A program made the translations under genes and the position numbers. From Peptococcaceae bacterium UBA4068 (GTDB taxonomy: Bacteria > Bacillota > Dehalobacteriia > UBA4068), in assembly GCA_002382665.1 (NCBI GenBank), contig DFZA01000006.1, positions 66,950 through 130,949 on the forward strand: a DNA stretch of 64,000 bases, given 5' to 3'. How positions within the stretch are numbered: position 1 is the first letter of the stretch; each line of letters opens with the position of its first letter. The notes under the pieces are model-generated. The model was not told where the DNA came from. It saw only the letters and a list, made by a program, of their open reading frames with translations, and did not search any database. Shown in pieces: positions 1 through 64,000 of this stretch.

Positions 1-21
1 AATTATTTTACCGCAACAAGA

Positions 22-58
22 AAAACAGACCGGCCTTATATAAAGGCCGGTCTGTTTG
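22..58. terminator. Perfect inverted repeat (aaacagaccggcc / ggccggtctgttt) downstream of hisC; bidirectional terminator
   Basis: 13-bp perfect stem with A/T runs on both sides, read directly from sequence. Confidence 0.6.
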
Positions 59-141
59 TTTAAACCTATCTCCGTGAACATCATCAGTATATCGGCAAAT
101 CTAATCCAGAGGAAAAATTCTACAATAGAGAACAGTTGGTA

Positions 142-1257
142 TTATCGCCCTGAGTCTAAAATCTCCGCTACCGCTTGGACAAAACCTCTGTTATCCTGTT
201 CGCTGGCAAAACTAAACCGCAGGCTGTTATCATAACCCCAGGCAGGGTCAAAACGTACCCAGAAGCCGCGCCGCAATAATTGTTCAGCCATATATTTACC
301 GTCACGGCCAAAATCTACAAAGAGAAAATTAGACTGACTGTCCGTAACGCGGCATCCTAATTTTCGCAGCTCATCGGTAAAATATTTTCTCGCCTGCTGA
401 GCCGCCGCCAAACTGCGGACAATAAATTCTTTATCATCCAAAGCCGCCAGCGCCGCAGCCTGCGCCAAAATATTAACAGGGTAAGCTTCCATTACCCGCC
501 GCACAGCATCCAGAACTGGCTGCGGCGCCAAAGCATAGCCAACCCGCAAACCTGCCAAGCCATAAAACTTGGAGAAAGTCCGCAAAGATATGATATTTTT
601 CCCCTGTCTGATCTGCGGTAATATATCATATATCCGCTGACGGTCGGCAAAATCCACATAAGCTTCGTCAAGTAGCAGCAAACAATGTTCCGGCAGTTGA
701 TCAATAAAATCAGCCATTTGCTGTGGATCGACAACCGCGCCTGTAGGATTGTTGGGGTTAACAATAATTACCATTTTTGTTTTAGCAGTAATAGCAGCAG
801 CAATCTTCGGTAAATCGAAAGCCATCTCTTGATTAAGCGGCACTTTGATCAGCTTAGCGCGCATTGATTGCGCCTGAATCTCATAGATCACAAACGACGG
901 CGAGCCGATAATCATCTCATCGCCTTCATTGATAAACGACTTGATGATACAAGTAATAATATTATCGCCGCCGTTGGCGCAAAAAACCATATCCGGCATC
1001 AGATCCAACCGTTTGGCAATCGCCTCGCGTAATAATTGGCTACTGCCTTCCGGATAAAAGTTTACCTCTGCAATAGCTGCCGCCATTGCTCGCTTCGCCA
1101 TCGGTGACGGACCTAGCGGATTTTCATTGGCATTCATGCGCACCAGCCGTGACAAATGATACTCTTCCATATACTCGGAAGGCGTTTTACCTACGCTATA
1201 AACAGGCAAATCCATTATTCCCTCACGAACAAGTGTTTTTATATCCATTATATTCAA
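142..1257 (-). CDS. hisC: Histidinol-phosphate aminotransferase (class II PLP aminotransferase)
   Basis: 371-aa ORF. Has NPNNPTG and SKFYGLAGLRVGY (PLP-lysine region) motifs typical of HisC/class-II aminotransferases. Confidence 0.75.
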   Translation of the reverse strand: MNIMDIKTLVREGIMDLPVYSVGKTPSEYMEEYHLSRLVRMNANENPLGPSPMAKRAMAAAIAEVNFYPEGSSQLLREAIAKRLDLMPDMVFCANGGDNIITCIIKSFINEGDEMIIGSPSFVIYEIQAQSMRAKLIKVPLNQEMAFDLPKIAAAITAKTKMVIIVNPNNPTGAVVDPQQMADFIDQLPEHCLLLLDEAYVDFADRQRIYDILPQIRQGKNIISLRTFSKFYGLAGLRVGYALAPQPVLDAVRRVMEAYPVNILAQAAALAALDDKEFIVRSLAAAQQARKYFTDELRKLGCRVTDSQSNFLFVDFGRDGKYMAEQLLRRGFWVRFDPAWGYDNSLRFSFASEQDNRGFVQAVAEILDSGR

Positions 1258-1392
1258 ACTCCTTTGAGTTAAAACTAGCCGATAATATTACCAGATAATA
1301 ATAATCTATTTCTAATGCGCCGTCAACTTCCGGGTATATTTTTGGTAATTTACGGTAATACTTAAATTATCAATCTACCTGCGGAGGTCGCT

Positions 1393-2148
1393 ATGTCAGC
1401 CAAATTAAATAATAATAAAAGCCATTTTTATCAATTGCGCTGGTGGCGGGAGAACCCGGAACGCTGGCGCTGGGGCGCAACTATCGCTATCGTTTTTCTG
1501 ATGACTGCTCTCTTTAGCTACCAGAACCCGCAAATATGGCAGAATATGCAGACTGAGCAGTCAAATATCACTAGCGAACAAAGTTCCCCCTCTACTCAAA
1601 CATCACCGCAAAATAATATTAACACATCAGATGATTCGCAAACGGGTAATAACGTTACCGCCAATCAGCAGCAATCCACTTCAACCACAGATACTACTTC
1701 AACAGATACCGCAAACACTACAGATACTGATGACACTACTACTGCTGAAGCCTCTGCGCCGGAATTCTGGCAACCACCTGCTTTAGGCGAATGGTCCCGA
1801 TACTATGGCTTCGCTTATGACCAAACGTATGATGATTATCGTCTCCATGACGGCTGCGATATGGAACTTGATGTAGGCGCACTGGTTTATGCTTCGGCTG
1901 CCGGTACAGTTACCACAGCCGCCAAGGATGATTTGTGGGGTGGCATTATCATCATCAGCCACGGCGGCGGTTGGAAAAGCGTTTATAAATGCGTAACGCC
2001 GACGGTTGCCAACGGCGACAAAGTAATCGCAGGCCAGGAAATCGGCACAGTAATGTCATCGCCCAAAGCTGAATCCAGCCAACCAGCTCACCTTCATTTT
2101 CAGCTGCTGCTCAACGACGAGCCGCAAAACCCGCAATTATGGTTGTAA
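1393..2148 (+). CDS. M23/LytM-family metallopeptidase with N-terminal TM helix and S/T/Q-rich linker
   Basis: HDGCD...HLHFQLL M23 signature in C-terminal domain. Hydrophobic N-terminus. Low-complexity ST-rich spacer. Confidence 0.6.
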   Translation: MSAKLNNNKSHFYQLRWWRENPERWRWGATIAIVFLMTALFSYQNPQIWQNMQTEQSNITSEQSSPSTQTSPQNNINTSDDSQTGNNVTANQQQSTSTTDTTSTDTANTTDTDDTTTAEASAPEFWQPPALGEWSRYYGFAYDQTYDDYRLHDGCDMELDVGALVYASAAGTVTTAAKDDLWGGIIIISHGGGWKSVYKCVTPTVANGDKVIAGQEIGTVMSSPKAESSQPAHLHFQLLLNDEPQNPQLWL

Positions 2149-2313
2149 TAATTCCATTAATTTACAAATTCTATAATTTTATTAAAAAATAACAGGAAAA
2201 CCCCTGTTATTTTTCTTTTATTTCTTGAAAAAACAAAGGATTTATATTATACTTTACTAGGTTTAATTTAACAAATAAATAATAATCAGTTAAAGATAGG
2301 AGTTATCATATTA

Positions 2314-3330
2314 ATGAAACAAATAGCTACAACCGAAGCGGTCGGACAAGTTCTTTGTCACGATATCACCAGAATTGTCAAAGACGACAGCAAGGGAGTT
2401 GCCTTTAAAAAAGGCCATATCATTCAAGAAGAAGATATTCCCAAATTATTAGCATTGGGCAAAGACAACATTTATATCTGGGAACAGCAGCCAGGAATGA
2501 TGCACGAAAACGAAGCTGCAGTCATACTGCGTGATATCTCAATCAATAAAAATATGTATGCAACCGTACCCAGCGAAGGCAAAATTGAGCTGGTAGCCGC
2601 CGAAGACGGCTTACTTAAAGTAGACAGCAAGCGTCTGCAGCAAATCAACTCTATCGGCGAAATAATCATCGCTAGCCGTCATGGCAATTTCCCAGTTAAA
2701 ACCGGTGATAAAATTGCTGGCATGCGCGTCATCCCGTTGATGATAGAAGAAGAAAAATTAAACTTAGCCCAAAAGATTGCCGATAACACACCGCTTTTTT
2801 CTTTGCTGCCGTTTAAAAACAAAAAGGCGGCCATTATTACAACAGGCAATGAGGTTTTTCACAAAAGGATCCAGGACACTTTTACGCCCGTTATTATCGA
2901 TAAGCTAGCCGAATATGGCACCGAAGTGATCTATCATACCGTCTCGCCTGATAATAAAGATCTTACCGCCGCCGCTATCAATGATGCTCTTAAACATAAT
3001 GTTGAAATAATCATCTGTACCGGTGGCATGAGCGTTGACCCCGATGACTTGACCCCGGCTGCGATCCATCAAAGCGGTGCGGAAATTATTACTTACGGCG
3101 CGCCGGTACTGCCAGGAGCCATGTTGATGTTAGCTTATCATGGCAACGTACCGATAGTAGGCCTTCCTGGCTGTGTTATGTATTGTAAACGGACTGTATT
3201 TGATCTGATACTGCCACGTTTACTGGCCAATGACCGACTTAATGTCGATGATCTGACCGGTCTTGGTGAAGGAGGGTTATGCCTTGGCTGCCAAACTTGT
3301 ACATATCCAACTTGCGGTTTTGGTAAATAA
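2314..3330 (+). CDS. Molybdopterin-binding (MoCF-biosynthesis, MoeA/MogA-like) domain protein with C-terminal Cys cluster
   Basis: ITTGNEV...ICTGGMSVDPDDLT...GLPG motifs of the MogA/MoeA fold. CLGCQTCTYPTC at the C-terminus. Sits immediately upstream of modABC. Confidence 0.55.
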   Translation: MKQIATTEAVGQVLCHDITRIVKDDSKGVAFKKGHIIQEEDIPKLLALGKDNIYIWEQQPGMMHENEAAVILRDISINKNMYATVPSEGKIELVAAEDGLLKVDSKRLQQINSIGEIIIASRHGNFPVKTGDKIAGMRVIPLMIEEEKLNLAQKIADNTPLFSLLPFKNKKAAIITTGNEVFHKRIQDTFTPVIIDKLAEYGTEVIYHTVSPDNKDLTAAAINDALKHNVEIIICTGGMSVDPDDLTPAAIHQSGAEIITYGAPVLPGAMLMLAYHGNVPIVGLPGCVMYCKRTVFDLILPRLLANDRLNVDDLTGLGEGGLCLGCQTCTYPTCGFGK

Positions 3331-3389
3331 TACTGCTGACGAGCAGTTTATATATAGCAATTAATATTAATTAACAGGAGGAATACATA

Positions 3390-4187
3390 ATGAAGAAATA
3401 TTTACTTGCCGCACTACTTATTTTAACTTTAGTTTTTTGCGCTGCCTGCTCATCTTCCGAAGATCAAACAACTGACGAAGATCAAGCTCCGAAGGTAACA
3501 TTAACGGTTGCTGCAGCTGCCAGCCTCACCAACGTTACTGAAGAAATTAAAGATCTCTATGCCGAAAAAGCACCTAACGTAACTTTGAATTTTACTTACG
3601 GTTCTTCCGGCGCCCTGCAAACGCAAATTGAAGAAGGCGCTGGGGTTGATGTCTTTTTCTCCGCCGCTACCAAACAAATGGATGCTCTTGCAGATAAAGA
3701 TTTAATTGATACAGCTAGCAAAAAAGACCTGTTAGCTAACGAAGTAGTACTGATTGTTCCCAAAGACAGTACCAAAGGTATTACATCTTTTGAAGATTTG
3801 GCTACCGATAAAGTCAGCCTATTAGCCATCGGCGATCCGGCTTCCGTTCCCGCCGGACAATATGCCAAAGAAGTCTTCACGGCTTTAGGTATTTGGGATA
3901 CCGTCAGTGCCAAAGCTACTCTGGGTACTGATGTTACTGCGGTATTAACCTGGGTCGAAAACGGCGAGGTCGATTGCGGTGTAGTCTATTCAACCGACGC
4001 CGCCTCCAGCGACAAAGTAACAGTCGTCTGTGATGCCCCGGCTGACAGTCATTCGCCGATCATTTACCCGGTAGCCATTGTAAAAGCCAGCGCCAATGCC
4101 GAGGCGGCCGCCGATTTTATTGATTTTCTGTCCAGTGACGAAGCTATGCAGGTATTCGCTGATTACGGTTTTAAAGCTAATAAATAA
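3390..4187 (+). CDS. modA: Molybdate ABC transporter substrate-binding lipoprotein
   Basis: Lipobox LVFCAAC. ModA-like periplasmic-binding fold motifs (GSSGAL, AAD). Followed by permease and ATPase genes. Confidence 0.8.
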   Translation: MKKYLLAALLILTLVFCAACSSSEDQTTDEDQAPKVTLTVAAAASLTNVTEEIKDLYAEKAPNVTLNFTYGSSGALQTQIEEGAGVDVFFSAATKQMDALADKDLIDTASKKDLLANEVVLIVPKDSTKGITSFEDLATDKVSLLAIGDPASVPAGQYAKEVFTALGIWDTVSAKATLGTDVTAVLTWVENGEVDCGVVYSTDAASSDKVTVVCDAPADSHSPIIYPVAIVKASANAEAAADFIDFLSSDEAMQVFADYGFKANK

Positions 4188-4202
4188 AAGGAGTTTCACT
4201 TA

Positions 4203-4880
4203 ATGCAGCTATCCCCACTGATAATTTCGCTGCAGGTGGCTTGCGTTGCCACATTTATTACCTTCTTTTGTGGCATTGCAGCTGCCAGATTAGTATTGAA
4301 AATAAAAAAAGGCCAAAACTTACTGGACGTACTGTTCACATTACCATTGGTATTGCCGCCTACAGTAATGGGATTCTTTTTACTGCTGGTTTTCGGCACC
4401 AATAACCCTTTAGGGCAGCTATTGGCGACATTCGGTATTAAAGTGGTATTTTCCTTAGGCGGTGCTATCATTGCCGCTGCCACGGTCAGCTTCCCGTTAA
4501 TGTACCGTACCGCCAGAGGCGCTTTTGAACAGATTGACATCAATACTATCTATGCCGCTCGTACGTTGGGCGCTTCTGAACAATGGATATTCTGGAAACT
4601 GATCGTCCCACTTTCCGGGCCGGGTATTATCGCCGGCACTATCCTTGCCTTTACCCGTGCACTGGGCGAATTTGGCGCAACTATCATGCTTGCCGGCAAT
4701 ATTCCCGGTAAAACACAAACGATGTCTGTTGCCATTTACACAGCGGTACAAGCCGGAAATCGTCAGCTTGCCTATCAATGGGTAGCAATAATCTGCACTA
4801 TTTCTTTGATCACTATTTTACTGATGAATTACTGGAGTAATTATCAGAAACGTCGGCAGCAGCGGGAGGTTAAACTATGA
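4203..4880 (+). CDS. modB: Molybdate ABC transporter permease
   Basis: 225-aa polytopic membrane protein with ABC permease EAA-like loop (ARTLGAS...FWKLIVP). Translationally adjacent to modA and modC. Confidence 0.8.
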   Translation: MQLSPLIISLQVACVATFITFFCGIAAARLVLKIKKGQNLLDVLFTLPLVLPPTVMGFFLLLVFGTNNPLGQLLATFGIKVVFSLGGAIIAAATVSFPLMYRTARGAFEQIDINTIYAARTLGASEQWIFWKLIVPLSGPGIIAGTILAFTRALGEFGATIMLAGNIPGKTQTMSVAIYTAVQAGNRQLAYQWVAIICTISLITILLMNYWSNYQKRRQQREVKL

Positions 4881-5935
4881 GCCTCCAAGTTGAAATTTCA
4901 AAAAAGCTTGGCAATTTTACACTCGATGTTGCATTCTCTGCCACAGATGAGATATTAGCGATCCTTGGCGCGTCCGGTTGCGGAAAAAGCATGACGCTTA
5001 AATGCATCGCCGGGATTGAAAAACCCGATAAAGGGCGGATCGTTCTTAATGACCGTGTTTTATATGACAGCGCCGCCCATATCAACCTAACGCCGCAACA
5101 ACGACAAGCCGGATACTTGTTTCAAAATTACGCATTATTTCCTAATCTCACTGTTGATGCAAATATTGGTGTTGGCGTCAAAGCTCCTGCTGCTGCCAAA
5201 CGGCAAATAATAAATGAAAAAATCAAGGAATTCTATCTGGAAGGACAAGAAAACAAATTTCCGCATCAACTCTCAGGCGGACAGCAACAACGAGTCGCAT
5301 TAGCGCGTATGTTGGCACAGCAGCCACAACTGATAATGCTTGACGAACCGTTCGCCGCGCTTGACAACCATCTGCAATGGCAAACGGAGCAGCAAATCCG
5401 TCGGATTTTTGATAGTTTTTCCGGAACGGTGCTGTTCGTCTCTCACAATCGTGACGAGGTTTATCGGCTTTGTGACAGAGCGGCAGTACTTGATCATGGA
5501 CATATTGATTTTATATCCGATAAACATTCATTCTTTGACAGTCCGCGAACTGCGGCTTCCGCACAGCTTACCGGCTGTCAAAATATCAGCAGTGCCACCA
5601 AAATCGATGCTCATACAGTAATAGCCAATGATTGGCAGTTAAGTCTTACTACCAAAGCTATAGTTCCTGATGATATCGCTTATGTCGGATATCGCTCCCA
5701 CTATCTTTATCCGGCAACGTCCATCGGCGGCAACGTTTACCCGCTGAAAATCAAGAGAATAATTGAAGATAGCTTCTCCATGATTATTTTAATGGTCAAT
5801 CCTGATAATAGCAGCGATAACGCGCCGACAATTCGTTGGAAAGTAGATAAGAACATTTGGCAAGATAATTATCATGAGCAGCAAATAGTTAATATCGGTT
5901 TTAATCCGGAAAAAATAATGCTGCTAAACAAATAA
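4877..5935 (+). CDS. modC: Molybdate ABC transporter ATP-binding protein with C-terminal TOBE-like extension
   Basis: Walker A GASGCGKS, signature LSGGQQQRVALAR, Walker B LIMLDEPFAALD. Start overlaps the modB stop. Confidence 0.8.
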   Translation: MSLQVEISKKLGNFTLDVAFSATDEILAILGASGCGKSMTLKCIAGIEKPDKGRIVLNDRVLYDSAAHINLTPQQRQAGYLFQNYALFPNLTVDANIGVGVKAPAAAKRQIINEKIKEFYLEGQENKFPHQLSGGQQQRVALARMLAQQPQLIMLDEPFAALDNHLQWQTEQQIRRIFDSFSGTVLFVSHNRDEVYRLCDRAAVLDHGHIDFISDKHSFFDSPRTAASAQLTGCQNISSATKIDAHTVIANDWQLSLTTKAIVPDDIAYVGYRSHYLYPATSIGGNVYPLKIKRIIEDSFSMIILMVNPDNSSDNAPTIRWKVDKNIWQDNYHEQQIVNIGFNPEKIMLLNK

Positions 5936-5943
5936 ATATCAGA

Positions 5944-5975
5944 ACAAAAAGGACTGCAAAGCAGTCCTTTTTTTA
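5944..5975 (+). terminator. Rho-independent terminator after modC
   Basis: aaaaaggactgcaaagcagtccttttttt hairpin plus T-run. Confidence 0.6.
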
Positions 5976-6017
5976 TCTATATAACAAGGGAATCGGCAAA
6001 CAGTTAGCGAATATTAT

Positions 6018-6716
6018 ATGGTTATTAACTATTACATTATTAAAATGGCGGCTAATCATTTGGAGGAAATCATGTCGCTGCTATTATGGGCAAGCTATTT
6101 AACTGTCGGAGCCATATATATCTATGGTAGTTTTGACAATAAAATTAATTTCACAGATCGCTTCGGTGATTTTTGCCGGCTTTTATTGGCGCCAATACTG
6201 CTGATAATCTATATATATCTAACAAACACTATCTCATACTGGGTTATCGCATCGCTGATACTAACCGGCTTAGCATATTCGTTTTTTTGGCAACAATTAA
6301 AGCCATCATTGATTATCAAAGCGTTCTATTTGCTAGCCGCCGCCAACATTTGCTGGTCCGTTTTCTTTGCTTTAAAAATAAATATTGGTTCAGTAAATAT
6401 TAGCGCAGGTATATTATTAATTGTCTTTAGTATATTTGGATATTTACAATATTTAATCACCGGTAAGCGAAAACTTCTACGACAAAAGGCGGTAATACTC
6501 TGTGGCATTACAGGGTTGATTACCGGTTATTTAGCATCTGGGGCTTATTTTACAGTTGTCAATAAGAGTTTGCTTGTCGGTTTTTGCGGTAGTTTAGCAC
6601 TACTTTTATCCTACACTTTGCATTGGTGGCCTAAAAAAAATCAATTGCTACAAAGCTGTGGAGCTTTATCTTTGATAATTGCCTATATGTATTTAATTTT
6701 GGGCAGTTTGACATAA
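6018..6716 (+). CDS. Polytopic membrane protein of unknown function
   Basis: 232-aa ORF, about 7 hydrophobic segments, no recognisable motif. Confidence 0.4.
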   Translation: MVINYYIIKMAANHLEEIMSLLLWASYLTVGAIYIYGSFDNKINFTDRFGDFCRLLLAPILLIIYIYLTNTISYWVIASLILTGLAYSFFWQQLKPSLIIKAFYLLAAANICWSVFFALKINIGSVNISAGILLIVFSIFGYLQYLITGKRKLLRQKAVILCGITGLITGYLASGAYFTVVNKSLLVGFCGSLALLLSYTLHWWPKKNQLLQSCGALSLIIAYMYLILGSLT

Positions 6717-6729
6717 CTGGGGGTTTATT

Positions 6730-7464
6730 ATGATTAAAATACATACCCGAGATTGGTTACTGACTGTAAACGAAACAGACTTTCATAAAAATTGGCGTCC
6801 TTCGGCAATTCTCGGCGCTGCACAGGAGATGGCTTCCGAACATTCCGACTTGCTGGGCTGCGGTGTAGATGAATTTGCAAAGGTTGGTGCCACCTGGATA
6901 TTGTTCCGTCAATCTTATCAGATGGACAAGTATCCCAAAATCGGCGATACGGTAAGAATCTCAACCTGGCCGGGAAAACCGCAATTTACCGTCATGCCAC
7001 GATATTTTACTTTTGAAAGTGTTGACGGTGAGCTATATGGCAAAGCTCATACCTTATGGTTTATTGTAGACTTAAATACAAAAAAAATGCTTACAGCTTC
7101 TAAAATTGGCTATAACATACCTGATATCGACGACTTGCCGAAACTATTACCAATGCCGGGGAAAATTGAATTTCCCAGCCCGGTTTCTTACAAAACCCAG
7201 CGCATAGTCCGATTCAGCGATCTTGATTATAATAATCACATGAATAATGCCCGTTATTTAGAATGGATCTGCGATCTATTCCCAACCTCCCGCTTCGAAA
7301 ATAATTATTTTGCGAATTGGCAGATAAACTATTTGACCGCTGCAAAAGCTGATGAAGAAATTGCTATGGAATTAAATGAGACTGATCACGAATTCTCTTT
7401 AAGAGGATATCGAACAGCGGATAATCAAGACATATTTGCTGCAATTGGCGCTTGGCAATTCTAA
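6730..7464 (+). CDS. Acyl-ACP thioesterase family protein
   Basis: 244 aa, two hot-dog halves. Has the DxNxHMNNARYLEW motif characteristic of FatA/FatB-type acyl-ACP thioesterases. Confidence 0.65.
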   Translation: MIKIHTRDWLLTVNETDFHKNWRPSAILGAAQEMASEHSDLLGCGVDEFAKVGATWILFRQSYQMDKYPKIGDTVRISTWPGKPQFTVMPRYFTFESVDGELYGKAHTLWFIVDLNTKKMLTASKIGYNIPDIDDLPKLLPMPGKIEFPSPVSYKTQRIVRFSDLDYNNHMNNARYLEWICDLFPTSRFENNYFANWQINYLTAAKADEEIAMELNETDHEFSLRGYRTADNQDIFAAIGAWQF

Positions 7465-7548
7465 TTGACAAATACTTGACAAATTTTCGCCTGTATTTTA
7501 TTATTTTTTTGTATTAGCAAAACTCTCAGGCCTAATAGAAAGAGGAAT

Positions 7549-8682
7549 TTGATGAGTATATCTGGCGCTGCCAATCAGGCTGTACAACTTCATCCTTCAA
7601 CCAATATAGCAGTTGTAATACCGGTCCGTAACCCTTCCGCAGATTTGATACCATGGTTAAAACGACTGCTAGGCATGGGAATACCTCAGGTCATTATCAT
7701 TGATGATGGTTCCATAGAAGGTATTGATACTCTTAGTCAAATTCAAGAGTTTAATCAATGTCAGCTTCTTCGCAACGAAGAAACACGTGGTTCCGGCCGC
7801 TCAATAAAAAAGGCATTTTCCTACCTTATGTCTCAGGCGGATGAACGGGATGGCGTTATTACTATTAGCGGATATGCGCTTTATGCGCCGGAAGATGTTT
7901 ATAAAATGGCTTGGGAAATAACTAATCATCCCAACACCATACTACTTGGAAGGCGTCATTTTGATGAATTACAATTAACTACTAAACGCCGCGTGGGACA
8001 TTTTTTTGCGAATCTGGCTTTTAAGCTGCTATTTACCGGACATCTTCACGATACCCAATCACCGCTCAAAGCCTACCCGATCTCAATGTTGCCCTGGTTG
8101 ATTGGCATTAAAGGCGAATACTTCGATTATGATATCAATGTGCTGATTGCCGCGAAAAAACAATTGAAGCCGATTGCGGAGTTAGATATTAATGCCTCCT
8201 CGGAACTAATCAAAAATGTCGAATCCAGACCTATCCGGGTTGCCTGGACAATGTTTTTAGGCTTCAGCCGCTATCTTTATTCTTCATTATCCTCGACTGG
8301 TGTCGATTTACTGATTTTCTACATCATGCAATATCATATAATGGCGAATTTTACGCCCAGTTCCTTAAGGATTTTGATTTCCGTAGTCACTGCCAGAGTC
8401 TCATCATCGTTAATTAACTTTACCATGAACAGAACTCTTGTGTTTTCGCATCATGGTAGTCTTGGCCGCTCTGCAGCCAGGTTTTATGTTACCTGGTTTA
8501 TACAAATGATGTGTTCTTACGGTATTGTTTATTTAGCCAGCCTGATTGCCCCTAGTGTATTAGTGTTATTAAAACTGGTCGGCGATTTCTTCCTGGCAAT
8601 TGCTAATTATGAAGTACAGCTACATTGGGTTTTCAAAAAAACACCGCCAAAGCCTACTGTCTCATTGGAAAACAATAGATAA
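7549..8682 (+). CDS. GT2-family glycosyltransferase fused to a C-terminal GtrA-like 4-TM domain
   Basis: N-terminal VVIPVRN...IIIDDGS (GT-A DXD-type fold). C-terminal four hydrophobic helices typical of GtrA/polyprenyl-phosphate sugar synthases. Confidence 0.6.
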   Translation: MMSISGAANQAVQLHPSTNIAVVIPVRNPSADLIPWLKRLLGMGIPQVIIIDDGSIEGIDTLSQIQEFNQCQLLRNEETRGSGRSIKKAFSYLMSQADERDGVITISGYALYAPEDVYKMAWEITNHPNTILLGRRHFDELQLTTKRRVGHFFANLAFKLLFTGHLHDTQSPLKAYPISMLPWLIGIKGEYFDYDINVLIAAKKQLKPIAELDINASSELIKNVESRPIRVAWTMFLGFSRYLYSSLSSTGVDLLIFYIMQYHIMANFTPSSLRILISVVTARVSSSLINFTMNRTLVFSHHGSLGRSAARFYVTWFIQMMCSYGIVYLASLIAPSVLVLLKLVGDFFLAIANYEVQLHWVFKKTPPKPTVSLENNR

Positions 8683-8902
8683 TAATAACAACGGCAGGGA
8701 TACAATCCCTGCCGTCAGCGTGTCGATAAACTTCGCGATACGTCGTTACGGCCATCACCGGCTTCTCGACGTATCTTTATTAATACGCCTGCGTCGCCGG
8801 TTCCGGACGCGCCTGGTCTCGCTCGTTTCTCGGCTCGCTGATAATCTTTTTGACAGTCTCACGGTAGACATACAATTTCTGCCGTTATTTCTGTTATTCA
8901 AT

Positions 8903-9877
8903 TTAAATATATCCAAGTAATCGCAAACTATAGGTAAATATAAACAGTGTTATTACCGCCAAAGCGGTAGAGAAAAATATTATCTGGGAAGCCAGTTTAT
9001 AATCAGCCCCCATCTGATAGGCCATCGGAAAACTGCTGACAGCCGCTGGGGCACCAAAAAACACCATTAATACCACCAAATCGGTGCCGCGAATACCTAA
9101 GTAAATACTTAACATGACCATAATCAGAGGGAATACCAGTATTTTAATAGCCGTAGCAATTAAACTTAATTTGATTGTGTTATTGTCTTTTTCAAAGTCC
9201 ATGCTGGCGCCAAGCGTAATCAGTGCCAGCGGAATCGCCATATCGGACATAAAACTAATCGGTTTCATAACAATAACAGGTAGTTTTAATCCCACTAAAG
9301 ATGAAATAACACCCAACACCGTAGCAATGATTAACGGATTGGTAATGATCTTTCTAATATAATGACGGTTATGGGCGTCTCCGGTACTTTCCGATAGCAC
9401 CAAAACTGCGATTATATTATAAAAAGGAATAGCAAAAGCCATCATCATCGAGGCCTCCGCCATTCCGGCGGAACCGCTGATATTATTAATCAACGCGAAG
9501 CCTAACAATACAAAATTACCGCGAAAACTGCCTTGAATAAAAGCGCTGCGGCGAGCCGGATCACCGATTAGCTTATCAGAGCTGATACGCAAAATAATAA
9601 CCAGAATCAGCGTAGAAACAATTGCTAATATGATCGGCAAAGGCGTTATTTTGCTAACCGGGTTAGCAAGCAAGTCTTGATAAAGCATGCAGGGCAAAGC
9701 CACGGTAAATACAAACTTGGTACCGCCGGCAATAAAATTGGTATTAAGAAATTTATATCGTTTTAATAGATAACCAAGCAGCGCAATAATAAATATTGGC
9801 AAAACTGCATTGATACTAAAAATAAGCTGCGTCATAATACCACCAATAAATATTAAACTTCGTGATAATTCTACCAC
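8903..9877 (-). CDS. AEC (auxin efflux carrier/malate permease) family transporter
   Basis: 324 aa, two repeated 5-TM halves, AEC-like pattern. Confidence 0.65.
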   Translation of the reverse strand: MVELSRSLIFIGGIMTQLIFSINAVLPIFIIALLGYLLKRYKFLNTNFIAGGTKFVFTVALPCMLYQDLLANPVSKITPLPIILAIVSTLILVIILRISSDKLIGDPARRSAFIQGSFRGNFVLLGFALINNISGSAGMAEASMMMAFAIPFYNIIAVLVLSESTGDAHNRHYIRKIITNPLIIATVLGVISSLVGLKLPVIVMKPISFMSDMAIPLALITLGASMDFEKDNNTIKLSLIATAIKILVFPLIMVMLSIYLGIRGTDLVVLMVFFGAPAAVSSFPMAYQMGADYKLASQIIFFSTALAVITLFIFTYSLRLLGYI

Positions 9878-9975
9878 GCCTGCTCTGATATCGCAACATC
9901 AACAAAAAACCTTAATTGCATATATCCACAGTATTTGATAAAATAGTATAGTAATTAAATTAGAGAGGAATGTCT

Positions 9976-11892
9976 ATGCAGCTTTGTATAGGACATAATT
10001 TAAGCAAAAGCTTCGGAGTCCGCGAACTTTTCAGCGGGCTTGATTTTGTGATTGACGAAAATAAACACATCGGCTTAATCGGCGCCAATGGTTGCGGTAA
10101 AACTACGCTGATGCGGATGATTGCCGGCATCAACTCTCCGGACAGCGGCGAGATCGTTTTTTCCCGCGAAGCTGTTTTAGGCTATATGGAGCAATATATT
10201 CTAAAAAGTGATGGCACGACACTTTATCAACAGGTAGCAACAGTATTTGACCATCTGGCAGCGATCGAGCGGCAACTTGCTACCAATAATGCGCTGCTGG
10301 AAAGCCAAGCCGACGCCGATTTAATATTACGCCAGCAACAATTACGCGACGATTTTGCAGCGGCAGGCGGTTATACTTACAAGGCGCGTTTACGCTCCGC
10401 ACTGTTAGGGCTGGGTTTCAGTGAAAGCGACTTTGAGCGCCCGATCTCATCCTTCAGCGGCGGAGAGTGTTCCAAAGCGTTGCTAGCCAAAGCATTGCTG
10501 GCCGAAGCTAATCTGCTATTGCTCGACGAACCGACTAACCATTTGGATATCAAGGCTATCGAATGGCTGGAAAATTACCTTACCGGTTATCGCGGCGCCT
10601 TTATCGTCGTCTCTCATGACCGCTATTTCCTTGATAAGGTTACCGATCAAACCTGGGAAATGGCATCACAGCAACTTTATAAATTTGACGGGAATTATAG
10701 CGCTTATGTAATACATAAACAGGCGCAGCAAGAAGCGGCTCTTGGACATTACGCCAATGTCAGCGGCGAAATAAAGCGTATTGAAAGCATCATTGAACAG
10801 CAACGCCGCTTTAATCAGGCCCGTAATTATAAGACGATCGCTTCCAAAGAAAAACAAATCACCAAATTGGCCGGAGAGCTGCCGATAGTAGAACAACAAC
10901 TTTCAAGTATCAAATTCCGCTTCGCTACCGCCCTGCCCGGCGGCAACGAAGTGTTACGCATCAAAGATCTGTCGGTTAACATCGACGGTAAACCATTATT
11001 TGCCAATCTTGACCTGGAGATCAACAAAGGCGAGCGGGTATTTCTGCTTGGACCCAACGGTTGCGGCAAAACAACACTGCTTAAACTAATCACCGGCGCA
11101 GAAGATATTGATAGCATCGGTATAATACGATTGGGAACCAATATCAATATCGGCTATTATGATCAGGTACAAAGCGAGCTAAAACACAATCACAGCCTGC
11201 TGGAGGAATTAACGGAATGTTTGCCAAAAGAAACGCAGACGCGCCTGCGTACGGCACTAGGATGTTTTCTTTTTTGCGGCGATGATGTAGGAAAGCTAGT
11301 CGGTGATTTAAGCGGTGGCGAACGCTCGCGCATGGAATTATTGAAACTGATGCTCTCTCCTGCCAATCTATTACTGCTCGACGAACCGAGCAACCATCTC
11401 GATATTAACAGCCGTGAAGCGGTTGAACAAGCTTTACTGAGCTACAACGGTACTATGTTAATCGTATCCCATGACCGCTATTTGATCAATAAACTGGCAA
11501 CCAAAATATATTATCTAACGCCCCGGGGCACAATGTGTTCATTAGGAAATTATGATGATTTTTTAATTAAACATCAAAATGAAATCGATCAGCAGACGAC
11601 AATAAACAAGCCGGAGAAGACTAGCAAAAGCAGTGTCAATGATTACAGGCAACACAAAGAAGAGGAAAAAAACCGCCGCCGGGCGCAAAAAAAGGTTGAA
11701 CAAACAGAAGCGCAAATAGCAGCTTTGGAAGCTGATCTGACCGCGATTGAGGCGATGATACAACAACCGCAAATTGCCGCTGATTATCAGCAATTGAGCC
11801 AACTTTGCGACAAGCGCGAACATATGCAAAAACAACTAGTCGAATTATATGACCAGTGGGAGCAGGTAACACAAGAAATAGATCAGTTATAA
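9976..11892 (+). CDS. ABC-F family ATPase (two ABC domains, no TM domain, C-terminal coiled coil)
   Basis: Two Walker A sites (GANGCGKTT, GPNGCGKTT) and two signatures (FSGGE, LSGGERSR). Charged coiled-coil tail. Start moved to the ATG at 9976 to give the GAGAGGA SD a proper spacing. Confidence 0.8.
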   Translation: MQLCIGHNLSKSFGVRELFSGLDFVIDENKHIGLIGANGCGKTTLMRMIAGINSPDSGEIVFSREAVLGYMEQYILKSDGTTLYQQVATVFDHLAAIERQLATNNALLESQADADLILRQQQLRDDFAAAGGYTYKARLRSALLGLGFSESDFERPISSFSGGECSKALLAKALLAEANLLLLDEPTNHLDIKAIEWLENYLTGYRGAFIVVSHDRYFLDKVTDQTWEMASQQLYKFDGNYSAYVIHKQAQQEAALGHYANVSGEIKRIESIIEQQRRFNQARNYKTIASKEKQITKLAGELPIVEQQLSSIKFRFATALPGGNEVLRIKDLSVNIDGKPLFANLDLEINKGERVFLLGPNGCGKTTLLKLITGAEDIDSIGIIRLGTNINIGYYDQVQSELKHNHSLLEELTECLPKETQTRLRTALGCFLFCGDDVGKLVGDLSGGERSRMELLKLMLSPANLLLLDEPSNHLDINSREAVEQALLSYNGTMLIVSHDRYLINKLATKIYYLTPRGTMCSLGNYDDFLIKHQNEIDQQTTINKPEKTSKSSVNDYRQHKEEEKNRRRAQKKVEQTEAQIAALEADLTAIEAMIQQPQIAADYQQLSQLCDKREHMQKQLVELYDQWEQVTQEIDQL

Positions 11893-11915
11893 GATTTAAA
11901 AGATTATTAGATAAC

Positions 11916-11950
11916 ATACAAAAAGAAAACGGTTGAATTATCAACCGTTT
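11916..11950 (+). terminator. Rho-independent terminator after ABC-F gene
   Basis: gaaaacggttgaattatcaaccgtttttc hairpin plus T-run. Confidence 0.6.
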
Positions 11951-11972
11951 TTCTTTTATTGAAAACACAATA

Positions 11973-12428
11973 TTATTTAAAAATTCCGTACCAAAATAAG
12001 CTATATATAGCTATTTGCAGTGGTTTGCAAGTTAATATTATTAATAAGAATCTTTTTAAACTGATACTGCTGAGGCCGGTGATCATACACAAAATGTCAT
12101 CCGGAAAACCGGGTGACAAGATCGCTATGGTAAAAAACAGTGGGTATCTTTTACTGTTTTCTACTTTACCTATATATTTGTCGTATAATCGTCTTGTTAA
12201 TGACTTAACAAACGGAGCGCCATAATAACGCCCCAGCAAGAAGTTAATGCTGCTGCCGATTGTCACACCGATATAATTATAAACAAAACCCCATACCGGG
12301 CCAAATAATAAAACTCCCGCCAAGCAAGTAAAGCCGCTGGGGAAAAATGGCATTACCACTAAAGCAATCTGCGTAGCTAAAAATAACACCGGGGCTAATA
12401 CGCCGGCTTCATTAACATACACAGCCAT
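11973..12428 (-). CDS. DedA/TVP38/TMEM64 (SNARE-associated) family membrane protein, possibly N-terminally truncated
   Basis: Conserved GRYYG and PGFPDD-like motifs of the DedA family. Only 151 aa. Confidence 0.55.
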   Translation of the reverse strand: MAVYVNEAGVLAPVLFLATQIALVVMPFFPSGFTCLAGVLLFGPVWGFVYNYIGVTIGSSINFLLGRYYGAPFVKSLTRRLYDKYIGKVENSKRYPLFFTIAILSPGFPDDILCMITGLSSISLKRFLLIILTCKPLQIAIYSLFWYGIFK

Positions 12429-12528
12429 TGCTTGCGAGTCGAATAATATACCCGCCTTTATGCCGATAATAAATAGGACAACAAGGAATGATAATCCGGC
12501 AATCGCAAATATATTTATTAAATTTTTA

Positions 12529-12607
12529 GCTGTTGTATTGCTTATTTTTGCTGTTGTATTGCTTATTTTTGCTGTTGTATTGCTTATTTTTGCTGTTGTA
12601 TTGCTTA
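12529..12607. repeat. 21-bp tandem repeat (gctgttgtattgcttattttt) x about 3.8 in divergent intergenic region
   Basis: Three perfect copies at 12529-12591 plus a 16-bp partial copy, read directly. Confidence 0.9.
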
Positions 12608-12699
12608 CAACAGGAGAAGCGTCGGTTTTAATAGTAATACCGCCTTTATACCTTTTTGTTTATTATGATAGAATGAAACGGCATTTATAGAGGAAAGTA

Positions 12700-13650
12700 A
12701 TGGAAAATCAAAAACTAAAAGCTCATATATTTGCGCTGATAACCATATTTATTTGGGGTTCGACATTTATTTCTACTAAGCTGTTATTAACAGATTTTAC
12801 TGCCCTGGAAATACTGCTCTACCGCTTTATAATCGGGTATTTAGTGTTGATTTTTATTTACCCGCAATCATATCGGCCCCAAAGTCTGCGTCAGGAACTA
12901 TATTTAGCCGCCGCAGGATTGACCGGAATAACTATTTATTATTTATTGGAAAATATTGCGCTTGAATACACTTATGCATCTAATGTCGGTACCCTAGTAT
13001 CTATAGCTCCGTTATTTACCGCTGTATTTGCTTACTATTTTCTCAAGAATGAGCGGCCCAGTAAGTTCTTTTATATCGGTTTTGCTCTTGCCATATATGG
13101 CGTAATCATCATTAGTTTCCAGAGTACAAATATTACCATTAACCCCAAAGGCGATATACTTTGTATTATTGCCGCCGTCTCATGGGGCGCTTACTCTATC
13201 TTTTGTAAAAAGATCAGCAACTTTGGTAATATCAATGCCACCTTAATGACTAAAAGAATTTTCTTTTACGGCATATTATTTATTTTGCCAATCGCCCTTT
13301 TCGAAAATTGGAATTGGCGAGGGCAACATTTTGCCGACCCGCTCAATCTGCTTAACATGCTTTATCTGGGAGTTGGCGCTTCCGCAATTTGTTTTACTAC
13401 CTGGAATTGGGCCATTGCCGAGTTGGGCGCCGTTAAAACCAGCGTTTATTTATATTTGACGCCGATAATAACCGTGATTGCTTCCGCACTGGTATTAAAT
13501 GAACCAATTACCAAAGCTTTAGTTATCGGCATAACTCTGATATTGGTAGGATTGATTGTTTCCGAATTAAAAAAGGAGTCGCATCGCGACGCCTTGATAA
13601 AAATAAATTTTGATAAAGAAAGATATTTACGCAGTAAAGAACACCGATAA
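12700..13650 (+). CDS. EamA/DMT-superfamily transporter
   Basis: 316 aa, 10 TM helices in two EamA-like halves. Confidence 0.7.
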   Translation: MENQKLKAHIFALITIFIWGSTFISTKLLLTDFTALEILLYRFIIGYLVLIFIYPQSYRPQSLRQELYLAAAGLTGITIYYLLENIALEYTYASNVGTLVSIAPLFTAVFAYYFLKNERPSKFFYIGFALAIYGVIIISFQSTNITINPKGDILCIIAAVSWGAYSIFCKKISNFGNINATLMTKRIFFYGILFILPIALFENWNWRGQHFADPLNLLNMLYLGVGASAICFTTWNWAIAELGAVKTSVYLYLTPIITVIASALVLNEPITKALVIGITLILVGLIVSELKKESHRDALIKINFDKERYLRSKEHR

Positions 13651-13758
13651 TATTTATATCAAGTTGTCACAGCGTCCTTTCTTCTCCCGAAGTTAACATG
13701 CCAAATGCTAATAATCATACCATAAAACATTGGCTGAAATTCCGATGTTTATTTTTAT

Positions 13759-14625
13759 TTATCTTTGCTTACCTAAAAAGAAAAGCGCCACCGTACCAGG
13801 ACCGCAGTGAGCGCCAACTACCGGATCGATTTGGTGGATCAATATTTCTTTGGCCTGGTAAAAATCCATAACCTTGGATTTAAGATACTCAGCACTTTCT
13901 AAACAATCGCCGTGGGTAATACATATATTTTGATTCAATCCCAAATAAGATTCTTTCATTTTATTCGCCAGAGTATCAAGCGACCTAGTCCTGCCGCGTA
14001 CCGTTTCAACCGGCACAAGCCGACCGTTATCATCAACATGCATGATCGGTTTAACTTGGAGCATGCCGCCAATCAATGCCTTGGCAGCTGAAATTCTGCC
14101 GCCGCGATATAAGTATTTTAAATCATCAACAGTAAACCAATGACATAAATTGCCGATATTTTTTTCTACCCAGTCGCTGACTTGAAAAATATTTTTTCCT
14201 TCTGCTCTCATTTGGCACGCATATTTGACAAGCAATCCTTGACCAAGTGAAGCCGATAAAGTATCTAAAGTAATAATAGTCTGCTGCGGATACTGTGTTT
14301 TTAATTTACTAAACACTTTGCATACTACGTCGTATGTGCTGCTAAGACGAGAAGAAAATCCCAGGTATAGAATGTTTTTCCCTGCTATCAGTAAAGGCTC
14401 TATCTGCTCTCTGACAGTTTCGGAATTGACGCAGGATGTAGTAATTTCTGCACCCTCCCGCATCATAATATAAAATTTAGTTAGATCATTATCCTGACCT
14501 TTTATATAACTTTTGTATTCCTGGCCATCAACAATAAAACTCAGAGATAAAACATGAATTGTTTGCTCATCTATAAAATTATCGGGCAAATTGGCGCATG
14601 TATCTGTAACAATCTCAAAGCTCAT
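13759..14625 (-). CDS. DegV-family fatty-acid-binding protein
   Basis: N-terminal IVTDTCANLP and overall DegV pattern. Start set to the internal ATG (MSFEIV) preceded by a GGAGGG SD. Confidence 0.8.
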   Translation of the reverse strand: MSFEIVTDTCANLPDNFIDEQTIHVLSLSFIVDGQEYKSYIKGQDNDLTKFYIMMREGAEITTSCVNSETVREQIEPLLIAGKNILYLGFSSRLSSTYDVVCKVFSKLKTQYPQQTIITLDTLSASLGQGLLVKYACQMRAEGKNIFQVSDWVEKNIGNLCHWFTVDDLKYLYRGGRISAAKALIGGMLQVKPIMHVDDNGRLVPVETVRGRTRSLDTLANKMKESYLGLNQNICITHGDCLESAEYLKSKVMDFYQAKEILIHQIDPVVGAHCGPGTVALFFLGKQR

Positions 14626-14809
14626 TATATGCCCTCCAAACAATACAACAACGACCAACAATTTATTTAGTATTTATTACTAAGTATAACATTATTAACA
14701 TTACGTGTCAACAAAATAGTTCGCTTGATCTTGCCTAATTTCAATATTTACTAAAGACAATTACTATGTTATAATAACGAGTAATTATTATTCTTTGCGA
14801 GGTGGATTT

Positions 14810-15307
14810 ATGAATATTATTGAAAAGAGTATTAATTTTCATTGTCCACGATGGCAGGAACTGCCGGACATAGGTTTATATATGGACCAGGTAGTCTGCA
14901 TCACTGAAGATCATTTAGGGTTCTTTGCTTTAGGTGGCGAAAATAAAATAGTCACATCAACAATGATCAATAACTATGTTAAACAAAAAATGATTGCGCC
15001 ACCTTATAAAAAGAAATATCAAAAATCTCATTTGGCTAGATTATTTATTATTTGTATTCTCAAACGTTGCTTCAGCATCTCGGAGACCGCCACCATTATC
15101 AACCTCTTGCTGCAAAAATATGATGAGCAAGAAGCTTATGATCTGTTTTGCAGCGAATTAGAAAATTCGCTGCAAATAGTATTTCAACCAGAAAAGATCC
15201 CGAGCAGCAATACTTCAACCGAACCAACAATGTTGCAAGCTGTTATGCGCGCCTTCGCCAACAAGACATATGCCCAATTAACAATCGACTATCTGCAAAA
15301 CAAATAA
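14810..15307 (+). CDS. DUF1836-like protein (commonly found adjacent to DegV)
   Basis: Small soluble protein divergent from DegV. Start placed at the ATG after a GAGGTGGA SD. Confidence 0.45.
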   Translation: MNIIEKSINFHCPRWQELPDIGLYMDQVVCITEDHLGFFALGGENKIVTSTMINNYVKQKMIAPPYKKKYQKSHLARLFIICILKRCFSISETATIINLLLQKYDEQEAYDLFCSELENSLQIVFQPEKIPSSNTSTEPTMLQAVMRAFANKTYAQLTIDYLQNK

Positions 15308-15317
15308 AATAAAACCA

Positions 15318-15346
15318 AGAGACGCCGAACTAATCGGCGTCTTATT
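15318..15346. terminator. Bidirectional terminator (agacgccgaactaatcggcgtct)
   Basis: Perfect 9-bp stem between convergent genes. Confidence 0.55.
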
Positions 15347-15397
15347 TATAATTAATCTTTAATTTTTTGCACTTCAGCCAATAATAACATGCGATGA

Positions 15398-16333
15398 TTA
15401 TCCACTGTTTGTGACAATAAACATTGGATAAAATAACTGATCTCGCAGCGGTTGATAATTATTGGTTAAATTAATAAAACCCTGCAAACTAAAAGGAGGC
15501 AAATAAATATGCTGCACCGTCGGTAATATAGTTGTAGTCAGGCTATAACCGCTGTCAATTTTAGACCTGGATATTATCCGCCCGGCAAACCGGTAAAATC
15601 CGCCGCTGCTGTGATAAACGGCATATGAAACACCATTTGTGGAATGATAGACGATTACCTCTCGATCCGCCAGCAATTGCAGGTACTCTTCCAAACAAAG
15701 GCCGTTTTTATAAATTAATTCGGCATGAGGCTGACCAACATAACGGATATGCCACGGCTCGTAAACATAGCCTGTAACCGCGGTTTTATCCTCAGGATAG
15801 CGAATAATAAAACCATATTTATAACAATTGGTGGTAATCCAATTCCCTGCCGCCGTGGTAGCAAACCGATTGTCCAAGGCATTATTAAGACTGGCGGTTG
15901 ACAAATCAACAGCCAATCCTGTCTGATGTTCGCTGAAGCCCGGTGGCGCGACAATGCCAGAAGCCAGCTTATGCGCCTCTGCATAATCATAACCCAGCAA
16001 ACGATAATATTTAATTTTGTTTTGATACAGGTGGGTTTGCCACGTATAATCGCGGTAGCCGTTAGTCGCGCGAATATCGCTGATACCCGCGGCCTGCATT
16101 GCTTTAACCATTTCACCTAACGCCTGGGCTGCGTCAACACGCAGGCGAACATCTGATGTTTTAGTCCGGATATAGGAATTCAGATAGACTAATTGCTGTG
16201 GAGTGTAGCCGCTGTTTAAAGCATGCTGACGGTTTACTAACATCAAACTATCAGTCGAGAGCGCCTCTGCTGTTGGCGAAAACAACATAATCAATATTAA
16301 TAACGAAATTATGATCATTAGCTTATCGCGCAT
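15398..16333 (-). CDS. VanY/M15-family D-alanyl-D-alanine carboxypeptidase with N-terminal signal/anchor
   Basis: SEHQTGLAVDL (SxHxxGxAxD) and EPWHIRY zinc-ligand motifs of VanY-type peptidases. Confidence 0.7.
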   Translation of the reverse strand: MRDKLMIIISLLILIMLFSPTAEALSTDSLMLVNRQHALNSGYTPQQLVYLNSYIRTKTSDVRLRVDAAQALGEMVKAMQAAGISDIRATNGYRDYTWQTHLYQNKIKYYRLLGYDYAEAHKLASGIVAPPGFSEHQTGLAVDLSTASLNNALDNRFATTAAGNWITTNCYKYGFIIRYPEDKTAVTGYVYEPWHIRYVGQPHAELIYKNGLCLEEYLQLLADREVIVYHSTNGVSYAVYHSSGGFYRFAGRIISRSKIDSGYSLTTTILPTVQHIYLPPFSLQGFINLTNNYQPLRDQLFYPMFIVTNSG

Positions 16334-16655
16334 TCTCCGCCTCCGTCTCGCAAATTGGACACTATTAAATAATTATATCATAATCCGATACAATACAAAA
16401 TAATTAGTTATCACTATATATCCTAGCCATCTTTACGGCAAACTGTCCGAAAACCCCTTATGCTATCAGGCTGTTGAGAAACAAGCCAGACTAGGCGGCG
16501 AGGATGGCCAGTTAGGGAGCGTACTAAAAGGTACGTGACCGACGCTGACCATCCTGACAACGACGTATGACGCAGTTTATGGACAGCCTGACGCAGTTGT
16601 TTATTGCATTAATTCTCTGTTTGGTGTAATATTTATGGGTAAAGGAGACTGGATA

Positions 16656-18248
16656 ATGAATCTAATTAGAAATTTTTCTGCTGAATATGAAGACTATCTG
16701 CACGACGAATCAAGAATAATCGGTACTGCCGATACCATAGCATTCCCTAAAACAGAAGACGAAATCAGAGAAATTGTCAGATATTGTGTCAATAATAATA
16801 TACCTATGACAGTGCAAGGCGGACGTACCGGCCTGACTGCCGCCGCCGTTCCTGAAGGCGGCCAGATTATCAATTTCAGCCGTATGAATAAAATAACTGC
16901 GGCCCGTTATGATGCTGAACAAAATGCCTTCTTTCTCAGCGTACAACCGGGGCTGCTTTTAGCGGAACTGCGAAAAGTTATTGATAATAAATCCTTCGAT
17001 ATCAGCAAATGGGATGAGCAATCCCGTGATGCGCTTACTTACTTTAGCGCCGGCAAGTGGACGTTTTCTCCCGACCCGACCGAAACTTCGGCAGCTATCG
17101 GCGGAATAATCGGCTGTAACGCTTCTGGCGCGCGCAGCTTTTATTTCGGGGCAGTTCGCCCTTATGTGGAAGCGCTGCGTATCGTACTGGCCGACGGTGA
17201 CCTTTTGGAGATCCGCCGTGGCGAAAATTTTGCAAATGGTCGTAGTTTTAGCCTCACTACAGTCAGCGGACACACCATCAGCGGTCAATTACCTACCTAC
17301 CAAATGCCTGTTACCAAAAATGCCGCCGGCTACTATATTGCCGACGATATGGATTTGATTGATTTATTTATCGGCAGCGAAGGTACACTGGGTATTATCA
17401 GTGCAGCCGAATTACGGTTAATACCGACCGCGCCGGTTGTCTGGGGTATCAGCTCATTCTTCAATGACGAAAAAACCGCGTTGCGTTTCGTACGGGCGCT
17501 GCGTCAGGAACAGCTCCCAGGTATCGCTGATATATTTAAACAACGTCCGGTCGCTATCGAATTTTTTAACCATAGTGCTCTGGCGCTTTTAAAAGAACAA
17601 AAACAGCATAATCCGGCTTTCTCACAAATCCAGGAGATTAAAGAAGGCAGCAATTGCGCCGTCTTTACCGAATTTCACAGCGAAAATGAAGAATATATGT
17701 GGCAATTACTGCGTGACCTGCTGCGCCTGCGCGAGCAACTGGGTGAAAAAGAGGACAACACCTGGGTAGCCACCAACAGCCGCGATATGGAAAAATTATT
17801 ATTTTTCCGTCATGCGGTACCGGAATGCGTTAATATGCTGATCGATCTGCGCCGCCAAAGCGACGCCAGCATCCGTAAACTTGGTACTGACATGGCAGTA
17901 CCCGATGATTATTTAGATGCAGCAATGGAAATGTATAACAGCGATCTACTTGCCAATCAACTTGACTTTGCAATTTGGGGCCATATCGGCAATAATCATC
18001 TGCATGTCAATATACTGCCGCGCAACGCTGAGGATTTTCGCCGCGGCAAAGAACTTTACGGTCAATGGGCCGGTAAAGTTACCTTCTGGGGCGGCACCGT
18101 TTCCGCTGAACACGGCATCGGTAAATTTAAAAAAGCTTTTTTATTGATTATGTACGGCGAAAAAAATATCGCGCAAATGCGCGATCTGAAAAAGCTATTT
18201 GATCCTTTGATGTTAATCAACCGCGGTAATATTTTTTCCGAACAATAG
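16656..18248 (+). CDS. FAD-linked oxidase (GlcD/D-lactate dehydrogenase-like)
   Basis: FAD-binding PCMH-type N-terminal domain (MTVQGGRTGLTAAAVP) plus C-terminal FAD-oxidase domain. Start set to the ATG with an AAGGAG SD. Confidence 0.7.
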   Translation: MNLIRNFSAEYEDYLHDESRIIGTADTIAFPKTEDEIREIVRYCVNNNIPMTVQGGRTGLTAAAVPEGGQIINFSRMNKITAARYDAEQNAFFLSVQPGLLLAELRKVIDNKSFDISKWDEQSRDALTYFSAGKWTFSPDPTETSAAIGGIIGCNASGARSFYFGAVRPYVEALRIVLADGDLLEIRRGENFANGRSFSLTTVSGHTISGQLPTYQMPVTKNAAGYYIADDMDLIDLFIGSEGTLGIISAAELRLIPTAPVVWGISSFFNDEKTALRFVRALRQEQLPGIADIFKQRPVAIEFFNHSALALLKEQKQHNPAFSQIQEIKEGSNCAVFTEFHSENEEYMWQLLRDLLRLREQLGEKEDNTWVATNSRDMEKLLFFRHAVPECVNMLIDLRRQSDASIRKLGTDMAVPDDYLDAAMEMYNSDLLANQLDFAIWGHIGNNHLHVNILPRNAEDFRRGKELYGQWAGKVTFWGGTVSAEHGIGKFKKAFLLIMYGEKNIAQMRDLKKLFDPLMLINRGNIFSEQ

Positions 18249-18269
18249 AACTGTCGAGGAGGAAATTTT

Positions 18270-19967
18270 TTGAAAGATTCTCAAGCTAGTACCATTATCG
18301 GTAATATCAAAAATACGCTGCGGCAAGCAATAACAGCAGCTTTTGAACAGGTGCGCGCTAACGACCAATTGACATACGAAGCTATGGCTGATTTTTTGGT
18401 TGAAGTGCCGCGTGAAGCAGCTCACGGCGATTTTTCCACCAACGCGGCAATGATGATGGCCAAAGCCTGCCATAAACCACCGCGTGTCATTGCCGAAATA
18501 ATAACCGCTGCTATTGATCAAAAATCAGCCGGTGTAAGCTCGATTGAAATTGCCGGTCCCGGTTTCATCAATTTCCGTATGCAAACTGATTGGCTCAATA
18601 AATGTCTGACCGAAATTATAGCCGCAGGAGAAAACTTCGGCCGCTCCCAAATCGGTAAAGGCCACAAGATACAGGTGGAATTCGTCAGCGCTAATCCTAC
18701 CGGCGAGCTGCATATGGGGAACGCGCGCGGCGCAGCCATCGGTGACAGCTTGGCCACGCTTCTGGATATGGCCGGGTTCAGCGTAGAACGCGAATTTTAT
18801 ATCAATGACGCCGGTAATCAAATCGAAAAATTCGCTTTGTCGTTGGAGGCGCGTTACCTGCAGTTACTGGGCAAAAATGTTGATTTTCCTGAAGACGGCT
18901 ATCATAGCAACGACATTATCAGGGTCATGGAACAATTCATTAGCGAAAACGGCGATAAATATCTCAGCTATGAACCGGAAATCAGGAAACCTATCTTTGC
19001 CGAATACGCTTTGGCAAGAAAAATCGCCGATATCAAGCAGGCTTTGGCTGATTTCGGCGTTAAATACGATGTATGGTTCAGTGAACGCACGCTGCACGAA
19101 AGCGGCGCAGTTGCCAATATCGTCAAATATCTGCAGGATCAAGGCTGGGTTTACAGCAAAGATGGTGCATTATGGCTTGATTGCCAACGTTTCGGCGAAG
19201 AAAAAGACGAAGTACTGGTCAGGGCCAATGGCATCCCCACCTATTTCGCCGCTGATATTGCCTACCACCAGAATAAATTCCAGCGTGGCTTTGAAACAGT
19301 AATAGATATTTGGGGCGCCGATCATCACGGCCATGTAGCGCGCATGAAAGGCGCGATGGAAGCAATTGGCTACCAAAGCAAGCAATTGGAAGTGCTGCTG
19401 ATGCAATTTGTCCGCCTCTATCAAAATGGCGAGATATTGAAAATGAGCAAGCGCACCGGCACCTATGTGACATTAAATGAGCTGGTCGAAGATGTTGGCC
19501 GCGATGCCGCCCGTTTCTTCTTTGTCATGCGCAGCGCCGACAGCCTGATCGATTTTGACCTCGACTTGGCCAAATCGCAAACGGCGGATAATCCTGTCTA
19601 TTATGTCCAATACGCTCATGCGCGCATCTGCTCTATCCTTGCCAATGCCGCTACTGCCGATTTGAGCCCGCAGGCAGACACAACTAAATTATCGCTGATT
19701 ACCGAGCCCTCCGAGCTATCTTTAATCCGCAAGCTGGCTGATTATCCCGACGAGGTGATTTTTGCAGCTGTCAACCGGGAACCCCAGCGCATTGCCACCT
19801 ATCTTCAGGAGGTCGCCGCAGCCTTTCATAATTTTTATGCCCATTGCCGGGTAGTCGGCGAAGAACATGATTTAAGTTTGGCACGTCTTTCGTTAATACA
19901 AGCGACTGCGCAAATAATCAAATCTGGATTAAAGGCAATAGGCGTTTCCGCTCCGGAGAAAATGTAA
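18270..19967 (+). CDS. argS: Arginine--tRNA ligase
   Basis: 565 aa. HIGH-type motif (ANPTGELHMGNARG), KMSKR-like MSKRTG motif, and DALR anticodon-binding C-terminus. Confidence 0.9.
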   Translation: MKDSQASTIIGNIKNTLRQAITAAFEQVRANDQLTYEAMADFLVEVPREAAHGDFSTNAAMMMAKACHKPPRVIAEIITAAIDQKSAGVSSIEIAGPGFINFRMQTDWLNKCLTEIIAAGENFGRSQIGKGHKIQVEFVSANPTGELHMGNARGAAIGDSLATLLDMAGFSVEREFYINDAGNQIEKFALSLEARYLQLLGKNVDFPEDGYHSNDIIRVMEQFISENGDKYLSYEPEIRKPIFAEYALARKIADIKQALADFGVKYDVWFSERTLHESGAVANIVKYLQDQGWVYSKDGALWLDCQRFGEEKDEVLVRANGIPTYFAADIAYHQNKFQRGFETVIDIWGADHHGHVARMKGAMEAIGYQSKQLEVLLMQFVRLYQNGEILKMSKRTGTYVTLNELVEDVGRDAARFFFVMRSADSLIDFDLDLAKSQTADNPVYYVQYAHARICSILANAATADLSPQADTTKLSLITEPSELSLIRKLADYPDEVIFAAVNREPQRIATYLQEVAAAFHNFYAHCRVVGEEHDLSLARLSLIQATAQIIKSGLKAIGVSAPEKM

Positions 19968-19975
19968 AATAAATA

Positions 19976-20017
19976 TAAAAAAATACCGGCTGGTTGAAAC
20001 CAGCCGGTATTTTTTTA
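19976..20017. terminator. Bidirectional Rho-independent terminator (ataccggctggtt / aaccagccggtat)
   Basis: 13-bp perfect stem flanked by A-run and T-run, between convergent argS and a lipoprotein gene. Confidence 0.7.
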
Positions 20018-20031
20018 TATTTTACTGATCT

Positions 20032-20547
20032 TTATTTTCCACTGACAATTTGCATCAAAGCCAGCAAATCGGCCTTTGTAGCATTAGTAACTATCATCAC
20101 AAAATAACTAGTATCGCTGTCCTTATCATAGGCCTCGGCAACACCATAGGTATTCGCGGTTGTTTCATCATTTTTGGAATAACGAAGGCGACAGGACATG
20201 CCGTTAATATCAACCTTTTTATCGTAATCAAATTTATCGTCTATTTTGGAGAGCGTAACGTTACCGGCGGATTGCATTACTACTACCTGACTACCGTTAT
20301 CAAGCTTAAAACTGACCTGTGAAACACTGTTTTCCAGAGCTGTTGTATCGACTTCAGTAACTTGCGTGGGTATCCGTACCGATACAGCGTTTTCACCCTC
20401 GCCAACCGTAACATCCTGCGACTTGGCAACATCAATTTTACTGGTTTGATCCTCAGTATCTTTTGTATTTTGTTTATCCGAACTGCTGCAAGCAACTAAA
20501 GTAAATGCTAAACAACATATCAATAACAAGAGCCATATTTTTTTCAT
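20032..20547 (-). CDS. Lipoprotein of unknown function
   Basis: Signal peptide with lipobox LVAC, 171 aa. Confidence 0.5.
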   Translation of the reverse strand: MKKIWLLLLICCLAFTLVACSSSDKQNTKDTEDQTSKIDVAKSQDVTVGEGENAVSVRIPTQVTEVDTTALENSVSQVSFKLDNGSQVVVMQSAGNVTLSKIDDKFDYDKKVDINGMSCRLRYSKNDETTANTYGVAEAYDKDSDTSYFVMIVTNATKADLLALMQIVSGK

Positions 20548-20567
20548 TAATACTTACCTCCTAAAAA

Positions 20568-21596
20568 TTAGTAACCCTGATAGTATACAAGTAATCCCTG
20601 CGGCTGTGCCAAGCTCAGATATGCTTCCAATGTCGCAATATCCTTGTCTTTAATTAATGAAAACATATTCGAAATCCAGCCGGTAGGTGGCGTATAGCTA
20701 AAATCGGCCACCTCGGCATTTTTAAAACCGCAGTCTTCAACAAATTGATTATAGGCTTGCTCATAAGTTGCTATACCATCAGCCAGCCCGTTATCAACCG
20801 CTTGCCGGGCGCTATAAATTCTGCCGTCAGCCAACGGTTTCAATGTTTGCATATCCATATCCCTTCCCTTTGATACGATATTCAAAAATTGCTGGTACGT
20901 CTCGTTAATCAATGATTGATAAATAGCTATTTGCTGGTCTGTTAATCCTTCGTACATATTGCCCATGCCTTTATTTTTACCGGAAGTTATGGTATTACTT
21001 TTAATCCCCAAATTATCTAAGAACGCTGATACGTCCAAAAAAGTACCATAGGTAACGCCGATCGATCCGGTAACACAATTCCGGTTCAGCAGTATTTTAT
21101 CGGACGACGCCGCAATATAATAACCGCCGGACGCCATCATCGAAGCTCCGTAACTATATACCGGACGGGCGGTTTTTTCTTTATACTCCTGTAACTCATA
21201 ATATAGTTCATCAGCAGCATACACAGTACCGCCGGGGCTGTCGATATAAAGCATCAATCCTAAATTATTATCATCATCAATCAAATAATCTATTGTATCA
21301 AGTAAATACTGCTGGTTGTAACTGCTGTTGGAGCTTAACAGCGAAGAACTGTCATTACTGGAAGTCATTTCTCCTTCCATATGAAGTATAGCAACATATG
21401 GTTGACTAGGACCGCTGATTGAATAATCATTACCAGCAAATCTTACAGCATTGTTGGTAACATTTCCCCAAACCGCAACACAAATGACAATCAGTACGAT
21501 AATTAAAGCGACCAACCCTACTACCCACGGCCAAAACGGCCTGCTTTTTCGCGGGGCAGGCGGTGTATAACTTTGTTGATAATTATTATATTCCAT
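20568..21596 (-). CDS. sppA: Signal peptide peptidase SppA (S49 family), membrane-anchored
   Basis: N-terminal TM helix, S49 ClpP-like fold with catalytic Ser region (GASMMASGGYYIA), about 340 aa. Confidence 0.75.
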   Translation of the reverse strand: MEYNNYQQSYTPPAPRKSRPFWPWVVGLVALIIVLIVICVAVWGNVTNNAVRFAGNDYSISGPSQPYVAILHMEGEMTSSNDSSSLLSSNSSYNQQYLLDTIDYLIDDDNNLGLMLYIDSPGGTVYAADELYYELQEYKEKTARPVYSYGASMMASGGYYIAASSDKILLNRNCVTGSIGVTYGTFLDVSAFLDNLGIKSNTITSGKNKGMGNMYEGLTDQQIAIYQSLINETYQQFLNIVSKGRDMDMQTLKPLADGRIYSARQAVDNGLADGIATYEQAYNQFVEDCGFKNAEVADFSYTPPTGWISNMFSLIKDKDIATLEAYLSLAQPQGLLVYYQGY

Positions 21597-21668
21597 CTTC
21601 GTACCACCTTTATATTATCATTTTATCCTATTTTCGGACTTTTCTTACCTGAATGTCAAGATATTCTA

Positions 21669-22313
21669 TTATTTGGCAAAAAATTCCTTGCTGATAGTTC
21701 TTAATTGATCAATATTCTCTACCGTATAATCAGCACCGGCCTCTTCAAGTTCGCGCCTGCTGGCGGCCCCCCATAAAACGCCGCAAGCCGCTAACCCGGC
21801 GTTTTTAGCACAAGCCATATCATGTATGCTATCGCCAACAAAAAAAGCGTCGGTAGGCAATGCCGCCAATTGATCCAAGGCAGCCAACGCCGGACCGGCC
21901 TGCGGCTTGGCACCAGCACCACTGTCGGCGGTAATCAGGTAATCAAAATAATCAATTAAACCTCCGTCGGTCAAAGTCTCAATAGTTGACGGCCGCCTTT
22001 TTGCAGTTACAATGGCTGTTTTTATTCCATCATTTTTCAACTCGGCCAAATATTCACGCATACCAACAAACGGTTCGACTTTGATTTGCGATGAGCAGTA
22101 ATGAAAATGATATGTTTCAACAAACTCTTGGTAGCCTTGTTCACCCAGCAGCTCCTTGCCGATTTGCACCAAAGGTATACCGACAAAGGCTCTGATTTGA
22201 TTATCGTCAATCCCGTCTATTGCCAAATCATCTAAAGTCAGCCGCATAATATGAATTATAGACGATAAAGAATCCATAATCGTTCCGTCAAGGTCAAACA
22301 AGATCGCGCTCAT
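21669..22313 (-). CDS. HAD-superfamily hydrolase (phosphoglycolate phosphatase-like)
   Basis: DLDGT motif I and GDSIHD motif IV. Start placed at the internal Met (MSAILFDLDG) to limit overlap with the upstream gene. Confidence 0.7.
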   Translation of the reverse strand: MSAILFDLDGTIMDSLSSIIHIMRLTLDDLAIDGIDDNQIRAFVGIPLVQIGKELLGEQGYQEFVETYHFHYCSSQIKVEPFVGMREYLAELKNDGIKTAIVTAKRRPSTIETLTDGGLIDYFDYLITADSGAGAKPQAGPALAALDQLAALPTDAFFVGDSIHDMACAKNAGLAACGVLWGAASRRELEEAGADYTVENIDQLRTISKEFFAK

Positions 22314-23457
22314 GCTCCACCTCCATAGCCGCCAGCGCCGCAGCATGAACCTGCTTAAAACTTACATTCTTGCACTTAGCAGCAGCCAGGCAATCCTCAT
22401 ATTCGGGAGCAATGGTGTTGCCGCTGACGATAACGCCAATCTCTCCGTAGACAGTCTTAACTACAACCTTTTGCCGCGGGGCAACTATCCGCTGTTCACG
22501 GCTGACCCGCAGACCTAAAGTCGTTGTTTGCTCAAAAATCATCCGCGCAAACCGTCCAGCCTCGCCGGTTGGTACTATTAATTGCAGCTCCCAGGCAGGA
22601 CGACCTTTTTTCATTAATAACGGCGAATAACTAAGATCCAGCGCTCCCAAGGCAAAAGCTTTTTCCCAAAGCTGTCCCAACAACTCGCCGGAGGCATCAT
22701 CAATATTAGTACGCAACACATCAACACTGTCAGTCTCACTAGCAAAAATCTCGCCAATCATCAACCGTAAGATATTGGCTACCGCCAAATCTTTGGCGCC
22801 GGCGCCTGAGCCAACCGCCAGCAAACGGAAATTAGGGATTTGCTGCTCGGTAGCGGCAGCTTTTAGCAATGCTGCTCCGGTCGGCGTAATTAATTCGCCT
22901 TTCAGTTGTGATGGGACAAGTATCATTCCCATCAATAACTGCATCACTGCCGGAGCCGGCACGGCAATACGGCCATGCTGACATTCAACGCTTCCCTCAC
23001 TCAAAGGCAGCGAAGAACAATAAACTTTTTCTATACCTAAATAATCCAAAGCCAACGCGACGCCGCAGATATCCAGTATTGAATCAATCGCTCCTACCTC
23101 ATGGAAATGCACTTGATCGACAGGACAACCATGAGCCTTCGCTTCCACCTCAGCCAGTAATTCAAAAGCCGATGACGCTAATTTCGTAACCTTGGGCGGG
23201 AAACCGGCGCTCGTAATTAATGCTAGTATATCCACAAGATTACGATGATGATGCTGACGTTCGAATGAAAATGTCAAATGCTGAGCCGCTAACCCCTGCC
23301 GGGATACGGTATGCTGTTCAATCTGCCAACCTTCAAGATCAAGTTTTTTTAGTTGCTCACAGATCCGGTCAAGCGGTGCTCCCGCGTCAACTAATGCCGC
23401 CAACAGCATATCGCCGCTGATGCCGGTCGGACAATCCAAATAAACAATTTTTTTCAC
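22294..23457 (-). CDS. LarC-family (DUF111) nickel-insertion protein homologue
   Basis: N-terminal YLDCPTGISGDM motif characteristic of DUF111/LarC, 387 aa. Confidence 0.7.
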   Translation of the reverse strand: MKKIVYLDCPTGISGDMLLAALVDAGAPLDRICEQLKKLDLEGWQIEQHTVSRQGLAAQHLTFSFERQHHHRNLVDILALITSAGFPPKVTKLASSAFELLAEVEAKAHGCPVDQVHFHEVGAIDSILDICGVALALDYLGIEKVYCSSLPLSEGSVECQHGRIAVPAPAVMQLLMGMILVPSQLKGELITPTGAALLKAAATEQQIPNFRLLAVGSGAGAKDLAVANILRLMIGEIFASETDSVDVLRTNIDDASGELLGQLWEKAFALGALDLSYSPLLMKKGRPAWELQLIVPTGEAGRFARMIFEQTTTLGLRVSREQRIVAPRQKVVVKTVYGEIGVIVSGNTIAPEYEDCLAAAKCKNVSFKQVHAAALAAMEVEHERDLV

Positions 23458-23576
23458 TGATCAGATACTCCTTAATAATATATCCCTTCTATATGTAAAA
23501 AAAGAGCCGCCTAGCGGCTCTTAAAATATTTGATTTACTAATCAATAATTTTACGATCCCCTCAAAAATTAAGCAG

Positions 23577-24578
23577 TTACTCAACAAAGTTTACAGGCGT
23601 ATTGATTTTGAGCGGCTGGCTGATATCATAACCGCCCGGCAGCGTTTCAATTTTCTCTCCTTCAACCAAAATCTGTACTGAATCTACCGTATCAATAGAA
23701 GTACCAGTATAATAAATACAATTTACCAGCATTACTTCATTGGCTGAGCCGCTGTTATAGTTAAGTAAATCATCTGAGAAATTTAGTATTGCCACACCGT
23801 CATTTACAGTTACTCCTAACAGCTTGGTTGACGCAGGCAGCGGAGAATGGAGGATACCGCTCGACGATTGATCGGCAATTAACGCTTCGATAGCTTTCTT
23901 AACCAATATAACCGGAGTATTTTCTTTTTCGGTCAATTCGCTGTTGGCAACCATGATAGTCTGCGGTACCAGATACATTGCTTGACTATCGCTCAAATAA
24001 TATACTAACGGCATGCTATTCTCCTGGTTACCGGAAGTTACAACATTAACCAATGGTAATCCCAAGGGCTGTGATATATCAACATCGCCGATATTATCAC
24101 AAATAGAACCGTTAACCAGTATATGCAGTGTATAGCCATCAGTCAGAGGCAATACCGTTAAGAGTATAGAGTCAATAGCCAGTTGCGCCCGGTCCGCCGG
24201 TATATCTGTAATTTCATCAGTCAGATCAACATAAACAACTGAACCGCTGCTGTATAAATCAAGCAATTTAGTGCCTTCGGGAATCGAATCGGCAGCAAAA
24301 CTATCGGGCGATCCGGTTATCAGCTTTTCCATGGCTACTTTAGCGACTTCCTTGGTAGCATTGATCGGCAGATTTAGCGGCAGCAAAAATTTGCCATCCA
24401 ATGTAGTATAATATACGGTTGCTGTTGTTGCCTCTTTTTCTTCGGTCAGCGGAACCCTTTGGTCAGAAACCTGCTCACTGTTCTGCTCATCAGCACAAGC
24501 CATGGGGATTAAAGCAATCACCAACAATAATATTAAAAGGTAAATAACCGGTAAATTCTTCTTGTAAACCTTCTTCAT
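23577..24578 (-). CDS. GerM-like lipoprotein with two GerMN domains
   Basis: Signal peptide plus Cys, two repeated about 130-aa GerMN-like modules. Confidence 0.55.
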   Translation of the reverse strand: MKKVYKKNLPVIYLLILLLVIALIPMACADEQNSEQVSDQRVPLTEEKEATTATVYYTTLDGKFLLPLNLPINATKEVAKVAMEKLITGSPDSFAADSIPEGTKLLDLYSSGSVVYVDLTDEITDIPADRAQLAIDSILLTVLPLTDGYTLHILVNGSICDNIGDVDISQPLGLPLVNVVTSGNQENSMPLVYYLSDSQAMYLVPQTIMVANSELTEKENTPVILVKKAIEALIADQSSSGILHSPLPASTKLLGVTVNDGVAILNFSDDLLNYNSGSANEVMLVNCIYYTGTSIDTVDSVQILVEGEKIETLPGGYDISQPLKINTPVNFVE

Positions 24579-24804
24579 TTAAAATCCTTACTGCTTCCAA
24601 ACCAATGGAGCAAAATACACGTTTGTTTTTACAATTCTTAATATAGTAAGAAAAATCCTTCTTTTTTTAGTATATACTAATTTTTTGATATATTTGTCAA
24701 TATAAAAGGAAAAAAAATATCTGAAATAGAATGTTAATCGTTGGGTTAAAATAAATTTTTATGATATAATATTTAAGCTATAATTTTTGAAAAGAGATGC
24801 TTGA

Positions 24805-26229
24805 ATGAGCAATATAAACGAATCTTATGACCAGCCACAAATAGAAGCGATCATACGTGACAAATATCCGTTATTGGAACAAAGTTTATTAGAATTGTTA
24901 GCAATCCCTTCCGTCCAAGGAACTGCGACTGATGGCGCCCCTTTCGGAGCAGATGTTAAAGAAGCTATTGATTATTGCTTAAATCTGGCAGATAAGTTTG
25001 GCTTTACTACTACTGACGGCGAAGGCTATATCGGATTTGCCGATTGGCCAGGTAACAATGACGGTCAGATTGGTATTTTAAGCCATCTAGACGTAGTCCC
25101 CGCCGAAGATAAAGATTGGCAGTATCGGCCTTTTACTCCGCAAATAGTTGATGGACGCATTTATGGCCGCGGCGCAATTGATGACAAGGGGCCACTGTTG
25201 GCTTGTCTATTTGCCTGCGCCGTGCTAAAAGAAGCGGGTTTTAGACCAAGCAAAACCATCCGCCAAATATTCGGCGGTAACGAAGAAAGCGGCTTTGGCG
25301 ATATCGAATACTTTAAAAAACATTTCCAGGAGCCGGATTGCGGCTTTTCACCGGACGCTAGTTTTCCGGTAATTATCGGTGAAAAGGGTATTATCCACTG
25401 GGAACTGTCGCAAAAGTGGCAAATGCAAGATCAGGGAGATTTGCTATTAGTATCAATAGAAGCCGGTACGGCTGCAAATATTGTTCCAGCTTCTGCCCAG
25501 GCAGTATTTAAAGCTACCCTGGATGGTAAAAAACAAATAAAAGATCTACTGCGGCAATATCCGGAAAAAGCCCGTATTCGTATCAGTGAACGCGATCAAC
25601 AGCTGATAATTGACGTCAAAGGCCGCGCTACCCATGCTTCCACTCCTGAAGAAGGACTCAATGCTTTAAGTATTATTTTGCGGCTATTATCATTTATTAA
25701 TTTCGCACCGCAAGGGGCTAAAACCTATATTAATATAATTACCCAATTGATCGGCAATGACGATTACGGCTGTGGTATGTGGATGGGAGCGGCCGATGAA
25801 CTGAGCTTTCTGACTGCCGTACCGGTTCTGTTAAAAGTTAACCAAACATCAGGTACCGTTGCTATTGACTTAAGATTCCCAGTCACTCATACTCTTGATT
25901 ATTATCAAAAGCTGACCCACGCAGTAGCACAAAAGTTTGATCTTACCATCAGCACGTTCGAAGGCAAAGAACCGTTGCTGGTAAAAGCGGATTCCACTCC
26001 AACCAGGGAACTTCTTGACGTCTATCACGCTCATACTGGTAAAGAAAAAACTCCTTTAGTAATCGGCGGCGGCACTTACGCGCGCGCGTTTAAGAATTTT
26101 GTGGCCTTTGGTCCATATCTACCTAACGAAAAAGGCATGGCACATATGGCTGATGAATATATTACCCAGGAAAAATTACTTGATCTGACGAGAATTTATG
26201 CCAGAGCAATTTATGCTTTGGCAAAGTAG
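24805..26229 (+). CDS. M20-family dipeptidase (PepV/Sapep-like)
   Basis: HLDVVP, GAIDDKGP and EESG metal-ligand motifs of M20 peptidases, 474 aa. Confidence 0.75.
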   Translation: MSNINESYDQPQIEAIIRDKYPLLEQSLLELLAIPSVQGTATDGAPFGADVKEAIDYCLNLADKFGFTTTDGEGYIGFADWPGNNDGQIGILSHLDVVPAEDKDWQYRPFTPQIVDGRIYGRGAIDDKGPLLACLFACAVLKEAGFRPSKTIRQIFGGNEESGFGDIEYFKKHFQEPDCGFSPDASFPVIIGEKGIIHWELSQKWQMQDQGDLLLVSIEAGTAANIVPASAQAVFKATLDGKKQIKDLLRQYPEKARIRISERDQQLIIDVKGRATHASTPEEGLNALSIILRLLSFINFAPQGAKTYINIITQLIGNDDYGCGMWMGAADELSFLTAVPVLLKVNQTSGTVAIDLRFPVTHTLDYYQKLTHAVAQKFDLTISTFEGKEPLLVKADSTPTRELLDVYHAHTGKEKTPLVIGGGTYARAFKNFVAFGPYLPNEKGMAHMADEYITQEKLLDLTRIYARAIYALAK

Positions 26230-26237
26230 AAGGAGTT

Positions 26238-27071
26238 TTGGTAATGATACAGACTGCTATTTATGTTGGCATTGGTGTAGTAATACTCTTACTATTGCTG
26301 CTGTTTTACAAAAAATTCAGTAAAGCGGAGGTAGCAACCATCGGTACTGGGGTGGTAGCTGTCTTGGATCAATCACCACCGGATATTGATGCAGATAACG
26401 ATATTTCCCTGCCTCCCAGCGAAGAAACATCCAAGATTGCCAACGAACCGCAAACACATACGCAAACAACAACCGATGTTCAACCGGAAACAATAGATGA
26501 TCAACCACAGTCGGAAGTAACCACAGATCAGCAACAAGAAACAGACGAACCGCAAATTCCACTACCTATTCTTGACGCCATTGACGCTGATGCGGACATA
26601 CAAGCAAATATCGAAAATCTAACAAAAACAACCGTGTTTGAATTTAAAAATAACGATGCTACCCTACTTAAACCGATTAGAGCATTAGATCAACCCGAAA
26701 CAACGGAAAGTACAATTCCCGATATTAACAGTAACCTGCCCCGTAACGAAGAAGAACTGGCAATGATTATTGCCAGCAAGGACGAAACACTACTTAATCT
26801 CTACTGTCGCGCCCAGACTATCAAGGAACGTAACGATATTGTCCGTTTTGCCCGCCAAGCACAATTAGCAGACAAAATATGCGCCATGACAGCCGATGAT
26901 CAGGAAGCAGCAAATGCTGTGGATAGCAATATGGTTTTAGCAATCTTAAAAAAAGCCCGCAGCATTGAGCAAGAATTACTTAAATACGATACAACAGAAC
27001 AAAAAAATGATCGGGACAGTTTAAGTTTACCATCAATACCATTCGAAAAAGAAAAATTAAATAATCAATAA
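26238..27071 (+). CDS. Hypothetical protein with N-terminal TM helix and acidic T/Q/E-rich region
   Basis: ORF with coding-like composition but no recognisable motif. Confidence 0.4.
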   Translation: MVMIQTAIYVGIGVVILLLLLLFYKKFSKAEVATIGTGVVAVLDQSPPDIDADNDISLPPSEETSKIANEPQTHTQTTTDVQPETIDDQPQSEVTTDQQQETDEPQIPLPILDAIDADADIQANIENLTKTTVFEFKNNDATLLKPIRALDQPETTESTIPDINSNLPRNEEELAMIIASKDETLLNLYCRAQTIKERNDIVRFARQAQLADKICAMTADDQEAANAVDSNMVLAILKKARSIEQELLKYDTTEQKNDRDSLSLPSIPFEKEKLNNQ

Positions 27072-27092
27072 TCTTAGGGAGATGATAATGTT

Positions 27093-27494
27093 ATGCAAGT
27101 TGTCTTTTTCCTTTTACCAAAAGGAGAAACAATTTATCTGTCCTTGAATCAAACACTGCGACAGGGATTGGAAAAAATGCAGCATCATCGTTATTCCGCC
27201 GTACCGCTACTGGATGATGACGGACATTACATCGGCTCATTTACTGTCGCAGACTTTCTTTGGTATATAAAAGACGCTTTAAATATGGACATTGATAAAG
27301 CCTCCAAGATTTTATTAAAAGAAATTCCCCGTCAACATGATAACCCGCCTGTTTCCGTTAACGCTGATGTCGATGATTTGCTGCAAATGGCTTTGGATGA
27401 AAACTTTATACCCGTAGTTGACGACCTAGGCATTTTTATCGGCATTGTCACACGCAGAGAAATAATGGAATACTATCGCAACCGTCAAAGTTAA
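27093..27494 (+). CDS. CBS-domain pair protein
   Basis: Two CBS-like segments (HHRYSAVPLLDDDGHYIG, ENFIPVVDDLGIFIGIVTRREI). Confidence 0.6.
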   Translation: MQVVFFLLPKGETIYLSLNQTLRQGLEKMQHHRYSAVPLLDDDGHYIGSFTVADFLWYIKDALNMDIDKASKILLKEIPRQHDNPPVSVNADVDDLLQMALDENFIPVVDDLGIFIGIVTRREIMEYYRNRQS

Positions 27495-27516
27495 CTAAAT
27501 TATGCCGGAGGACAAT

Positions 27517-29331
27517 ATGAGCGAAAGCAAAAAAATTCCCGAAAGAGCACAAATTGATGAGCAATATAAATGGCGGATTGAAGAAATTTACGCCAATAAT
27601 GATGACTGGCAAAAAGATCTGCAATTATTAAAATCGTTAATCCCCGAGGTTGAAAAGTTTACCGGACGACTCGGGGATGGCAAAGAAATATTTATAAAAT
27701 GCATGGAATTGCAGGATGAAATCAGCCAGCTATTAGACAGAGTATATCTCTACGCCGCTATGCGTCAGGACGAAGACAATACTTTGCCGATTTACCAAGC
27801 AATGCGAGACAATGCTGAAAGGATCGCCATTGAGCTTTCGGCTGTCTGGTCGTTTTTTTCACCGGAAATATTAGCGTTGCCACCAGAGACAATAGAGCAA
27901 TATCTGGCCGATCCGCAAATAGAGCTATATAAGAAAATGATCACCGACATTACCCGCAAACGCCCTTATACACTGCCGCCGTCCGAAGAAAAGCTGCTGG
28001 CCGCCAGCGGCGATATGGCCGCTTCGTTTGATAACATTTTTACCATGCTCAATAACGCCGACATGGTTTTCCCCGACATCACCAACTCCAACGGCGAACA
28101 AGAACAACTGACGCATGGTAATTATATCAGTTTTCTGCAATGCCATGACCGCAGTGTCCGTAAAGGCGCTTTTGACGCGTTATATGCTACCTATGCCAAA
28201 AGCACCAACACGATTGCCGCGGTATACTCATCATCAGTCAAAAAAGATATTTATTATGCCCGCACCCGCGGTTACGAAAACCCGCTGGCCGCGTCATTAT
28301 TTGACGACAATATCCCAACTACCGTTTATGATAATCTGATCGAATCGGTACGCAACCATTTACCGCTGTTTTACAAATACCTTGACTTGCGCCGACGCCT
28401 CTTAAACCTAGACGAGCTGCATATGTACGATCTTTATGTACCAGTTATCAACGCAAAAGATAAAAGCTTCAAATATGATGAGGCTAAAAGGCTGGTAATT
28501 GCCGCTTGCGAACCGTTAGGACAGGAATATACCTCAACTCTGTCGATGGGATTGAACAGCGGCTGGGTCGACGTTTACGAAAACAAAGGTAAAACATCCG
28601 GTGCATATTCAAGCGGTGTTTATGGGACATCCCCATATATGCTGCTGAATTATCAGGATAACTTAAACGGCGTATTTACACTGGGCCACGAAGCGGGACA
28701 CTCGATGCACAGCTATTATAGCTGGCAAACGCAACCGTATGTCTACTCTTCCTATCGCATTTTTGTCGCGGAAGTTGCCAGCACCGTCAATGAAAACCTA
28801 CTAATTGATTATATGCTTCATAATTCTGATAACAAAGAAGAAGCAGCAATCATTGTTAATCATTATCTGGAAGAATTCCGCGGCACCGTCTTCCGCCAAA
28901 CCATGTTCGCCGAATTTGAAAAAATCGTTCATGAAGCAGTGCAAAACGGCGAAGCGCTGACCGCCTCACATTTGAATGAAATATACTACCAACTTAACAA
29001 AGATTATTTCGGCGAGGGTGTGGTCATTGATAAAGCAATCGCCGGTGAATGGGCGCGTATTCCTCATTTCTACCGTCCTTTCTATGTCTATAAATACGCC
29101 ACCGGTTTTTGCGCAGCCTCTGTGCTGGCATTATCGGTTTTGGATAATGCCGAGGCACGGGCCGAAGCTGCTCAAAAACGTTATATCGAATTTCTCTCCA
29201 GCGGCAGTAGCGCCGATCCTCTCGATTTACTCAAAAAAGCCGGTGTCGATATGAGCACCTCTTATCCTATCAGCACAGCGATGAGTATCTTTGAAAATAT
29301 GGTTAAACGTCTGGAATACCTAACAGATTAG
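27517..29331 (+). CDS. pepF: Oligoendopeptidase F (M3B family)
   Basis: HEAGH zinc-binding motif and M3B architecture, about 600 aa. Start at the ATG after a GGAGG SD. Confidence 0.85.
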   Translation: MSESKKIPERAQIDEQYKWRIEEIYANNDDWQKDLQLLKSLIPEVEKFTGRLGDGKEIFIKCMELQDEISQLLDRVYLYAAMRQDEDNTLPIYQAMRDNAERIAIELSAVWSFFSPEILALPPETIEQYLADPQIELYKKMITDITRKRPYTLPPSEEKLLAASGDMAASFDNIFTMLNNADMVFPDITNSNGEQEQLTHGNYISFLQCHDRSVRKGAFDALYATYAKSTNTIAAVYSSSVKKDIYYARTRGYENPLAASLFDDNIPTTVYDNLIESVRNHLPLFYKYLDLRRRLLNLDELHMYDLYVPVINAKDKSFKYDEAKRLVIAACEPLGQEYTSTLSMGLNSGWVDVYENKGKTSGAYSSGVYGTSPYMLLNYQDNLNGVFTLGHEAGHSMHSYYSWQTQPYVYSSYRIFVAEVASTVNENLLIDYMLHNSDNKEEAAIIVNHYLEEFRGTVFRQTMFAEFEKIVHEAVQNGEALTASHLNEIYYQLNKDYFGEGVVIDKAIAGEWARIPHFYRPFYVYKYATGFCAASVLALSVLDNAEARAEAAQKRYIEFLSSGSSADPLDLLKKAGVDMSTSYPISTAMSIFENMVKRLEYLTD

Positions 29332-29355
29332 ATTATAAAAGGAGTTGTCTTTAAA

Positions 29356-30192
29356 GTGAGTGGAAAATCAGCCTGCGTTGCCCGTTTACAAAGCAAAAAA
29401 GAAACAGGAGAAAAAATTGTTGTTGTAACAGCCTACGATTATCCTTTTGCCAAATTAGCCGATGACTGCGGCGTAGATATGGTTTTGGTCGGGGATTCCC
29501 TGGGTAACGTGGTACTCGGTTACGACCGAACAATACCCGTAACAATGGACGATATGCTCCATCATACCCGTCCGGTAGCCAGAGCGGCCTCTCATGCTAT
29601 GGTTGTTACAGATATGCCCTTTGGTTCGTGTCATATCTCATTCGAACAATCCATAACCAACGCTATCGCCATCATCAAAGACGGCGGCGCCGATGCGGTT
29701 AAAATCGAGGGTGGTTCCGAAATGGCGCCGTTAGTTGCCGAAATGACCAAATTCGGCATACCCGTAGTTGCGCATATCGGGTTGCTGCCGCAAACAGCTT
29801 CTCTCTGGGAAGGCTATAATACTTTGGGTAAAGACGAGGCTTCCGCCCGTCAATTGGTCGAAGCTGCGCAAGATCTTGAAGAAGCGGGCGCTGTTGCTAT
29901 CGTATTGGAATGCATTACAGCTGATGTGGCTAAACTGATTACGGAAAAAATCTCAATTCCTACAATCGGTATCGGCGCTGGAGTAGGCTGTGACGGCCAA
30001 GTATTGGTAATCTATGATTTGCTGGGCTTGACTACCGGCAAGGTGCCCAAATTTGTCCGTCAATACGCTAACTTGAACCAAATCATCAGCGACGCTATCG
30101 CTCAATACTCCGCCGACGTCAGAGACTGTGTGTTCCCAGCCGAAGAAAACTCGGTTGCTATGGACGAAGAAGAAGCAAAGAAGTTATACTAA
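29356..30192 (+). CDS. panB: 3-methyl-2-oxobutanoate hydroxymethyltransferase
   Basis: KIVVVTAYDYPFAKLADDCGVDMVLVGDSLG and downstream motifs are canonical PanB. A GTG start is inferred. Confidence 0.85.
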   Translation: MSGKSACVARLQSKKETGEKIVVVTAYDYPFAKLADDCGVDMVLVGDSLGNVVLGYDRTIPVTMDDMLHHTRPVARAASHAMVVTDMPFGSCHISFEQSITNAIAIIKDGGADAVKIEGGSEMAPLVAEMTKFGIPVVAHIGLLPQTASLWEGYNTLGKDEASARQLVEAAQDLEEAGAVAIVLECITADVAKLITEKISIPTIGIGAGVGCDGQVLVIYDLLGLTTGKVPKFVRQYANLNQIISDAIAQYSADVRDCVFPAEENSVAMDEEEAKKLY

Positions 30193-30206
30193 ATTTGAGG
30201 TAAACT

Positions 30207-31136
30207 ATGAAAATATTGATTGTTGGTGCCGGCGCCATGGGTTGCTTTTTCGCATCTATGATCAAAAGGGCAAACGGTGAAGTCACCATATATGATATTA
30301 ATCAGGATAAAGTCGACATTATCAATAACTCCGGTATTACTATCCATGAAAAAAACGGCGAAACCGTAGTCGTTCACGTCTCCGCTTTCGCCAACGTCGA
30401 GGAAGTGCCAGAAGTTGATTTGATAATATTGCTGGTCAAATCTTATAAAACAGAAAGAGCCGCCCGCGATTTGGCGCTTGTCGATAACGGCTTATTCAAA
30501 GTACTTACTTTACAAAACGGTCTTGGCAACACTGATGAATTGGTTAAACATTTTGATGAGAAACGAATTTATTCCGGTATCACATATCAGGGAGCTTATC
30601 AAATAGCTTATGCCGAAATTAATCATACCGGCAATGGCTTAACCACTATCGCGCCGTTGGCTGACAATATGCTACAAACAGCTATGGATCAGGCGCGTTT
30701 TCTCAGCAATTGTAACATACCCACCGGGGCTACCACCGATTTGGATTCGATAAGCTGGAAAAAGTTGATCGTCAACAGCGCTATCAATCCGTTATCTGCT
30801 ATTCACGGTTTAAAAAATGGAGAACTACCTAAAAATTCTGAGGCAGTACGCGATATGGTCGCCCTGGTAGTGGAGGGCGTCACGGTTGCCCAAAAAATTG
30901 GTATCCCCTTAAGTTACGGAGAGACTTGGGCCGAGGTTTTAGACACTTGTAGAGATACTGCAGAAAACCGTTCTTCAATGCTGACGGATATAGATAACGG
31001 CCGTTCTACCGAAATCGAGGCCATCAACGGCAGTATTGTCCGCTTTGGCGAAGCCAATGGTATAGATACTCCCACTAATGTGCGAATGATCCGCAAAGTA
31101 ACTGCATTACATCGTAATTTTATCATTAACGTTTAA
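30207..31136 (+). CDS. panE: 2-dehydropantoate 2-reductase (ApbA/PanE family)
   Basis: N-terminal Rossmann fold KILIVGAGAMG, ApbA C-terminal domain, immediately follows panB. Confidence 0.7.
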   Translation: MKILIVGAGAMGCFFASMIKRANGEVTIYDINQDKVDIINNSGITIHEKNGETVVVHVSAFANVEEVPEVDLIILLVKSYKTERAARDLALVDNGLFKVLTLQNGLGNTDELVKHFDEKRIYSGITYQGAYQIAYAEINHTGNGLTTIAPLADNMLQTAMDQARFLSNCNIPTGATTDLDSISWKKLIVNSAINPLSAIHGLKNGELPKNSEAVRDMVALVVEGVTVAQKIGIPLSYGETWAEVLDTCRDTAENRSSMLTDIDNGRSTEIEAINGSIVRFGEANGIDTPTNVRMIRKVTALHRNFIINV

Positions 31137-31240
31137 AAATAATACTTATTAGAAAAAAACATGCGCTAAATACACTATTTTTACTCATATTGCAAAACAA
31201 AAACACCTGATGCATTCATATGTAGCAGGTGTTTTATTTT

Positions 31241-31264
31241 GTTGCGAGGGCAGGATTTGAACCT
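31241..31264 (-). other. Fragment copy (23 nt) of the 3' end of tRNA-fMet (acceptor/T-arm), lacking the rest of the tRNA
   Basis: gttgcgagggcaggatttgaacct matches ttgcgggggcaggatttgaacct at 32169-32191 with one or two mismatches. Confidence 0.7.
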
Positions 31265-31742
31265 AAAATACTACTATAACGAAATATATAATCATAAGAA
31301 TTTCTGCGGCAATTTTAAAGAGCATTCCGCCAAGGATGCCAACTAGCGCACCAAAACCGCTTCTAATAGCCTGTTTAAATTCTGTCCCCTGCAAAAATTC
31401 AACAACAATCACACCGAGAAATGGGCCTATAACAATACCTAACGGCCCTAAAAAAATAAGCGCTAAGATTGTGCCAATAATAGCTCCGTAGGCAGTGTAT
31501 TTATTGCCTCCAAATTTTTGTGTACCGATAGCAGCCGAAAAATAGTCTGATAAAAATATTATTATCAATACTATCGCTTCTATGATATAAAAAAATACGC
31601 CCAGTGATGCAAAACCAGTCATAATCCCATAAAGGAGCACTCCAAAATAAATGAAGATAGGACCGGGTAGTGCGGGTAAGATAGTGCCAATTATACCTAT
31701 GATGAATAGAATCACTGAAAAAACTAATGCCAATATATCCAC
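31263..31742 (-). CDS. DUF456-family small membrane protein
   Basis: 159 aa, 4-5 TM helices, G-rich helices typical of DUF456. Confidence 0.5.
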   Translation of the reverse strand: MDILALVFSVILFIIGIIGTILPALPGPIFIYFGVLLYGIMTGFASLGVFFYIIEAIVLIIIFLSDYFSAAIGTQKFGGNKYTAYGAIIGTILALIFLGPLGIVIGPFLGVIVVEFLQGTEFKQAIRSGFGALVGILGGMLFKIAAEILMIIYFVIVVF

Positions 31743-32164
31743 TTCAAGCCCTCCAATAAATATATTTTGGGTCTTTTGAGATAATTAAATACCTGATATT
31801 TTCTATGGTCTATGATTATAAAAGGCAAGCGTTGTTTTTATCCTCTATACTTGTTCTCCTTGAAAGTTCGTAGAAGAAAAATCACAATAATATCGTGGTC
31901 ATTTTTGCGCCTGGTACATTCCAGATAAAGCGATGTGATTCATTTGAAGGAAGCAGTATGCAATCCTTGGTTTTTGTATGTAATATATATTAGTCGTTAT
32001 AAATATCCACTTATTATAGTATAACAGCCATATAACTAAAAAAATAGTGCAAATAATGTCGTTTCTAAATTAATTATTCGCTCAATTATTTTATGAGTTG
32101 AACATTTACTGCATTCCAGCGATTTTATGCAAATAATAAAACCCCTGATAGCAGGGGTTTTATT

Positions 32165-32240
32165 TGGTTGCGGGGGCAGGATTTGAACCTACGACCTCCG
32201 GGTTATGAGCCCGACGAGCTGCCAGCTGCTCTACCCCGCG
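32165..32240 (-). tRNA. tRNA-fMet (anticodon CAT), initiator type
   Basis: Cloverleaf reconstructed by hand. C1:A72 mismatch and three G-C pairs closing the anticodon stem. Anticodon loop CTCATAA. Confidence 0.85.
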
Positions 32241-32245
32241 GTAGA

Positions 32246-32330
<85 letters not shown>

Positions 32331-32369
32331 AAGAATATTCGTTGATTGCCGAAACCGCTAATTCATGGT

Positions 32370-32445
32370 TGGAGCCGACGATGGGACTCGAACCCGCAAC
32401 CTGCTGATTACAAATCAGCTGCTCTGCCAATTGAGCTACGTCGGC
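32370..32445 (-). tRNA. tRNA-Thr (anticodon TGT)
   Basis: Acceptor GCCGACG/CGTCGGC+U+CCA, anticodon loop TTTGTAA, 76 nt. Confidence 0.8.
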
Positions 32446-32550
32446 AAGGCTGACAAAGCTCATTATAACAACATTTGTAATTGTTGTCAATGGTAAAAAA
32501 AATTGATTTAAATTAAAATTTTAGCTGCTAAACGATAACTTATCTTATAA

Positions 32551-33414
32551 TCAGTAATTAATTTGTTCCAGAATTTTGGCTACCATTGGATTAATAATTT
32601 TTAGATCCGCAGATTCTATTTTACCGGAATCAAATAAAGATGCAATCTGCGGATCAATAGGCATTAATCCTAAAATAGGCAGATCTAATTCGGCCGCAGC
32701 TTCCACGGTATTGCTTTTACCGAAGGGGTAAATGGTCTCACCGCATTTGGGGCAGCTGATAAAGCTATAATTTTCTATCATACCAAGTACGGGAATTGCC
32801 AGCTTTTCAGCCATGTGAACGGCCTTTGCCACAACCATTGCCACCAGTTGTTGAGGCGACGTTACTATAACAACTCCGTCCAATGGCAAAGATTGAAACA
32901 CGGTCAGGGGTACGTCACCGGTACCGGGCGGCAGGTCGACAAGCATAACATCAATATCGCCCCAAAGCACATCAGTCCAAAACTGTTTGACAACACCTGC
33001 GATCATCGGACCGCGCCAAATAACAGGTTCATTCTGGTCGTCGAGCAGTAGGTTAATCGACATCACCTTAATGCCGGTTTTACTTTGGCAGGGAACGATG
33101 GCATTATCTTCACTTTTAGCATGCTCAGTTAAGCCAAAACCTTTGGGAATGGAAGGACCGGTAATATCGGCGTCGAGTATAGCAACGTTTAAGCCTTGCT
33201 GACGCAAGGCAACAGCCATTAGCGAAGTAATGGTGCTTTTACCGACGCCGCCTTTGCCGCTGGCGATACCGATTACTTTTTTGATGGTTGACCCTTGATG
33301 CGGCGGTACGCGTAGATTAAGCGGAGTTTTACGTTCGCTGCAACTGGCAGCACAAGATCCGCAATCATGGCTACAACCTTCCGGTTTAGTCGATTCTTTA
33401 TCCGTATTATTCAT
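32551..33414 (-). CDS. mrp: Mrp/ApbC/NBP35-family Fe-S cluster carrier ATPase with N-terminal Cys-rich extension
   Basis: Deviant Walker A GKGGVGKST. CPxC-like motifs. N-terminal CSHDCGSCAASC. Confidence 0.8.
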   Translation of the reverse strand: MNNTDKESTKPEGCSHDCGSCAASCSERKTPLNLRVPPHQGSTIKKVIGIASGKGGVGKSTITSLMAVALRQQGLNVAILDADITGPSIPKGFGLTEHAKSEDNAIVPCQSKTGIKVMSINLLLDDQNEPVIWRGPMIAGVVKQFWTDVLWGDIDVMLVDLPPGTGDVPLTVFQSLPLDGVVIVTSPQQLVAMVVAKAVHMAEKLAIPVLGMIENYSFISCPKCGETIYPFGKSNTVEAAAELDLPILGLMPIDPQIASLFDSGKIESADLKIINPMVAKILEQINY

Positions 33415-33425
33415 AATTTTCTCCC

Positions 33426-33776
33426 TTATGCTATATCATTGTTGAAATATTTGTCAAAAACATTTTTGGCCGCATTATAAGCAGCCTCTTCAATTTCTTT
33501 GAAGTGAGCAAGAAACTGATGGCCTTCTTCGGTTAGCGTTGAGCCACGTGCACCGTCACGGTTGACTAGGTTGATGCCAAATTCCTTTTCTGTCATGTGC
33601 AGTATGCGCCAGGCTTTGCTGTAAGCCATACCCAGTTCATTGGTGGTGCTGTAAAGAGATCCGTTTCTATCTATACCTTCCAATAATAATACGATCCCTC
33701 TGCCAAAACCATGGCCTTCAAAAAAACCGTCGCGTCTTAAGGTAACACGAATTTTTAATAAAATTTTATCGGTCAT
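33426..33776 (-). CDS. ModE-N-terminal-like winged-HTH DNA-binding protein (stand-alone)
   Basis: LKIRVTLRRDG...GSLYSTTNELGMAYSKAWRIL resembles the ModE N-terminal HTH. No TOBE domains. Confidence 0.5.
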   Translation of the reverse strand: MTDKILLKIRVTLRRDGFFEGHGFGRGIVLLLEGIDRNGSLYSTTNELGMAYSKAWRILHMTEKEFGINLVNRDGARGSTLTEEGHQFLAHFKEIEEAAYNAAKNVFDKYFNNDIA

Positions 33777-33923
33777 ATATTTAAGACCTCCATATATAGT
33801 TTACCTCTTTAAGAATAAAATAAATATAATTATTTGTCAAATACAGAATTATTGACAAAAAAATATTATTGGTGTAGATTATAGATGCTTCGAGTTATAT
33901 TTTAATAGAAAGGTTGAAATAAA

Positions 33924-34280
33924 ATGGAAATAACGATGCTGAAGTCCAAAATCCATCGCGCTACAATCAGCGATGCAAAACTTGAATATATCGGTAGCAT
34001 AACAATTGACGAGGATCTTTTGGCTGCAGCGGGTATATTGGAATATGAAAAGGTTCACGTCTTAAATTGTAATAACGGTGCGCGCCTGGAAACATATGCT
34101 ATCAAAGGCACCGCCGGTAGCGGTACTATCTGTTTGAATGGCGCTGCGGCTCGTTGCGCTTTGCCGGGAGACGTGGTGATTATACTTGCCTATGCTCAGA
34201 TAACTGCCGAGGAAGCAGCCACATATCGACCTAAAATAGTTGTTGTTGATAGCGATAATAAAATTGCGTCAAAAAATTGA
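33924..34280 (+). CDS. panD: Aspartate 1-decarboxylase
   Basis: [25 protein letters not shown], pyruvoyl-processing G-S site, about 115 aa. The true start may be the ATG at 33936. Confidence 0.85.
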
Positions 34281-34300
34281 AATTAAAATCACTAACTTTA

Positions 34301-34327
34301 ACAAAGCCACCCTATATCAGGGTGGCT
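34301..34327 (+). terminator. Rho-independent terminator after panD
   Basis: aaagccaccctatatcagggtggcttt. Confidence 0.6.
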
Positions 34328-34512
34328 TTGTTAATTAAAAGAAATATTTATAGATTAACATTGGATATACGACAAAATCTACTTGCTAATATTAGTTTGG
34401 CTGAACATTTGACAAGGAATAAGCTAATTGGCGTCGAAGTAAATAAAATTAATTAGAATAGTACTATATATTGGTAAATATATAGTTTTGATTGGAGAGA
34501 CCATACGTTACG

Positions 34513-35193
34513 ATGCTTATTAAGACTATTAATGTTTGTAAAGTATATAAAAACGGCTTAGAAGCTCTTAAAAATATTAATTTGGAAATTGACGGCGGGG
34601 AATTCGTCTTCCTGACTGGAGCCAGCGGCGCGGGCAAAAGTACGCTGATTCGCCTTTTATTTCGTGAAGAATTAGCTACAACCGGTCAAGTACTTATTTC
34701 CGGGCGCAACATTGCGCGGCTCTCTCAGCGGGAAACGGTCAGACTGCGACGCAATACCGGCGTAGTATTTCAGGATTTCCGCCTGATGGAACGCAATACT
34801 GTATTTGATAATGTGGCGTTTGCCTTAAAAGCTGTTGAAAGATCATGGGAAGAGATTAGAATACGGGTGCCGCAAGTATTGGAAAAGGTTGGCCTGGGTG
34901 GCCGGGAAAGCGAAAATGTTATGCATCTTTCCGGCGGCGAGCAGCAACGTGTTGCCGTAGCGCGGGCTATTATTAACCATCCGCTGATCCTTTTTGCCGA
35001 CGAACCGACAGGTGATCTTGATCCGAATACCTCATTAGAATTGATGAAGCTGTTTGAACAAATCAACAATGACGGTACAACATTGTTGATTGCTACCCAT
35101 GACAAAGAAATGGTCAACAGGATGCACCGCCGCGTGCTGACGCTCAACGGAGGCAAGTTGGTTGGCGATACCGTTGGGGGGTGGCAGCTATGA
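34513..35193 (+). CDS. ftsE: Cell-division ABC ATPase FtsE
   Basis: Walker A GASGAGKST, LSGGEQQRVAVARA, about 225 aa, followed by ftsX. Start ambiguous (TTG at 34492 or ATG at 34513). Confidence 0.8.
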   Translation: MLIKTINVCKVYKNGLEALKNINLEIDGGEFVFLTGASGAGKSTLIRLLFREELATTGQVLISGRNIARLSQRETVRLRRNTGVVFQDFRLMERNTVFDNVAFALKAVERSWEEIRIRVPQVLEKVGLGGRESENVMHLSGGEQQRVAVARAIINHPLILFADEPTGDLDPNTSLELMKLFEQINNDGTTLLIATHDKEMVNRMHRRVLTLNGGKLVGDTVGGWQL

Positions 35194-36074
35194 GATTGTA
35201 TAGCTTTCGTTACATAATACCGCAAGCGTTTAAATCTTTAAAGCTTAACGGTTGGATGACTTTTGCTTCGATAATGACTATCTCCATTACGCTTTTCCTT
35301 TGCGCCATCAGTTGGCTGCTGGTGGTTAATATTGATGCCAATGCTCAGCAGATGGAATCAGATGTGCGGGTGTCGGCTTATATTAGCCAATCAATTTCCA
35401 GCGAAGATTATTCGGCGCTGAAAAAGGAAATAGAAGCGATTGACGGTGTTGATCAAGTGGAGTTCGTTAGTAAAGCACAAGGTTTAAGTGATCTTGAAAA
35501 GCGTTTTGGCGGCGTCAACCTTGAAGATACATTGGGCGGTAATAATCCGTTGCCGGATAGATTTTCTATATCGGCTGTCAACAAAGATTCAGTAAACAGT
35601 GTTGCCAAAGCTGTTAAAAAATTGACTGGCATCGATACGGTGCGCTATGGCGAGGGTTCGGTCGAAAAACTCTTTGCCTTAACCGATACGGTACGCAAAG
35701 TTGGCATTACATTGATTATATTACTTGGTATAGCAGCTATAACTCTTGTAGCAATGACGATTCGGCTGACGGTTTTTGCCCGCCGTAAAGAAATCATGGT
35801 CATGAAGTGGGTTGGCGCGACCAATGCTTTTATTCGCTTGCCGTTTCTTTTGGAGGGCGTTATATTAGGCGTGATCGGCGCTTTGATAGCTGTTGTTCTG
35901 GTATTTATTTGTTATAATTATGCCGGCGCTTATGTAGCCGGTACAATATCCTTTGTATATTTATTGAAATTGGGCGACATCTGGTTAAATATTTTGGGTT
36001 TTGCCGTTTTGGCAGGTCTGCTGATGGGAGCATTCGGAAGCTTTATTTCGTTGATAAAAGGCCTTGATGTATAA
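35190..36074 (+). CDS. ftsX: Cell-division permease-like protein FtsX
   Basis: 4-TM FtsX topology with large extracellular loop. Overlaps the ftsE stop. Confidence 0.8.
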   Translation: MRLYSFRYIIPQAFKSLKLNGWMTFASIMTISITLFLCAISWLLVVNIDANAQQMESDVRVSAYISQSISSEDYSALKKEIEAIDGVDQVEFVSKAQGLSDLEKRFGGVNLEDTLGGNNPLPDRFSISAVNKDSVNSVAKAVKKLTGIDTVRYGEGSVEKLFALTDTVRKVGITLIILLGIAAITLVAMTIRLTVFARRKEIMVMKWVGATNAFIRLPFLLEGVILGVIGALIAVVLVFICYNYAGAYVAGTISFVYLLKLGDIWLNILGFAVLAGLLMGAFGSFISLIKGLDV

Positions 36075-36092
36075 CCCGTTTGGAGGTTAATT

Positions 36093-37247
36093 ATGAAACG
36101 TTTACACCGATATTTATTATTGGCAACAGCAATAGCGATATTTCTGGTAATGATTGTTCCGCTTAATACACCGGCGGCGAATAGTTCGCCGTTGGATGAT
36201 TACCGCAATCAGCAGCAGCAGATCAATTCCGAGATGAAGGATACTCTTGATAAGATTGATGCGGCTAAAGACCAAAAGGATTCGTATCAATCACAGATAG
36301 AGTCTTTAAGCGCTAAAATCCAATCATATCAAAAAGAAGCTGATGCGGCACAAGATCAAATTAATACAGCCAATGCTGATATTGCTGAATCAGATGTTAA
36401 AATAGCGGACGCTACTAAGCGTCTCAACGAGCGTCAGGCGGCGCTGGAAAGCCGTTTAACTGATATCTACGTTTATGGCGATATTACTATGGTCGACGTA
36501 GTTCTTGAATCATCAAGTTTTGACGATTTCGTGGTAATGTATGATATGGTACAGCGGATCATGGGCCAGGATAAAGAGTTACTGGATCAAATTTCTGCCG
36601 AAAAGACCACTATTGAGCAGCAAAAAGCCTTACAGGAACAGCGCCGTGACGAATTAGTGGAGCTCAAATCCGAAAAAGAATCCGCAGCAAACCAGCTGGA
36701 GTCGCTACAAGGCAAGAAAGAGGATTTGCTTGATGAGACAAAAATGACAATCAAGCAGTTGGAATCATATTATGATGCGATGGATAAGGCTGCTGATGAA
36801 GTTGCAGCCAAAATCCGTTCTTTAACCAAGGGCAGCGATACGCTTTATCTCGGAGGCGAATTTGTTTGGCCGTTGCCTTCTTCTTGTACTACTGTTACTT
36901 CTCCGTTCGGCAATCGCATGCATCCGACATTACATGTCTACAAGATGCATACCGGTATTGATATTTCGGCTACCAAGGGTACATCTATTTACGCCGCCGG
37001 GGCTGGTACGGTAATTTATGCCGGCTGGTTAACCGCTTACGGAAATGCGGTAATAATCGATCATGGCGGCGGTGTAACAACACTTTATGGCCACATGTCA
37101 AGGCTCGGTACTTCTGTGGGTACGGTTGTATCGGCAGGCGATACCATCGGTTATGTCGGTTCTACCGGTTACAGCACCGGAAATCATCTTCATTTCGAAG
37201 TTGACGAAAACGGTACGCCTGTAAATCCCTGGAATTATCTGAAGTAA
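36093..37247 (+). CDS. EnvC-like M23 peptidase with N-terminal coiled coil (FtsEX-associated hydrolase/activator)
   Basis: Signal peptide, about 200-aa coiled-coil, C-terminal M23 domain with HTGID and HLHFEV motifs. Genomic linkage to ftsEX. Confidence 0.7.
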   Translation: MKRLHRYLLLATAIAIFLVMIVPLNTPAANSSPLDDYRNQQQQINSEMKDTLDKIDAAKDQKDSYQSQIESLSAKIQSYQKEADAAQDQINTANADIAESDVKIADATKRLNERQAALESRLTDIYVYGDITMVDVVLESSSFDDFVVMYDMVQRIMGQDKELLDQISAEKTTIEQQKALQEQRRDELVELKSEKESAANQLESLQGKKEDLLDETKMTIKQLESYYDAMDKAADEVAAKIRSLTKGSDTLYLGGEFVWPLPSSCTTVTSPFGNRMHPTLHVYKMHTGIDISATKGTSIYAAGAGTVIYAGWLTAYGNAVIIDHGGGVTTLYGHMSRLGTSVGTVVSAGDTIGYVGSTGYSTGNHLHFEVDENGTPVNPWNYLK

Positions 37248-37345
37248 ATAATGATATAATAATAGAAACCAATTAAACAGGCGCTGATAGCGTCTGTTTA
37301 ATTGCTGGTATGCTGTTTACAATATATATCCGAACAATTGCGATT

Positions 37346-38510
37346 TAGATTAAAAATGGGAGGATTTGTGAGAAATAAAAACAAGATTTTATCACTGATT
37401 TATATAGTGATAATTACCAGCGTTATTTGCGCCGGTTGTAATTCACGATCTATTTCTACAAAAGAAGATATCGCATTATCCTCTATTGCCAACACCGCTG
37501 CCAATGCTTCAAAAGCAGTAACTGCCAAATTGGCGGATAATTATGCCACCTATTTCACCGCCGATGAATATAAGATGCTCTATGACGATTATGTTGGCAG
37601 TTTCGGTGGCGTCGGTATATACATGGTCGAAAACGATGAAAACGAAATAGTTATCTATGAAGCAATGGAAGGATACCCGGCGGCTAAAGCCGGTATTGTC
37701 GGCGGAGATGCAATACTGGCTGTTGATGGCCAGAAGGTTAGCGGCGACCAGTTTGATAAACTACCTATGATGGTGCGCGGAGAAATCGGCACTACCGTAG
37801 ATCTGAAAATGCAGCGGGCTGCTGATAATTCTATATATAATGTATCGTTGAAAAGAGTAACAGTCGAATCGAAGTCTTTAAAAGGCGAGTTTCTCGAAGA
37901 TATGCCCGGCGTTTTATATGTTTCAATTTTTGATTTTACCACCAATACTCCTAAAGAATTTGTAGAATTATATAACAAGTTATCCGCCGAACAGCCTGTC
38001 AATGCGATTATTTTTGATTTACGCAATAACGGCGGCGGCAGTTTTCAGGCGGCTATCAGTTTGGCCGAATACTTTGTGCCGGATGGTAATGTTATTGTCA
38101 GCGAAAAAAGCAGTGACGGCGAAACAGTGACGCGTTCCAAGGGCGGCGATTTATCTGATACGCCGGTAGTAATTTTACAAAACCAATATAGCGCCAGTGC
38201 CTCCGAGGTATTGATCGGGGCGCTTAAAGATAACGATATTGCCGAAACGATCGGTTGCAAAAGTTATGGTAAAGGTATAACTCAAATATTGGAAGAATTA
38301 CCATCCGGAAGCGCCATCCGTTATACGCACAGCCGCTATCTGACTCCCGACGGTTTTGATTTGCACGGCGTTGGCTTAGAACCGGAAATCAAAATAGCTG
38401 AAAAGGATGATACAGCGGTAGCCGATTATTATAAACTGGATGTAAAGGTCAATCCATATTTGGCGGCCGCAGAAAATTACCTTAAAGATAAATTAAATAT
38501 CGCTAAGTAA
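37346..38510 (+). CDS. ctpA: Carboxy-terminal processing protease (S41 family)
   Basis: PDZ region plus S41 catalytic motifs (IFDLRNNGGG, SASASEVL, K...GKGITQ). Start uncertain. Confidence 0.75.
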
Positions 38511-38555
38511 TAATAAGTTATATCTTAGCAGTACTATATTAATATCTGTAAAATT

Positions 38556-38592
38556 AAAAAGTGCATTTCCTATAAACGGGAAATGCACTTTC
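38556..38592. terminator. Bidirectional terminator (gtgcatttcc / ggaaatgcac) between ctpA and htpG
   Basis: 10-bp perfect stem with an A-run 5' of it and a T-rich tract 3'. Confidence 0.65.
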
Positions 38593-38623
38593 TTCATATT
38601 CATCGCAACGGCGTTATTTTATG

Positions 38624-40504
38624 CTATTTCATCAAAGCGCAGATATCGTCGCTGAAAGCCGTCGGGTCTTCTATCGACAGGCCCTCCATCAACAACGATT
38701 GGTTATATAATATTCTCGTCATCAAATCAAATTTCTCTTTATTGTTTTCGTAAGCATACTTCAATGCCTGATATACATCATGTTCTTTATTGATCTCCAG
38801 TACTTTCTGCGCCGAGATTTCCTGTCCGGCGGGCATCGCTTTGAGTATCTTTTCCATCTCGATCGAAAGGCCACCTTGGCTGCTTAAACATACCGGATGG
38901 GTTTTCAGCCGTTTGGAAATACGCACGTCCTTGACTTTATTGCTTAAATAATCTTTCATTGCCGCCAGTATATCCTTATCGGTATCATCTTCCTGGGCAG
39001 TTTGATTTTGCTCGTCGCTGTCTTTGATATCCAAATCGCTTTCGGAGACGGATTTGAATTCTTTGCCCTGATAATTATAAATAACCCTGATGGCAAACTC
39101 GTCAACATCATCGGTCAGGTATAAGACCTCATACCCCTGATCAAAGAGCATTTCTGTCTGCGGCATTTTGTCAATACGTTCGATCGATTGGCCGGAAGCA
39201 AAATAGATGTATTTCTGGTCTTCCTTCATCCTTGAGACATACTCGCTCAAAGTAACCATGCCTTTTTCTTTAGACGAATAAAACATCAGCAAATCCTGCA
39301 AATCTGCGTTCTCGTTACCAAACCCCTGATAAATAGCAAATTTCATCTGCCGGCCAAACGAGCTAAAGAACTTCTCATACTGCTCCCTTTCGTTCTTCAG
39401 CATATTCTCCAGCTCTTTTTTAATATGGTTTTTGATGCTCTTGGCAATAATACTCAGTTGCCGGTTATGCTGCAGCATCTCCCGGGAAATATTCAAAGAA
39501 AGGTCGTCAGACTCCACCATGCCGCGCACAAAGCTGAAGCAGTCGGGCAAAAGATCCGCGCACTTTTTCATAATCAAAACGCCGTTAGAGTAAAGCTCCA
39601 GGCCTTTTTCGTATTCCGGCGTATAATAATCGTAGGACGCTTTCTCCGGGATATATAGAAGCACGTTATACTGGACCAATCCCTCAGCTTTGGTATGAAT
39701 GTATTTCAAAGGCTTGTCCAAGCCAAAATGCTTTTCATTATAAAACTGCTCGTAATCCTCTTCTTTCAGCTCGCTTTTATTTTTGCGCCAAAGAGGAATC
39801 ATGCTGTTAAGTATTTGCTCGTCAATAAAAGGCTCATACTCGTTGGTTTTCCCCTCCACTAAGCGCGTAGTATGCAGATCCATTTTGATCGGATAACGGA
39901 TAAAATCCGAATGTTCCTTGACCAACGCGCGCAGACGATATTCATCGAGAAATTCATCGTAATTTTCTTCCTCGGTATTATCTTTGATGGCAAGAATCAC
40001 TTCCGTACCGATGCCGTCTTTGGCGCAAGGCTCAATCGTATAACCCGCCGCGCCCTCCGACTCCCATTTATAGGCCTCGTCGCTACCTTGCGCCTTAGTG
40101 ATCACTGTCACGTTGGCAGCCACCATAAAAGCCGAATAAAAGCCCACGCCAAACTGGCCGATTATGTCATAGCCGTCCTCTATTTCATTTTCCTTCTTAA
40201 AGTTCAGCGAGCCGCTGCGGGCAATTACGCCAAGGTTATCTTCGAGTTCTTCTTTGGTCATGCCGATACCGGTGTCTATGACCTTTAAAGTCCGCGTCTG
40301 TTTGTCGGGGACGATTTTAATGCAATAATCGTCGCGGTCAAAATGAACCGATTCATCTGTCAGCGCTTTATAATACAGCTTGTCGATAGCGTCACTGGCA
40401 TTGGAAATAAGCTCTCTCAAAAATATCTCCTTATGTGTATAGATGGAATTAATCATCAGGTTTAATAATTGCTTTGATTCGGTTTTAAACTGTTTCTTTG
40501 CCAT
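38624..40504 (-). CDS. htpG: Chaperone HtpG (Hsp90)
   Basis: 626 aa. N-terminal GHKL ATPase motifs ([18 protein letters not shown]), Hsp90 middle and C-terminal domains. Confidence 0.9.
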
Positions 40505-40620
40505 TGTTCTCCCTCCGGATATTAATATTGTATTAACCCTGCAAACTAAAACACATCGGTGGGCCGACGATGTGTTCTTGTTATATTACATATATATTTA
40601 TATTAGTATATTTGGCCCGT

Positions 40621-41076
40621 CTATTCAATATCGATTTTTACGGAATTATCAGGTTTGTCTTTTTTGGGTACCGTGACCGTTAAAACACCGTTCTCAAGTT
40701 TTGCCTTGATTCCTTCGGAATCAGCATCAGCCAAAAACACAGTACGGCTCATTGAGGAATAGCGCCTTTCTTTGTGAATAAAGTTTTTGCTGTCTTCCTC
40801 AACGCTCTGTTCTTTATTAACTAAAATACTCAATCGTGCTTCTTCAAGCTTAATACTCAAATCACTTTTTTGAATGCCGGGTAATTCCGCCTCCAAGATA
40901 TACTCTTGATCATTTTCCTGAACGTCAATCTTAAATGTGTCCCAGGCCAGATTGCTGACAAAACACCTACCATCATTAAAAAAGTCGCCTAGCATGTTTT
41001 GAAAATTATCAAAACCTGTACTTATAGCATCAAGATTTTTCCTATTTATAGGATTCCGACCTGACATAATCAACAA
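40621..41076 (-). CDS. Small heat-shock protein (Hsp20/alpha-crystallin family)
   Basis: 151 aa, alpha-crystallin domain pattern (ILEAELPGIQKSDLSIKLEE...GVLTVTVPK). Confidence 0.85.
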   Translation of the reverse strand: MLIMSGRNPINRKNLDAISTGFDNFQNMLGDFFNDGRCFVSNLAWDTFKIDVQENDQEYILEAELPGIQKSDLSIKLEEARLSILVNKEQSVEEDSKNFIHKERRYSSMSRTVFLADADSEGIKAKLENGVLTVTVPKKDKPDNSVKIDIE

Positions 41077-41094
41077 CTCCTTTGCGTCACTCTG

Positions 41095-41121
41095 TTAGCA
41101 CTCTCGGCCCTTGAGTGCCAA
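41095..41121. promoter_or_regulatory. CIRCE element (HrcA operator) upstream of hsp20
   Basis: TTAGCACTC-tcggccctt-GAGTGCcAA, a near-perfect match to the CIRCE consensus TTAGCACTC-N9-GAGTGCTAA. Confidence 0.8.
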
Positions 41122-41262
41122 TTTTGATTAATTTATAGCACATTATTTTTGCTATGTCAATACGATTTTGTTATTTTCTGGTTATTTTTTTTATTACTTA
41201 GTATCTTCACAAGCTGATAATAAAATACGAAAAACTAGTAATTAAAAAGCATCAAAAAGGTA

Positions 41263-41291
41263 TTGCATTCTCAGCCGCCGTTTTGTATAAT
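41263..41291 (+). promoter_or_regulatory. Consensus sigma-A promoter (TTGCAT-17-TATAAT) upstream of tRNA-Ser
   Basis: -35 TTGCAT, 17-nt spacer, -10 TATAAT, read directly. Lies about 110 nt upstream of the tRNA. Confidence 0.45.
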
Positions 41292-41399
41292 GGATAAGCG
41301 GCAAAAAATCAGCTAAAATATCTTTTGCGCATAATTTATTATATTTTGCCGGACATTATCTTATAAATATTATTTAATACTTGAACAACAACACGACTT

Positions 41400-41492
41400 G
41401 GAGAAGTCGCCTAGTTTGGTCGAGGGCGCGCGACTGGAAATCGCGTAAACCCCAAAAGGGTTTCGAGAGTTCGAATCTCTCCTTCTCCGCCA
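41400..41492 (+). tRNA. tRNA-Ser (anticodon GGA), class II with long variable arm
   Basis: Acceptor GGAGAAG/CTTCTCC+G+CCA, anticodon loop CTGGAAA, 93 nt. Followed by a hairpin and T-run terminator at 41501-41540. Confidence 0.85.
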
Positions 41493-41603
41493 CACAACAA
41501 AACGCCTGTATCAGATAGGTACGGGCGTTTATTTTTTTGCTGTTTTGGAGATAAATTCCCAATATTAAAGCTTAAGGGGTTAGTATATTTGTCACTATAG
41601 AAA
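41433..41603 (+). repeat. Direct repeat copy A (171 bp): 3' 60 nt of tRNA-Ser, its terminator and about 65 bp of flank
   Basis: Aligns at about 88% identity with 42827-42997. Confidence 0.85.
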
Positions 41604-41822
41604 GCGAGCGTGTGCCAAAAATCGATAAATAAGACCAGCTATAGAACCAATACCATAATAATAGGCATCAATTTCTTCAAGAGGAAATCCTGTAGAGTGT
41701 CTATTGAAAAAACTGAAGGTAACTTAAAACACAGCCGATCATTATGGATATAGAATAACCCTGTTTAGATTTGAGTGTCTAAGCAGGGTTAATTTTTATA
41801 GCTTTTTAATTTTATGAGGAGT

Positions 41823-42527
41823 TCAAATTCGCTTAAACAATATGCCTGATAAAATGCCCAATATAATCAAGACGATAAAATCTATTGAAATTACTGCGAT
41901 TTCGAAAATATACTCGCGTTGGATGCCATAAACAAAAGTAATAACTCCTAAAGCGGCTATTGATAAAATAAATCCTACGACACAAGTCCACCGGAGAGTA
42001 TTTGAAAGCCAACCTTTTTGGGTAAATACAGGTGCAAAAAACAATATAGAAAACGATAATAACAAATAACCGGCTTCTTCCAAAGCAATAAAGATTCCAT
42101 GAGGATTATATTGTGTTAAAAGTGCCAAAGCCTCAGTTTCGCCGTTAAGTAGGCTTTGTTGTATCACAGTGACCTGTAAAAAGTAATCAACAAAAAGGAT
42201 ACCGGAAGCTAAAACAGCAAACATCACGCCTATGTGGCTGTATAGCTTTTTTTCAGAACAGGCGTATCTGTGAACACAAACTCCGTAGATAATAAACACC
42301 AAAACTAAAGCCATCGCTGGATACATCCAAAAATAATCCCTGGGGAAACGTGAGATTATGTCTGTATAGGGGTATGTAGTAATTGTACCTGTAGCAAAGG
42401 GGCCTGATATAGGTGGGGTACATATTGCTATTGCAAAAGTAAGAACTGTTAAAACTGACAACACTATGGAGCTGGTCATACCAATTGTCTTCAATTTAAA
42501 ATCAGCTTTGTCTTTACCATTTATCAT
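41823..42527 (-). CDS. Polytopic membrane protein of unknown function (bracketed by the tRNA-Ser direct repeats)
   Basis: 234 aa, about 7 TM helices. Confidence 0.45.
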   Translation of the reverse strand: MINGKDKADFKLKTIGMTSSIVLSVLTVLTFAIAICTPPISGPFATGTITTYPYTDIISRFPRDYFWMYPAMALVLVFIIYGVCVHRYACSEKKLYSHIGVMFAVLASGILFVDYFLQVTVIQQSLLNGETEALALLTQYNPHGIFIALEEAGYLLLSFSILFFAPVFTQKGWLSNTLRWTCVVGFILSIAALGVITFVYGIQREYIFEIAVISIDFIVLIILGILSGILFKRI

Positions 42528-42826
42528 AGAAGTCCACTCATCTCCAATCTTCTCTTACCTCATATTATACTATACAATTAAGTATACACTATCACGATTT
42601 AAATTCAAATATATTATAAACGAACAGTATAAATGAACGATCAAATCTTTTATAATGTGTATGTTATTAGGTGAGAAATGCTTAGAACATTTTTAACATT
42701 TTTTTAACGTAACCAATAATTTTAACGCATTTTAACCAATTACTAATAAAGGGCAGGCCAGGTAAAAGCTAAGCTAGATAAGCATATTTAATGGATAATC
42801 AGACTATTAAAAGTGATAAAAACATT

Positions 42827-42997
42827 ACTGGAAATCGCGTAAACCCCAAAAGGGTTTCGAGAGTTCGAATCTCTCCTTCTCCGCCACACAACAAAACACC
42901 TGTATCTGATAGGTACGGGTGTTTATTTTTTGCTCTAATTGAGATAAATTCTTAATATTTAAGTTTTAGGGGTTAGTATATTTAGCCACTATAGAAA
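42827..42997 (+). repeat. Direct repeat copy B: partial tRNA-Ser (from the anticodon loop to CCA), terminator and flank
   Basis: actggaaatcgcg...ccgcca plus aaaacacctgtatctgataggtacgggtgttt terminator plus gagataaatt...ggggttagtatattt...ctatagaaa, homologous to 41433-41603. Confidence 0.85.
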
Positions 42998-43322
42998 ATG
43001 GTCTAGTTCATGTTTTACTACGGCAGTAATCATAATATTAAAAAGATTAATTTCGCGTATTAGCAAATATTGGAGAATTTATTAATAAATTTTTAAAACG
43101 TTTTTGGGCAAAACTACTTGTAGGTAATCTAATAATAAGGTACAGGAATTAAAATTTAATATTTTTCTTGACTTTTAAACAGTTTAATAGTATATTTAAA
43201 ACGCTCGTTAAAAGTAAATGGATTTTTAAAAACCTTCTCTGTTGCCTAAGACTAAGACTCCGGGAAGTAATAAAAACTTCCTTTTTAGTGGCGGGCAATA
43301 ATAATTCGGAGGTTTTTCTATT

Positions 43323-43637
43323 ATGTATGAAGACAAAGTTTTAACCTGTAAAGACTGTGGTGCTGAATTTGTATTTACTGCTTCTGAGCAAGAATTTTAT
43401 GCTCAAAAAGGTTTTACAAATGAGCCTGGACGTTGCCCCTCATGCCGTGCAGCGAAAAAACAACAAAACCGCGGTGGTAGCAGCAGAGGCGGATACAGCA
43501 ATGACCGTCAGGAACGCCAAATGTACCCGGCAACCTGCGCAGCCTGCGGAAAAGAAACAATGGTTCCTTTCCAGCCCAGCGGTGACAAACCCGTATATTG
43601 CCGTGATTGCTTCGCTTCTCGTCGCAATCGTTACTAA
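43323..43637 (+). CDS. Small zinc-ribbon protein (four CxxC pairs)
   Basis: CKDCG...CPSCR...CAACG...CRDC in 104 aa. Followed by a terminator at 43645-43690. Confidence 0.55.
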   Translation: MYEDKVLTCKDCGAEFVFTASEQEFYAQKGFTNEPGRCPSCRAAKKQQNRGGSSRGGYSNDRQERQMYPATCAACGKETMVPFQPSGDKPVYCRDCFASRRNRY

Positions 43638-43762
43638 GTTTTAAAAAAGAGACCTTCTTGGGGTAAATCCCAGGAAGGTCTTTTTATTATACTGCTCTTG
43701 CATTTTTCCAAAGAGCATGATATTTTTAAATTAACACATACAGAGGAGGATTTTGATAATAA

Positions 43763-44284
43763 ATGGATATTAAACCTTATATTCGCGAAATTCCCGATTG
43801 GCCTATCGAAGGCGTGAGCTTTAAAGATATCACCACCCTGCTGCAAGACCCGAAACTCTTTACATATGTAGTCGATGCCATGATCGAGCCGTTTAAAAAC
43901 ACGGAAATTGATAAAATTGTGGGCATTGACGCGCGTGGTTTCCTGCTGGCGACGCCAATTGCTTATAAAATCGGCTGCGGCGTCAGTCTGGTCAGAAAAG
44001 AAGGCAAATTGCCTTATAAAACCATCAAAGAATGTTATCAAAAAGAATACGGATTAGATGTTTTGGCGATGCATGAGGATACCATCGCAAAAGGCGAAAA
44101 AGTCCTGATAATCGATGATCTGTTGGCTACCGGCGGCACTATAGAGGCCACCATCAAAATGATCGAGCGCTTAGGCGGAGAAGTGGTCGGCGGCAGTTTT
44201 ATTATTAACTTGCCGTTCTGCGGCGGCAGCGAAAAATTAACTAAATACAATATGAAATGGCTGGTGTCGTATGATGAAGAATAA
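43763..44284 (+). CDS. apt: Adenine phosphoribosyltransferase
   Basis: 173 aa. PRPP-binding motif [14 protein letters not shown]-terminal FKDITTLL typical of Apt. Confidence 0.85.
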
Positions 44285-45005
44285 GATAGGCATTATCGGC
44301 GGCAGCGGCCTCGACGACCCGAAAATTTTGATCAACCCCCAGGAAATTGATTTGGACACGCCTTACGGCAAAACCTCAGACAAATTGATCTGCGGCTCTA
44401 TCGGCAATACAGATGTAGTCATACTGGCCAGACATTCCAAGCAGCACAGCATTTCGCCGACCAAAGTGCCGTATCTGGCCAACATCTGGGCACTGAAAGA
44501 AGTAGGCTGCCAACAAATTTTCGCCACCACCGCCTGCGGTTCCCTACGGGCAGAAATGGCGCCGGGAGATTTGGTTTTTCTCGATCAGTTTATTGATCAT
44601 ACCAAATTAAGAAGATTATCTTTCTTTGAGGACGAAGTTGTCCATACGCCCATGGCCGAACCATTTGACTTTGGCCTGCGCCAAAAATTAGTAGCGGCAG
44701 CCAAAGATCTGGGTTTTAAATATCACGACAAAGGCACCATGATAACTATTGAAGGGCCGAGATTTTCCACCAAGGCGGAATCAAAAATGTTTCAATCATG
44801 GGGAGCTGATCTGATCAATATGTCGACAGTACCGGAAGTCTCCCTGGCCAACGAATTACAGATACCCTACCAGTCAATAGCCATGGTAACCGATTACGAC
44901 TGCTGGAAAGACGACGAGGAATCGGTCTCATTCGAATTAATCCTCAAGCGTATGAAAGACAACTCGGAAAAAGTAAAACAACTGCTGATAAAGATGGCAG
45001 AATAG
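44271..45005 (+). CDS. mtnP: S-methyl-5'-thioadenosine / purine nucleoside phosphorylase (PNP family 2)
   Basis: GIIGGSGL N-terminus, MSTVPEV and TDYD motifs of MTAP/PNP-II. Overlaps the apt stop. Confidence 0.7.
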
Positions 45006-45044
45006 GAGCGGCTCGAGGTTTATAATTCCTCTATGCTTCTATAT

Positions 45045-45077
45045 AAAAAGCTTGCAGGTTAATTCTGCAAGCTTTTT
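45045..45077. terminator. Bidirectional terminator (aaaaagcttgcag / ctgcaagcttttt) marking the left edge of the AT-rich island
   Basis: 12-bp perfect stem, A-run and T-run on opposite sides. Confidence 0.65.
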
Positions 45078-45115
45078 AAGTTGTGAATATTCAATGAGTT
45101 AGGTATTCTTTTTAT

Positions 45116-46900
45116 TTATTTGTCAGGCTTTAATTTATATATTGGCCAACTTCTAAATATATCTTGATCTGAAGGATCAAGCTTTTCAAAGTACATATGA
45201 TAATCAAAAACATTATCTAATAAAATACTTATTGAACATAATGCAAGAACATCTTCATCTGAGTTAAGTTTTGCTTTTTTGTCATTTAATTGTATTTTTT
45301 CTTCCTTAGATAATGGAGTTTGTCTTTTTTTAATTTGCATTGTATTTATTAGATTAATAGTACTATCTATAGAATAATTGTCTAAATAATTTTGAATTTT
45401 TTCAGCTAATATTAAGAGTTTCCCACGTGTAGTATCTTTATCATATGCTATTAATATCTGAATAAGAAATTCAGTTAATAAGCTAAATGTTTGTTCATTT
45501 AATTCCATAGAAATAATTGAATCATAAATAACGTCACATTTAATGTTCGAAAATCTTAAAATATCCTCAGATTTCAGCTGTATATATGGACTAACTATAG
45601 CTTCTTCTCCATTTGTAAATTTCGCAATTACCATTAAATCATCATTTTTTTCAAAATAATTAAGTATTTCAAAAGCACCGTTATCTTTGGGTATTACTAA
45701 TAGAGCAATACTAAGAGGCCCTATCATTATACAAGTTATACCTACTTGCAACTGTATCCCATTAGGAATTATTATCTTATTAAGGGAATTAATTAACCAT
45801 GTCAAATTATTAGAATTTGGCTTTATGAGATCATCAAAGTTTTTATCATAATTAATCCCTAAATTATTAAGTATATTTTCTGCCATAGTATAATTTGATA
45901 GTAATTCTTCTAATTCTTCTAAACCTTTATTGTCACGAAAATCTATATTAGTAACATTAGAATATAAAGGAGTTTCATCTATTTCTATTATCTTTTTACT
46001 AAAAACAGCAATTAAAAACCTAATATCTTTTATTCTTTCTTTCAAACTTCCTATTATCTTATAATCTACCTTTATTTCCTTTCCATTAATTTTAAGTAAC
46101 TCAATTGCTTGTCCAACTTGTATTTTTTCATTATCTTTATTTTTGGCAACTCTGTAACTTGAATAATACTCAATTCCTTCAACATTAACATTCCTAGAAA
46201 TTTCTTTTACTATTTCATTAATTTGTATCGTTCTATTAAAAGGAACAAATGGACTTTCTGGATTTAGTTTCCCATATAAATAATTTTCGTCATCAAAAAC
46301 ATTAATAATTGAGCCCATTTCATAAGACGTTACCCCTATTTCAATTTTATTGACTTTTTCAATATCTTTGAAGTCAATATAAATATCATTTTTTTGCATT
46401 TCCATATTTTTATATGTATCTGCACATATATATGTAAATGATGAAGATTTATTTTCTGGAACATATTTCAAGCAAATGTTTATTTGCTTTTGATTTTCGT
46501 TTAGTTTTCCTATTAGTTTTTTTATATCTACAGGTAAAAGTCTTTTATAGTATAATCTACATAAACTAATACTTTTCTCATCAATTTCTACAACAAAAAA
46601 AATAACACCAATTTTTAATGTATATTTTTTTAAATCTGTAACATTCAACGGATATGATCTAGTATTATCACTAAATTTTTTAACAAGCTTCCCTTTTACT
46701 TGAACCGGAATGCAACCAGTCAAATGATCTTTTTTCTGCTCGCCATTGTTGAATATTTCAATTTCGCCATCCCAAATAATGTCTCTTTCACTCTTTTTTA
46801 TATTGGCGTGTAATAACGAACATGAATTAATAGCAGTACAAACTGTTTGAACTGCTGCTTCTTCTATTTTAGTACTCGGTATTGACATTATAATTACCAC
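45116..46900 (-). CDS. Large AT-rich orphan protein (594 aa) with DUF4365-like N-terminal domain
   Basis: Long ORF with strongly AT-biased codons. N-terminal D-x-GEIEI...VQVKGK pattern, reminiscent of DUF4365, a PD-(D/E)xK-like domain family. No Walker or TM motifs. Confidence 0.5.
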   Translation of the reverse strand: MVIIMSIPSTKIEEAAVQTVCTAINSCSLLHANIKKSERDIIWDGEIEIFNNGEQKKDHLTGCIPVQVKGKLVKKFSDNTRSYPLNVTDLKKYTLKIGVIFFVVEIDEKSISLCRLYYKRLLPVDIKKLIGKLNENQKQINICLKYVPENKSSSFTYICADTYKNMEMQKNDIYIDFKDIEKVNKIEIGVTSYEMGSIINVFDDENYLYGKLNPESPFVPFNRTIQINEIVKEISRNVNVEGIEYYSSYRVAKNKDNEKIQVGQAIELLKINGKEIKVDYKIIGSLKERIKDIRFLIAVFSKKIIEIDETPLYSNVTNIDFRDNKGLEELEELLSNYTMAENILNNLGINYDKNFDDLIKPNSNNLTWLINSLNKIIIPNGIQLQVGITCIMIGPLSIALLVIPKDNGAFEILNYFEKNDDLMVIAKFTNGEEAIVSPYIQLKSEDILRFSNIKCDVIYDSIISMELNEQTFSLLTEFLIQILIAYDKDTTRGKLLILAEKIQNYLDNYSIDSTINLINTMQIKKRQTPLSKEEKIQLNDKKAKLNSDEDVLALCSISILLDNVFDYHMYFEKLDPSDQDIFRSWPIYKLKPDK

Positions 46901-47098
46901 CTATATGATTTTTTTATTATAGGTATAAAATACTAATCTCAAACTCTTCTTGTCTTCTTTAAACTTCAAATTACATTCGCTACCTTATTCTTATATACAG
47001 AATAATACATTTTTCTACATAATGCAATTATTGTATTAAAAATAAGACAGCCCTGACTTATTATCAGAGCTGTCTTATAAGAACATACGATTCCTATC

Positions 47099-47617
47099 CT
47101 ACATACATTCATATGGATTGATTATCACCACATCCAACCCCTGTTTCCTTGCGTAATAGATAGTTTGGGCGGTGCCGCCGCTGGATGACAGATCGTGAAC
47201 AGCAATCAGACGCGACGAACTGTCTATCATTTTTTGGTTACGCCGCTGCATACAGCCGGTCGTATAATTCATCTGCAAACAAATTACCTCATCGGCTTTA
47301 GTCAGTATATTTATGTATTCTTCGCGCCAGTCTACCAACCATCTATCCGCCTGCGTTTCGCAAGGCAGATAACAAATCAGCCGGATATCAGGAAATTTCT
47401 CTTTCAGCTTTAAAATAATCTCCGCCGCCCAGATGTCCACACCCATGGCCATACCGGTTTGAAACGTCGTAAATCCTAGAAAGATACTTTTACGTATTTC
47501 ATATTCCAATTTGTTTAAGAGCAAAGCCAAATTTAATTCCATTGGCAATTTATGCGGACGCAAGCCACTGATCGTACATACTTTATCTTTTCCTGACATT
47601 TTATCTCCTTTTATCAT
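47099..47617 (-). CDS. SLOG-superfamily YpsA/DUF1273-family protein
   Basis: GMAMGVDIWAAE (cf. YpsA GxxLGvElWAAE) and the C-terminal SGGT motif of the DprA/LOG-like Rossmann fold. Confidence 0.7.
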   Translation of the reverse strand: MIKGDKMSGKDKVCTISGLRPHKLPMELNLALLLNKLEYEIRKSIFLGFTTFQTGMAMGVDIWAAEIILKLKEKFPDIRLICYLPCETQADRWLVDWREEYINILTKADEVICLQMNYTTGCMQRRNQKMIDSSSRLIAVHDLSSSGGTAQTIYYARKQGLDVVIINPYECM

Positions 47618-47695
47618 ATAACATGTATTATGTTAGATTATTATAACATATTATATAACCAGAAGGCAATATAAAATTGTCTTGAGGTGATCGTA

Positions 47696-47893
47696 ATGAG
47701 TAACAACCGCATTCCCATATCAAAAAAGGAACATGCAAAAGGAGAAGACGGGTATAAAACTTTCTCCATTCGTATAAAAGAAGAAACAGTCGCTGCGCTG
47801 GACGCTATAGCAAATAAAAGCAACCGCTCCAGAAACGAACTAATCAATATATTTTTGGACTATGGAGTTGAACACTGCGAAATCGTAGAGTAA
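47696..47893 (+). CDS. Ribbon-helix-helix (CopG/Arc/MetJ-like) DNA-binding protein
   Basis: KTFSIRIKEETVAALDAIANKSNRSRNELI, the β-strand-helix-helix pattern of RHH regulators and antitoxins. Confidence 0.6.
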   Translation: MSNNRIPISKKEHAKGEDGYKTFSIRIKEETVAALDAIANKSNRSRNELINIFLDYGVEHCEIVE

Positions 47894-47918
47894 TAACCCC
47901 ATTTAGTCGAGGTGCGCC
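47851..47918 (+). repeat. 68-bp direct repeat, copy 1 (3' end of RHH gene plus RBS region)
   Basis: About 94% identical to 48701-48768. Both copies end exactly at an ATG start codon. Confidence 0.9.
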
Positions 47919-48701
47919 ATGAAAAACAAAGTTATTTTATTTGTTATTGTTCTTTTATTAGTAATCTGTACATCGTCATATTTTTTTATTAGTAATAACA
48001 ATCAGACTAATAAAAAAACAGAGTCTACATCTACTGCCGAAATTTCCACTGCTACCACAATACCAAGTGTATCTAAAGAAACAGAAACAAAATACGAATG
48101 GGTTATTAAACCAAAACTTGATTATTCATTAATCGTTTTTGATCCATTTGCCCAAAACTATCAAGGAATAATAAATTATAAAGATGGAGAAAGTCATTAT
48201 GTAATCAGCAGCGAAACGGGAGAAGAAACTGGTGAATCTATTTTAGGCGATTCTATTGGCATTATGCCTTTCTGTGATCCACAACAAAATATTTTAGGTA
48301 CGCGTACTTATACTACTTGGGGTCAACAATTGTATGGTGAAGGAGATATTACTCAATTAGATTCTATTGCAGATATTGAAAGTGTTATTAAAACACACCA
48401 AAAGATAGCCACTCTAATTCCGTTACAAAAGGCCGATTTTTCTTCAGCAACTTCTTTCTCTAATAAATATGCTTTAGCAAACACTAATGATATTATCACA
48501 GATTTTATCTATGATGACGTTGACGGTTATTATAATACATCCACTTTTGCTGTTTGTAAAAACAACAAATGGGGATTCATCAATGATAAAGGCGAGCAAA
48601 TAATTGATTTTGTTTTTGATGGTGCAGTGAGTATTGAAACAGGAAAAGCATTCGTTAAGCAAAATGACAAGTGGGGAATTATTAAGATAACTATTGAATA
48701 A
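47919..48701 (+). CDS. WG-repeat (KWG motif) lipoprotein
   Basis: Signal peptide plus Cys. Repeated ...NKWGFINDKGEQ.../...NDKWGII... WG-containing repeats. Confidence 0.55.
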   Translation: MKNKVILFVIVLLLVICTSSYFFISNNNQTNKKTESTSTAEISTATTIPSVSKETETKYEWVIKPKLDYSLIVFDPFAQNYQGIINYKDGESHYVISSETGEETGESILGDSIGIMPFCDPQQNILGTRTYTTWGQQLYGEGDITQLDSIADIESVIKTHQKIATLIPLQKADFSSATSFSNKYALANTNDIITDFIYDDVDGYYNTSTFAVCKNNKWGFINDKGEQIIDFVFDGAVSIETGKAFVKQNDKWGIIKITIE

Positions 48702-48768
48702 TTTTTGGACTATGGAGTTGAACACTGCGAAATCGTAGAGTAATAACCCCATTTAATCGAGGTATACC
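48701..48768 (+). repeat. 68-bp direct repeat, copy 2 (precedes nim-like gene)
   Basis: See copy 1. Confidence 0.9.
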
Positions 48769-49257
48769 ATGAGGAGAAAAGACAGAGAAGTAACCAACCT
48801 TGACGAGATAAGAGACATCATTGAAAAATGTAAAGTCTGCCACCTTGCTATGGTGGATAACGGTATGCCCTATGTTATACCGCTTAATTTTGGTTATATA
48901 ATCGCAGATAATTTGCTGACTCTCTTTTTCCACAGCGCAAAAGAAGGGCGCAAAATCAATATATTAAAAGCTAACAATCAGGTTTGCTTTGAAATGACCT
49001 GCGAAGGTAAATCGCTTAATATAGAAAACCCCTGCAATTCAGGTTATTACTTCGAAAGCGTGCATGGATTCGGTCAGGTTGAATTCATTGAAGATGTCGA
49101 TGAAAAATGCCACGCGCTCACGCTTCTGGCAAAACATCAGTTAAATCAGGATTTCGTCTTCACAGAAAATCAGGCAAACAGCGTATGTGTGTTCAAGGTA
49201 GTATCCCAAGACTTTACCGGCAAAAAAAAGCCCGCGCCGGAGCATGATACCCAATAG
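48769..49257 (+). CDS. Pyridoxamine-5'-phosphate-oxidase-like, Nim (5-nitroimidazole reductase)-family protein
   Basis: N-terminal split-barrel pattern (CHLAMVDNGMPYVIPLNFGY...FHSAKEGRKI) as in NimA-type proteins, 162 aa. Confidence 0.65.
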   Translation: MRRKDREVTNLDEIRDIIEKCKVCHLAMVDNGMPYVIPLNFGYIIADNLLTLFFHSAKEGRKINILKANNQVCFEMTCEGKSLNIENPCNSGYYFESVHGFGQVEFIEDVDEKCHALTLLAKHQLNQDFVFTENQANSVCVFKVVSQDFTGKKKPAPEHDTQ

Positions 49258-49427
49258 GGTATCAGTGCCACTCGGTCAAAGCTATTTTGAAGAGCGATAC
49301 CCCAAATATAGTACAATAGAGCATGAATTTATAATAAGAATTGTTTTAGGAGTGGTTCTTATGAAAAATTGCATTGTAATAATGGGATAGTCAGCAAATT
49401 AACATCATACAAAGGAGAGTGTTAAAC

Positions 49428-50060
49428 ATGACTATTCCCAATAAAAATAAACTATACCCAAGAAGCAACGATCACCAAACCATATATCTTAAAAACGCAA
49501 TTACCAGAGATAACATAATAGTCGGAGATTACACAATATATAACGATTTTTATAATGACCTGCGGGACTTTGAAAAAAACAATGTCTTGTATCAGTATCC
49601 GCTGAACAATGATAAATTAATAATCGGTAAGTTTTGTTCGATCGCCTGTAAAGCGAAGTTTCTCATGACAAGCGGCAATCACACGCTCAAATCACTATCT
49701 ACTTACCCATTCCCTATCTTTTATGAGCAATGGGGGTTGGACGTTGGCCAAATCACAGACGCCTGGGATAATAAAGGAGATATTATAGTCGGCAACGATG
49801 TCTGGATAGGTTATGACGCTATTATTATGCCAGGCGTGAAAATTGGTGATGGCGCAATTATCGGCGCCAGAGCAGTCGTTACCCAAAACGTCCCTCCTTA
49901 CTCTATTGTCGGAGGCGTTCCCGCAAAAGTCATAAAGAATAGGTTTAGTGATGATATAATTTCAAAGTTATTGGAGATCAAGTGGTGGGATTGGCCGGAC
50001 GAAAAAATCCGGGCCAATATTCAACACCTCCAATCAGGAAATATTGCTGAATTAGTTTGA
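49428..50060 (+). CDS. vat: Xenobiotic acetyltransferase (XAT) hexapeptide family, Vat-like streptogramin A O-acetyltransferase
   Basis: [50 protein letters not shown] and KWWDWP align closely with Vat(D)-type enzymes (more so than with CatB). Confidence 0.75.
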
Positions 50061-50110
50061 TATTTACATTAGTTTTCCCGCATTAAATACCAATCTCTGC
50101 TTGAACTTAA

Positions 50111-50145
50111 AAAAAGATGCCGGTTTTAATAACCGGCATCTTTTA
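50111..50145. terminator. Bidirectional terminator (aagatgccggtt / aaccggcatctt) between vat and GT gene
   Basis: 12-bp perfect stem with flanking A and T runs. Confidence 0.7.
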
Positions 50146-51237
50146 AACTTCGTTTTCATTGGACTCTGAATTAACACTTTTAAAATAAAATTTATTATAC
50201 AGTACAGCCGGATGGTTTGGTTTATACTCGGCTGCCTTGTTATTATGCTTAATAGCTTGTTCTATGTTACCGATCCTGTCGTAACAGAAACATAGCTGCA
50301 TGTTGGGAATGTAATCCCAAAAATCATGCAGAATAAATCCCCAGTTATCAACAGGCTTTTTCAACTGGGTAGCCAGATTATACCAAAATATAGCTTTATC
50401 AAAGTCAGCCTTTTCTAAATAGTAGCTTCCCAGTTGACAACAGATTTCCGCTCGAGGCGTATCATATTCGAAGCTTTGCAATAATATTTTCAGTTTGCTT
50501 TTATTATTATTTAGATAACCATAGCATATTGAAAGATAAAAACAGGAACTGATATTATCTTCTGCCCATCCTTTTTCAGTATCTAAAAACTTATTGAAAT
50601 ATATGATCGCGTCATCGTACTTTTGATTGTAATACAGCTCTTTCGCATAATAGCAAAGCCCCCTTACGCTCAATTCTTTTCCTTTTGACAATAACTTTTC
50701 ATAGATTGATATGTTTCTGCCGCTTGGTGTTTGATGTTCTTTTTTATGAGTTATACATATATCTGAGTTAATAATATATCCTCCGGTTTGTATATACTCA
50801 TGGATAGGTTCCAACCATTTGTAGTTATTTGCCCTCTTAACCAAACGTTCTCTGTAATATGATAAAGTAATATTGCCGTTTTCATCAAAACCGGCATTAT
50901 ATTTCATCATCACCATATCAACATTATCATTTAAATCTTGTTTTAGCTGCTTTAATTTGATTCTGTCTTCTTCCAGGATAACATCGTCCGCGTCCAACCA
51001 AAGAATATAATCCTTTGTCGCTTGGGAAAATGAGTAATTTCTCGCGGCTGAAAAATCGTCAATCCATTCGAAATCATATAGTTTATCAGTATATTCTTTA
51101 ACAATATTCTTTGTGTTATCTGTAGATCCGGTATCCACAATAATTATTTCATCAGCAATATCCTTAACACATTCCAGGCACCTTGATAAAACGTCTTCTT
51201 CATCCTTCACAATCATACAAAGACTAATTGTTATCAT
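50143..51237 (-). CDS. GT2 (GT-A fold) glycosyltransferase with C-terminal TPR-like helical domain
   Basis: IVKDEEDVL...IIIVDTGSTDNT...WLDADDV (DxD) N-terminal domain. C-terminal TPR-like repeats. Architecture shared with spore-coat/exosporium and SunS-type glycosyltransferases. Confidence 0.7.
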   Translation of the reverse strand: MITISLCMIVKDEEDVLSRCLECVKDIADEIIIVDTGSTDNTKNIVKEYTDKLYDFEWIDDFSAARNYSFSQATKDYILWLDADDVILEEDRIKLKQLKQDLNDNVDMVMMKYNAGFDENGNITLSYYRERLVKRANNYKWLEPIHEYIQTGGYIINSDICITHKKEHQTPSGRNISIYEKLLSKGKELSVRGLCYYAKELYYNQKYDDAIIYFNKFLDTEKGWAEDNISSCFYLSICYGYLNNNKSKLKILLQSFEYDTPRAEICCQLGSYYLEKADFDKAIFWYNLATQLKKPVDNWGFILHDFWDYIPNMQLCFCYDRIGNIEQAIKHNNKAAEYKPNHPAVLYNKFYFKSVNSESNENEV

Positions 51238-51356
51238 TTAACACCTCCGTTTATGCCGATCCCTTTATTAAAAGAGGGAAATATAAAATGTCCCCCTCTT
51301 TCAATAAATATTAAAGTAGATTATTTGCTATATCTTACTAATTGAGGTATTTGTTA

Positions 51357-52064
51357 TTATGTAATACGTAGTAATATCGTAGCTGCCGCGCCATTCTCTA
51401 AGGCAGCGGAAGTGGTGCTACGGGTAACTTTTACAGATAACAAATCACATCGATTAACAGTAAAATTTGCACTTGTAAATGCACAACAAGTTGGCGGATT
51501 TGGCCCTGTTACCACTGCTTTAATGCCTGTTGCTACAGGAGTAACCCCACAATTTGTGCTTCGATATATCTCACCAGTGATGGTTTCGCCTGTATCTAAA
51601 GGTTCGTCTCGAATACTAAAGACTAAACCTGTAATGGTTGAGGTTTGCGGGACGACAACAGTATTGCGCGGAAAACTTGATGACGAAATACCTAGTCCCA
51701 TAAAATCATTATTGCCAATAGATGTATCCGAACCTAAATAAATAGTACTTGCTCCAGGTCCCGTTGCGCCCGTTGCCCCAGTAGCACCTGTAGCGCCCGT
51801 TGCTCCTGTTGCGCCGGTAGGTATGGTTATACAGATACACTCGCAGCATTCACAACATTTCGGACAGCGACAAGGTTCAGTTTCACAGCATGAGTGGTCT
51901 TTATGACAATGACGATTGTTATCTTCACGACAATGGCAATCTTCATCTTCACAACAGAAAAACTCTAAACAATGTTGACAAAAACATAATTTAATATTTC
52001 GGTGTTTTTTTTCTATTTGATGATCCTGAAAATAGTCAGTCTCACCAAAGGTCCTTTTAGGCAT
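51357..52064 (-). CDS. Collagen-like (GAT)n repeat protein with Cys/His-rich N-terminal domain and BclA-C-terminal-like domain (putative spore-surface glycoprotein)
   Basis: 19 Cys in residues 27-79. (GAT)6-GPGAS triple-helix-type repeat encoded by a perfect 9-bp DNA repeat. About 125-aa β-rich C-terminal domain. Confidence 0.6.
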   Translation of the reverse strand: MPKRTFGETDYFQDHQIEKKHRNIKLCFCQHCLEFFCCEDEDCHCREDNNRHCHKDHSCCETEPCRCPKCCECCECICITIPTGATGATGATGATGATGATGPGASTIYLGSDTSIGNNDFMGLGISSSSFPRNTVVVPQTSTITGLVFSIRDEPLDTGETITGEIYRSTNCGVTPVATGIKAVVTGPNPPTCCAFTSANFTVNRCDLLSVKVTRSTTSAALENGAAATILLRIT

Positions 52065-52473
52065 TTTTCAATCCTCCCTACATAGTGTTATAGCCTGACT
52101 AACCTATAACATTATATGAGGAGTATAATAGCATAGTTCCATTACCAAGCCCTTAATTAATTGCTTATAAAGAGAGAGCCGATTATTGATTCAATAATTG
52201 GGGCGTGTTCTGTTTTATGTGTTTTAATGCCCTAGTGGTTATAATAAAAGCAAGGAATGCCCTCAAGGCTCGGATATTTCGGGTTTGAGGGCATTTTTAT
52301 TTAAGTAACTAATTGACTTTGTGTACTGTAGCGGAAGAAAATATAAAATTGCGCAGAATTACGATGTGTCCGTTCAATACTTTTTCCCACTGGTTTGTTG
52401 TCGAATTATCCCGCTTATTCTATCAGCAGCAAATGCGATTATACGGTATTCCGCACCTCCCCTTCTCAACTAT

Positions 52474-52507
52474 AAAACCCTCTGTATGGTATACAGAGGG
52501 TTTTATA
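52474..52507. terminator. Perfect palindromic terminator (aaaaccctctgtat-gg-atacagagggtttt) 3' of the GGDEF/HD-GYP gene
   Basis: 14-bp perfect stem, 2-nt loop, U-runs on both strands. Confidence 0.75.
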
Positions 52508-52559
52508 GTTGATTTTACTTCTACGTTTACTAAATACAATCTATTGTTTATGATTTACA

Positions 52560-54245
52560 TCAAACAACTTTTGAATTTTTTCCTAAATTATTTGGATTTT
52601 GTAATAGATTTATAAAAGTATCCACTATTTTAGGATCAAATTGGGAGTTACTGCAGCGTTTAAGTTCTTCAATGGCTTCTCCAAATGATCTTCCTGTCTT
52701 ATATGGTCTATCCGTTGTCATGGCATCAAAACAATCTACTACAGTTAATATTCTGGCAAGATAAGGTATATCATCTCCCGAAAGACCATCGGGATAGCCG
52801 TTACCGTCATATCTCTCGTGATGATGTTTAATAAGGGGTATAACATCACTAATAGATTCTACAGGCCCGATTATTTCAGCACCTTTTACCGGATGCTGTT
52901 TTAGTATTTCCCATTCCTCCGACTCCAGAGTAATATCTTTATTAAGTATTGTCTTAGGAATATCAATTTTGCCAATATCGTGCAGATATGCGGCATATAT
53001 AAGCTTTTTCTTTTCGTCCTCAGCCAAATTTAACTCTTCGGCCATCATTTGACAATTCATAACTACTCTTTCCGTATGAGCGTATGTATATCTGTCTTTC
53101 ACATTAATAACCATTATCAAGGTTTTTATTGATGTGATCAATTTCGTATCTTCATCTTCAACATTGCTTTTTAGTTCGTCAAAAATAGATGTATAGGTTT
53201 CTACCCGATTTCTGTTAAAGATTTTGGCTCTATATAAAGCATCGTCGGCATTCTTTACCAACTGATCTGCAGATTTTACTCTTTCAGGAAATGACGAGAC
53301 CCCGATTGATATAGTTAGGTTACCATTGGGCTGCAGTTGCTGATTTTCAAAGTAGGTTTGTTCGATCTTTTGCCGGATTCGTTCTCCGATTTTTACCGCG
53401 TAATCTTCGCCCGTTTCCGGCAGTATGATAACAAACTCCTCCCCGCCATATCGCACAGCCACATCATCTTTTCTGGTTTGCTCTTTCAAAATATCGGCTA
53501 TAGTCTTTAATACTTGATCTCCTTTTTGGTGTCCGTTAAGATCATTATAATTCTTAAAATAATCAATATCTAAAAAAATCAAGGATAGGGGTTGCTTGTT
53601 TTCTACAGCCTGTTCAGTTTTTAATTTTAACATTTTACTGAAATATCTATGATTGTATAAACCGGTAAGATTATCAGTATTGATACCGTATTCCAGTTGC
53701 TCTATATATTGATCATTTACCTTAACAAAGTATCCCAGCGTCCAGGAAACCAAGAAAAATATCCCTATCAGGACCAAATCGTCTTCAAAATAAGGATTTA
53801 TACTTTGATGGGTATAAGTCAATATGTCCAAGGATACTATAACAACAGATGAAGCTAGAGATATCAGTAATCCATTCCTCATGCCCATCTGAATGGTAGA
53901 AGATATAATAACAAGCAAAAACAGAAATTTATATATACTTTCGGCCGCTCCGGAAATATAAATTACAAAAGTGAAAAGTAAAACAAAAAATAGATTTTCC
54001 CCCAGCAAGAACCATCTGTTTTTAACAAACTTTGCACTTTTATTTTCCCATAGATCCCAGAGGAAATAAGTGCAAAGCAGAACAATACACCCAACAGCCC
54101 CTGTAATTAATAGAGTGGTTTGGTAGGGATCATTTTCGGTGTTAATAATTTTATACTTATAAATAATAAAACCAGCAAAGAGTAAAAAACATAATTTTAT
54201 AATAGAAAGTATATTGTTTATCTCTTTTTTATTATCATTATCCAT
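52560..54245 (-). CDS. Membrane-anchored bifunctional c-di-GMP protein: N-terminal about 6-TM sensor-like domain, then GGDEF, then HD-GYP
   Basis: RYGGEEF (intact GGEEF). HD...HHERYDGNGYP (intact HD-GYP). About 175-aa N-terminal polytopic region. Confidence 0.8.
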   Translation of the reverse strand: MDNDNKKEINNILSIIKLCFLLFAGFIIYKYKIINTENDPYQTTLLITGAVGCIVLLCTYFLWDLWENKSAKFVKNRWFLLGENLFFVLLFTFVIYISGAAESIYKFLFLLVIISSTIQMGMRNGLLISLASSVVIVSLDILTYTHQSINPYFEDDLVLIGIFFLVSWTLGYFVKVNDQYIEQLEYGINTDNLTGLYNHRYFSKMLKLKTEQAVENKQPLSLIFLDIDYFKNYNDLNGHQKGDQVLKTIADILKEQTRKDDVAVRYGGEEFVIILPETGEDYAVKIGERIRQKIEQTYFENQQLQPNGNLTISIGVSSFPERVKSADQLVKNADDALYRAKIFNRNRVETYTSIFDELKSNVEDEDTKLITSIKTLIMVINVKDRYTYAHTERVVMNCQMMAEELNLAEDEKKKLIYAAYLHDIGKIDIPKTILNKDITLESEEWEILKQHPVKGAEIIGPVESISDVIPLIKHHHERYDGNGYPDGLSGDDIPYLARILTVVDCFDAMTTDRPYKTGRSFGEAIEELKRCSNSQFDPKIVDTFINLLQNPNNLGKNSKVV

Positions 54246-54326
54246 ATAGTTTATTAAACTCCGTAACCTGCCTACTATATAAGACCGGCCAATTTGGTCG
54301 GTCTTATATAGTATTTTTTTGTTATT

Positions 54327-54449
54327 TTAGTCTCTAAGGCATTTGGGTTCTTCCGGTTGATAGGCTGCAAACAGGCATGCTGAACTAGCAAATACGGAAG
54401 CGAGCAGTGTTGCTAAAACAGAAGTGAGTACCAACAGTTTGAATTTCAT
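54327..54449 (-). CDS. agrD: AgrD-like autoinducing-peptide precursor (40 aa; not in supplied ORF track)
   Basis: Hand translation gives MKFKLLVLTSVLATLLASVFASSACLFAAYQPEEPKCLRD. AGGAGG SD 8 nt upstream. Sits 26 nt downstream of agrB. Amphipathic leader, central Cys, and a charged tail with P-x-x-P-K, as in S. aureus AgrD ...CDFIMDEVEVPKEL. Confidence 0.6.
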   Translation of the reverse strand: MKFKLLVLTSVLATLLASVFASSACLFAAYQPEEPKCLRD

Positions 54450-54475
54450 TTGATTCACCTCCTTCTAACTTAAAT

Positions 54476-55108
54476 TTAATTATGGAGATCCATCATTGCG
54501 AATAAGCGACCTCCTGAGTGCGTTAAAGTTAGGGTCTGCCAGACCGTGCCAAAGAGTATACAAGCGGCATAGCGGATCAAATGTCCGTTATCTCCGGCAA
54601 AACTATGCAAAGATAGCAAGACGACTATGACCAATAGATATATTCCTAAAATTACCAAAGAGCCGTTCCGCAACCGTTTTCTTTTTCGTGCATTTGTGAT
54701 CGGTTTTTTAATACTGTCCACCGGGGCTTTGGTCAGTACTTCGTAAAACGCCCAGGCGAATGCTGCAATCCCCAAAATGATAACCCATATAACGTTTACG
54801 GGAATATGAGTGATAACAATAGCCGGAACAACAGAGATCACGGTACCTATAACAAGACACTTTCCGGGGGTAGCGGCATGAGCCCCGCCGGAATACTTCC
54901 GCAAAATAGCGATAGTAAAACAGATAACCAATGCTTGTCCAAGCACATGGAATAATAAACTAAAAAGGATAACCAGCAGTATAGATGCTAATATCTGGGA
55001 AAAACAAAAGATACCGTAGGCCATTACTGCTTTTTTATCCTCATCCATATGTAGCGAATAGGCAATATTGGCAGCAATCTTTTCCGCAATCGTCTCCAAA
55101 CTAAACAT
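54476..55108 (-). CDS. agrB: Accessory gene regulator protein B (AgrD-processing membrane peptidase)
   Basis: LRKYSGGAHAAT (AgrB R-x-x-SGG-HA catalytic region). Polytopic. K/R-rich cytoplasmic loop. 210 aa. Confidence 0.8.
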   Translation of the reverse strand: MFSLETIAEKIAANIAYSLHMDEDKKAVMAYGIFCFSQILASILLVILFSLLFHVLGQALVICFTIAILRKYSGGAHAATPGKCLVIGTVISVVPAIVITHIPVNVIWVIILGIAAFAWAFYEVLTKAPVDSIKKPITNARKRKRLRNGSLVILGIYLLVIVVLLSLHSFAGDNGHLIRYAACILFGTVWQTLTLTHSGGRLFAMMDLHN

Positions 55109-55571
55109 TTTTTTCTCTTTTCCTGATTACCAGCAAATAATATAAGAAAATTGTTATTATTGCTAAAGAGATCAAAGAGGGCAAGCTATATAGAGTTTTG
55201 ACATAAACATCCGTATACATCTTTGTTAAATCTAGATGAAGTATGTACTGTATAAATAACATGTTAATCAATTCACAAACGTATAACAATATTAAAGTAA
55301 TAATGCTGGAGCGGATACTGACCGTCAAATTGATCTTATTGATAAAATAAGAAATCCCAATAAGAACAATAACATTAATGATGGTGTGGATACCGTAACT
55401 GATTGGCAGCTCTCTTATAGCAAAAACTAAAACCGCATATAATAGGCTTGATAATATATATCTTTTTACGTCTACTTTTTGTTTGGAAAGAGCATATACC
55501 AAAAGTAAAGTAAAAAATTCTTCCGGTATTACACGAGCGAAAAATTCAAACCAAGTAAGATGAAGCAACAA
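55101..55571 (-). CDS. Small polytopic membrane protein, translationally coupled to agrB
   Basis: 156 aa, 4-5 TM. Its stop overlaps the agrB start by 8 nt. Confidence 0.4.
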   Translation of the reverse strand: MLLHLTWFEFFARVIPEEFFTLLLVYALSKQKVDVKRYILSSLLYAVLVFAIRELPISYGIHTIINVIVLIGISYFINKINLTVSIRSSIITLILLYVCELINMLFIQYILHLDLTKMYTDVYVKTLYSLPSLISLAIITIFLYYLLVIRKREKNV

Positions 55572-55581
55572 AATTCCTCCT

Positions 55582-56130
55582 TTATGCCATTTTTTGATCC
55601 TGATTTAGGTATTTTACGGTATTATAAATTATAATAATCACAAATAACCTGATAAAGATATCGCCGATACTAAGAACCGAATAACCAATATCAAAAATAT
55701 CTGTCAAAAAAGGCAGATGAGTCGATGCATTGCCCCAAATATGTAATGTATCATTGGCGGGAAATGGTTGATTAAGCACATAACCGGTCATTAATGTATT
55801 AGACGGAAACACAGGCATTTTGCCTCCGTTTGCCCAAATTGCGATTTGATTACAAATACTGCCAACAACGATGCAGGCTACTGCAAATAACGAGCTTTTA
55901 TAAAGCTTGCACTTAATAATTAATAAAAGATAGGAAGATAAATATACAGCCTTTAAGATTTGCACATATTTTATCAGGCTATAATCATGCATAAAAAAGT
56001 TAATTTGAAATACCAGATAAATAATTTCAAAACCAAGTATTACATAAAATTGCCATATGGTAAAAATTTTTTTTATTTGATAACCTTTTAATTTAGCAAT
56101 AATCAATGCTAAAACAATCGATTCAGGCAT
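55582..56130 (-). CDS. Conserved polytopic membrane protein (ANGGKMPV / SIGDI motifs), first gene of the agr-like operon
   Basis: 182 aa, 5-6 TM. Motifs IWANGGKMPVFP and DIGYSVLSIGDIF. Function unknown. Confidence 0.4.
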   Translation of the reverse strand: MPESIVLALIIAKLKGYQIKKIFTIWQFYVILGFEIIYLVFQINFFMHDYSLIKYVQILKAVYLSSYLLLIIKCKLYKSSLFAVACIVVGSICNQIAIWANGGKMPVFPSNTLMTGYVLNQPFPANDTLHIWGNASTHLPFLTDIFDIGYSVLSIGDIFIRLFVIIIIYNTVKYLNQDQKMA

Positions 56131-56142
56131 ACATTTTATTTT

Positions 56143-56174
56143 CCTATTTTCCTATTTTCCTATTTTCCTATTTT
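56143..56174. repeat. Tandem octamer (CCTATTTT) x4 with degenerate copies on both sides (56135-56190)
   Basis: Four perfect copies read directly. On the coding (-) strand they read AGGAAAAT x4-5, ending 12 nt before the ATG of the 55582..56130 gene. Confidence 0.9.
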
Positions 56175-56486
56175 CCATAATTTTCCATTTAAATACATTA
56201 TATCATGTTTATAGTTGAAATAAATACTTTCAGGGATAAAAATTGTAGAAATCTAATAAATTATAAATTTAAATTTCTAAATAAGTCTTAATATTACAAT
56301 TCATTCTTATCAGCAGTATGTTTAAGTTAATAATTAATTAGAGAATACGCCAACATTTGCCCTCAATGGCCGGAAATTCAGGCTTCGAGTGCTGCTTGAC
56401 ATTATGTGCCGTGATATGAGATACAAAATAAAATGATATAGACAAAATTATTAGTTTTAACTGCCGCATATATTGTTAGTGGGTAG

Positions 56487-57908
56487 GTGGTTTTTATGTT
56501 TACTCATGTTGTCAAAGCGGGCGAAACGCTAACGCAAATAGCAACCTTTTATCATGTACCGATGACGCCGATCATCACTGCCAACGGGCTGGTTGACCCC
56601 GATGTGCTGGTCGTCGGAGAAGCGCTGGTCATCCCCACCGAAGACGTCATCTATATCGTCAAGCCTGGCGATACATTGACCAAAATCGCGCAAAATTACG
56701 GCGTGTCCGTCCAGTACATATTGCAAAACAACAGCATTGCCAATCCTAACAACATTTATCCCGGCCAGGCAATCTATATCCCAGCGAAACAACATCGCGT
56801 AGTACGGGGAGATACGCTGTGGGCGATTTCGCGGCGCTACAGGGTTACACTTCAGAGCCTGATACAAGTAAATAACATTACCAATCCGAACATTATCAGC
56901 CCGGGCACAGTGCTTGTTATCCCGCATAAAAACAGACCGGAAAAAAGCGTCAATGGGTATATTTATTTTCTCGGACAGTCTGCCGTGCCGATCGTCAGCG
57001 AGAATGGCGGATATCTGACCTATCTCAGTCCGTTTGCCTACATGATCAAGGAGGATGCGAGCCTGCAGCCAATCGACGACGTACCCGCTATTCAAACCGC
57101 CCAGGCCGAAGGAGCCATCCCGATGATGTCCATTACTAATTTTACCGTGGGCTTCAGAGGCGAGAATCTGGCTTCGGTCGTATTAAACAGTCCTGCGCTG
57201 ATCGATCAGCTTCTGACGAACATTATTAGCATCATGCAGCAAAAAGGATATAGGGGTTTAAATGTTGACTTTGAGAATGTGCTGCCAAAAGATCGCGAGG
57301 CTTATAACAGTTTTTTGCACCAAGCCGCCACACGGATGCACGCCAACGGCTATTTTTTGTCCACCGCCCTTGCACCAAAGACCGGTCCGACGCAGGCTGG
57401 ACTCTTGTACGAAGCGCATGATTATCCGGCACACGGCAGGATTGCCGATTTTGTGATTTTGATGACCTATGAATGGGGTTTCCGCAAAGGCCCGCCGCAG
57501 GCAATTTCACCGCTCGACAAAATTCGGGAAGTACTTGATTACGCCGTTACGGTCATCCCGAGAAATAAAATCTATTTTGGTTTTCAGATTTATGCGCGTG
57601 ACTGGACCATCCCCTTTTATCAAGGAGAGGAAGCCACGACGATTAGCCCTCAGGAGGCTGTGACGCGGGCTGCTAGGTTTGGCGCGGTGATTCAGTACGA
57701 CTACATCGCAGAGGCTCCCTTTTTTGTGTACACAGATGATACAGGACAGGCGCACGAAGTGTGGTTTGAAGATGCGCGCAGCGCACAGGCCAAGTTAAAC
57801 ACCATTAGGGATTATAATTTGGGTGGCATCAGTTACTGGGCGCTGGGTTATCCTTTCCCGCAAAACTGGGTTCTCCTCGAAGATAATTTCATGGTAAGGA
57901 AATTATAA
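56487..57908 (+). CDS. Spore cortex-fragment-lytic enzyme-like protein: 3 LysM domains + GH18 (YaaH/SleL-like)
   Basis: Three LysM repeats (VKAGETLTQIA.., VKPGDTLTKIA.., VRGDTLWAIS..) followed by a GH18 TIM-barrel with the DFE catalytic-type motif. An alternative ATG start exists at 56496. Confidence 0.75.
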   Translation: MVFMFTHVVKAGETLTQIATFYHVPMTPIITANGLVDPDVLVVGEALVIPTEDVIYIVKPGDTLTKIAQNYGVSVQYILQNNSIANPNNIYPGQAIYIPAKQHRVVRGDTLWAISRRYRVTLQSLIQVNNITNPNIISPGTVLVIPHKNRPEKSVNGYIYFLGQSAVPIVSENGGYLTYLSPFAYMIKEDASLQPIDDVPAIQTAQAEGAIPMMSITNFTVGFRGENLASVVLNSPALIDQLLTNIISIMQQKGYRGLNVDFENVLPKDREAYNSFLHQAATRMHANGYFLSTALAPKTGPTQAGLLYEAHDYPAHGRIADFVILMTYEWGFRKGPPQAISPLDKIREVLDYAVTVIPRNKIYFGFQIYARDWTIPFYQGEEATTISPQEAVTRAARFGAVIQYDYIAEAPFFVYTDDTGQAHEVWFEDARSAQAKLNTIRDYNLGGISYWALGYPFPQNWVLLEDNFMVRKL

Positions 57909-58068
57909 TAACCGCCATATTTTTAGAGCCGGGATCATTAGATTCCGGCTCTTTTTATAACTATACAATATTTCCTCCGTCGTAAAATTAATTTAACTTT
58001 GTGAAATTAGGCTATAATGATATAATCATCTTGTAAACAATCCTTCGATATACGAAAGGAATGCAATT

Positions 58069-59481
58069 ATGAGGAAAACAAAGATTGTCTGCACAATCGG
58101 CCCTGCCAGCAAAAGCGAGGAAATGCTGGAGAAACTATGTCTTGCAGGTATGAATGTTGCCAGACTAAACTTCTCACATGGCACCCATGAAGAACATAAA
58201 GCGGTAATCAACTCTATAAAAAGTGTTCGCCAAAAGCTTGGTCTACCCATTGCGATACTGCTCGATACCAAAGGCCCGGAATACAGAATAAAAACCTTTA
58301 AAAACGGCAAAATCACACTTGGCGAAGGCGATACCTTTACTTTTACCTCGGATGATATCGAAGGCAATGAAAATAAGGTTTCTGTCAACTATCAGACGCT
58401 GGCACAGGAACTTTCGGCTGGCGATACGATTTTACTTAATAACGGGCTGATGGCTTTTCACGTCGATGCCATAAAAGGCAATGACATTAGCTGTTTAGTA
58501 ACTGTCGGCGGTGAACTTTCCGATCATAAAAGCATGAGTTTTCCCGACAAAGTACTAAATCAAACTTACTTAAGCGAACAAGACAAGCAAGATTTGCTTT
58601 TCGGCATAGAAAACGAAGTTGACTATATCGCCTGCTCATTTGTATCTACGAAACAAGACCTGGTGGACGTAAGGGAATTTATTAAAGCCAACGGCGGTGA
58701 GGATATAGATATTATTGCCAAAATCGAAAACCGTGCAGGCATTAATAATATTCGTGAAATATTATCGGAATGCGACGGCATAATGATCGGTCGCGGCGAC
58801 ATGGGCGTCGAAATACCCTTTGAGGAACTGCCGCCTATTCAGAAAATGCTGATAACTGAATGCCATCTCTTGGGCAAGCGCGTTATTACGGCAACCGAGA
58901 TGCTTGAATCGATGATAACAAATGTGCGTCCTACCAGAGCTGAAATATCTGATGTAGCAAACGCAGTATACGACGGCACAAGCGCTGTAATGCTTTCCGG
59001 CGAAACAGCCGTAGGCAAATACCCCGTGCTGGCAGTCTCCACAATGTCAAAGATAGCCGAGTATACCGAGAGTGTAATTCATTACGAACATCGTTTCAAA
59101 AAATTCGAGTTCCATATTAAAAACACAGCGGACGCCATATCGCATGCTACTTGCGGAATGGCAATAGATATCGGCGCTAAAGCGATCGTTGTCTGCACAA
59201 TCTCCGGAATGACGGCGAGAATGATTTCACGCTTCCGCCCCCCTGTGAATATCGTGGGCATGACCACCAGCGAGAAATCCTGGCGCAAACTGGCGCTTTC
59301 ATGGGGAGTTATCCCGGCCATAAGCGAACCTTTCCCCTCAACCGAAGTCATGTTCTATTACGCGCAAAAAGTCGCTAAAGAGAAGCTGGGGCTCTGTCAA
59401 GGTGACAAAATCGTTATAACGGGAGGCATAATTAACGGTCAAAGCGGTAATACCAACTTAGTCAAAGTAGAAACTATCTGA
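58069..59481 (+). CDS. pyk: Pyruvate kinase
   Basis: 470 aa. MRKTKIVCTIGPAS N-terminus, and the MIARGDLG-equivalent motif MIGRGDMGVEIP. Confidence 0.9.
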   Translation: MRKTKIVCTIGPASKSEEMLEKLCLAGMNVARLNFSHGTHEEHKAVINSIKSVRQKLGLPIAILLDTKGPEYRIKTFKNGKITLGEGDTFTFTSDDIEGNENKVSVNYQTLAQELSAGDTILLNNGLMAFHVDAIKGNDISCLVTVGGELSDHKSMSFPDKVLNQTYLSEQDKQDLLFGIENEVDYIACSFVSTKQDLVDVREFIKANGGEDIDIIAKIENRAGINNIREILSECDGIMIGRGDMGVEIPFEELPPIQKMLITECHLLGKRVITATEMLESMITNVRPTRAEISDVANAVYDGTSAVMLSGETAVGKYPVLAVSTMSKIAEYTESVIHYEHRFKKFEFHIKNTADAISHATCGMAIDIGAKAIVVCTISGMTARMISRFRPPVNIVGMTTSEKSWRKLALSWGVIPAISEPFPSTEVMFYYAQKVAKEKLGLCQGDKIVITGGIINGQSGNTNLVKVETI

Positions 59482-59612
59482 AACTATATTAAACCAAGAT
59501 GCTGACAAAGCTCCGGTTAAAAAAAACCGGAGCCTTATTTTAATTTAATAACGAACAAAATTATTTGCAATGAATATTATATTATAAATGTTTTTTTAGG
59601 GGAGGCTGGGAT

Positions 59613-60530
59613 ATGCTTTCAAGTATGGATTTTGTTCGTCAATCTTTAGAATTACATCTGTTTTTTGCAAGGATTATGAAAGAACACTCATTTTTTTTAG
59701 AGGTTAGTTTTACTCCCAGAGATATGAGTTTCTCTAAAACAGCCGATGAATACCGCATTAAATTTGATAATCTTTTAAGGGATGTTGTCTCTCTTTCCAA
59801 CGGCGCTGTCAGCCAGAGCGTGCTCCATTCTGGCGAAGTAATTACTCCTTACACCATGAAAGCCGAATCTGTTACATCTTTTTATACAGGAGTAAAAATC
59901 CCGACCGACTTAACAAAAGCGGAAGCAGGATTATCGGGCGGTATCCATCCGGAAAATGTAAAGTTTGAGCAACGGGTATTCGCAATTAATCAGAGGGCAA
60001 TCGAATTACTTAACGGGTTAATCCAATTTAAATCATTAATATTATCCAATGTTTTAGCATGTAAAATGTTTACCGTTAATTACCCGCTATTGATTGACCA
60101 TATAATGCGCGAAGCTAAACTTTATTTAAGGATGGTGCAACGGCTGCAAAACAGAGAGATAGTAAATATCGAAAAAGAAGCAATGGAGCAAGAATCGTTC
60201 TGGAATAGGATTATGGCAGAACATGCAAAGTTTATTCGAGGATTACTGGACCCCACGGAAGAACAGTTATTTTTAACCGCAGATAAATTTGGTAAAGAGT
60301 TTGATGCGTTAACAGCCGAATCAAAGGCGGCAATGGATATGACTATACCGTTGGCAAAAGTTACAGAAGACAGTCTTGAGGCAACAAAATCTATCCGCGA
60401 TTTTAAAGCGCAAGGAACACAGGGATTGATTGAGTGTAAGATTAGATCAATAATAATCCCGTTATTAGGCGATCATACTCTGCGGGAAGCTAACCATTTC
60501 ATAAGACTGTTAGAAATGTTTAAAATGTAG
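59613..60530 (+). CDS. DUF2935-like helical protein with internal duplication
   Basis: Repeated RIMKEHSFFL / RIMAEHAKFIRGLL motifs. 305 aa. Confidence 0.4.
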   Translation: MLSSMDFVRQSLELHLFFARIMKEHSFFLEVSFTPRDMSFSKTADEYRIKFDNLLRDVVSLSNGAVSQSVLHSGEVITPYTMKAESVTSFYTGVKIPTDLTKAEAGLSGGIHPENVKFEQRVFAINQRAIELLNGLIQFKSLILSNVLACKMFTVNYPLLIDHIMREAKLYLRMVQRLQNREIVNIEKEAMEQESFWNRIMAEHAKFIRGLLDPTEEQLFLTADKFGKEFDALTAESKAAMDMTIPLAKVTEDSLEATKSIRDFKAQGTQGLIECKIRSIIIPLLGDHTLREANHFIRLLEMFKM

Positions 60531-60693
60531 ATATTACTCCCCTAATTATTTACTGATAGCAGAATCAAAAACTCCTGGATATTAACAGGAGTTTTTAATT
60601 TGACAATTTTTTTAATAAAGTTTGCGCACCATTATTTATTTATGTATAATTTAATAAAAGAATTAATTTCCATTTATTTTGGAGGTGGGCAAT

Positions 60694-62973
60694 ATGGAAA
60701 TAAATGAAATGACCAAAGAACAATTGATTAATCATATTGACACTCTTAATACGCAAATATCATTATTGGGAAATACCAAATTGACAGATAGAAAAACAGA
60801 TATGAGTTTTTTGGCTGATGATAAGTCCGGATTGTTGTTTAACAACTTATCGGTTGGTCTTATCATTACCGATCCCGACGGTTCTATTATTAATTTTAAT
60901 AGAACCATACAGGATTTATTAGGTTATTCACTAGAAGATTGTAAAAACAAGAATGTCACCGATTTATATTTCGATCCGCGCGAACGTCAACAGCTTTTGG
61001 ACACGCTTGCCAATTCAAAAGTAGCCCATGACTATGAGATGGTACTAAAACATAAAGATGGAACGCTAAGGACCGTATTGGCAAATATCGACTACATTGA
61101 AATGAATGATAAACCTATGCTGCTGGCCTCAGTATTCGATATTACCCAATATGAGTTAATACAGGAGAATATCAGAGAGTCGGAAAGAAATTTCCGAACT
61201 CTTTTTAGTCATGCGCCGATTGGCATTACCGTATCAGATTTTCAGGGTAATTTAATTGCCAGCAATCATGCTCTGCAGGAATTATTAGGCTACAACGCAG
61301 ATGAACTAAAAAACAAAAATATGTTGGACTTTTATTATGACAAAATGGGCAGACAAAAACTGTTAAGCTTATCAAGGGAACTCGGTATTGTACGCGACTT
61401 AGAGACCAGATACAAACATAAAGACGGCAGCCCTATTCCGGTATTAATCAACACCGATTTGATAGATTTTAAAGATAAAAAAGATGTATTGCTTACATCA
61501 ATACGTGATATTTCTAATCTTAAAAAGATTGAAGATGAATTAGCAAGAGAACGCGATTTTTCTAACGCCATACTTGATATTACAGCATCTCTGATTTTGG
61601 TTATTGATCGCAAAGGAATAATAACTAAGTTTAATCGGACTTGTGAAAAGACCTCAGGCTATAAGGCTGAAGAGATGTGCGGTAAATATTTTGTAGATGC
61701 AAAAATAATCGACCCTACTATTAACGAAGAAATGGTAGAGATATTGCTCAGGGGCGAATATCCCATAGAACATGATAATGTTTGGATTTCCAAAAACGGC
61801 ATCAAACACCTTATTTCTTGGACGGATACAGCGCTTTTTGATGACAATGGACAAATAGATTATATCATAGCAACCGGCATTGATATAACCAAACGGCAAA
61901 AGGCGGAAAATGAGCTGCAAAAAGCAAATCAAGAATTAGCTTCCTGGGTTAAAGAACTCGAAGAAAGAAACGAAGAAATGAATAAACTAAATGAAATGGG
62001 CGAGCATCTTCATAATTGCCGGACAATTACTGAGGCCTGCGCTATCAGCGCCCAATTTATTCAACAGATTTGTTCTGGTAGCCATGGAGCGCTATATCTG
62101 ATAAATTCATCAAAAAATTACGCCGAAGCTGTTGAAACGTGGGGTGAGCCCACCAATACTATGGAGATTTTTAATCCCTTGGGCTGCTGGTCGATACGCC
62201 GTGGTCGTCAGCATATGGTTGATAGCAGTCACCCGGGACTGCGTTGCGAACATATTACCGGACCAACATCCGGTCACTACCTTTGTGTGCCTTTACTGGT
62301 AAACGGCGAAGCCATCGGCATACTTCATATAAATCACACTAATGAGACACAACAAGATCCCCAACAAAAATCTATGTGTATACCGGATAACGAACACAAA
62401 ATACAGTTTATTAAAACAATAGCGGAACAAATTTCTCTGGCATTATCAAACCTAAAATTACAGGAAACACTTCGCCAACAATCTATCCGTGATGCTCTTA
62501 CCGGCTTATATAACAGACGTTTTATGGAGGAGACATTGGAAAGGGAATTAAAACGGGCAGAACGGGAGAAAAAATCCGTCGGAGTAATTATGCTTGATAT
62601 TGACCACTTTAAAGAATTTAATGATCTCACAGGTCATGACGGCGGCGATGCGTTGTTACGTGAGTTAGGAGTATTTCTAAAAAGTAAAAACCGCGCAGGG
62701 GATATTGCCTGCCGGTATGGCGGTGAGGAGTTTATTATCGTATTACCGGGCATTACTAAAGAAGATGCTCAAAACAGAGCCGATGAACTGCGCCAGGGAG
62801 TAAAAGAACTACTGGTATACCACCTCGGAAAACCACTAGGCAAATGCACTATCTCGCTTGGCGTCGCAGTTTTCCCCGAAAATGGACATACAATCGATTC
62901 GTTGCTCAAAGCTGTCGATAATGCCCTTTATCAGGCAAAGAATCAAGGAAGAGACAGGGTAGTGATAGCCTAA
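60694..62973 (+). CDS. Cytoplasmic PAS-PAS-PAS-GAF-GGDEF diguanylate cyclase
   Basis: Three PAS-like segments, coiled-coil, GAF-like region, and C-terminal RYGGEEF with the inhibitory-site RxxD (RAGD). Start at the ATG after a GGAGGTG SD. Confidence 0.8.
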   Translation: MEINEMTKEQLINHIDTLNTQISLLGNTKLTDRKTDMSFLADDKSGLLFNNLSVGLIITDPDGSIINFNRTIQDLLGYSLEDCKNKNVTDLYFDPRERQQLLDTLANSKVAHDYEMVLKHKDGTLRTVLANIDYIEMNDKPMLLASVFDITQYELIQENIRESERNFRTLFSHAPIGITVSDFQGNLIASNHALQELLGYNADELKNKNMLDFYYDKMGRQKLLSLSRELGIVRDLETRYKHKDGSPIPVLINTDLIDFKDKKDVLLTSIRDISNLKKIEDELARERDFSNAILDITASLILVIDRKGIITKFNRTCEKTSGYKAEEMCGKYFVDAKIIDPTINEEMVEILLRGEYPIEHDNVWISKNGIKHLISWTDTALFDDNGQIDYIIATGIDITKRQKAENELQKANQELASWVKELEERNEEMNKLNEMGEHLHNCRTITEACAISAQFIQQICSGSHGALYLINSSKNYAEAVETWGEPTNTMEIFNPLGCWSIRRGRQHMVDSSHPGLRCEHITGPTSGHYLCVPLLVNGEAIGILHINHTNETQQDPQQKSMCIPDNEHKIQFIKTIAEQISLALSNLKLQETLRQQSIRDALTGLYNRRFMEETLERELKRAEREKKSVGVIMLDIDHFKEFNDLTGHDGGDALLRELGVFLKSKNRAGDIACRYGGEEFIIVLPGITKEDAQNRADELRQGVKELLVYHLGKPLGKCTISLGVAVFPENGHTIDSLLKAVDNALYQAKNQGRDRVVIA

Positions 62974-63103
62974 AAAAGTTGGTTAAATGAAAAGGAATAG
63001 CTTATACCCCAGTTAATACAAAGCAAAAGGTTTTAACCCTTTTGCTTTTTTATTTTATCTGATATACTAAAAATAACTGTTTATATATATCAAGGAGTAT
63101 ATT

Positions 63104-63991
63104 ATGAAAAACACATTAGATAAAATCGGGATTTTAAATATTTCTGTCTTTTTAATAATATTAGTTCTTTGGATTTTAGTGTTTTTTGTCCATGGCTTAG
63201 CCGGAGCGGTTTCTTGGGGATTGCTCAAAATGTTCTTACCGTTTGCCGGTATAGTGGCGATTTTAAGTAACCTGGTACTTTTACTTATAAATATTAAAAA
63301 GGAAAAGCCCGTCATCCGCAGGGTATTTGCTTTGTTACTATGTGTTATCATCACATTTCCGCTTTTGTTTACAATGAATATCATACCGTTTGCATATCCA
63401 ATAAATGCTCAAAACGCAGCGCCGGCCGTGACCGCCATTTGGCCGCTAAAAGAAGAAACGGTGGTCGGTTGGGGTGGAGATACTACCGCAACCAATTTGC
63501 CCCATGTTTCCTGGGCGTCGGAAAGATGGGCTTATGATCTGGTAATGGAACCTTATGATACAGGAAACACAGATCTTGCAAGCTACGGTATTTGGGATGA
63601 AGAAGTTGTCGCCCCTGTTTCGGGTACCGTTGTTGAAGCATATGGTGATGAAGATGACATATTGCCAAATACCGAGGATTTCAAGTCACAAGAAGGCAAT
63701 CATGTTTACATAAAAATTAATCAAACCGGAACATATCTTCTATTAAACCATTTTAAAAAAGGAAGTATAACAGTCAAGACTGGCGACCATGTAAACCAGG
63801 GAGATGTAATCGGGCGCGTAGGTAATAGTGGGTCGACGTCAGAACCGCATCTGCATATTCATCATCAACGACAAGACCCGACAAAAACTTTAATCCTGAT
63901 ATTTGCAGAGGGTCTGCCCCTATTATTTGAAAGTACTGATGCAAACCCGATGCCCATAAAAGATTCAGTGGTAATCCCTAATAGCCAATAA
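63104..63991 (+). CDS. Membrane-anchored M23-family peptidase
   Basis: Three N-terminal TM helices. C-terminal M23 motifs (HxxxD-like, GSTSEPHLHIH). Confidence 0.6.
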   Translation: MKNTLDKIGILNISVFLIILVLWILVFFVHGLAGAVSWGLLKMFLPFAGIVAILSNLVLLLINIKKEKPVIRRVFALLLCVIITFPLLFTMNIIPFAYPINAQNAAPAVTAIWPLKEETVVGWGGDTTATNLPHVSWASERWAYDLVMEPYDTGNTDLASYGIWDEEVVAPVSGTVVEAYGDEDDILPNTEDFKSQEGNHVYIKINQTGTYLLLNHFKKGSITVKTGDHVNQGDVIGRVGNSGSTSEPHLHIHHQRQDPTKTLILIFAEGLPLLFESTDANPMPIKDSVVIPNSQ

Positions 63992-64000
63992 TACCAAATA

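Follow-up and report, generated by a model that had tools for sequence, protein, structure and literature searches.

The locus considered here, lying within a 64-kb stretch of DNA analysed as a whole (the window), raises the question of why the 3′ part of a tRNA-Ser(GGA) gene is present on both sides of a single gene for a membrane protein, and whether such an arrangement is the scar of site-specific integration or the outcome of duplication in place. ARAGORN calls a single intact tRNA-Ser(GGA) at 41400-41492 of the plus strand, with an Rfam tRNA score of 54.6 bits and 100% identity to the tRNA of the related lineage Peptococcaceae bacterium UBA5752 (L007), which agrees with the first-pass annotation of this locus; the gene would represent attL, having the anticodon loop CTGGAAA (41434-41440, plus strand) as the putative crossover region and attL core. 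The 171-bp direct repeat proposed at the same stage, containing the 3′ 60 nt of the tRNA, was recovered by blastn with 91.3% identity over 172 columns and begins 1 nt 5′ of this loop. Its copy A (41433-41603, plus strand) comprises the 60 nt of the tRNA, a spacer, a terminator (41500-41530), and an arm of about 70 nt; copy B (42827-42997, plus strand), found at a spacing of 1394, comprises a displaced tRNA-Ser 3′ fragment (42827-42886, the presumed attR) in the orientation of the intact tRNA, a terminator (42894-42924), and the arm. The second copy had been described as starting from the anticodon loop at 42827, and its first base, A at this position, indeed lies in the loop-closing pair of the anticodon stem, one base before the loop CTGGAAA (42828-42834). 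From there it includes, as had also been described, CCA and a terminator hairpin, the latter intact (-18.2 kcal/mol, z -5.2), and goes on for about 70 nt more, the repeat as a whole continuing 111 nt beyond the tRNA.

Identity is distributed unevenly along the two copies. The tRNA-derived part is identical at 60/60 positions and the flank at 96/113 columns (85.0%), close to the earlier estimate of ~88%. At the level of sequence the two copies agree throughout the 3′ half of the tRNA, including the loop and the 3′ stem, with an uninterrupted identity of 72 nt. A 34-nt segment from the 3′ end of the tRNA has two exact occurrences in the window, where 100 shuffles give an expectation of 0. The terminator hairpins carry a compensatory change of one stem pair, which is G:C in copy A and in a closer metagenomic relative (species B) and A:T in copy B and UBA5752, both variants folding equally well. 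Bases specific to the terminator of copy A are G at 41505, A at 41514, and C at 41527, and those specific to copy B are A at 42899, T at 42908, and T at 42921. Copy B was also considered as a full cloverleaf tRNA and rejected, given that ARAGORN finds no tRNA at this place and the upstream sequence is unable to provide the 5′ half (fold z -1.0). Rfam search of 40-54 kb at a relaxed threshold returned the tRNA and nothing else.

The body of the islet (41604-42826) has 33.6% GC compared with 40.4% in the window and is absent from UBA5752 and species B. Exactly one substantial ORF is found between copies A and B, in accord with the first-pass annotation, namely the gene of a 234-aa multi-pass helical membrane protein (41823-42527, minus strand) as the sole cargo. 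Just 3′ of it a hairpin is located (41756-41791, minus strand; -15.6 kcal/mol, z -6.4 in the minus-strand fold), likely the terminator of this gene, although the terminator scan places the T run 3′ of the stem on the plus strand only, leaving the gene strand without a classic intrinsic signature. About 55 nt upstream of the gene there is a promoter-like site (42581-42608, minus strand), proposed from the consensus match only (9/12 positions), and further on four TTTTAAC heptamers arranged in two pairs (42691-42736, plus strand; starts at 42691, 42702, 42720, and 42730). The islet content is a self-contained cassette composed of the promoter-like site, one membrane-protein gene, the hairpin, and the TTTTAAC array. 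GC3 of the membrane gene is 0.32 versus 0.40-0.55 in core genes upstream of the tRNA (from ftsX to htpG), hsp20 with 0.37 being the exception among them. More than 1250 homologues of the protein were collected, the best of them outside the species being 64% identical, and housekeeping neighbours of the islet have relatives at 86-96% identity. The AF2 model is all-helical (pLDDT 87.7); comparison with Pfam and PADLOC gave no match, and neither sequence nor fold search (Foldseek) against PDB gave anything significant. Since relatives of the protein among viral contigs are confined to one contig, and the closest homologue with any context is surrounded by ordinary metabolic genes, this gene family is not typical cargo of mobile elements.

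Comparison with related genomes was suggested by the first-pass annotation as the way to distinguish mobile DNA from an old fixed duplication, and two such lineages are present in databases: UBA5752, with HtpG and Apt 86% and 94% identical to the window proteins, and species B, with HtpG 96% identical. More remote lineages with HtpG at 73% identity (L058-L060) lack synteny and, being uninformative, were set aside. UBA5752 retains the syntenic order HtpG-Hsp20-tRNA-Ser with one near-identical tRNA copy followed by a WG-repeat pseudogene, and species B has a single tRNA-Ser copy followed by a 330-aa ORF (RES-like). In both, the site is occupied by other DNA with a flank of a different type, both are devoid of the second copy and of the membrane gene, and the two-copy arrangement is accordingly not common to all relatives; the islet is found in all same-species assemblies, with no presence/absence polymorphism within the species. 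Upstream of the tRNA the intergenic identity is 91% for the window and species B and 76.5% for UBA5752 and species B, and in the downstream flank it is 79-80% and 87%, respectively. In these alignments the relatedness among genomes switches exactly at the tRNA, and the closest relative of flank A is flank B.

UBA5752 carries three further tRNA-Ser 3′ fragments on the plus strand, F1 (11245-11311), F2 (12211-12275), and F3 (16822-16875), detected by nhmmer with E-values of 7.5e-20, 9.5e-20, and 1.2e-10, respectively, each starting within ~3 nt of the 5′ edge of the loop and each followed by its own hairpin. The window contains their counterparts in a more decayed state. A weak F1 remnant (45006-45077, plus strand) lies right after the mtaP stop codon, is followed by a hairpin, and is the positional homologue of UBA5752 11245-11311 and of L004 2641-2676, taken alone being not significant (nhmmer E = 5.7); the F2 remnant (52421-52505, plus strand) shows decay in its variable arm (...CCCCTTCTC) and shares its terminator hairpin with UBA5752 F2; and a very weak F3 remnant (56370-56399, plus strand; CCGGAAAT...CTTCGAG) is syntenic with UBA5752 F3. 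In the window the tRNA is thus followed by copy B and by three remnants, of which F1 and F3 are statistically weak when taken alone; in UBA5752 it is followed by three fragments. The T-stem is GAGGG/CCCTC in every old fragment versus GAGAG/CTCTC in the present tRNA, the outcome expected from replacement of the tRNA 3′ half by incoming elements. Taken together, the fragments of UBA5752 and the syntenic remnants of the window imply that the ~15 kb following the tRNA is a fossil array of tandem islets without an integrase, in which the islet reported here is the newest unit. Within the same region another direct repeat surrounds a single gene (47838-47922 and 48689-48772).

We consider, with a probability of about 0.72, that copy B is the attR of tRNA-Ser(GGA) and that the locus is the scar of an imported islet, brought by site-specific integration as the newest in a tandem series of insertions. 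The view expressed in the first-pass annotation, that a decayed or minimal islet has left an attachment-site scar here, is supported by the start at the anticodon loop, by the absence of the islet from relatives, by the UBA5752 fragments, and by the pattern of divergence. The element would have brought its own tRNA 3′ half, terminator, and ~70-nt arm, and the 3′ half supplied by it would now complete the functional tRNA (copy A, attL), the part up to 41432 being chromosomal. Insertion may have proceeded in trans, owing to an integrase encoded elsewhere, or the islet may be the leftover of a larger deleted element; earlier insertions at the same site would have left the progressively decayed tRNA-Ser 3′ fragments (F1-F3) further downstream. 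The recombinase, the circular intermediate, the choice of the copy derived from the element, and the timing are what we infer in this scheme. Divergence of the tRNA part and of the flank differs significantly (Fisher p = 7e-4), and zero changes in 60 positions at the flank rate has a probability of 5.6e-5 under neutral decay in situ; 60/60 against 96/113 therefore means either that the event is recent or that the flanks had already diverged before it. Together with the switch of relatedness, this pattern argues for imported DNA over local duplication. Identity blocks shared by attP and attB are expected to be shorter than 111 nt past the tRNA. The extension of this length therefore requires one more assumption, namely that the two copies represent arms of related elements, and the 111-nt non-tRNA part is probably an element arm common to two successive insertions rather than duplicated chromosome.

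Traces of the recombination machinery were sought in the window and beyond it. Integrase, recombinase, and transposase Pfam domains are lacking among the called genes and ORFs of ≥200 aa examined in the 64-kb window, which cover nearly all its ORFs of this size, consistent with the earlier statement that no integrase is present; nor was a recombinase gene found in the islet or in the UBA5752 array. Exact matches to the 60-nt att sequence numbered 0 in IMG/VR and one in JGI metagenomes (L057), the latter in an unrelated context with no integrase, and blastn of the tRNA with its flank against INPHARED phages found only generic phage tRNA-Ser genes. No related intact parent element (ICE or IME) emerged from the viral and metagenome att scans. 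No precise empty site, with the 5′ half joined to the copy-B flank, was found in the only two related lineages available in databases, and no circular junction was found, results which, together with the negative search for a recombinase, weigh against site-specific integration; unitigs with k=31 are blind to the distinction of attB/attP from attL/attR because 72 nt are identical. The gapped pattern of the tRNA-Ser(GGA) 3′ half detected in IMG/VR one prophage fragment (L076) with two large serine recombinases ~315 nt from a full, near-identical tRNA-Ser(GGA). Its crossover point is unreadable because the contig stops 30 nt past the tRNA, and from sequence it may be regarded as a lead, not a proof, that tRNA-Ser(GGA) serves as an attachment site in related hosts.

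The same structure could have been acquired with no site-specific recombinase, if DNA of a related strain entered by transformation or transduction and was inserted by RecA in a single crossover or by homology-facilitated illegitimate recombination. RecA-dependent crossover of a circle would take place within the 171 nt of homology, 72 nt of which are identical, the lack of any detected integrase is consistent with it, and flank A being nearest to flank B fits a donor that was a close relative. In that case the boundary at the anticodon loop would be a coincidence or a legacy of the donor, yet a homology block ending exactly there is left unexplained, as is the identical start of three further fragments in UBA5752, and a donor already possessing the structure only moves the site-specific event one step earlier. 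For these reasons we regard such acquisition as unlikely. Even less credit is given to local duplication, mentioned in the first-pass annotation as a tandem duplication of the tRNA region, according to which two tandem tRNA-Ser(GGA) genes or a duplicated tRNA-terminator-flank segment later lost the 5′ part of one copy and received the membrane gene. Inclusion of non-tRNA flank in the repeat, the mutual closeness of distal flanks A and B, and the second single-gene direct repeat of the region speak in its favour. It has to reconcile, however, 0/60 changes in a non-functional tRNA fragment with 17/113 in the flank (the above P = 5.6e-5) and requires two or three separate events; random truncation at the loop edge has a probability of ~5-10% and is nevertheless common to four fragments, and in relatives a second tRNA gene and the membrane gene are both missing. 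We regard this reading as very improbable.

Finally, the assembly itself could have chained two strains that differ downstream of the tRNA through the shared tRNA sequence, a concern raised by the metagenomic source and by Logan unitigs breaking in the repeat. The breaks fall 30 nt inside the identical stretch, the exact position expected with k=31, and the 72-nt stretch is shorter than the final k of 141 used in the ENA assembly. The junction of islet and partial tRNA (…aaaacatt|actggaaatcgcg) is real, being present in three assemblies, and the independent JGI assembly keeps the same order: the ENA k141 contig (L001) and the JGI contig (L002) share the layout with 99.96-100% identity. An artefact is accordingly next to negligible as an explanation.

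The TTTTAAC array, situated 90 nt left of copy B, deserves separate consideration. The same heptamer architecture is found beside the tRNA-Ser flank in UBA5752 and species B, where it occupies the side of the core opposite to that in the window, a difference that speaks against site-specific import of the islet, and the cluster is unique within 1.19 Mb of loci examined. The array regions of the window and UBA5752 share this architecture only, their plain alignment being not significant (z 2.3; 18/500 shuffles reach the observed score). The array possibly represents arm-type sites or bent DNA. Two gapped scans of IMG/VR gave 24 matches, mostly simple tandem repeats in AT-rich giant-virus bins, and in one phage group heptamers paired in this way stand between terL and a sequence resembling a promoter. 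The motif is therefore not diagnostic of recombination sites. We would mention as a speculation with small chances that the module of tRNA 3′ half, terminator, arm, and TTTTAAC array is the attachment apparatus of miniature single-gene cassettes, devoid of a recombinase and exchanged by a remote integrase. It would explain the three different single genes located beside the module in three close lineages (membrane protein in the window, WG-repeat gene in UBA5752, and the 330-aa RES-like ORF in species B), the conservation of the module between UBA5752 and species B above the prediction from vertical divergence, and the absence of decay in the non-functional fragment. If true, this would be a tRNA-anchored analogue of integron cassette exchange. 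The likeness to integron gene cassettes consists in promoter-poor or self-contained single genes placed between repeats and in different genes filling the slot in relatives; unlike in integrons, no IntI was found in the window, the repeat is a tRNA half with terminator instead of attC, and no cassette array of similar units was found, so the parallel is one of resemblance only.

For the preferred reading, site-specific import of the islet, the significance lies mainly in annotation and genome history: it accounts for the pseudo-tRNA fragment, makes ~15 kb downstream of tRNA-Ser(GGA) (41.4-56.4 kb) accreted accessory DNA of an uncultured Peptococcaceae-like lineage, and implies that successive insertions preserve former tRNA 3′ halves as a dated fossil record. 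With 1.39 kb, one gene, and no recombinase, the islet is below the size of the compared described islands (~9 kb upward). Were its excision shown, the islet could serve as a convenient minimal substrate in the search for the cognate integrase and would also test the movement of mini-islets in trans.

Several known systems provide the frame for this interpretation. The Islander survey mapped 3919 tDNA islands, 2083 of them anticodon-centred and 3760 with a 3′ tDNA fragment (PMC4383910). Like these islands, the islet has intact tDNA at one end and a 3′ fragment of the same orientation at the other, and like their anticodon-centred class it has the fragment starting at the anticodon loop and an element that would restore the gene; in contrast to them, it lacks the integrase gene which Islander requires (PMC4383910), spans 1.39 kb with one cargo gene, and has a repeat that continues beyond the tRNA for 111 nt with 85% identity. 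Described cases of tRNA gene fragments (attR) mis-annotated as tRNAs flank 9-23 kb, compared with 1.4 kb here. In Dehalococcoides, 15 islands without an integration module were found at ssrA, for which an origin as CIMEs or fixed remnants was proposed (PMC3146451). There, as here, many tandem islands follow the 3′ end of one small RNA gene and each is closed by a direct repeat of the 3′ part of this gene, but the repeat is of 20 bp from the tmRNA T-loop region, whereas repeats of the islet start from the tRNA anticodon loop, and the serine recombinase DsiB occurs in many units (PMC3146451), whereas a recombinase was found here in none of 4-5. Cis-mobilizable elements (CIMEs) were defined for the ICESt1-related family of Streptococcus thermophilus (PMC5704250). 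The islet differs from them in lacking a known parent ICE or IME and an adjoining functional partner element, as well as in its target, a tRNA anticodon loop, and in its host, an uncultured Peptococcaceae-like Firmicute. It resembles them in keeping attL and attR, as far as these are recognized by sequence, without genes of integration and transfer, and resembles tandem accretion in the series of successive site-specific insertions at the end of the same target gene (PMC5704250). By its sequence features, the islet is a CIME-like decayed island formed by tandem accretion at tDNA, that is, a feature of a well-known kind.

The tRNA-Ser(GGA) gene at 41400-41492 (+ strand), the sole ARAGORN call, with which the Rfam tRNA model concurs (54.6 bits), is accompanied by a direct repeat on the same strand, whose copies A (41433-41603) and B (42827-42997) are offset by 1394 nt and share 91.3% identity across 172 columns (blastn). 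In terms of cloverleaf positions copy B starts with the A at 42827, the last base pair of the anticodon stem, and continues through the anticodon loop CTGGAAA (42828-42834) and the tRNA 3′ part including CCA; after a spacer of 7 nt comes an intact terminator hairpin (42894-42924), and roughly 70 nt of additional sequence, hereafter the arm, complete the copy. The window contains exactly two occurrences of a 34-nt segment from the tRNA 3′ end, where shuffles predict none. Copy B itself is ruled out as a tRNA, having neither an ARAGORN call nor a cloverleaf available from upstream sequence. Thus the first-pass annotation accurately described an intact tRNA gene and a second copy running from the anticodon loop through CCA and the terminator, and its single 234-aa membrane-protein gene between the copies is borne out as well (41823-42527, − strand, the sole substantial ORF there). 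The two-copy layout is no assembly artefact: the same order was obtained in the ENA assembly (100% identity to the window), whose final k of 141 exceeds the 72-nt identical stretch of the copies, and in an independent JGI assembly (99.96%), while three Logan unitigs of SRR636597 end exactly 30 nt inside this stretch, as k=31 graphs do at a repeat. The JGI assembly (3300000032), otherwise 99.96% identical, shows both mtaP (10949-11684) and the PNPOx gene (15450-15932) as pairs of ORFs owing to frameshifts or sequencing errors.

Site-specific integration in the anticodon loop is the best-supported account of this arrangement. Local duplication would imply that copy B has been a dead fragment ever since, its 60 tRNA nucleotides diverging like the flank (15%); however, the tRNA-derived parts are identical at 60/60 positions, against 96 of 113 aligned columns outside them, zero changes having P = 5.6e-5 under this assumption and Fisher's test of tRNA part versus flank giving p = 7e-4. 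Between the terminators one base pair has changed in a compensatory way: it is G:C in copy A and a closer metagenomic relative (species B), while copy B and the locus of Peptococcaceae bacterium UBA5752 (L007) have A:T, and since both variants fold equally well, each terminator was evidently kept functional. Relatedness among the genomes also switches at the tRNA: in the upstream Hsp20-tRNA spacer species B is 91% identical to the window and 76.5% to L007, whereas in the downstream flank it is 79-80% identical to both window copies and 87% to L007, copies A and B being mutually nearest there (85%). The sequences 3′ and 5′ of the anticodon loop therefore differ in history, which fits the replacement of old arms by element-borne ones. 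It is plausible that two related elements, inserted in succession, left copies A and B as their arms, and such element-borne arms would supply the flank by which the repeat extends past the tRNA.

According to the integration account, an incoming circle carrying the core, tRNA 3′ half, terminator A, arm A, membrane gene and array (see below) would have recombined with the chromosomal tRNA at the anticodon loop, displacing the resident 3′ half together with terminator B and arm B, with a recombinase that presumably acted in trans or was deleted soon afterwards. As the att cores are intact at both ends of the islet, its excision by a cognate enzyme may be possible. The absence of integrase noted at first pass holds for the window genes and larger ORFs scanned: integrase, resolvase, recombinase and transposase domains are found neither in Pfam annotations of the called genes, which run from ~14.8 kb past the end of the window, nor in direct scans of larger ORFs at 1-14.8 kb. 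An IMG/VR prophage fragment (IMGVR_UViG_3300009716_000538) has at 8318-11595 a prophage end with holin and amidase, where two large serine recombinases of 430 and 525 aa are encoded side by side; ~315 nt away is a full, near-identical tRNA-Ser(GGA) with a variable arm similar to that of an old L007 fragment (F2, below). This suggests that elements in related hosts may use tRNA-Ser(GGA) for attachment, though the crossover is unreadable there.

Four TTTTAAC heptamers, arranged in two pairs (42691-42736), are found 90 nt to the left of copy B. In L007 and species B the same architecture comes directly after the flank, almost invariant despite different genes beyond it, and no other such cluster occurs in the 1.19 Mb of DNA compared. 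The array could be a set of arm-type binding sites, against which count its side relative to the core, opposite in the window versus the two relatives, and the similar paired arrays beside promoter-like sequence in unrelated phages. In related IMG/VR phage contigs (L083, L084, L087, L089, L090 and L093) TTTTAAC repeats that are likewise paired and share the 10-nt phasing sit between the large terminase gene and promoter-like sequence.

The membrane gene has a promoter-like site (42608-42581, − strand) and, just past its stop, a strong hairpin (41756-41791), listed by the terminator scan on the + strand only and folding on the minus strand at −15.6 kcal/mol (z −6.4). Its product has no match in Pfam or PADLOC and is a member of a large unnamed family with over 1250 homologues, a few of them labelled DUF998 or Frag1/DRAM/Sfk1 in the sources; the best non-self match is only 64% identical. 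A confident AlphaFold model built from 43 homologues (pLDDT 87.7) shows an all-helical membrane bundle, with no solved relative by sequence or fold search. Viral contigs rarely encode this family (one match), and the nearest homologue with known context lies among ordinary metabolic genes. Islet GC is 33.6% and GC3 of the gene 0.32, compared with 0.40-0.55 for the core genes that precede the tRNA, ftsX to htpG (hsp20, 0.37, excepted).

In this thinly sampled clade the locus was compared with L007 (Apt 94%, HtpG 86% identical) and species B (JGI contigs L062-L064; HtpG 96%, Hsp20 91%). L007 is syntenic over HtpG-Hsp20-tRNA-Ser(GGA), with an identical tRNA, and possesses a single near-identical copy of the tRNA 3′ half and no membrane gene, the tRNA being followed by flank, TTTTAAC array, WG-repeat pseudogene and apt-mtaP. 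In species B a single tRNA-Ser precedes flank, array, a 330-aa ORF (Pfam RES match below threshold, 17.8 bits versus the curated cut-off of 23.2) and ypsA, while the zf-apt-mtaP block resides elsewhere in the genome (L004), away from tRNA-Ser. There the zf_Tbcl-apt-mtaP block (805-2720) shares 94% identity with the window and has a CarboxypepD_reg-domain gene on one side and an ion-channel gene on the other. Thus DNA downstream of tRNA-Ser differs in each lineage, and the same two-copy arrangement in all relatives, which at first pass was expected of an old fixed duplication, is not what L007 and species B carry, the site being differently occupied in both. An exact empty site was not found among the related lineages compared.

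A profile of tRNA-Ser 3′ halves revealed three older fragments in L007, all on the + strand: F1 directly after the mtaP stop (11245-11311, E = 7.5e-20), F2 (12211-12275, E = 9.5e-20) and F3 (16822-16875, E = 1.2e-10). All three lie on the tRNA's strand, have starts no more than about 3 nt from where the anticodon loop begins on its 5′ side, and are followed by their own hairpins, with no recombinase surviving in the series. Species B keeps a truncated F1 directly after the mtaP stop despite relocation of the block (E = 1.7e-5). At syntenic window positions there are a weak remnant of F1 (45006-45042), one of F2 (52421-52505) including the same terminator as F2 in L007, and a very weak one of F3 (56370-56399). 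The T-stem is GAGGG/CCCTC in all old fragments versus GAGAG/CTCTC in the present tRNA, the pattern to be expected from replacement of the 3′ half by later elements. Given the syntenic remnants and the L007 series, the region from the tRNA to ~56.4 kb looks like a fossil tandem array with the islet as its newest, tRNA-proximal unit.

Several other features were recorded along this region. A 594-aa ORF (45116-46900, − strand; 25.5% GC, GC3 0.16) without Pfam or PADLOC match sits in a slot whose content varies, upstream of ypsA (SLOG family) and a conserved terminator; species B has the unrelated 330-aa ORF in this slot and L007 the WG pseudogene. A second direct repeat (47838-47922 and 48689-48772; 85 nt, 92% identical) flanks one gene, WG_beta_rep (47919-48701, GC3 0.20); since each copy spans the RHH gene 3′ end to the ATG of the following gene, the WG ORF lies exactly between duplicated stop-to-start junctions. 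Its L007 counterpart, a pseudogene, adjoins tRNA-Ser. Just before the F2 remnant, a 2.4-kb insertion relative to L007 (50064-52514) encodes a GT2/TPR glycosyltransferase (50143-51237) and, at 51357-52064, a Cys-rich protein of 235 aa that includes a collagen-like (GAT)7 run. The oldest array unit (52560-55108), common to L007, contains a GGDEF/HD-domain protein, an AgrB homologue with an adjoining 40-aa ORF, which together are an agr-like peptide signalling cassette, and DUF5317. About five copies of the short tandem repeat ATTTTCCT (56140-56175) occupy the spacer before the LysM/GH18 gene.

The kind of structure described here is already known, and its very small size and clean fossil series are mainly what distinguish it. 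Partial tRNA genes originating from such integration are pervasive (PMC9897764). With its intact tRNA gene and a cognate 3′ fragment that has the same orientation and starts at the anticodon loop, the islet agrees with the Islander definition of a tDNA island, from which it departs in its lack of an integrase (PMC4383910); as it keeps attL and attR but no integration or transfer genes and belongs to a series of such fragments, it probably also fits the definitions of CIME and tandem accretion (PMC5704250). A close analogue of the tRNA-Ser series is the ssrA island series of Dehalococcoides, in which 15 units are devoid of an integration module (PMC3146451).

Follow-up and report, generated by a model that had tools for sequence, protein, structure and literature searches.

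A predicted stand-alone DREN-family nuclease gene and its SLOG neighbour in Peptococcaceae bacterium UBA4068

Organisation and base composition of the locus

Two minus-strand genes lie side by side in a 64,000-nt stretch of contig DFZA01000006.1 of Peptococcaceae bacterium UBA4068 (here called the window), and they raise the question whether a large protein with a nuclease-like N-terminus and a SLOG-domain protein constitute one defence module. In the first-pass annotation, made from the sequence alone, the two were described as AT-rich island genes, encoding an orphan protein and its SLOG partner in a candidate abortive-infection pair. Both ORFs are present, with lengths of 594 aa (45116–46900) and 172 aa (47099–47617).

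In the mechanical ORF listing the larger frame opens with GTG at 46900, and the identical product of the public gene calls (P0001) has 590 aa and starts from ATG at 46888. The GTG overlaps the likely ribosome-binding site AGGTGG (46902–46897), which is located 8 nt upstream of the ATG, and on the basis of this overlap and of the public calls the ATG is the likelier start. The gene, referred to as the DREN-family gene in the following, thus probably extends over 45116–46888 (minus strand, stop codon at 45116–45118) and codes for 590 aa.

With a GC percentage of 25.5, the DREN-family gene is the lowest 1.8-kb stretch of the window (mean 40.4%, sd 4.2), and its GC3 of 15.6% (ca. 16%) is likewise the lowest in the window. 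GC content drops to this level from about 45–47% in apt and mtnP, and is 25.8% in the intergenic region between the SLOG and DREN-family genes. The SLOG gene has a host-like composition (42% GC, GC3 47%), so that the term AT-rich island suits the nuclease gene and not its neighbour.

On the left, the low-GC insert is delimited by a bidirectional terminator-like hairpin (45044–45078) between the convergent mtnP-like and DREN-family genes. This hairpin, already noticed in the first reading, is an inverted repeat with perfect 14-bp arms around a 7-nt loop (–20.2 kcal/mol on the plus and –18.9 on the minus strand; z –5.9 and –6.5, respectively), and has a T-run downstream on each strand, as for a bidirectional terminator. 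The right edge was placed at 46999, where similarity to the relative L020 ends; this relative carries the SLOG gene, and in blastn the window aligns with it only over 46999–47618. The insert is positioned between the conserved apt-mtnP purine-salvage pair and the SLOG gene of host composition. An AT-rich region directly upstream of the DREN-family gene (46889–46998, minus strand) contains the gene's own ribosome-binding site and presumably its own promoter; a consensus scan detected no promoter upstream of the gene.

No target-site duplication was found at the insert, and the search for flanking direct repeats or att sites gave only weak 18-nt matches, which were dismissed as chance. None of 80 mtnP-seeded loci (54–75% aa identity, too distant) represented an empty site lacking the insert; synteny in these loci was limited to apt-mtnP, and neither the SLOG gene nor the DREN-family gene was found in them (0/80 for either). 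In this genome no defence island or recognisable mobile element surrounds the DREN-family gene, the neighbours being housekeeping or unrelated genes. Judged from its sequence features, it is a single, monocistronic and apparently horizontally acquired gene with putative terminators on both sides.

Relation to the SLOG neighbour

The SLOG identity proposed for the neighbouring gene (47099–47617, minus strand; start at 47599 and 166 aa in the public calls) was confirmed, as its product scores 68.8 bits with Pfam PF06908 over residues 16–155 (cutoff 27.7; E=7.3e-19), and shares with YpsA/YoqJ (DUF1273) proteins the glycine-rich loop and the SSGGT motif. It differs from them in scoring 47.5 bits with the NCBIfam equivalog PRK13660, below the cutoff of 165, and is therefore not an orthologue of B. 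subtilis YpsA. Directly 3′ of the SLOG stop codon, an intrinsic-terminator-like hairpin (47042–47078, minus strand) separates the gene from the DREN-family gene. Its stem comprises 16 pairs, with a T-run (U-run in RNA) behind it; the hairpin has –27.1 kcal/mol and z –8.65, and in L020 it is kept together with the SLOG gene.

According to the pairing first suggested, the SLOG protein would sense a nucleotide or ADP-ribose signal and activate the adjacent nuclease, in a two-gene abortive-infection module. The genes are indeed adjacent on the same strand at a distance of 198 bp, both the SLOG domain and the nuclease domain are real, and the SLOG clade is itself partly mobile, as one SLOG relative is located inside a conjugative element. 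Against this, the strong hairpin stands between the two genes and accompanies SLOG in another context, and the difference in GC content amounts to 17 points (42% vs 25.5%). Furthermore, a search of six-frame ORFs with the SLOG HMM identified no SLOG gene in the flanks of family loci (0/22, even at E≤1), no family member was present at the independent loci of SLOG relatives with 86%, 65%, 57% and 51% identity (0/4), and the mtnP loci lacked both genes. In the sample examined, homologues of the two genes thus never occur together elsewhere, and the proposed module is largely refuted, with hardly any probability left to it. Co-transcription as one operon would also be disfavoured by the terminator-like hairpin, the AT-rich spacer and the separate ribosome-binding site of the DREN-family gene.

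Relatives of the SLOG gene occur in unrelated surroundings, where they are mostly oriented divergently from a small HTH gene, and in the window the SLOG gene is divergent from an RHH gene at 47687–47893. The conserved SLOG partner, where one exists, is a divergent small HTH/RHH regulator and no nuclease. Composition, terminators and comparative context cleanly separate the SLOG gene, an independent neighbour outside the nuclease unit, from the nuclease gene, and their adjacency appears coincidental and, within the sample examined, particular to this genome.

N-terminal nuclease domain

Residues 1–165 of the 590-aa protein (46394–46888, minus strand) comprise the DREN/DUF4365 PD-(D/E)xK domain, including the block of D, EIEI and QVK recognised in the first reading, which corresponds to D40-G-E-I-E-I and Q63-V-K65. 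On the basis of conservation, the catalytic candidates are E9, D40 (46769–46771), Q63 (46700–46702) and K65 (46694–46696), all on the minus strand. Across 170 family members with a median identity of 25% to this protein, D40, G41 and Q63 were conserved in 100%, K65 in 99% and E9 in 95% of the sequences.

Neither the 594-aa protein nor its N-terminal 167 aa produced a direct match to PF14280 (DUF4365), even at E≤10. The DUF4365-like nature of the N-terminus held up through homologues and modelling, and the link is transitive and structural: PF14280 matches were obtained for six of the 25 family members aligned (best E=1.4e-8), the homologues P0022 and P0023 have precomputed PF14280 matches, and plasmid homologues are annotated by PGAP as 'DUF4365 domain-containing protein'. 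Neither the family profile nor P0022 found relatives in sequence searches of the PDB. In Foldseek queries against the PDB with the AF2 model of the full-length protein (pLDDT 86.3), the best seven hits were SPARDA DREN-APAZ chains (9qcc, 9jsz, 9jt2 and 9qbp among them), with E-values from 6.8e-5 to 3.5e-3, a probability of 1.0 and 139–221 aligned columns. These were followed by the restriction enzymes R.SwaI, DpnI and HincII, and also MspJI.

The active site of the DREN domain in NbaSPARDA has been defined by mutants in D41, Q60 and K62 (10.1101/2023.06.08.544223), and that of TmuRE by mutants in Q62 and K64 (PMC10810196). D40, Q63 and K65 are the counterparts of this experimentally proven site, and catalysis is predicted for the protein encoded here. 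SPARDA (short prokaryotic Argonaute, DNase/RNase-associated) systems employ this effector domain to degrade DNA and RNA collaterally. The likeness to SPARDA DREN-APAZ extends to the position of the domain, of ca. 165 aa, as effector at the N-terminus of a larger, regulatory polypeptide, and to the mobile-element or defence contexts of both. In contrast to SPARDA, the protein has no APAZ and scores below the Pfam DUF4365 threshold, the alignments with SPARDA cover the nuclease part only, and the remainder is an unmatched module of ca. 420 aa; guide-dependent sensing is not to be assumed. No SPARDA or Argonaute structure was among the Foldseek matches of the 423-aa C-terminal model at E≤10, and the annotation of the source contig lists no PIWI/Argonaute gene within ±10 kb.

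DUF4365 acts as a toxic or defensive nuclease without Argonaute also in EAT16, the Photorhabdus eCIS toxin, and in Divona, an integron-cassette defence gene that combines DUF4365 with crr6. Mutation of the D..QxK motif, to which D40, Q63 and K65 correspond as well, abolishes the toxicity of EAT16 (PMC11297309). Both differ from the present protein in their C-terminal partners, sizes and hosts (Gammaproteobacteria), and the likeness observed here is that of the nuclease domain.

Distribution and genomic context of homologues

The description of the protein as an orphan did not survive database searches. A word-indexed search returned 28 full-length homologues, and an exhaustive profile search 3,293 representatives of clusters counted at 50% identity (E≤1e-3; 1,817 at E≤1e-30), nearly all of them full length with ca. 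590 aa. A full-length match was also obtained to phrog_9827 in PHROG (E=1e-61). Members were found in phages of Clostridium and Clostridioides, including phage-plasmids of C. botulinum and C. difficile, and further in plasmids of Bacillota and of one actinobacterium.

Genomic context was studied in a sample of 22 independent family loci; the motif pattern WDG..QVKG..LLPVD led to 20 genome loci in 8-kb blocks and captures the W-type subset only. Genes of mobile elements at the family loci included integrase (six times), relaxase (four times), Mob_Pre, RepA_N and TnpV. Among the defence genes were an MmeI-type IIG R-M gene directly upstream of the family gene, a Lamassu/ABC-3C trio directly downstream of it (chromosomal, in Blautia producta), DndB with a Gabija-like pair, and SLFN/AlbA_2. 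In total, 150 family-neighbour ORFs matched 362 PADLOC models, whereas the 119 ORFs surrounding 17 housekeeping mtnP loci matched 15. This is a crude measure of enrichment, as a single R-M protein gives matches to many models. These contexts and the control render a conflict or defence role plausible for the nuclease protein, the part of the original proposal that stands apart from the two-gene SLOG module.

PIWI was absent from the 25 commonest Pfam families among neighbours at the family loci. Three family-neighbour ORFs matched the PADLOC models pAgo and Aga_SIR2 (E about 1e-13), and our guess is that these are the three SLFN/AlbA_2-HATPase_c_4 proteins. NUDIX was considered as an obligate partner and rejected, since it was limited to one sub-lineage with proteins of 89–97% identity, the sister lineage has MmeI in its place, and NUDIX was also found at control loci.

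When PADLOC-DB v2.0.0 (2023) was searched at E≤0.1 with the 594-aa, SLOG, RHH and WG-repeat proteins, no family was matched. This result, and the location of the gene outside any defence island or mobile element in the present genome, count against a defence reading.

Alternatively, the protein might benefit the carrying elements and not the host: it could be a homing-type endonuclease, contribute to addiction or exclusion, or be directed against competing plasmids and phages. Most homologues belong to phages, plasmids, phage-plasmids or integrative mobilisable elements, frequently with an integrase or relaxase gene next to them. The locus itself is reminiscent of free-standing mobile nuclease genes, in that one low-GC gene is inserted between terminators and other genes of an element are lacking. 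DREN tetramers are similar to I-Ssp6803I, a homing endonuclease (PMC12205087). However, a protein of 590 aa in which a large conserved module accompanies the nuclease would be an atypical homing endonuclease, flanking repeats and a target-site duplication were not found at the insert, the insertion sites differ from locus to locus, and the adjacency to chromosomal Lamassu in B. producta points to defence-island cargo. We regard such a selfish or competitive function as quite unlikely.

A housekeeping nuclease of DNA repair or recombination, for instance a junction resolvase of Hjc type carrying accessory domains, would be in line with the topology of DUF4365, which is like that of the Hjc/Hje resolvases (10.1101/2023.06.08.544223; PMC11297309). 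The patchy distribution linked to mobile elements, the foreign composition and the lack of conserved synteny with repair genes make this highly improbable.

C-terminal module

The conserved remainder of the protein, about 420–425 aa (45119–46393, minus strand), is modelled as a beta-rich domain, which makes up the middle region, an alpha/beta domain and a TPR-like helical repeat. The AF2 model of this part alone had a pLDDT of 84.7, and Foldseek returned nothing at E≤1e-3 in the PDB or BFVD, with weak TPR-like matches only; scans of Pfam, NCBIfam and PADLOC gave no match. Structure prediction, advised for the 594-aa protein at the outset, has thus provided a DREN fold for the N-terminus and left the C-terminus unmatched in these two databases.

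In the 170-member set, the polar residues N448, D483, N515, Q518 and R522 of the module were invariant, and they could constitute a conserved site for the binding of DNA or a ligand, or else a second active site. In many defence proteins the sensor domain evolves fast; such invariance sets the module apart from these and counts against a defence reading.

The conserved basic/polar motif N515-x2-Q518-x3-R522 of the helical domain could touch DNA, in line with the alternative of a restriction-like enzyme (e.g. type IV or modification-dependent), in which the C-terminus binds DNA and the N-terminus cuts foreign DNA, with survival of the host. The ranking of SwaI, DpnI, HincII and MspJI next after SPARDA in the structural matches is consistent with this, as is the adjacency of family genes to R-M and Dnd modification genes. 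On the other hand, no SRA, winged helix, EVE or other known DNA-binding or modified-base-reading fold was recognised in the C-terminus, the characterised DREN domains are non-specific collateral nucleases, and no conserved methyltransferase partner adjoins the family gene. Restriction-like activity is therefore considered rather unlikely.

The architecture of a single gene with an N-terminal PD-(D/E)xK effector and C-terminal helical repeats, in defence islands or mobile elements, recalls Avs/AVAST. Unlike in Avs, Pfam and NCBIfam scans detected no STAND/P-loop NTPase in the DREN-family protein and PADLOC no Avs match; moreover, the protein is much smaller (ca. 590 aa), and its C-terminal residues are strongly conserved instead of hypervariable.

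Proposed function and significance

The family is carried as cargo by phages, plasmids and elements that integrate or can be mobilised, and its genes stand next to known defence systems. A defence nuclease is the most likely function. On balance, the 590-aa protein is somewhat likely to be a horizontally acquired, Argonaute-independent DREN nuclease that acts as a single-gene defence against mobile elements. On its own, DREN is an inactive monomer that becomes active on tetramerisation (PMC12205087). The analysis establishes the identity of the nuclease domain, the conservation of its catalytic residues, the size of the family, its genomic contexts and the independence from the SLOG gene; for the present protein we infer a defence role, sensing by the C-terminus, and activation that depends on oligomerisation. 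The C-terminal module would sense an infection cue or bind nucleic acid and would control self-association of the protein; self-association would then switch on the otherwise inactive DREN domain, as in SPARDA, and the activated domain would degrade DNA.

No named defence system for the DREN-family protein was found in the literature searched. A wider proposal, which we put forward tentatively as a possibility, is that the ca. 590-aa family, with at least 3,000 clusters mainly on phages, plasmids and mobilisable elements of Bacillota, represents a widespread, unnamed, Argonaute-independent DREN defence system, in which a new sensor module leads to oligomerisation-triggered collateral DNA degradation. 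DREN would then be a portable effector that is wired to at least two unrelated sensors, the guide-loaded Argonaute and the C-terminal module described here.

If the family is a defence system, it would add immune nucleases encoded by single genes, a large group that is common on mobile elements of Clostridia and Bacilli and is missed by PADLOC-DB v2.0.0. The DREN collateral nuclease, in use in SPARDA-based diagnostics, would then be deployed also without Argonaute, and the confidently modelled, unmatched C-terminal module would represent a new sensing or regulatory domain.

Gene layout and base composition

Both minus-strand ORFs proposed by the first-pass annotation are real: the large ORF at 45116-46900 (594 aa, GTG start) and the SLOG ORF at 47099-47617 (172 aa). 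Because the GTG lies inside the ribosome-binding site AGGTGG (46902-46897, minus strand), an ATG follows 8 nt downstream (46888), and public gene calls hold an identical 590-aa product (P0001), the likely protein is of 590 aa, not 594 aa. The bidirectional-terminator call likewise held, as a perfect 14-bp inverted repeat with T-runs on both sides (45044-45078) is stable on both strands (-20.2 and -18.9 kcal/mol, z -5.9 and -6.5 vs shuffles). A second hairpin, with a 16-bp stem and U-run (47042-47078, minus strand; -27.1 kcal/mol, z -8.65), directly follows the SLOG stop codon.

The large gene is the lowest-GC 1.8-kb stretch of the window (25.5%, GC3 15.6%; window mean 40.4%, sd 4.2); GC in the mtnP-like gene and in apt stands at 44-46%. 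The SLOG gene resembles its surroundings (GC 42%, GC3 47%). The earlier description of AT-rich island genes thus applies to the large gene and fails for the SLOG gene, and since the latter is not AT-rich, the low-GC island is one gene with its flanking spacers, roughly 45,079-46,998. The large gene is monocistronic in layout, foreign in composition and alone among housekeeping and unrelated genes, and neither flanking repeats nor an integrase are present at it; it has most probably been acquired horizontally.

Size and spread of the family

A word-indexed search identified 28 full-length homologues (22-41% identity to the large protein), and a profile of 25 homologues, searched exhaustively against 1.84 billion representatives, matched 3,293 proteins at E<=1e-3, of which 1,817 reached E<=1e-30; the matched proteins are almost all of 570-610 aa and align over their whole length. 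The gene product, at first labelled an orphan, is an ordinary divergent member (<=41% identity) of an uncharacterised family. PHROGs entry phrog_9827 (function unknown; full-length match, E=1e-61) represents this family, which was found by tblastn in Clostridium phage D-1873, in Clostridioides phages LIBA2945 and LIBA6276, and in 26 plasmids of Bacillus, Paenibacillus, Clostridium, Priestia, Enterococcus, Lacticaseibacillus and Rathayibacter, plasmid members often being annotated as 'DUF4365 domain-containing protein'.

One member is located beside a CobT/VWA protein in 'Deltaproteobacteria bacterium Smac51' (locus L042, CP026657.1, 3315-5144), and P0002, the closest homologue, bears a Deltaproteobacteria label as well; unless these labels are doubtful, the family reaches past Bacillota.

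Domain architecture of the large protein

PF14280 (DUF4365) gave no direct match to the large protein and matched 6 of 25 aligned family members (best E 1.4e-8). When the AlphaFold2 model based on the family alignment (mean pLDDT 86.3, pTM 0.68) was compared with the PDB by Foldseek, the first seven matches were DREN-APAZ chains of SPARDA short-Argonaute systems (9qcc, 9jsz, 9jt2, 9qbp; E 6.8e-5 to 3.5e-3, probability 1.0, 139-221 aligned columns). Among 170 members with a median identity of 25% to the large protein, D40, G41 and Q63 were conserved in 100%, K65 in 99% and E9 in 95%. The active-site positions identified by mutagenesis in the DREN nucleases of NbaSPARDA (D41/Q60/K62; 10.1101/2023.06.08.544223) and TmuRE (Q62/K64; PMC10810196) are equivalent to conserved residues of the family, and the D..QxK motif is the mutagenesis-defined active site of the eCIS toxin EAT16 (PMC11297309). 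On the grounds of PF14280 in relatives, the structural matches and the active-site equivalence (D40/Q63/K65), the first-pass guess of a DUF4365-like N-terminus was right, and sequence and model indicate that this region is very probably a DREN-type nuclease with an intact catalytic signature. Type II restriction enzymes took the next Foldseek ranks after SPARDA; a restriction-like enzyme, with the C-terminus reading DNA directly, is nonetheless an unlikely reading.

The remainder of the model falls into three predicted parts: a beta-rich domain at residues 170-312 or so, followed by an alpha/beta one at about 320-433 and, from about 434 to 590, a repeat that is all-helical. This large C-terminal module is conserved in the family and, as had been described, long and uncharacterised: its ~420 residues modelled alone reached pLDDT 84.7, yet gave no Foldseek match at E<=1e-3 in PDB and BFVD, no SPARDA, APAZ or Argonaute chain among the Foldseek matches, and no match to Pfam, NCBIfam or PADLOC models. 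Weak TPR-like structural similarity, and nothing else, was seen in the last ~150 residues.

The SLOG gene and its relatives

The YpsA/SLOG identity of the 172-aa protein was confirmed by PF06908 (68.8 bits, cutoff 27.7), while it scored far under the cutoff of the NCBIfam equivalog that covers YpsA of the B. subtilis type. Its pairing with the nuclease as a two-gene module was examined at family loci taken from contig look-ups, annotated plasmid and phage records, viral contigs and reference genomes scanned with a motif pattern, with a SLOG HMM (77 homologues) run on six-frame ORFs of all loci (flanks 2-10 kb). Apart from SLOG-seeded loci and the window's own genome copies, no locus gave a match, and the 22 family loci that are independent were all negative down to E<=1; neither gene had a homologue near 80 apt-mtnP loci. 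In a metagenomic relative (L020), the SLOG protein is 86% identical and nucleotide similarity is confined to 46999-47618, that is the SLOG gene and its 47042-47078 hairpin, with both flanks differing and a downstream gene showing no homology to the large protein. SLOG relatives at 65%, 57% and 51% identity likewise lack the large gene. With no co-occurrence, a terminator between the genes and a 17-point GC difference, the proposed module is unsupported, and any SLOG association farther away than the flanks would not be an operon. The large gene is in all probability independent of SLOG, and a SLOG-coupled nuclease is very improbable.

The SLOG gene with its terminator forms a conserved ~620-bp unit in unrelated contexts (L017, L020, L133). 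A small divergent HTH_3 gene was present in three of four independent SLOG contexts, including L133, where the pair lies within a conjugative element and adjoins a relaxase (NikA/MobC, relaxase); the divergent partner in the window is a 68-aa RHH/CopG protein (47687-47893), unit and partner together spanning 46999-47893. The real conserved module may be a small regulator plus SLOG.

Two further repeats occur in the window. The 3′ part of tRNA-Ser(GGA) (41400-41492) and about 110 nt downstream are repeated 1.4 kb off (41400-41603 and 42827-42997; 172 nt, 91% identical), in what looks like an att-type duplication from a small integrated element, bracketing the gene of a 234-aa multi-pass membrane protein without Pfam match (41823-42527). 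An 85-nt direct repeat (92% identical; 47838-47922 and 48689-48772) brackets a low-GC WG_beta_rep gene (47919-48701; 31%, GC3 20%) next to the RHH gene; the WG_beta_rep gene may be a second small insertion. The minus-strand gene at 51357-52064 encodes a 235-aa protein with a Cys/His-rich N-terminus followed by a (Gly-Ala-Thr)n collagen-like repeat, which resembles exosporium BclA-type proteins.

Genomic neighbourhoods of the family

Among 150 ORFs neighbouring the 22 family loci, mobile-element functions included Phage_integrase (six), Relaxase (four), Mob_Pre, RepA_N and TnpV (two each) and DUF6076 (five). In two loci the family gene is preceded, at a distance of 12-15 nt, by an MmeI-type IIG R-M enzyme. 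A Lamassu/ABC-3C trio (LmuA-like CTD1, MComp1, LmuB SMC) follows the family gene 175-299 bp downstream on the same strand in Blautia producta DSM 2950 (L035, NZ_CP039126.1, 1753-7964) and a second, Lachnospiraceae genome (L046), and in three loci SLFN/AlbA_2-HATPase_c_4 proteins adjoin the family gene. A Priestia plasmid locus carries two DndB genes and a UvrD/AAA pair, and contig look-ups added ArdC/DUF3560 (ICE-like element), DUF4238, FRG, DUF2971 and a 1,008-aa DEAD/ResIII protein. By a crude measure with large contrast, 362 PADLOC models were matched around the family, against 15 in 119 control ORFs around 17 housekeeping mtnP loci, where neither integrase nor relaxase was among the commonest Pfam families.

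No single partner gene was conserved across the family loci, so the family appears, from its gene contexts, to be self-contained cargo of mobile elements and defence islands. A ~182-aa NUDIX gene whose end lies 4 nt ahead of the family gene start or runs into it (L030:2127-2672, L037:6180-6725, L038:4040-4585, L048:1281-2057, the last with a deaminase-like N-terminal fragment) was rejected as partner, being restricted to one sub-lineage (proteins 89-97% identical); a sister lineage (80-85% identical) has the MmeI-type enzyme in its place. A selfish or competition function of the mobile elements themselves is quite unlikely, and a repair resolvase highly improbable.

Proposed function

The analysis somewhat favours a defence or anti-mobile-element role for the large protein. 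Isolated DREN is monomeric and inactive, and in SPARDA becomes a collateral DNase/RNase only in filament-forced tetramers (PMC12205087). In this family, the C-terminal module would stand in for APAZ and Argonaute, holding the nuclease off until a cue, which could be a product of a phage or plasmid or some feature of nucleic acid, drives self-association; indiscriminate DNA cleavage would then halt the invader or the infected cell. Such gating by oligomerisation is tentative.

The DREN effector is shared with SPARDA, but lacking an APAZ domain and an Argonaute gene, the protein is not a SPARDA member, nor, without an NTPase domain, is it an Avs/STAND protein; PADLOC v2 models did not match it. 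EAT16 and the integron cassette 'Divona' also carry DUF4365 outside Argonaute systems, each with a different partner domain. No published description of the ~590-aa architecture was found in the incomplete literature searched, and the defence catalogues screened run to 2023. The large protein is best read as a DREN nuclease joined to a regulatory chassis of a new type, and its family is a reasonable candidate, open to testing, for a single-gene defence system that as yet has no name.

Follow-up and report, generated by a model that had tools for sequence, protein, structure and literature searches.

A collagen-like protein gene and an SgtA-like glycosyltransferase gene in a Peptococcaceae bacterium are a variant of the C. 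difficile BclA3/SgtA system

A two-gene unit of the BclA3/SgtA type

Within the 64-kb stretch of Peptococcaceae bacterium UBA4068 DNA that we analyzed (the window, in which all positions are counted from the first letter), a gene for a 235-aa collagen-like protein is paired with a glycosyltransferase (GT) gene. The pair is a variant of the known C. difficile BclA3/SgtA spore-surface system and not a new type of system. We assign a probability of about 0.6 to the reading that the two genes are expressed in sporulation as one unit, built like BclA3/SgtA, whose product is a trimeric collagen-like glycoprotein on the outside of the spore, in the exosporium or outermost layer. The adjacent enzyme most likely adds sugars to the collagen-like protein. 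We infer a spore location, glycosylation, and an anchoring role for this protein.

Both open reading frames are real and lie on the minus strand with a 119-nt gap between the genes. The collagen-like protein gene (51357..52064; 235 aa plus stop) encodes an N-terminal module, a collagen-like run, and a C-terminal domain, and the GT gene (50143..51237) encodes 364 aa. The only run of five or more G-X-Y triplets in the window is the one in the 235-aa protein. The exact protein is present on six metagenome contigs, and an 85% identical orthologue was found at a second locus (L024), which retains the gene pair. An earlier note on this DNA had read the pair as a glycosylated spore-surface filament protein with a Cys-rich anchor domain and a dedicated glycosyltransferase, and every part of that reading that can be tested computationally was supported. 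The filament of that reading would be a stub of ~6 nm. The sporulation genes that the note had listed are both in the window: gerM at 23577-24578, encoding two Germane domains, and a gene for a SleL/YaaH-like protein with three LysM domains and a GH18 domain at 56487-57908.

The collagen-like protein has three parts

As the earlier note had described, the 235-aa protein combines a Cys/His-rich N-terminus, a (GAT)6 repeat, and a β-rich C-terminal domain. The N-terminal module (aa 1-83; 51816..52064, minus strand) contains 18 Cys, rather than the 19 first counted, and 7 His; the entire protein has 22 Cys. Its core, CC..SC(C)E..PC(R/C)CPKC..CCxCICIxxP, is conserved, and its end abuts the first Gly triplet. 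The Cys pattern is invariant across four proteins that carry three different C-terminal domains. Only one relative of the module was found in an exhaustive phmmer search of 1.84 billion cluster representatives, and neither Pfam (E up to 10) nor a sequence search of the PDB gave a credible match. No fold was predicted for it (pLDDT <50 for aa 1-80 in the full-length AF2 model). An SgtA-like gene is absent from the short contigs of two carriers of the module, P0054 and P0177; next to P0054 is one convergent gene of the methyltransferase + GT4-like type, and after P0177 comes a YetF/DUF421 gene. The segment had been called highly unusual, which is accurate as to its rarity but not as to precedent, since a cluster of 6 Cys and 2 His immediately precedes the collagen region in BclA3. 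We found no hydrophobic signal segment in the 235-aa protein, where the maximum 15-aa hydropathy was 1.26, and no NCBIfam match to it at E up to 1, including the Bacillus exosporium leader motif, in whose place the Cys-rich module stands.

The collagen-like run, (GAT)6-GPG, spans aa 84-104 (51753..51815, minus strand), and its six Y-position Thr residues are candidate O-GlcNAc sites. The GAT repeat is perfect at the protein level. At the DNA level it is not the exact 9-bp tandem repeat that had been proposed: the six units (GGCGCAACA, GGAGCAACG, GGCGCTACA, GGTGCTACT, GGGGCAACG, and GGCGCAACG) differ by synonymous variation, with 76% matches in TRF. They lie at 51762-51815, ~23 nt from the interval 51785-51838 reported before. 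With only seven triplets when the G-X-Y region is read directly, the run is too short for the Pfam Collagen model (PF01391), which therefore gave no match to the 235-aa protein, whereas homologues match PF01391 at the same position. The suggested variation in repeat number was borne out by the L024 orthologue, which has 13 G-x-T triplets (12 GAT and one GVT) compared with six GAT triplets here. The sequence GATGATGA is part of peptides that SgtA glycosylates in vitro (PMC7157674). Seven proline-poor triplets may not suffice to keep a triple helix stable, in which case the run could serve as a flexible linker.

The C-terminal domain (aa 102-235, 134 aa; 51360..51761, minus strand) is predicted to fold as a 10-strand TNF/C1q-like jelly roll. 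The single-chain AF2 model had a pLDDT of 95.7 and a pTM of 0.90, so the structure prediction that had been suggested as a check gave a high-confidence jelly roll, with best PDB matches of the TNF/C1q type. When this predicted model was used as the Foldseek query, the best 50 matches were mostly TNF/C1q-family domains (probability 1.0), the best including APRIL, C1QL, 4-1BBL, and Cbln1 (TM 0.44-0.57); BclA itself (1WCK) was not found among these 50. The earlier description of the domain as BclA/C1q-like therefore holds for the fold class and not for the BclA sequence family. Pfam BclA_C (PF18573) did not match even at E 0.1, hhalign against a BclA_C-like profile gave a probability of 0.1%, and a profile search of the PDB reached 1WCK solely through the collagen part.

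No Pfam family matched the C-terminal domain. It has 56 homologues, and the named ones are all from endospore-forming Firmicutes; the plasmid collection gave one match, a Bacillus mycoides hypothetical protein. The domain has a predicted TNF/C1q-like fold and represents an uncurated family whose members are widespread among spore formers. The genome scan was run with a smaller alignment (A2), the 53 sequences of A1 being too diverse for it. Of 15 genomic loci that encode this C-terminal domain, just one (L004) contains the GT as well, and there the domain is paired with a 48%-identical GT. Pairing thus tracks the GT and the collagen repeat and not this domain.

The adjacent enzyme is a homologue of SgtA

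The GT consists of a GT2/GT-A domain (PF00535, E 1.4e-22) followed by approximately four TPRs (aa ~199-355). Its DxD metal/nucleotide-sugar motif reads DADD and is at aa 82-85 (DNA 50983-50994), and D82-A83-D84-D85 are invariant in 16 homologues. TPR_2, TPR_8, and TPR_1 matches cover aa 263-293 and 315-342, and consensus-TPR chains from the PDB align with aa 199-293. The resemblance to dedicated bclA-adjacent enzymes that had been noted from the sequence was confirmed, as the protein is a homologue of SgtA, the bclA3-linked GT. The two align over 352 of 364 aa without gaps, at 57% identity and 75% positives (E 5e-152). We took SgtA to be the product of the 358-aa GT2+TPR gene directly upstream of bclA3 in a C. 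difficile locus (L106), in agreement with the published description (PMC7157674). The nearest named homologues of the GT encoded in the window, from Clostridium spp., are ~70% identical.

SgtA puts β-O-GlcNAc on Thr of the BclA3 GxT collagen repeats (PMC7157674). The best solved relative of the enzyme is the GT domain of GmaR (E 1.1e-29), which transfers GlcNAc (PMC9638930). By analogy, the enzyme studied here may transfer GlcNAc from UDP-GlcNAc to the Thr residues of the collagen repeat. We rejected an identification as GmaR: the match covers the GT domain only (aa 4-157), and the 364-aa protein stops after the TPRs. The other option that had been raised, a SunS-type S-glycosyltransferase, was not upheld, as the enzyme scored 54.3 bits where the curated cut-off of the family (TIGR04195) is 350.

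A collagen-like gene was found within 450 nt of the GT homologue at 55 of 84 loci. Among loci flanked by 1.5 kb or more on each side, 39 of 53 had a collagen-like open reading frame within 450 nt, so that the GT family adjoins collagen-like genes in 65-74% of loci. The density of such frames was 0.82 per kb near the GT compared with 0.065 per kb beyond 1.5 kb. The partner genes encode at least five classes of C-terminal domain that are unrelated by sequence, and profile-profile comparison of five classes revealed no relationship. Therefore, the collagen repeat itself is the conserved partner. At roughly a quarter to a third of the loci, the GT homologue has no collagen-like gene beside it; many of these loci are in sugar-biosynthesis clusters. 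Pairing in many Clostridia, whatever the head domain, suggests that clostridial spore surfaces in general carry O-GlcNAc on GxT repeats and that the enzyme recognizes the repeat itself. In C. difficile, such glycans are spore-specific antigens (PMC7157674).

Promoter, hairpin, and terminator of the unit

A sigma-K-like promoter motif, ACTATGCTATTATACTCCTCATATAAT (AC-N17-CATATAAT), is located 73 nt upstream of the ATG of the collagen-like protein gene (52111..52137, minus strand); this is a match to the consensus only, and it includes a perfect TATAAT. The motif lies within a block conserved with L024, and the sequence farther upstream diverges. Of 26 collagen-like genes linked to a GT, 9 have AC-N17-CATATAAT upstream, where shuffles gave 0.57; among 26 control sequences, 3 carry it on the reverse complement. 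It is also present upstream of C. difficile sgtA and bclA3, genes under sigma-E/sigma-K control (bioRxiv 10.1101/2021.06.21.449304; PMC13288923). The upstream coding strand showed no sigma-70-like site. A ribosome-binding site read from the sequence, GGGAGG (52073..52078, minus strand), is 8 nt before the ATG.

Between the genes, an 18-bp hairpin is followed by UUUUAAUAAA (51264..51308, minus strand; dG -19.7 kcal/mol, z -4.8). Its counterpart in L024 is identical except for one loop base, and it is probably a leaky terminator or an mRNA-stabilizing element. As the hairpin is ~25 nt from the GT start codon, there is no room after it for a separate GT promoter. An intrinsic terminator with a 14-bp stem and a T-run (50112..50144, minus strand) overlaps the GT stop codon and ends the two-gene unit.

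Proposed mechanism and alternatives

We propose that the unit would be transcribed in the mother cell from the sigma-K-type promoter, and that the hairpin would reduce read-through into the GT gene, so that the structural protein would be made in excess over the enzyme. The TPRs of the enzyme would bind the unfolded G-A-T repeat, and GlcNAc would be transferred from UDP-GlcNAc to the six Y-position Thr residues, where it would also help to stabilize so short and proline-poor a triple helix. The C-terminal domain would trimerize and nucleate the helix to give a stalk of ~6 nm with the head outward. The 18-Cys N-terminal module, which lacks a signal peptide, would be the inward end, stapling the three chains and attaching them to the spore envelope lattice, itself rich in cysteine, by disulfide bonds and possibly metal ions. 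In C. difficile, BclA proteins are anchored to the spore by their N-terminal domains (PMC13288923), and by analogy the module may have the same role. ExsF/BxpB and the Bacillus leader motif are absent from Clostridia (PMC4942563). We tentatively suggest, as a possibility more than an expectation, that the 18-Cys/7-His module, with its CxCPKC..CCxCICIxxP core, is a portable cassette for covalent anchoring, in which a cooperative knot of disulfides or metal thiolates fixes collagen-like fibres in the Cys-rich envelope lattice of clostridial spores. Such a cassette, combined by shuffling with three or more unrelated head domains, would be the missing clostridial counterpart of docking by the Bacillus exosporium leader and ExsF. 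As an expanded and conserved Cys module in the position of the small Cys cluster of BclA3, it is a concrete, mutable candidate for fibre attachment to clostridial spores.

Two alternatives keep a spore protein and assign a different task to the N-terminus. The same glycoprotein could dock through its Cys-rich end into a disulfide-linked spore appendage or parasporal layer, which would make it a tip or decoration protein and not part of the exosporium nap. In Bacillus paranthracis, L-BclA acts in this manner on L-ENA fibres, and a covalent link between its N-terminal CC motif and the Cys-rich Ena3A ring has been proposed (PMC11362473). The attachment target of spore collagen-like proteins is set by their N-terminal modules (PMC12357932), and the module described here is rare and portable. 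However, no Ena-type or other appendage gene was found beside the pair, in the window or at L024, and tip fibrillae would call for a stalk longer than 6 nm; we consider this docking site unlikely. We also give only a small chance to a module that is mainly metal-binding, in the manner of a metallothionein for Zn, Cu, or Fe, and that supplies the spore surface with metal, or adopts its fold around metal ions, instead of serving as a disulfide cross-linker. This would fit the 18 Cys and 7 His, the CxC, CxxC, and CC spacings, the many acidic residues, the invariant Cys positions, and synthesis in the reducing cytoplasm of an anaerobe. Yet the module is unlike any metal-binding family or solved structure, and cooperative disulfide cross-linking is the role that cysteine-rich spore envelope proteins are thought to have in Clostridia and Bacilli (bioRxiv 10.64898/2026.09.03.749163). 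Metal binding and disulfide cross-linking by the module can coexist.

Three readings that dispense with the spore or with O-glycosylation were rejected on the evidence against each. Collagen-like proteins are carried on the vegetative surfaces of other Firmicutes, and the pair could encode a cell-surface or secreted adhesin of this type (Scl-like), glycosylated by the neighboring enzyme and without a link to the spore. We judge this improbable: the protein has no signal peptide, hydrophobic segment, cell-wall anchor, or binding domain, its named homologues are confined to endospore formers, its gene has no sigma-70-like promoter upstream, and the characterized homologue of the enzyme, SgtA, modifies a spore protein. 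A glycocin-type system, in which a SunS-like S-glycosyltransferase modifies Cys of the Cys-rich segment, would have a suitably Cys-rich substrate; SunS is the best NCBIfam match of the enzyme, and SunS structures match it at E 1e-14. That system is nonetheless very improbable, given that the SunS score is 54 bits against the 350 cut-off, that the enzyme is far nearer to SgtA (E 5e-152) and GmaR (E 1e-29), that many partners of the GT family have no N-terminal Cys at all, and that no genes for a C39-peptidase ABC exporter or thiol-disulfide oxidoreductase were found nearby. Phage fibres can contain collagen-like repeats, and the Foldseek matches include one knob of a phage spike. Even so, it is scarcely credible that the protein is a tail fibre or receptor-binding protein of a prophage, with a collagen-like stalk and a knob of the C1q type: tblastn with the C-terminal domain found nothing in 50,697 phage records, and the neighbors are chromosomal housekeeping and signaling genes, with phage genes absent. 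The outer-spore-surface glycoprotein remains our preferred reading.

Comparison with known systems

The enzyme shares a homologous GT domain, followed by substrate-binding helical repeats, with Listeria GmaR (E 1.1e-29) and B. subtilis SunS (E 1e-14). Unlike it, GmaR (637 aa) also contains a linker and an anti-repressor domain, and its substrate is flagellin (PMC9638930). SunS makes S-linkages, and its match here is far under the family cut-off.

The collagen-like protein resembles L-BclA and F-BclA, the tip fibrillae of Bacillus endospore appendages, in having a collagen-like stalk, a C1q-like head, and an N-terminal peptide that sets docking; for their CC motif, a disulfide to the Cys-rich partner has been proposed (PMC11362473). 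It differs from them in its much larger Cys module and much shorter stalk, and no Ena genes are nearby. The BclA of the Bacillus anthracis/cereus exosporium nap (PDB 1WCK; PF18573) has the same order of N-terminal domain, collagen-like region, and C-terminal domain. In that protein, Thr in the collagen region is O-glycosylated, by different enzymes. The C-terminal fold of BclA is described as a TNF/C1q-like jelly roll (PMC12357932), the fold class predicted here; in contrast to BclA, our protein has no BclA_C match and no exosporium-leader match.

The closest parallel is C. difficile BclA3/SgtA. The differences are that the gene order is reversed, with the structural gene first here and a conserved hairpin before the enzyme gene; that there are seven triplets here compared with ~70 or more in BclA3; that the N-terminal Cys number 18 rather than 6, with marginal sequence similarity (E 0.007); and that the C-terminal domain belongs to another sequence family, that of BclA3 being of the ~170-aa class. 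In both systems, however, the genes are adjacent and on the same strand, a sigma-K-like motif lies upstream, and the enzyme combines GT2 and TPRs (358 aa there and 364 aa here). Both structural proteins have a short N-terminal domain that ends in a Cys/His cluster, GxT repeats that include GAT, and a globular, β-rich C-terminal domain.

The collagen-like protein and its glycosyltransferase

Two co-directional ORFs on the minus strand of the window encode a 235-aa collagen-like protein (51357-52064) and a 364-aa glycosyltransferase with a GT2 domain (E = 1.4e-22) and TPR repeats (50143-51237). The 235-aa protein has no family match in Pfam or NCBIfam and consists of three modules: a Cys/His-rich N-terminal module, a collagen-like run, and a C-terminal domain. 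Our results support the reading in the earlier note, that this is a glycosylated spore-surface filament protein, with its details corrected. Residues 84-101 form the perfect (GAT)6 that had been described and are followed by GPG, giving seven G-X-Y triplets and the sole collagen-like run within the 64-kb window. The DNA coding for (GAT)6 lies at 51762-51815 rather than at 51785-51838, and it is not an exact 9-bp tandem repeat, as its six units vary by synonymous changes (TRF matches, 76%). The pair is kept in the orthologous locus L024 (enzyme 89% and collagen-like protein 85% identical to those of the window). Where the window protein has 6 GAT, the L024 protein carries 13 G-x-T triplets (12 GAT plus 1 GVT), confirming the predicted length variation.

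Among solved structures, the enzyme is closest to the GT domain of Listeria GmaR, which transfers GlcNAc (E = 1.1e-29), with SunS next (E = 1e-14). A SunS-type S-glycosyltransferase had been offered as an alternative, and we rejected it because the enzyme scores 54 bits against the SunS family model, which has a cut-off of 350. The enzyme has >7,900 homologs; the best 120 of them are 63-74% identical over their full length and mostly metagenomic, and the named ones come nearly all from Clostridium and related Clostridia. SgtA of C. difficile (358 aa) combines a GT-A domain with four TPRs; its gene immediately precedes bclA3, and the enzyme uses UDP-GlcNAc to place β-O-GlcNAc on Thr of collagen-repeat peptides, such as VGPTGATGATGADGV (PMC7157674). 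A search with the BclA3 N-terminus recovered the C. difficile locus, in which a 358-aa GT2 and TPR gene lies directly 5' of bclA3. Its product is 57% identical to the window enzyme (75% positives, 0 gaps, 352 residues; E = 5e-152), in agreement with the suggested likeness to dedicated, bclA-adjacent glycosyltransferases. The catalytic motif is intact, with DADD invariant across the enzyme homologs.

In this C. difficile assembly (CP134690.1; positions 5001-7065 of the locus), bclA3 is split into 77-aa and 428-aa ORFs by frame shifts within the collagen repeats; either the gene is truly a pseudogene here or the repeat was misassembled. In the L024 enzyme (3847-5961; 704 aa), GT2 and TPRs are fused to further TPR-like repeats and a class-I methyltransferase-like domain, unlike in the window enzyme, which ends at 364 aa before the terminator. 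Methyltransferase genes also adjoin the GT at two other GT-homolog loci, L004 and L023, and this association hints that some relatives carry methylated sugars.

Pairing of the enzyme with collagen repeats

We collected 80 metagenomic and 7 genomic loci containing enzyme homologs, scanned all frames for G-X-Y runs, and removed duplicates, leaving 84 loci. A collagen-like ORF was located within 450 nt of the enzyme gene in 55 of the 84, and the same pairing was seen in 39 of the 53 loci having at least 1.5 kb on either side of the enzyme gene. The density of collagen-like ORFs was 0.82 per kb near the enzyme gene versus 0.065 per kb beyond 1.5 kb. All four relative orientations were found, and the partnerless loci were mostly within sugar-nucleotide and glycan gene clusters. 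The partners have at least five classes of C-terminal domain (BclA_C-like, 38; Cys-rich, 21; BclA3-like of ~170 aa, 7; "ALNIISF", 5; and that of the window, 2), with no detectable relationship between classes. Therefore, the GxT collagen repeat is the conserved partner of the enzyme, which fits with recognition of the repeat itself.

In the 21 loci of the Cys-rich class (within L062-L102), the collagen-like ORF lies 15-50 nt downstream of the GT homolog and appears to be co-transcribed with it. The ~145-aa C-terminal domain of these partners is itself Cys-rich (e.g., LINCSAMFSASCQRMRAEELICWQCEHAAGKC...) and has no Pfam match.

The C-terminal domain is predicted to be a TNF/C1q-type head

The 56 database homologs match the window protein solely over its collagen run and final ~134 aa, and none of the 56 aligned with its N-terminus. 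The named sources are all endospore-forming Firmicutes (Clostridium beijerinckii, the Bacillus cereus group, Lysinibacillus, Sporosarcina, Paenibacillus, Peribacillus, Sporomusa, Sedimentibacter, Tepidibacillus, and Halanaerobiales). Modeling with AlphaFold2 and a 53-sequence alignment yielded an all-β domain of ten strands (pLDDT 95.7, pTM 0.90). Nearly all top Foldseek matches in the PDB were TNF/C1q-family jelly rolls, including APRIL, C1QL1-3, 4-1BBL, TL1A, cerebellin, and adiponectin (probability 1.0, E about 1e-4, TM 0.44-0.57); one was a phage spike knob. The head is thus predicted to be of the TNF/C1q type, the fold about which the earlier note had asked. The domain had no match among 50,697 phage records.

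We rejected membership in Pfam BclA_C, as the domain had no match at E = 0.1 and hhalign against a BclA_C-like profile gave 0.1% probability; other collagen-like proteins from this analysis reach E = 1e-8 against BclA_C. A PDB profile search touched BclA (1WCK) via the collagen segment only, and 1WCK was absent from the 50 best Foldseek matches. Therefore, the proposed likeness to BclA holds for fold class and architecture but not for sequence family.

A domain of the window type also ends a 1,681-aa protein in L004 (3339-8384), in which GxT triplets run without interruption for ~1,500 residues. Its gene is divergent from the enzyme gene, whose product is 48% identical to the window enzyme. 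If triple-helical, this protein would span ~430 nm, forming an appendage-scale fiber.

The Cys/His-rich N-terminal module

The window protein contains 22 Cys, and residues 1-83 hold 18 of these (not 19, as counted earlier) and 7 His. Residues 1-83 were used in an exhaustive phmmer search against 1.84 billion cluster representatives, which returned one relative, P0177 (E = 5e-6); a word-based search returned a second, P0054. The Cys pattern CC...SC(C)E..PC(R/C)CPKC..CCxCICIxxP is invariant in the four aligned proteins (window, L024 ortholog, P0177, and P0054) and stops exactly where the first Gly triplet begins. Their C-terminal domains, in contrast, are of three kinds (the window type, BclA_C, and one other). 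Therefore, the segment is a real module that is portable, rather than mere low complexity. The module has no match in Pfam or PDB, has a pLDDT <50 when modeled as a single chain, and shows no hydrophobic signal-like segment. At the P0177 locus (L105, 1155-1934), P0177 is followed by a gene of the YetF_N/DUF421 family, which is linked to spore membranes.

Across the wider family, the collagen region is often preceded directly by a shorter Cys run (e.g., CCKCCKCPQG, CYCCCCCRCGPG, and CCCIIKCKGP). C. difficile BclA3 likewise has one, with ...CNNGRDDYNSCDCHHCCPPSC immediately before VGPT, and its pairwise similarity to the window module is marginal (E = 0.007). The window module is an expanded form of this recurring design, so the segment has precedents. 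The module might be a dedicated cassette that anchors clostridial spore fibers covalently, although this is less likely than not.

Expression signals and genomic neighborhood

A ribosome-binding site (GGGAGG) lies 5' of the ATG of the collagen-like gene, and no sigma-70-like site was found upstream on the coding strand. The motif ACTATGCTATTATACTCCTCATATAAT, 73 nt upstream, agrees with the mother-cell sigma-K pattern AC-N16/17-CATA---T(A) and lies in a block conserved with L024, with the more distal sequence diverged. It also contains a perfect TATAAT, so the assignment to sigma-K is a putative one, at the level of the consensus. Of 26 non-redundant collagen-like genes linked to the enzyme, 9 have the sigma-K-like pattern in the 150 nt upstream, compared with 0.57 ± 0.76 in shuffles (maximum 4 in 500) and 3 in reverse complements. 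AC-N17-CATATTAT is also present upstream of P0177. The pattern is found upstream of C. difficile sgtA and bclA3 as well, genes that sigma-E/sigma-K reportedly control (bioRxiv 10.1101/2021.06.21.449304; PMC13288923).

An 18-bp hairpin between the two genes (dG -19.7 kcal/mol, z -4.8) is followed by UUUUAAUAAA and lies only ~25 nt from the enzyme start codon; the L024 copy differs by one loop base. A strong terminator is located 3' of the enzyme gene. We infer that the two genes are transcribed as one unit and that read-through is attenuated, so the structural protein would be in excess over the enzyme. Two hairpins (52466-52512 and about 52255-52292) between the GGDEF gene and the collagen-like gene probably shield the latter from upstream transcription. 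The hairpin right after the GGDEF stop is a perfect 20-bp inverted repeat, and the other, GCCCTCAA...TTGAGGGC, precedes a T-rich stretch.

The neighbors are chromosomal (a GGDEF/HD-GYP protein, an agrBD pair, a Vat-like acetyltransferase, pyruvate kinase, and a SleL/YaaH-like protein), and no phage genes were seen among them. With a GerM gene 27 kb from the pair, both sporulation genes named in the earlier note are present. The agr-type quorum-sensing pair (54327-55108, minus) comprises AgrB (54476-55108, minus; PF04647, E = 1.5e-38) followed by a 40-aa AgrD-like prepeptide (54327-54449, minus; MKFKLLVLTSVLATLLASVFASSACLFAAYQPEEPKCLRD), with the membrane GGDEF and HD-GYP (HD_5) protein (52560-54245) directly downstream. 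In L024, the collagen-like gene directly follows a SleL/YaaH-like gene (LysMx3 and GH18). In the window, ~4.4 kb containing DUF5317, membrane protein, agrBD, and GGDEF/HD-GYP genes separates the SleL-like gene (56487-57908) from the collagen-like gene, reflecting either an insertion in the window (52560-56130) or a deletion in L024 (1339-2961). A Vat-family streptogramin A O-acetyltransferase-like gene (49419-50060, plus; NF000311, 246 bits, under the cut-off of 300) is convergent with the GT gene and occupies the same place in L024. Farther along, a 594-aa protein without a Pfam match (45116-46900, minus) adjoins a YpsA/SLOG-family gene (47099-47617, minus; PF06908).

A proposed mechanism and comparison with BclA3/SgtA

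By analogy with the SgtA/BclA3, BclA, and ENA literature, the protein would be made in the mother cell. The enzyme TPRs may bind the unfolded repeat, with the six Y-position Thr receiving GlcNAc, and the C-terminal domain would trimerize and nucleate a triple helix of ~6 nm (21 residues × about 0.28 nm per residue; calibration from PMC12357932). The Cys-rich end, oriented toward the spore, would staple the chains and cross-link to a cysteine-rich envelope lattice. Spore layers of Clostridia and Bacillus have been described as using this strategy (bioRxiv 10.64898/2026.09.03.749163), and L-BclA has been proposed to use it on Ena3A (PMC11362473). The putative anchoring role, put forward by analogy, and helix formation by seven proline-poor triplets are the weakest links.

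Collectively, the pair belongs to the known BclA3/SgtA kind, as a new variant. In contrast to BclA3/SgtA, the head domain is of another family, the Cys/His N-terminal module is expanded and rare, the stalk is minimal, and the gene order is reversed.

Follow-up and report, generated by a model that had tools for sequence, protein, structure and literature searches.

Many clostridia, pathogens included, carry agrBD without agrCA, and how they sense the peptide is only partly explained (VirS in C. perfringens). A locus of this kind lies in the 64-kb stretch of DNA analysed here (the window), and it raises the question of which protein receives the AgrD-derived signal. ORF calls and Pfam/NCBIfam profiles identify five intact ORFs on the minus strand, in the order DUF5317, a membrane protein gene of an unnamed family (fam156), agrB, agrD and a gene encoding a 6-TM/GGDEF/HD-GYP protein (Table 1). 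The preliminary description of this DNA had called the same five genes, with a fam156 stop that overlaps the agrB start and a GGDEF/HD-GYP gene about 80 bp after agrD on the same strand; the overlap is 8 nt, the other gaps among the first four genes are 10 and 26 nt, and the distance from agrD to the fifth gene is 81 nt. The window is 100% identical to the ENA metagenome contig ERZ27315034 k141_107777.

Table 1. Features of the agr cassette and its flanks (positions in the window).
Feature	Position	Strand	Evidence or remark
Candidate extended -10 promoter element TGaTATAAT, upstream of cassette	56197..56205	-	read from sequence
Tandem octamer (GGAAAATA) x 6.6, 5' leader	56137..56190	-	stops 7 nt before first ATG
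DUF5317 membrane protein, 182 aa	55582..56130	-	PF17248, E 5e-21
fam156, polytopic membrane protein of unnamed family, 156 aa	55101..55571	-	stop overlaps agrB start
AgrB, AgrD-processing membrane peptidase, 210 aa	54476..55108	-	PF04647, E 1.5e-38
AgrD precursor MKFKLLVLTSVLATLLASVFASSACLFAAYQPEEPKCLRD, 40 aa from ATG 54449 (probable start)	54327..54449	-	TIGR04223, E 1.9e-11
19-bp stem-loop directly 3' of agrD, coding strand without U-tract	54273..54313	-	folding
6-TM/GGDEF/HD-GYP protein, 561 aa	52560..54245	-	GGDEF E 7e-48, HD_5 E 5.5e-41
TMN, N-terminal 6-TM sensor-like domain, residues 1-178 of 561-aa protein	53712..54245	-	
GGDEF domain, residues 189-347, GGEEF active site and RKDD I-site	53205..53681	-	PF00990, E 7e-48
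HD-GYP domain, residues 375-540, HDIGK and HHERYDGNGYP	52626..53123	-	PF13487, E 5.5e-41
Terminator-like hairpin after GGDEF/HD-GYP gene, GC-rich stem then TTTTATAGTT	52466..52512	-	

The usual receiving partners of an agr system are absent from the window. No histidine kinase or LytTR regulator, and hence no AgrC-type kinase with an AgrA LytTR protein as in S. aureus agrBDCA, was found in any called gene or ORF of ≥150 aa (precomputed Pfam tables for ~1-15.9 kb and 28.6-64 kb, the other ORFs being scanned with Pfam), a scope over which the earlier statement to this effect holds. The sole HATPase match is HSP90; outside the window, 2.5-4.6 kb beyond its start, there is a kinase/regulator pair of the OmpR type.

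The signal-producing genes are well matched by their families. AgrB scores 132.5 bits with PF04647 (cutoff 23), and AgrD scores 43.8 bits with TIGR04223 (cutoff 19), with the Cys/Ser ring residue and the charged C-terminal tail with a Pro motif that mark such precursors; its C-terminal part reads ...SSACLFAAYQPEEPKCLRD. Translation of AgrD probably starts at ATG 54449 (MKFKLL...), since this codon is preceded at 8 nt by a GGAGG ribosome-binding site and gene callers report the 40-aa product in three assemblies; both points disfavour the alternative GTG start at 54458, which would give a 43-aa ORF (54458..54327). Alignment with C. perfringens AgrD SACLWFTHQPEEPKSLRDE, whose ring is CLWFT, predicts the ring CLFAA.

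The two genes before agrB had been described as encoding unknown membrane proteins. This description stands for the 156-aa protein, which has no match in Pfam or NCBIfam and whose family (681 cluster representatives) is entirely without annotation, but not for the 182-aa protein, which the profile search assigns to DUF5317 (PF17248, 75.7 bits; cutoff 25); both proteins have C. perfringens homologues. Of the related loci, 98 could be assessed for DUF5317 and 27 carry it; the family goes unmentioned in the literature searched.

In C. perfringens, the four genes CPE1563, CPE1562, agrB and agrD are co-transcribed (PMC2706048), in the same gene order as in the window and likewise with no agrCA in the operon. 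From this order we infer that CPE1563 and CPE1562 correspond to DUF5317 and fam156. The window proteins are 46.7% (DUF5317; E 5e-53) and 40% (fam156; E 3e-39) identical to the proteins at the same positions in C. perfringens v20 (BLASTP, locus L071), AgrB is 35% identical, and the AgrD precursors have the motif SAC-x4-[YH]QPEEPK in common. Orphan agrBD with two leading membrane-protein genes, previously singled out as an oddity, is a common clostridial form of agr already known from C. perfringens; what is new is the conserved neighbour, a c-di-GMP enzyme. C. perfringens also has a 6TM-GGDEF-HD-GYP gene downstream, 52.9% identical to that of the window. We found no discussion of this gene, or of what the two upstream genes do in C. 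perfringens, in the literature searched, nor a description of a 6-TM c-di-GMP enzyme that senses an AgrD-derived peptide.

The catalytic parts of the 561-aa protein are intact, as had been proposed: both profiles are matched (PF00990, 162.9 bits; PF13487, 140.6 bits), and the translation contains RKDD-VAVRY-GGEEF (RKDD-x5-GGEEF) as well as the HD dyad and the HHExxDGxGYP motif. GGEEF is conserved in 56 of 59 orthologues, and the HDIGK and HHERYDGNGYP type motifs are both conserved in all 59. Diguanylate cyclase and HD-GYP phosphodiesterase activities are thus predicted for one protein. Its N-terminal domain (TMN) is harder to classify. A MASE or 5TMR-LYT affiliation had been raised, and neither reaches threshold; Pfam profiles give no 5TMR-LYT match, and weak whole-domain matches to 6TM_PilS (PF25323), DUF4118 and MASE1 (E 0.004-0.015) stay under the gathering thresholds (best 17.4, 15.5 and 9.7 bits; cutoffs 27-30). 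Because every match falls below a curated threshold, TMN is not placed in any of these three families on present evidence. A TMN profile search of PDB sequences returned nothing. Identity to the 6-TM domains of the class III adenylyl cyclases AC9, AC5 and Rv1625c and of P. aeruginosa ImcA is 8-10%, with no sequence-family link, in a comparison that uses a moderate-confidence structure model (pLDDT 77.6, alignment of only 5 sequences).

The association of this gene with agrD is widely conserved. A degenerate fam156 motif recovered 120 genome loci (fam156 in 118), of which ~96 are assessable downstream; 61 of these have the order fam156-agrB-agrD-[TMN-GGDEF-HD-GYP], and in 6 further loci the TMN-GGDEF-HD-GYP gene is cut off at the locus end. 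The cassette spans several orders of Clostridia and occurs in Clostridium (perfringens, botulinum, tertium and others), Romboutsia, Terrisporobacter, Acetobacterium, Ammonifex, Neomoorella, Syntrophaceticus, Caproiciproducens and Peptococcaceae, with C. botulinum agr-1 among the loci that have this neighbour. At least 16 further genome loci have a membrane sensor kinase (PAS-HisKA-HATPase) in the same position; TMN itself is fused to the kinase in at least 11 of these loci, with a nearly identical consensus (SxYKFLFLFIIITSTIQSG...NxYFExDLIL.GVFILTAW.LG.YVKIE); in the five Desulfosporosinus-type kinase loci the TM region is undetected by the TMN profile. Only 3 genome loci are without an adjacent sensor.

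An independent scan in the reverse direction, with a motif confined to the TM domain, recovered 118 metagenome loci with 113 distinct genes, which fall into 105 clusters when grouped at 90% identity. An AgrD-like ORF lies directly upstream of 68/69 assessable GGDEF-type genes, and of the 67 genes with ≥1.5 kb of sequence on their upstream side, 62 have fam156 and 56 have AgrB there. AgrD always directly precedes the sensor gene, also in loci with another gene order or without a neighbouring AgrB, and fam156, which is at least as constant in the cassette as AgrB, likewise stays with the sensor gene where AgrB is not adjacent. Among kinase-type TMN genes in metagenomes, 13 of 30 have no recognisable AgrD upstream, which weighs against a role of TMN in sensing the peptide. 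The membrane c-di-GMP enzyme gene is a companion of the AgrD gene in well over a hundred lineages, and for the GGDEF type the two almost always occur together, whichever is taken as the starting point.

From the upstream position of AgrD at 68/69 genes it follows that the sensor occupies the place of agrC in S. aureus. The two systems have AgrB and AgrD in common, each with a polytopic membrane sensor gene directly after agrD. In contrast to agrBDCA, the window has two extra membrane-protein genes before agrB and neither AgrA/LytTR nor RNAIII; its sensor is not an AgrC-type kinase (no HisKA or HATPase), and its predicted output is c-di-GMP turnover rather than phosphotransfer. The preliminary description had suggested the GGDEF/HD-GYP protein as one possible receptor. 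This role is favoured because the linkage is conserved both ways and TMN has been swapped onto histidine kinases in the same position, which makes the protein a strong candidate for a receptor through which a peptide quorum signal would act on c-di-GMP.

The best explanation is that DUF5317, fam156, agrB, agrD and the 6-TM receptor-like protein form a single conserved clostridial quorum-sensing cassette. AgrB would cyclise AgrD to a thiolactone peptide with the predicted ring CLFAA, a step in which fam156 may assist, its gene being translationally coupled to that of AgrB. Once exported, the peptide (or some other product of AgrD) would be sensed by the 6-TM domain encoded directly downstream, which would tip the balance between the diguanylate cyclase (GGEEF) and the HD-GYP phosphodiesterase, in whichever direction. 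Cell density would thereby set the c-di-GMP level directly, bypassing an AgrC/AgrA phosphorelay, with an orphan PAS-HisKA kinase driven by this 6-TM domain in sister lineages. On balance, we consider it somewhat more likely than not that the AgrD-derived peptide is the ligand of the 6-TM domain and that this domain controls c-di-GMP turnover.

Short spacing, the absence of any U-tract terminator ahead of the sensor gene and the terminator-like hairpin behind it suggest that the cassette in the window is co-transcribed. The agrD-sensor gap folds at -26.5 kcal/mol, and almost all related loci have a similar hairpin after agrD (median gap 66 nt), with a U-tract in only 4/64. The candidate -10 element is missing from a consensus promoter scan because its -35 is poor. 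The tandem octamer of the leader occurs at no other locus among 103 related loci.

Co-expression could also underlie a different reading, in which the cassette only makes the signal, a distal AgrC/VirS-type kinase senses the peptide and the GGDEF/HD-GYP protein responds to some other membrane or envelope cue. The enzyme would then sit beside agrD because the two are co-expressed, with coupling through expression level instead of ligand binding; the short, hairpin-filled gap is suggestive of such read-through. In C. perfringens, toxin regulation by AIP goes through VirS, a distal kinase and an experimentally supported AIP receptor, and additional receptors are regarded as possible (PMC7492741). 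VirS (with VirR) is the only receptor described for that agr-like operon, and since it serves as receptor despite the same neighbour gene, adjacency does not pinpoint the only, or perhaps any, receptor. C. difficile agrB1D1 is similarly under the control of the non-adjacent RgaS/RgaR, and the receptor of AgrD1 has yet to be identified (PMC10602386). That gap and the possible extra receptors of C. perfringens mean that the literature leaves room for a receptor of the kind proposed here. With catalytic domains controlled for, AIP identity covaries with TMN identity (partial r 0.23, p≤0.001), but AgrB, fam156 and DUF5317 yield the same value, so the signal is not specific to TMN; in one clade the TM domain stays similar despite 3/5 changes in the AIP. 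Against this reading, what is conserved beside AgrD is the TM domain and not the output, and as that domain is swapped between kinases and c-di-GMP enzymes, pure co-expression of a c-di-GMP enzyme is insufficient. It also leaves the nearly obligate linkage of the GGDEF type unaccounted for, and the cheater-type or signal-only module considered in the preliminary description fits poorly because the sensor gene is almost always attached. We therefore regard a purely signal-producing cassette as unlikely, if the most serious of the alternatives.

Less probable still is that the 6-TM domain, by analogy with PilS, monitors the production machinery inside the membrane (unprocessed AgrD, its cleaved amphipathic leader or a fam156/AgrB complex), so that c-di-GMP would report the state of the producer and not population density. 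The very short predicted external loops of TMN and the persistence of fam156 beside the sensor are consistent with this, as is a weak PilS 6-TM similarity in 6/21 TMN family members (best E 1e-4), but the similarity is under the Pfam threshold, and homology between fam156 and the TM domain is ruled out (hhalign probability 0.3%). Moreover, the N-terminal half, including the first external loop, evolves fastest (mean identity 25% vs 56% for the catalytic part), the pattern expected for tracking a hypervariable external ligand. Finally, that the adjacency is a coincidence, or the locus a decaying or cheater agr remnant, would agree with the absence of agrCA from the window but is contradicted by the synteny counts (61 genome and 68/69 metagenome loci) and by the intact ORFs and conserved catalytic motifs, and we give it almost no weight.

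Quorum signals are known to act on c-di-GMP turnover, directly or in one step, through Burkholderia RpfR (the BDSF receptor, PAS-GGDEF-EAL) and Xanthomonas RpfC/RpfG (HD-GYP). Those systems of Gram-negative hosts respond to fatty acids, which a cytoplasmic PAS domain or a hybrid kinase detects, whereas the candidate ligand here is a cyclic peptide, the candidate sensor a 6-TM domain and the hosts Clostridia. If the 6-TM domain does sense the peptide, peptide quorum sensing would be tied directly to the second messenger c-di-GMP, and through it perhaps to biofilm formation, and the protein would, to our knowledge, be the first peptide-to-c-di-GMP receptor known in Gram-positive bacteria. Reported effects of c-di-GMP in C. 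difficile are inhibition of early sporulation (PMC10602386) and repression of both motility and flagellar genes (PMC3754575).

A broader proposal, at best an even call, is that 6-TM AIP receptors that set c-di-GMP or drive kinases, maybe feeding Spo0A, are widespread in clostridia and are the missing receptors of AgrC-less systems, including those of C. perfringens and C. botulinum agr-1, with fam156 core to maturation, export or reception. The analysis flags this unannotated protein as a component of the cassette, and the 6-TM/GGDEF/HD-GYP gene, if its product is indeed the receptor, would be a concrete candidate receptor gene for C. perfringens and C. botulinum.

The window carries five intact minus-strand ORFs from 56130 to 52560, with domains assigned by Pfam/NCBIfam; the preliminary description was correct that the agr cassette sits beside a gene encoding a GGDEF/HD-GYP protein. 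The genes are tightly packed. A gap of 10 nt separates the DUF5317 gene from that of fam156 (our label for an unnamed family of membrane proteins), which overlaps agrB by 8 nt, while agrB is followed after 26 nt by the agrD ATG and agrD after 81 nt by the gene for the 561-aa protein (hereafter, the sensor gene). AgrD is most likely MKFKLLVLTSVLATLLASVFASSACLFAAYQPEEPKCLRD, because a GGAGG site occurs 8 nt 5' of the ATG at 54449 and independent gene calls give the same 40-aa product; its ring is predicted to be CLFAA from alignment with C. perfringens AgrD. A 279-kb ENA metagenome contig matches the window with full identity.

Features of the agr cassette and its surroundings in the window
Feature	Position	Strand	Size	Match or description
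DUF5317		minus	182 aa	PF17248, E 5e-21
fam156		minus	156 aa	polytopic; no Pfam or NCBIfam match
AgrB		minus	210 aa	PF04647, E 1.5e-38
AgrD	ATG 54449	minus	40 aa	TIGR04223, E 1.9e-11
GGDEF/HD-GYP protein		minus	561 aa	hydrophobic N-terminus, then GGDEF (E 7e-48) and HD_5/HD-GYP (E 5.5e-41)
agrD-sensor stem	54313..54273		19 bp	T-run on the other strand
Octamer array	56137-56190		6.6 copies	tandem GGAAAATA, 5' leader
Cys-rich protein	51357-52064	minus	235 aa	(GAT)x7 collagen-like run; weak Pfam Collagen match
Glycosyltransferase	50143-51237	minus		GT2-TPR
LysM/GH18 protein	56487-57908	plus		LysM x3 + GH18; divergent from the cassette
Second c-di-GMP gene	60679..62973	plus	764 aa	PAS x3-GAF-GGDEF
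Germane-domain protein	23577-24578

An orphan agrBD accompanied by two unknown membrane proteins is a known arrangement: the C. perfringens strain 13 transcript that carries agrB and agrD also includes a pair of hypothetical genes upstream of them, in the order CPE1563-CPE1562-agrB-agrD (PMC2706048). The locus from C. perfringens v20 has its four genes in the same order as the window, with 46.7% identity for DUF5317 (E 5e-53), 40% for fam156 (E 3e-39) and 35% for AgrB (E 3e-36), and its AgrD is the published CLWFT precursor. The “orphan” aspect of the cassette is ordinary among clostridia.

The fam156 family has 681 representatives at 50% clustering, mostly of ~155 aa among the 150 matches listed. 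A degenerate DNA pattern, designed by hand from fam156 motifs and directed at species-representative genomes, yielded 120 genome loci, a sample conditioned on fam156, which is present in 118. HMMs built iteratively from the window proteins were run on six-frame ORFs, and ~96 loci could be assessed downstream. The order fam156-agrB-agrD followed by a gene for an N-terminal membrane (TM) domain, GGDEF and HD-GYP was found in 61 of these ~96; in 6 further loci this gene is truncated by the locus end, in 1 it occurs without AgrB, and an adjacent sensor is missing in only 3 of the ~96. The 61 loci include C. perfringens, C. botulinum ATCC 25763 (its AgrD matches the published AIP-1 sequence) and many other Clostridium species, as well as Romboutsia, Terrisporobacter, Tepidibacter, Acetobacterium, Anaerofustis, Caproiciproducens, Zhenhengia, Ammonifex, Neomoorella, Syntrophaceticus and Peptococcaceae. 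C. difficile AgrD1 (CPWII) was not found among the retrieved loci. There are one to three tandem fam156 copies per locus, while DUF5317, present in just 27 of 98 assessable related loci, is an accessory part. MAGs labelled Desulfovibrio (L098) and Ilyobacter (L124) carry the Clostridia-type cassette, which points to misbinning or to horizontal transfer; the kinase in L098 is a hybrid that includes a receiver domain.

The gene after agrD is not always of the c-di-GMP type. In at least 16 genome loci its product is a membrane sensor kinase, 590-700 aa long, with the architecture PAS-HisKA-HATPase_c and in one case an additional receiver domain; a response regulator gene rarely adjoins these kinase genes. 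The N-terminal ~175 residues of at least 11 of the 16 kinases match the consensus of the GGDEF/HD-GYP proteins nearly residue for residue, and therefore the TM domain, with exchangeable outputs, is the part tied to AgrD. The TM region was undetected by the TM-domain profile in five Desulfosporosinus-type kinase loci. At the C. botulinum ATCC 25763 locus (L062, 6587-7998), the GGDEF/HD-GYP gene of agr-1 is followed after 1.1 kb by a second fam156 gene and, directly after that, a TM-domain gene, with no agrB or agrD between them; this second TM-domain gene, presumed to be of the kinase type, has no GGDEF or HD-GYP match within the 313 aa before the locus end.

Since fam156 had been used to select the genome loci, metagenome contigs were scanned as a converse test with a motif drawn only from the sensor domain's final TM helix. 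All 118 loci recovered contain the TM domain (113 distinct genes, 105 clusters at 90% identity), with 79 distinct ring sequences. Where the upstream sequence extends for 300 nt or more, an AgrD-like ORF lies directly upstream of 68 of 69 GGDEF-type genes and 17 of 30 genes of other types (mostly kinases); loci with at least 1.5 kb upstream contain AgrD in 55, AgrB in 56 and fam156 in 62 of 67 cases. A profile search of protein databases with the TM domain returned four fragments only. The sensor gene directly follows agrD, in the position of S. aureus agrC, even when AgrB is absent from the neighbourhood or the order is AgrB-fam156-AgrD-sensor. The latter order, with a sensor kinase, occurs in C. 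beijerinckii and C. algifaecis (L094 and L102), and fam156-AgrD-sensor arrangements with no AgrB nearby are seen in loci L025, L057, L058, L063 and L108; fam156 thus accompanies AgrD no less consistently than AgrB does.

Hydropathy divides the TM domain into six segments, so that its N- and C-termini would both be cytoplasmic, in keeping with the location needed for the GGDEF domain. Its Pfam matches (6TM_PilS, DUF4118, MASE1) are all sub-threshold, and a profile search against PDB sequences found nothing; its structure was predicted from a 5-sequence alignment. In the catalytic part, HD..GK and HHExxDGxGYP are kept in 59/59 full-length orthologues, GGEEF in 56/59 and the RxxD I-site in 39/59. 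Both the GGDEF and HD-GYP activities are therefore probably real. Sequence divergence is much faster in the TM domain than in the catalytic part (mean identity 33% vs 56%). In a Mantel-type test controlling for catalytic-domain identity, AIP-ring identity correlated with TM-domain identity (partial r 0.23, permutation p≤0.001) and with that of its N-terminal half (partial r 0.25), a signal that is not specific, as the same partial correlation was obtained with AgrB, with fam156 and with DUF5317; one clade runs counter to the covariation.

For fam156, an all-helical membrane protein was predicted (pLDDT 92.7), a fold with no PDB match, in which conserved polar residues lie within helices (E9, R13, P16-E17, R53, P56, G60, H62, E100, N103, K125 and P131-S132). 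The idea that fam156 is the sensor TM domain encoded as a separate protein was rejected (hhalign probability 0.3%). The fam156 gene is translationally coupled to agrB, is nearly always present and is retained where AgrB is not next to it; these features tentatively suggest that fam156 acts in peptide maturation or export, or else alongside the sensor as its partner. No literature was found on DUF5317.

A strong hairpin fills nearly every agrD-sensor gap in the related loci (median gap 66 nt), followed by a U-tract in only 4/64. Across these 64 loci and the window, the hairpin directly 3' of the agrD stop codon is kept as a feature, not in sequence, and may act as an mRNA stabiliser or attenuator setting the agrBD:sensor expression ratio. 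The window sensor gene is followed by a hairpin resembling a terminator, with a U-rich tail. These elements fit a putative single transcription unit of all five genes, in which the internal stem-loop would have a stabilising or attenuating effect. The octamer array, which stops 7 nt short of the DUF5317 start codon and presents six successive GGA motifs, was found in the window organism alone among 103 related loci compared; its copy number is equal in two other assemblies.

Spore-related functions are abundant around the cassette. The collagen-like protein and the adjoining glycosyltransferase look like a BclA-type spore-surface protein with its own glycosyltransferase. The second c-di-GMP gene lies 4.5 kb from the cassette.

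Given the very strong two-way, multi-order synteny and the diagnostic domain swap, the best-supported inference is that the peptide signal is wired to c-di-GMP, the boldest idea of the preliminary description. The main rival is that a distal VirS/AgrC-type kinase is the receptor and the GGDEF/HD-GYP protein senses something else. VirS is a supported receptor of the C. perfringens peptide; the authors of that work allow for further receptors, and their AIP pulldowns contain an unidentified non-VirS band of ~75 kDa (PMC7492741). For comparison, the 561-aa window protein has a calculated mass of 64.5 kDa, and its C. perfringens orthologue comprises 567 aa. The reported lack of kinase and LytTR genes in the 64-kb window held: precomputed Pfam tables of the source contigs (window positions ~1-15.9 kb and 28.6-64 kb) and a Pfam scan of intervening ORFs revealed none, the sole HATPase-fold protein being HSP90. 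An OmpR-type pair (HisKA/HATPase kinase and regulator; locus L006, 464-2577) lies 2.5-4.6 kb beyond the window start, adjoins ABC-transporter genes and is not of the AgrCA type. Next after the distal receptor comes in-membrane sensing of AgrD or its leader.

Searches of the agr literature with GGDEF, HD-GYP, c-di-GMP and C. perfringens locus tags, whose coverage was incomplete so that an earlier description is possible, found no paper describing the neighbour gene or proposing it as a receptor. The C. autoethanogenum “AgrC1/AgrC2” were not matched to fam156 or the TM-domain kinases from the text of PMC8748961. The receptor for C. difficile AgrD1 has been stated to be unknown. If the peptide does signal through c-di-GMP, the cassette would add a new form to agr-type quorum sensing, with the sensor as a specific candidate for the receptors that agr systems without AgrC appear to lack.
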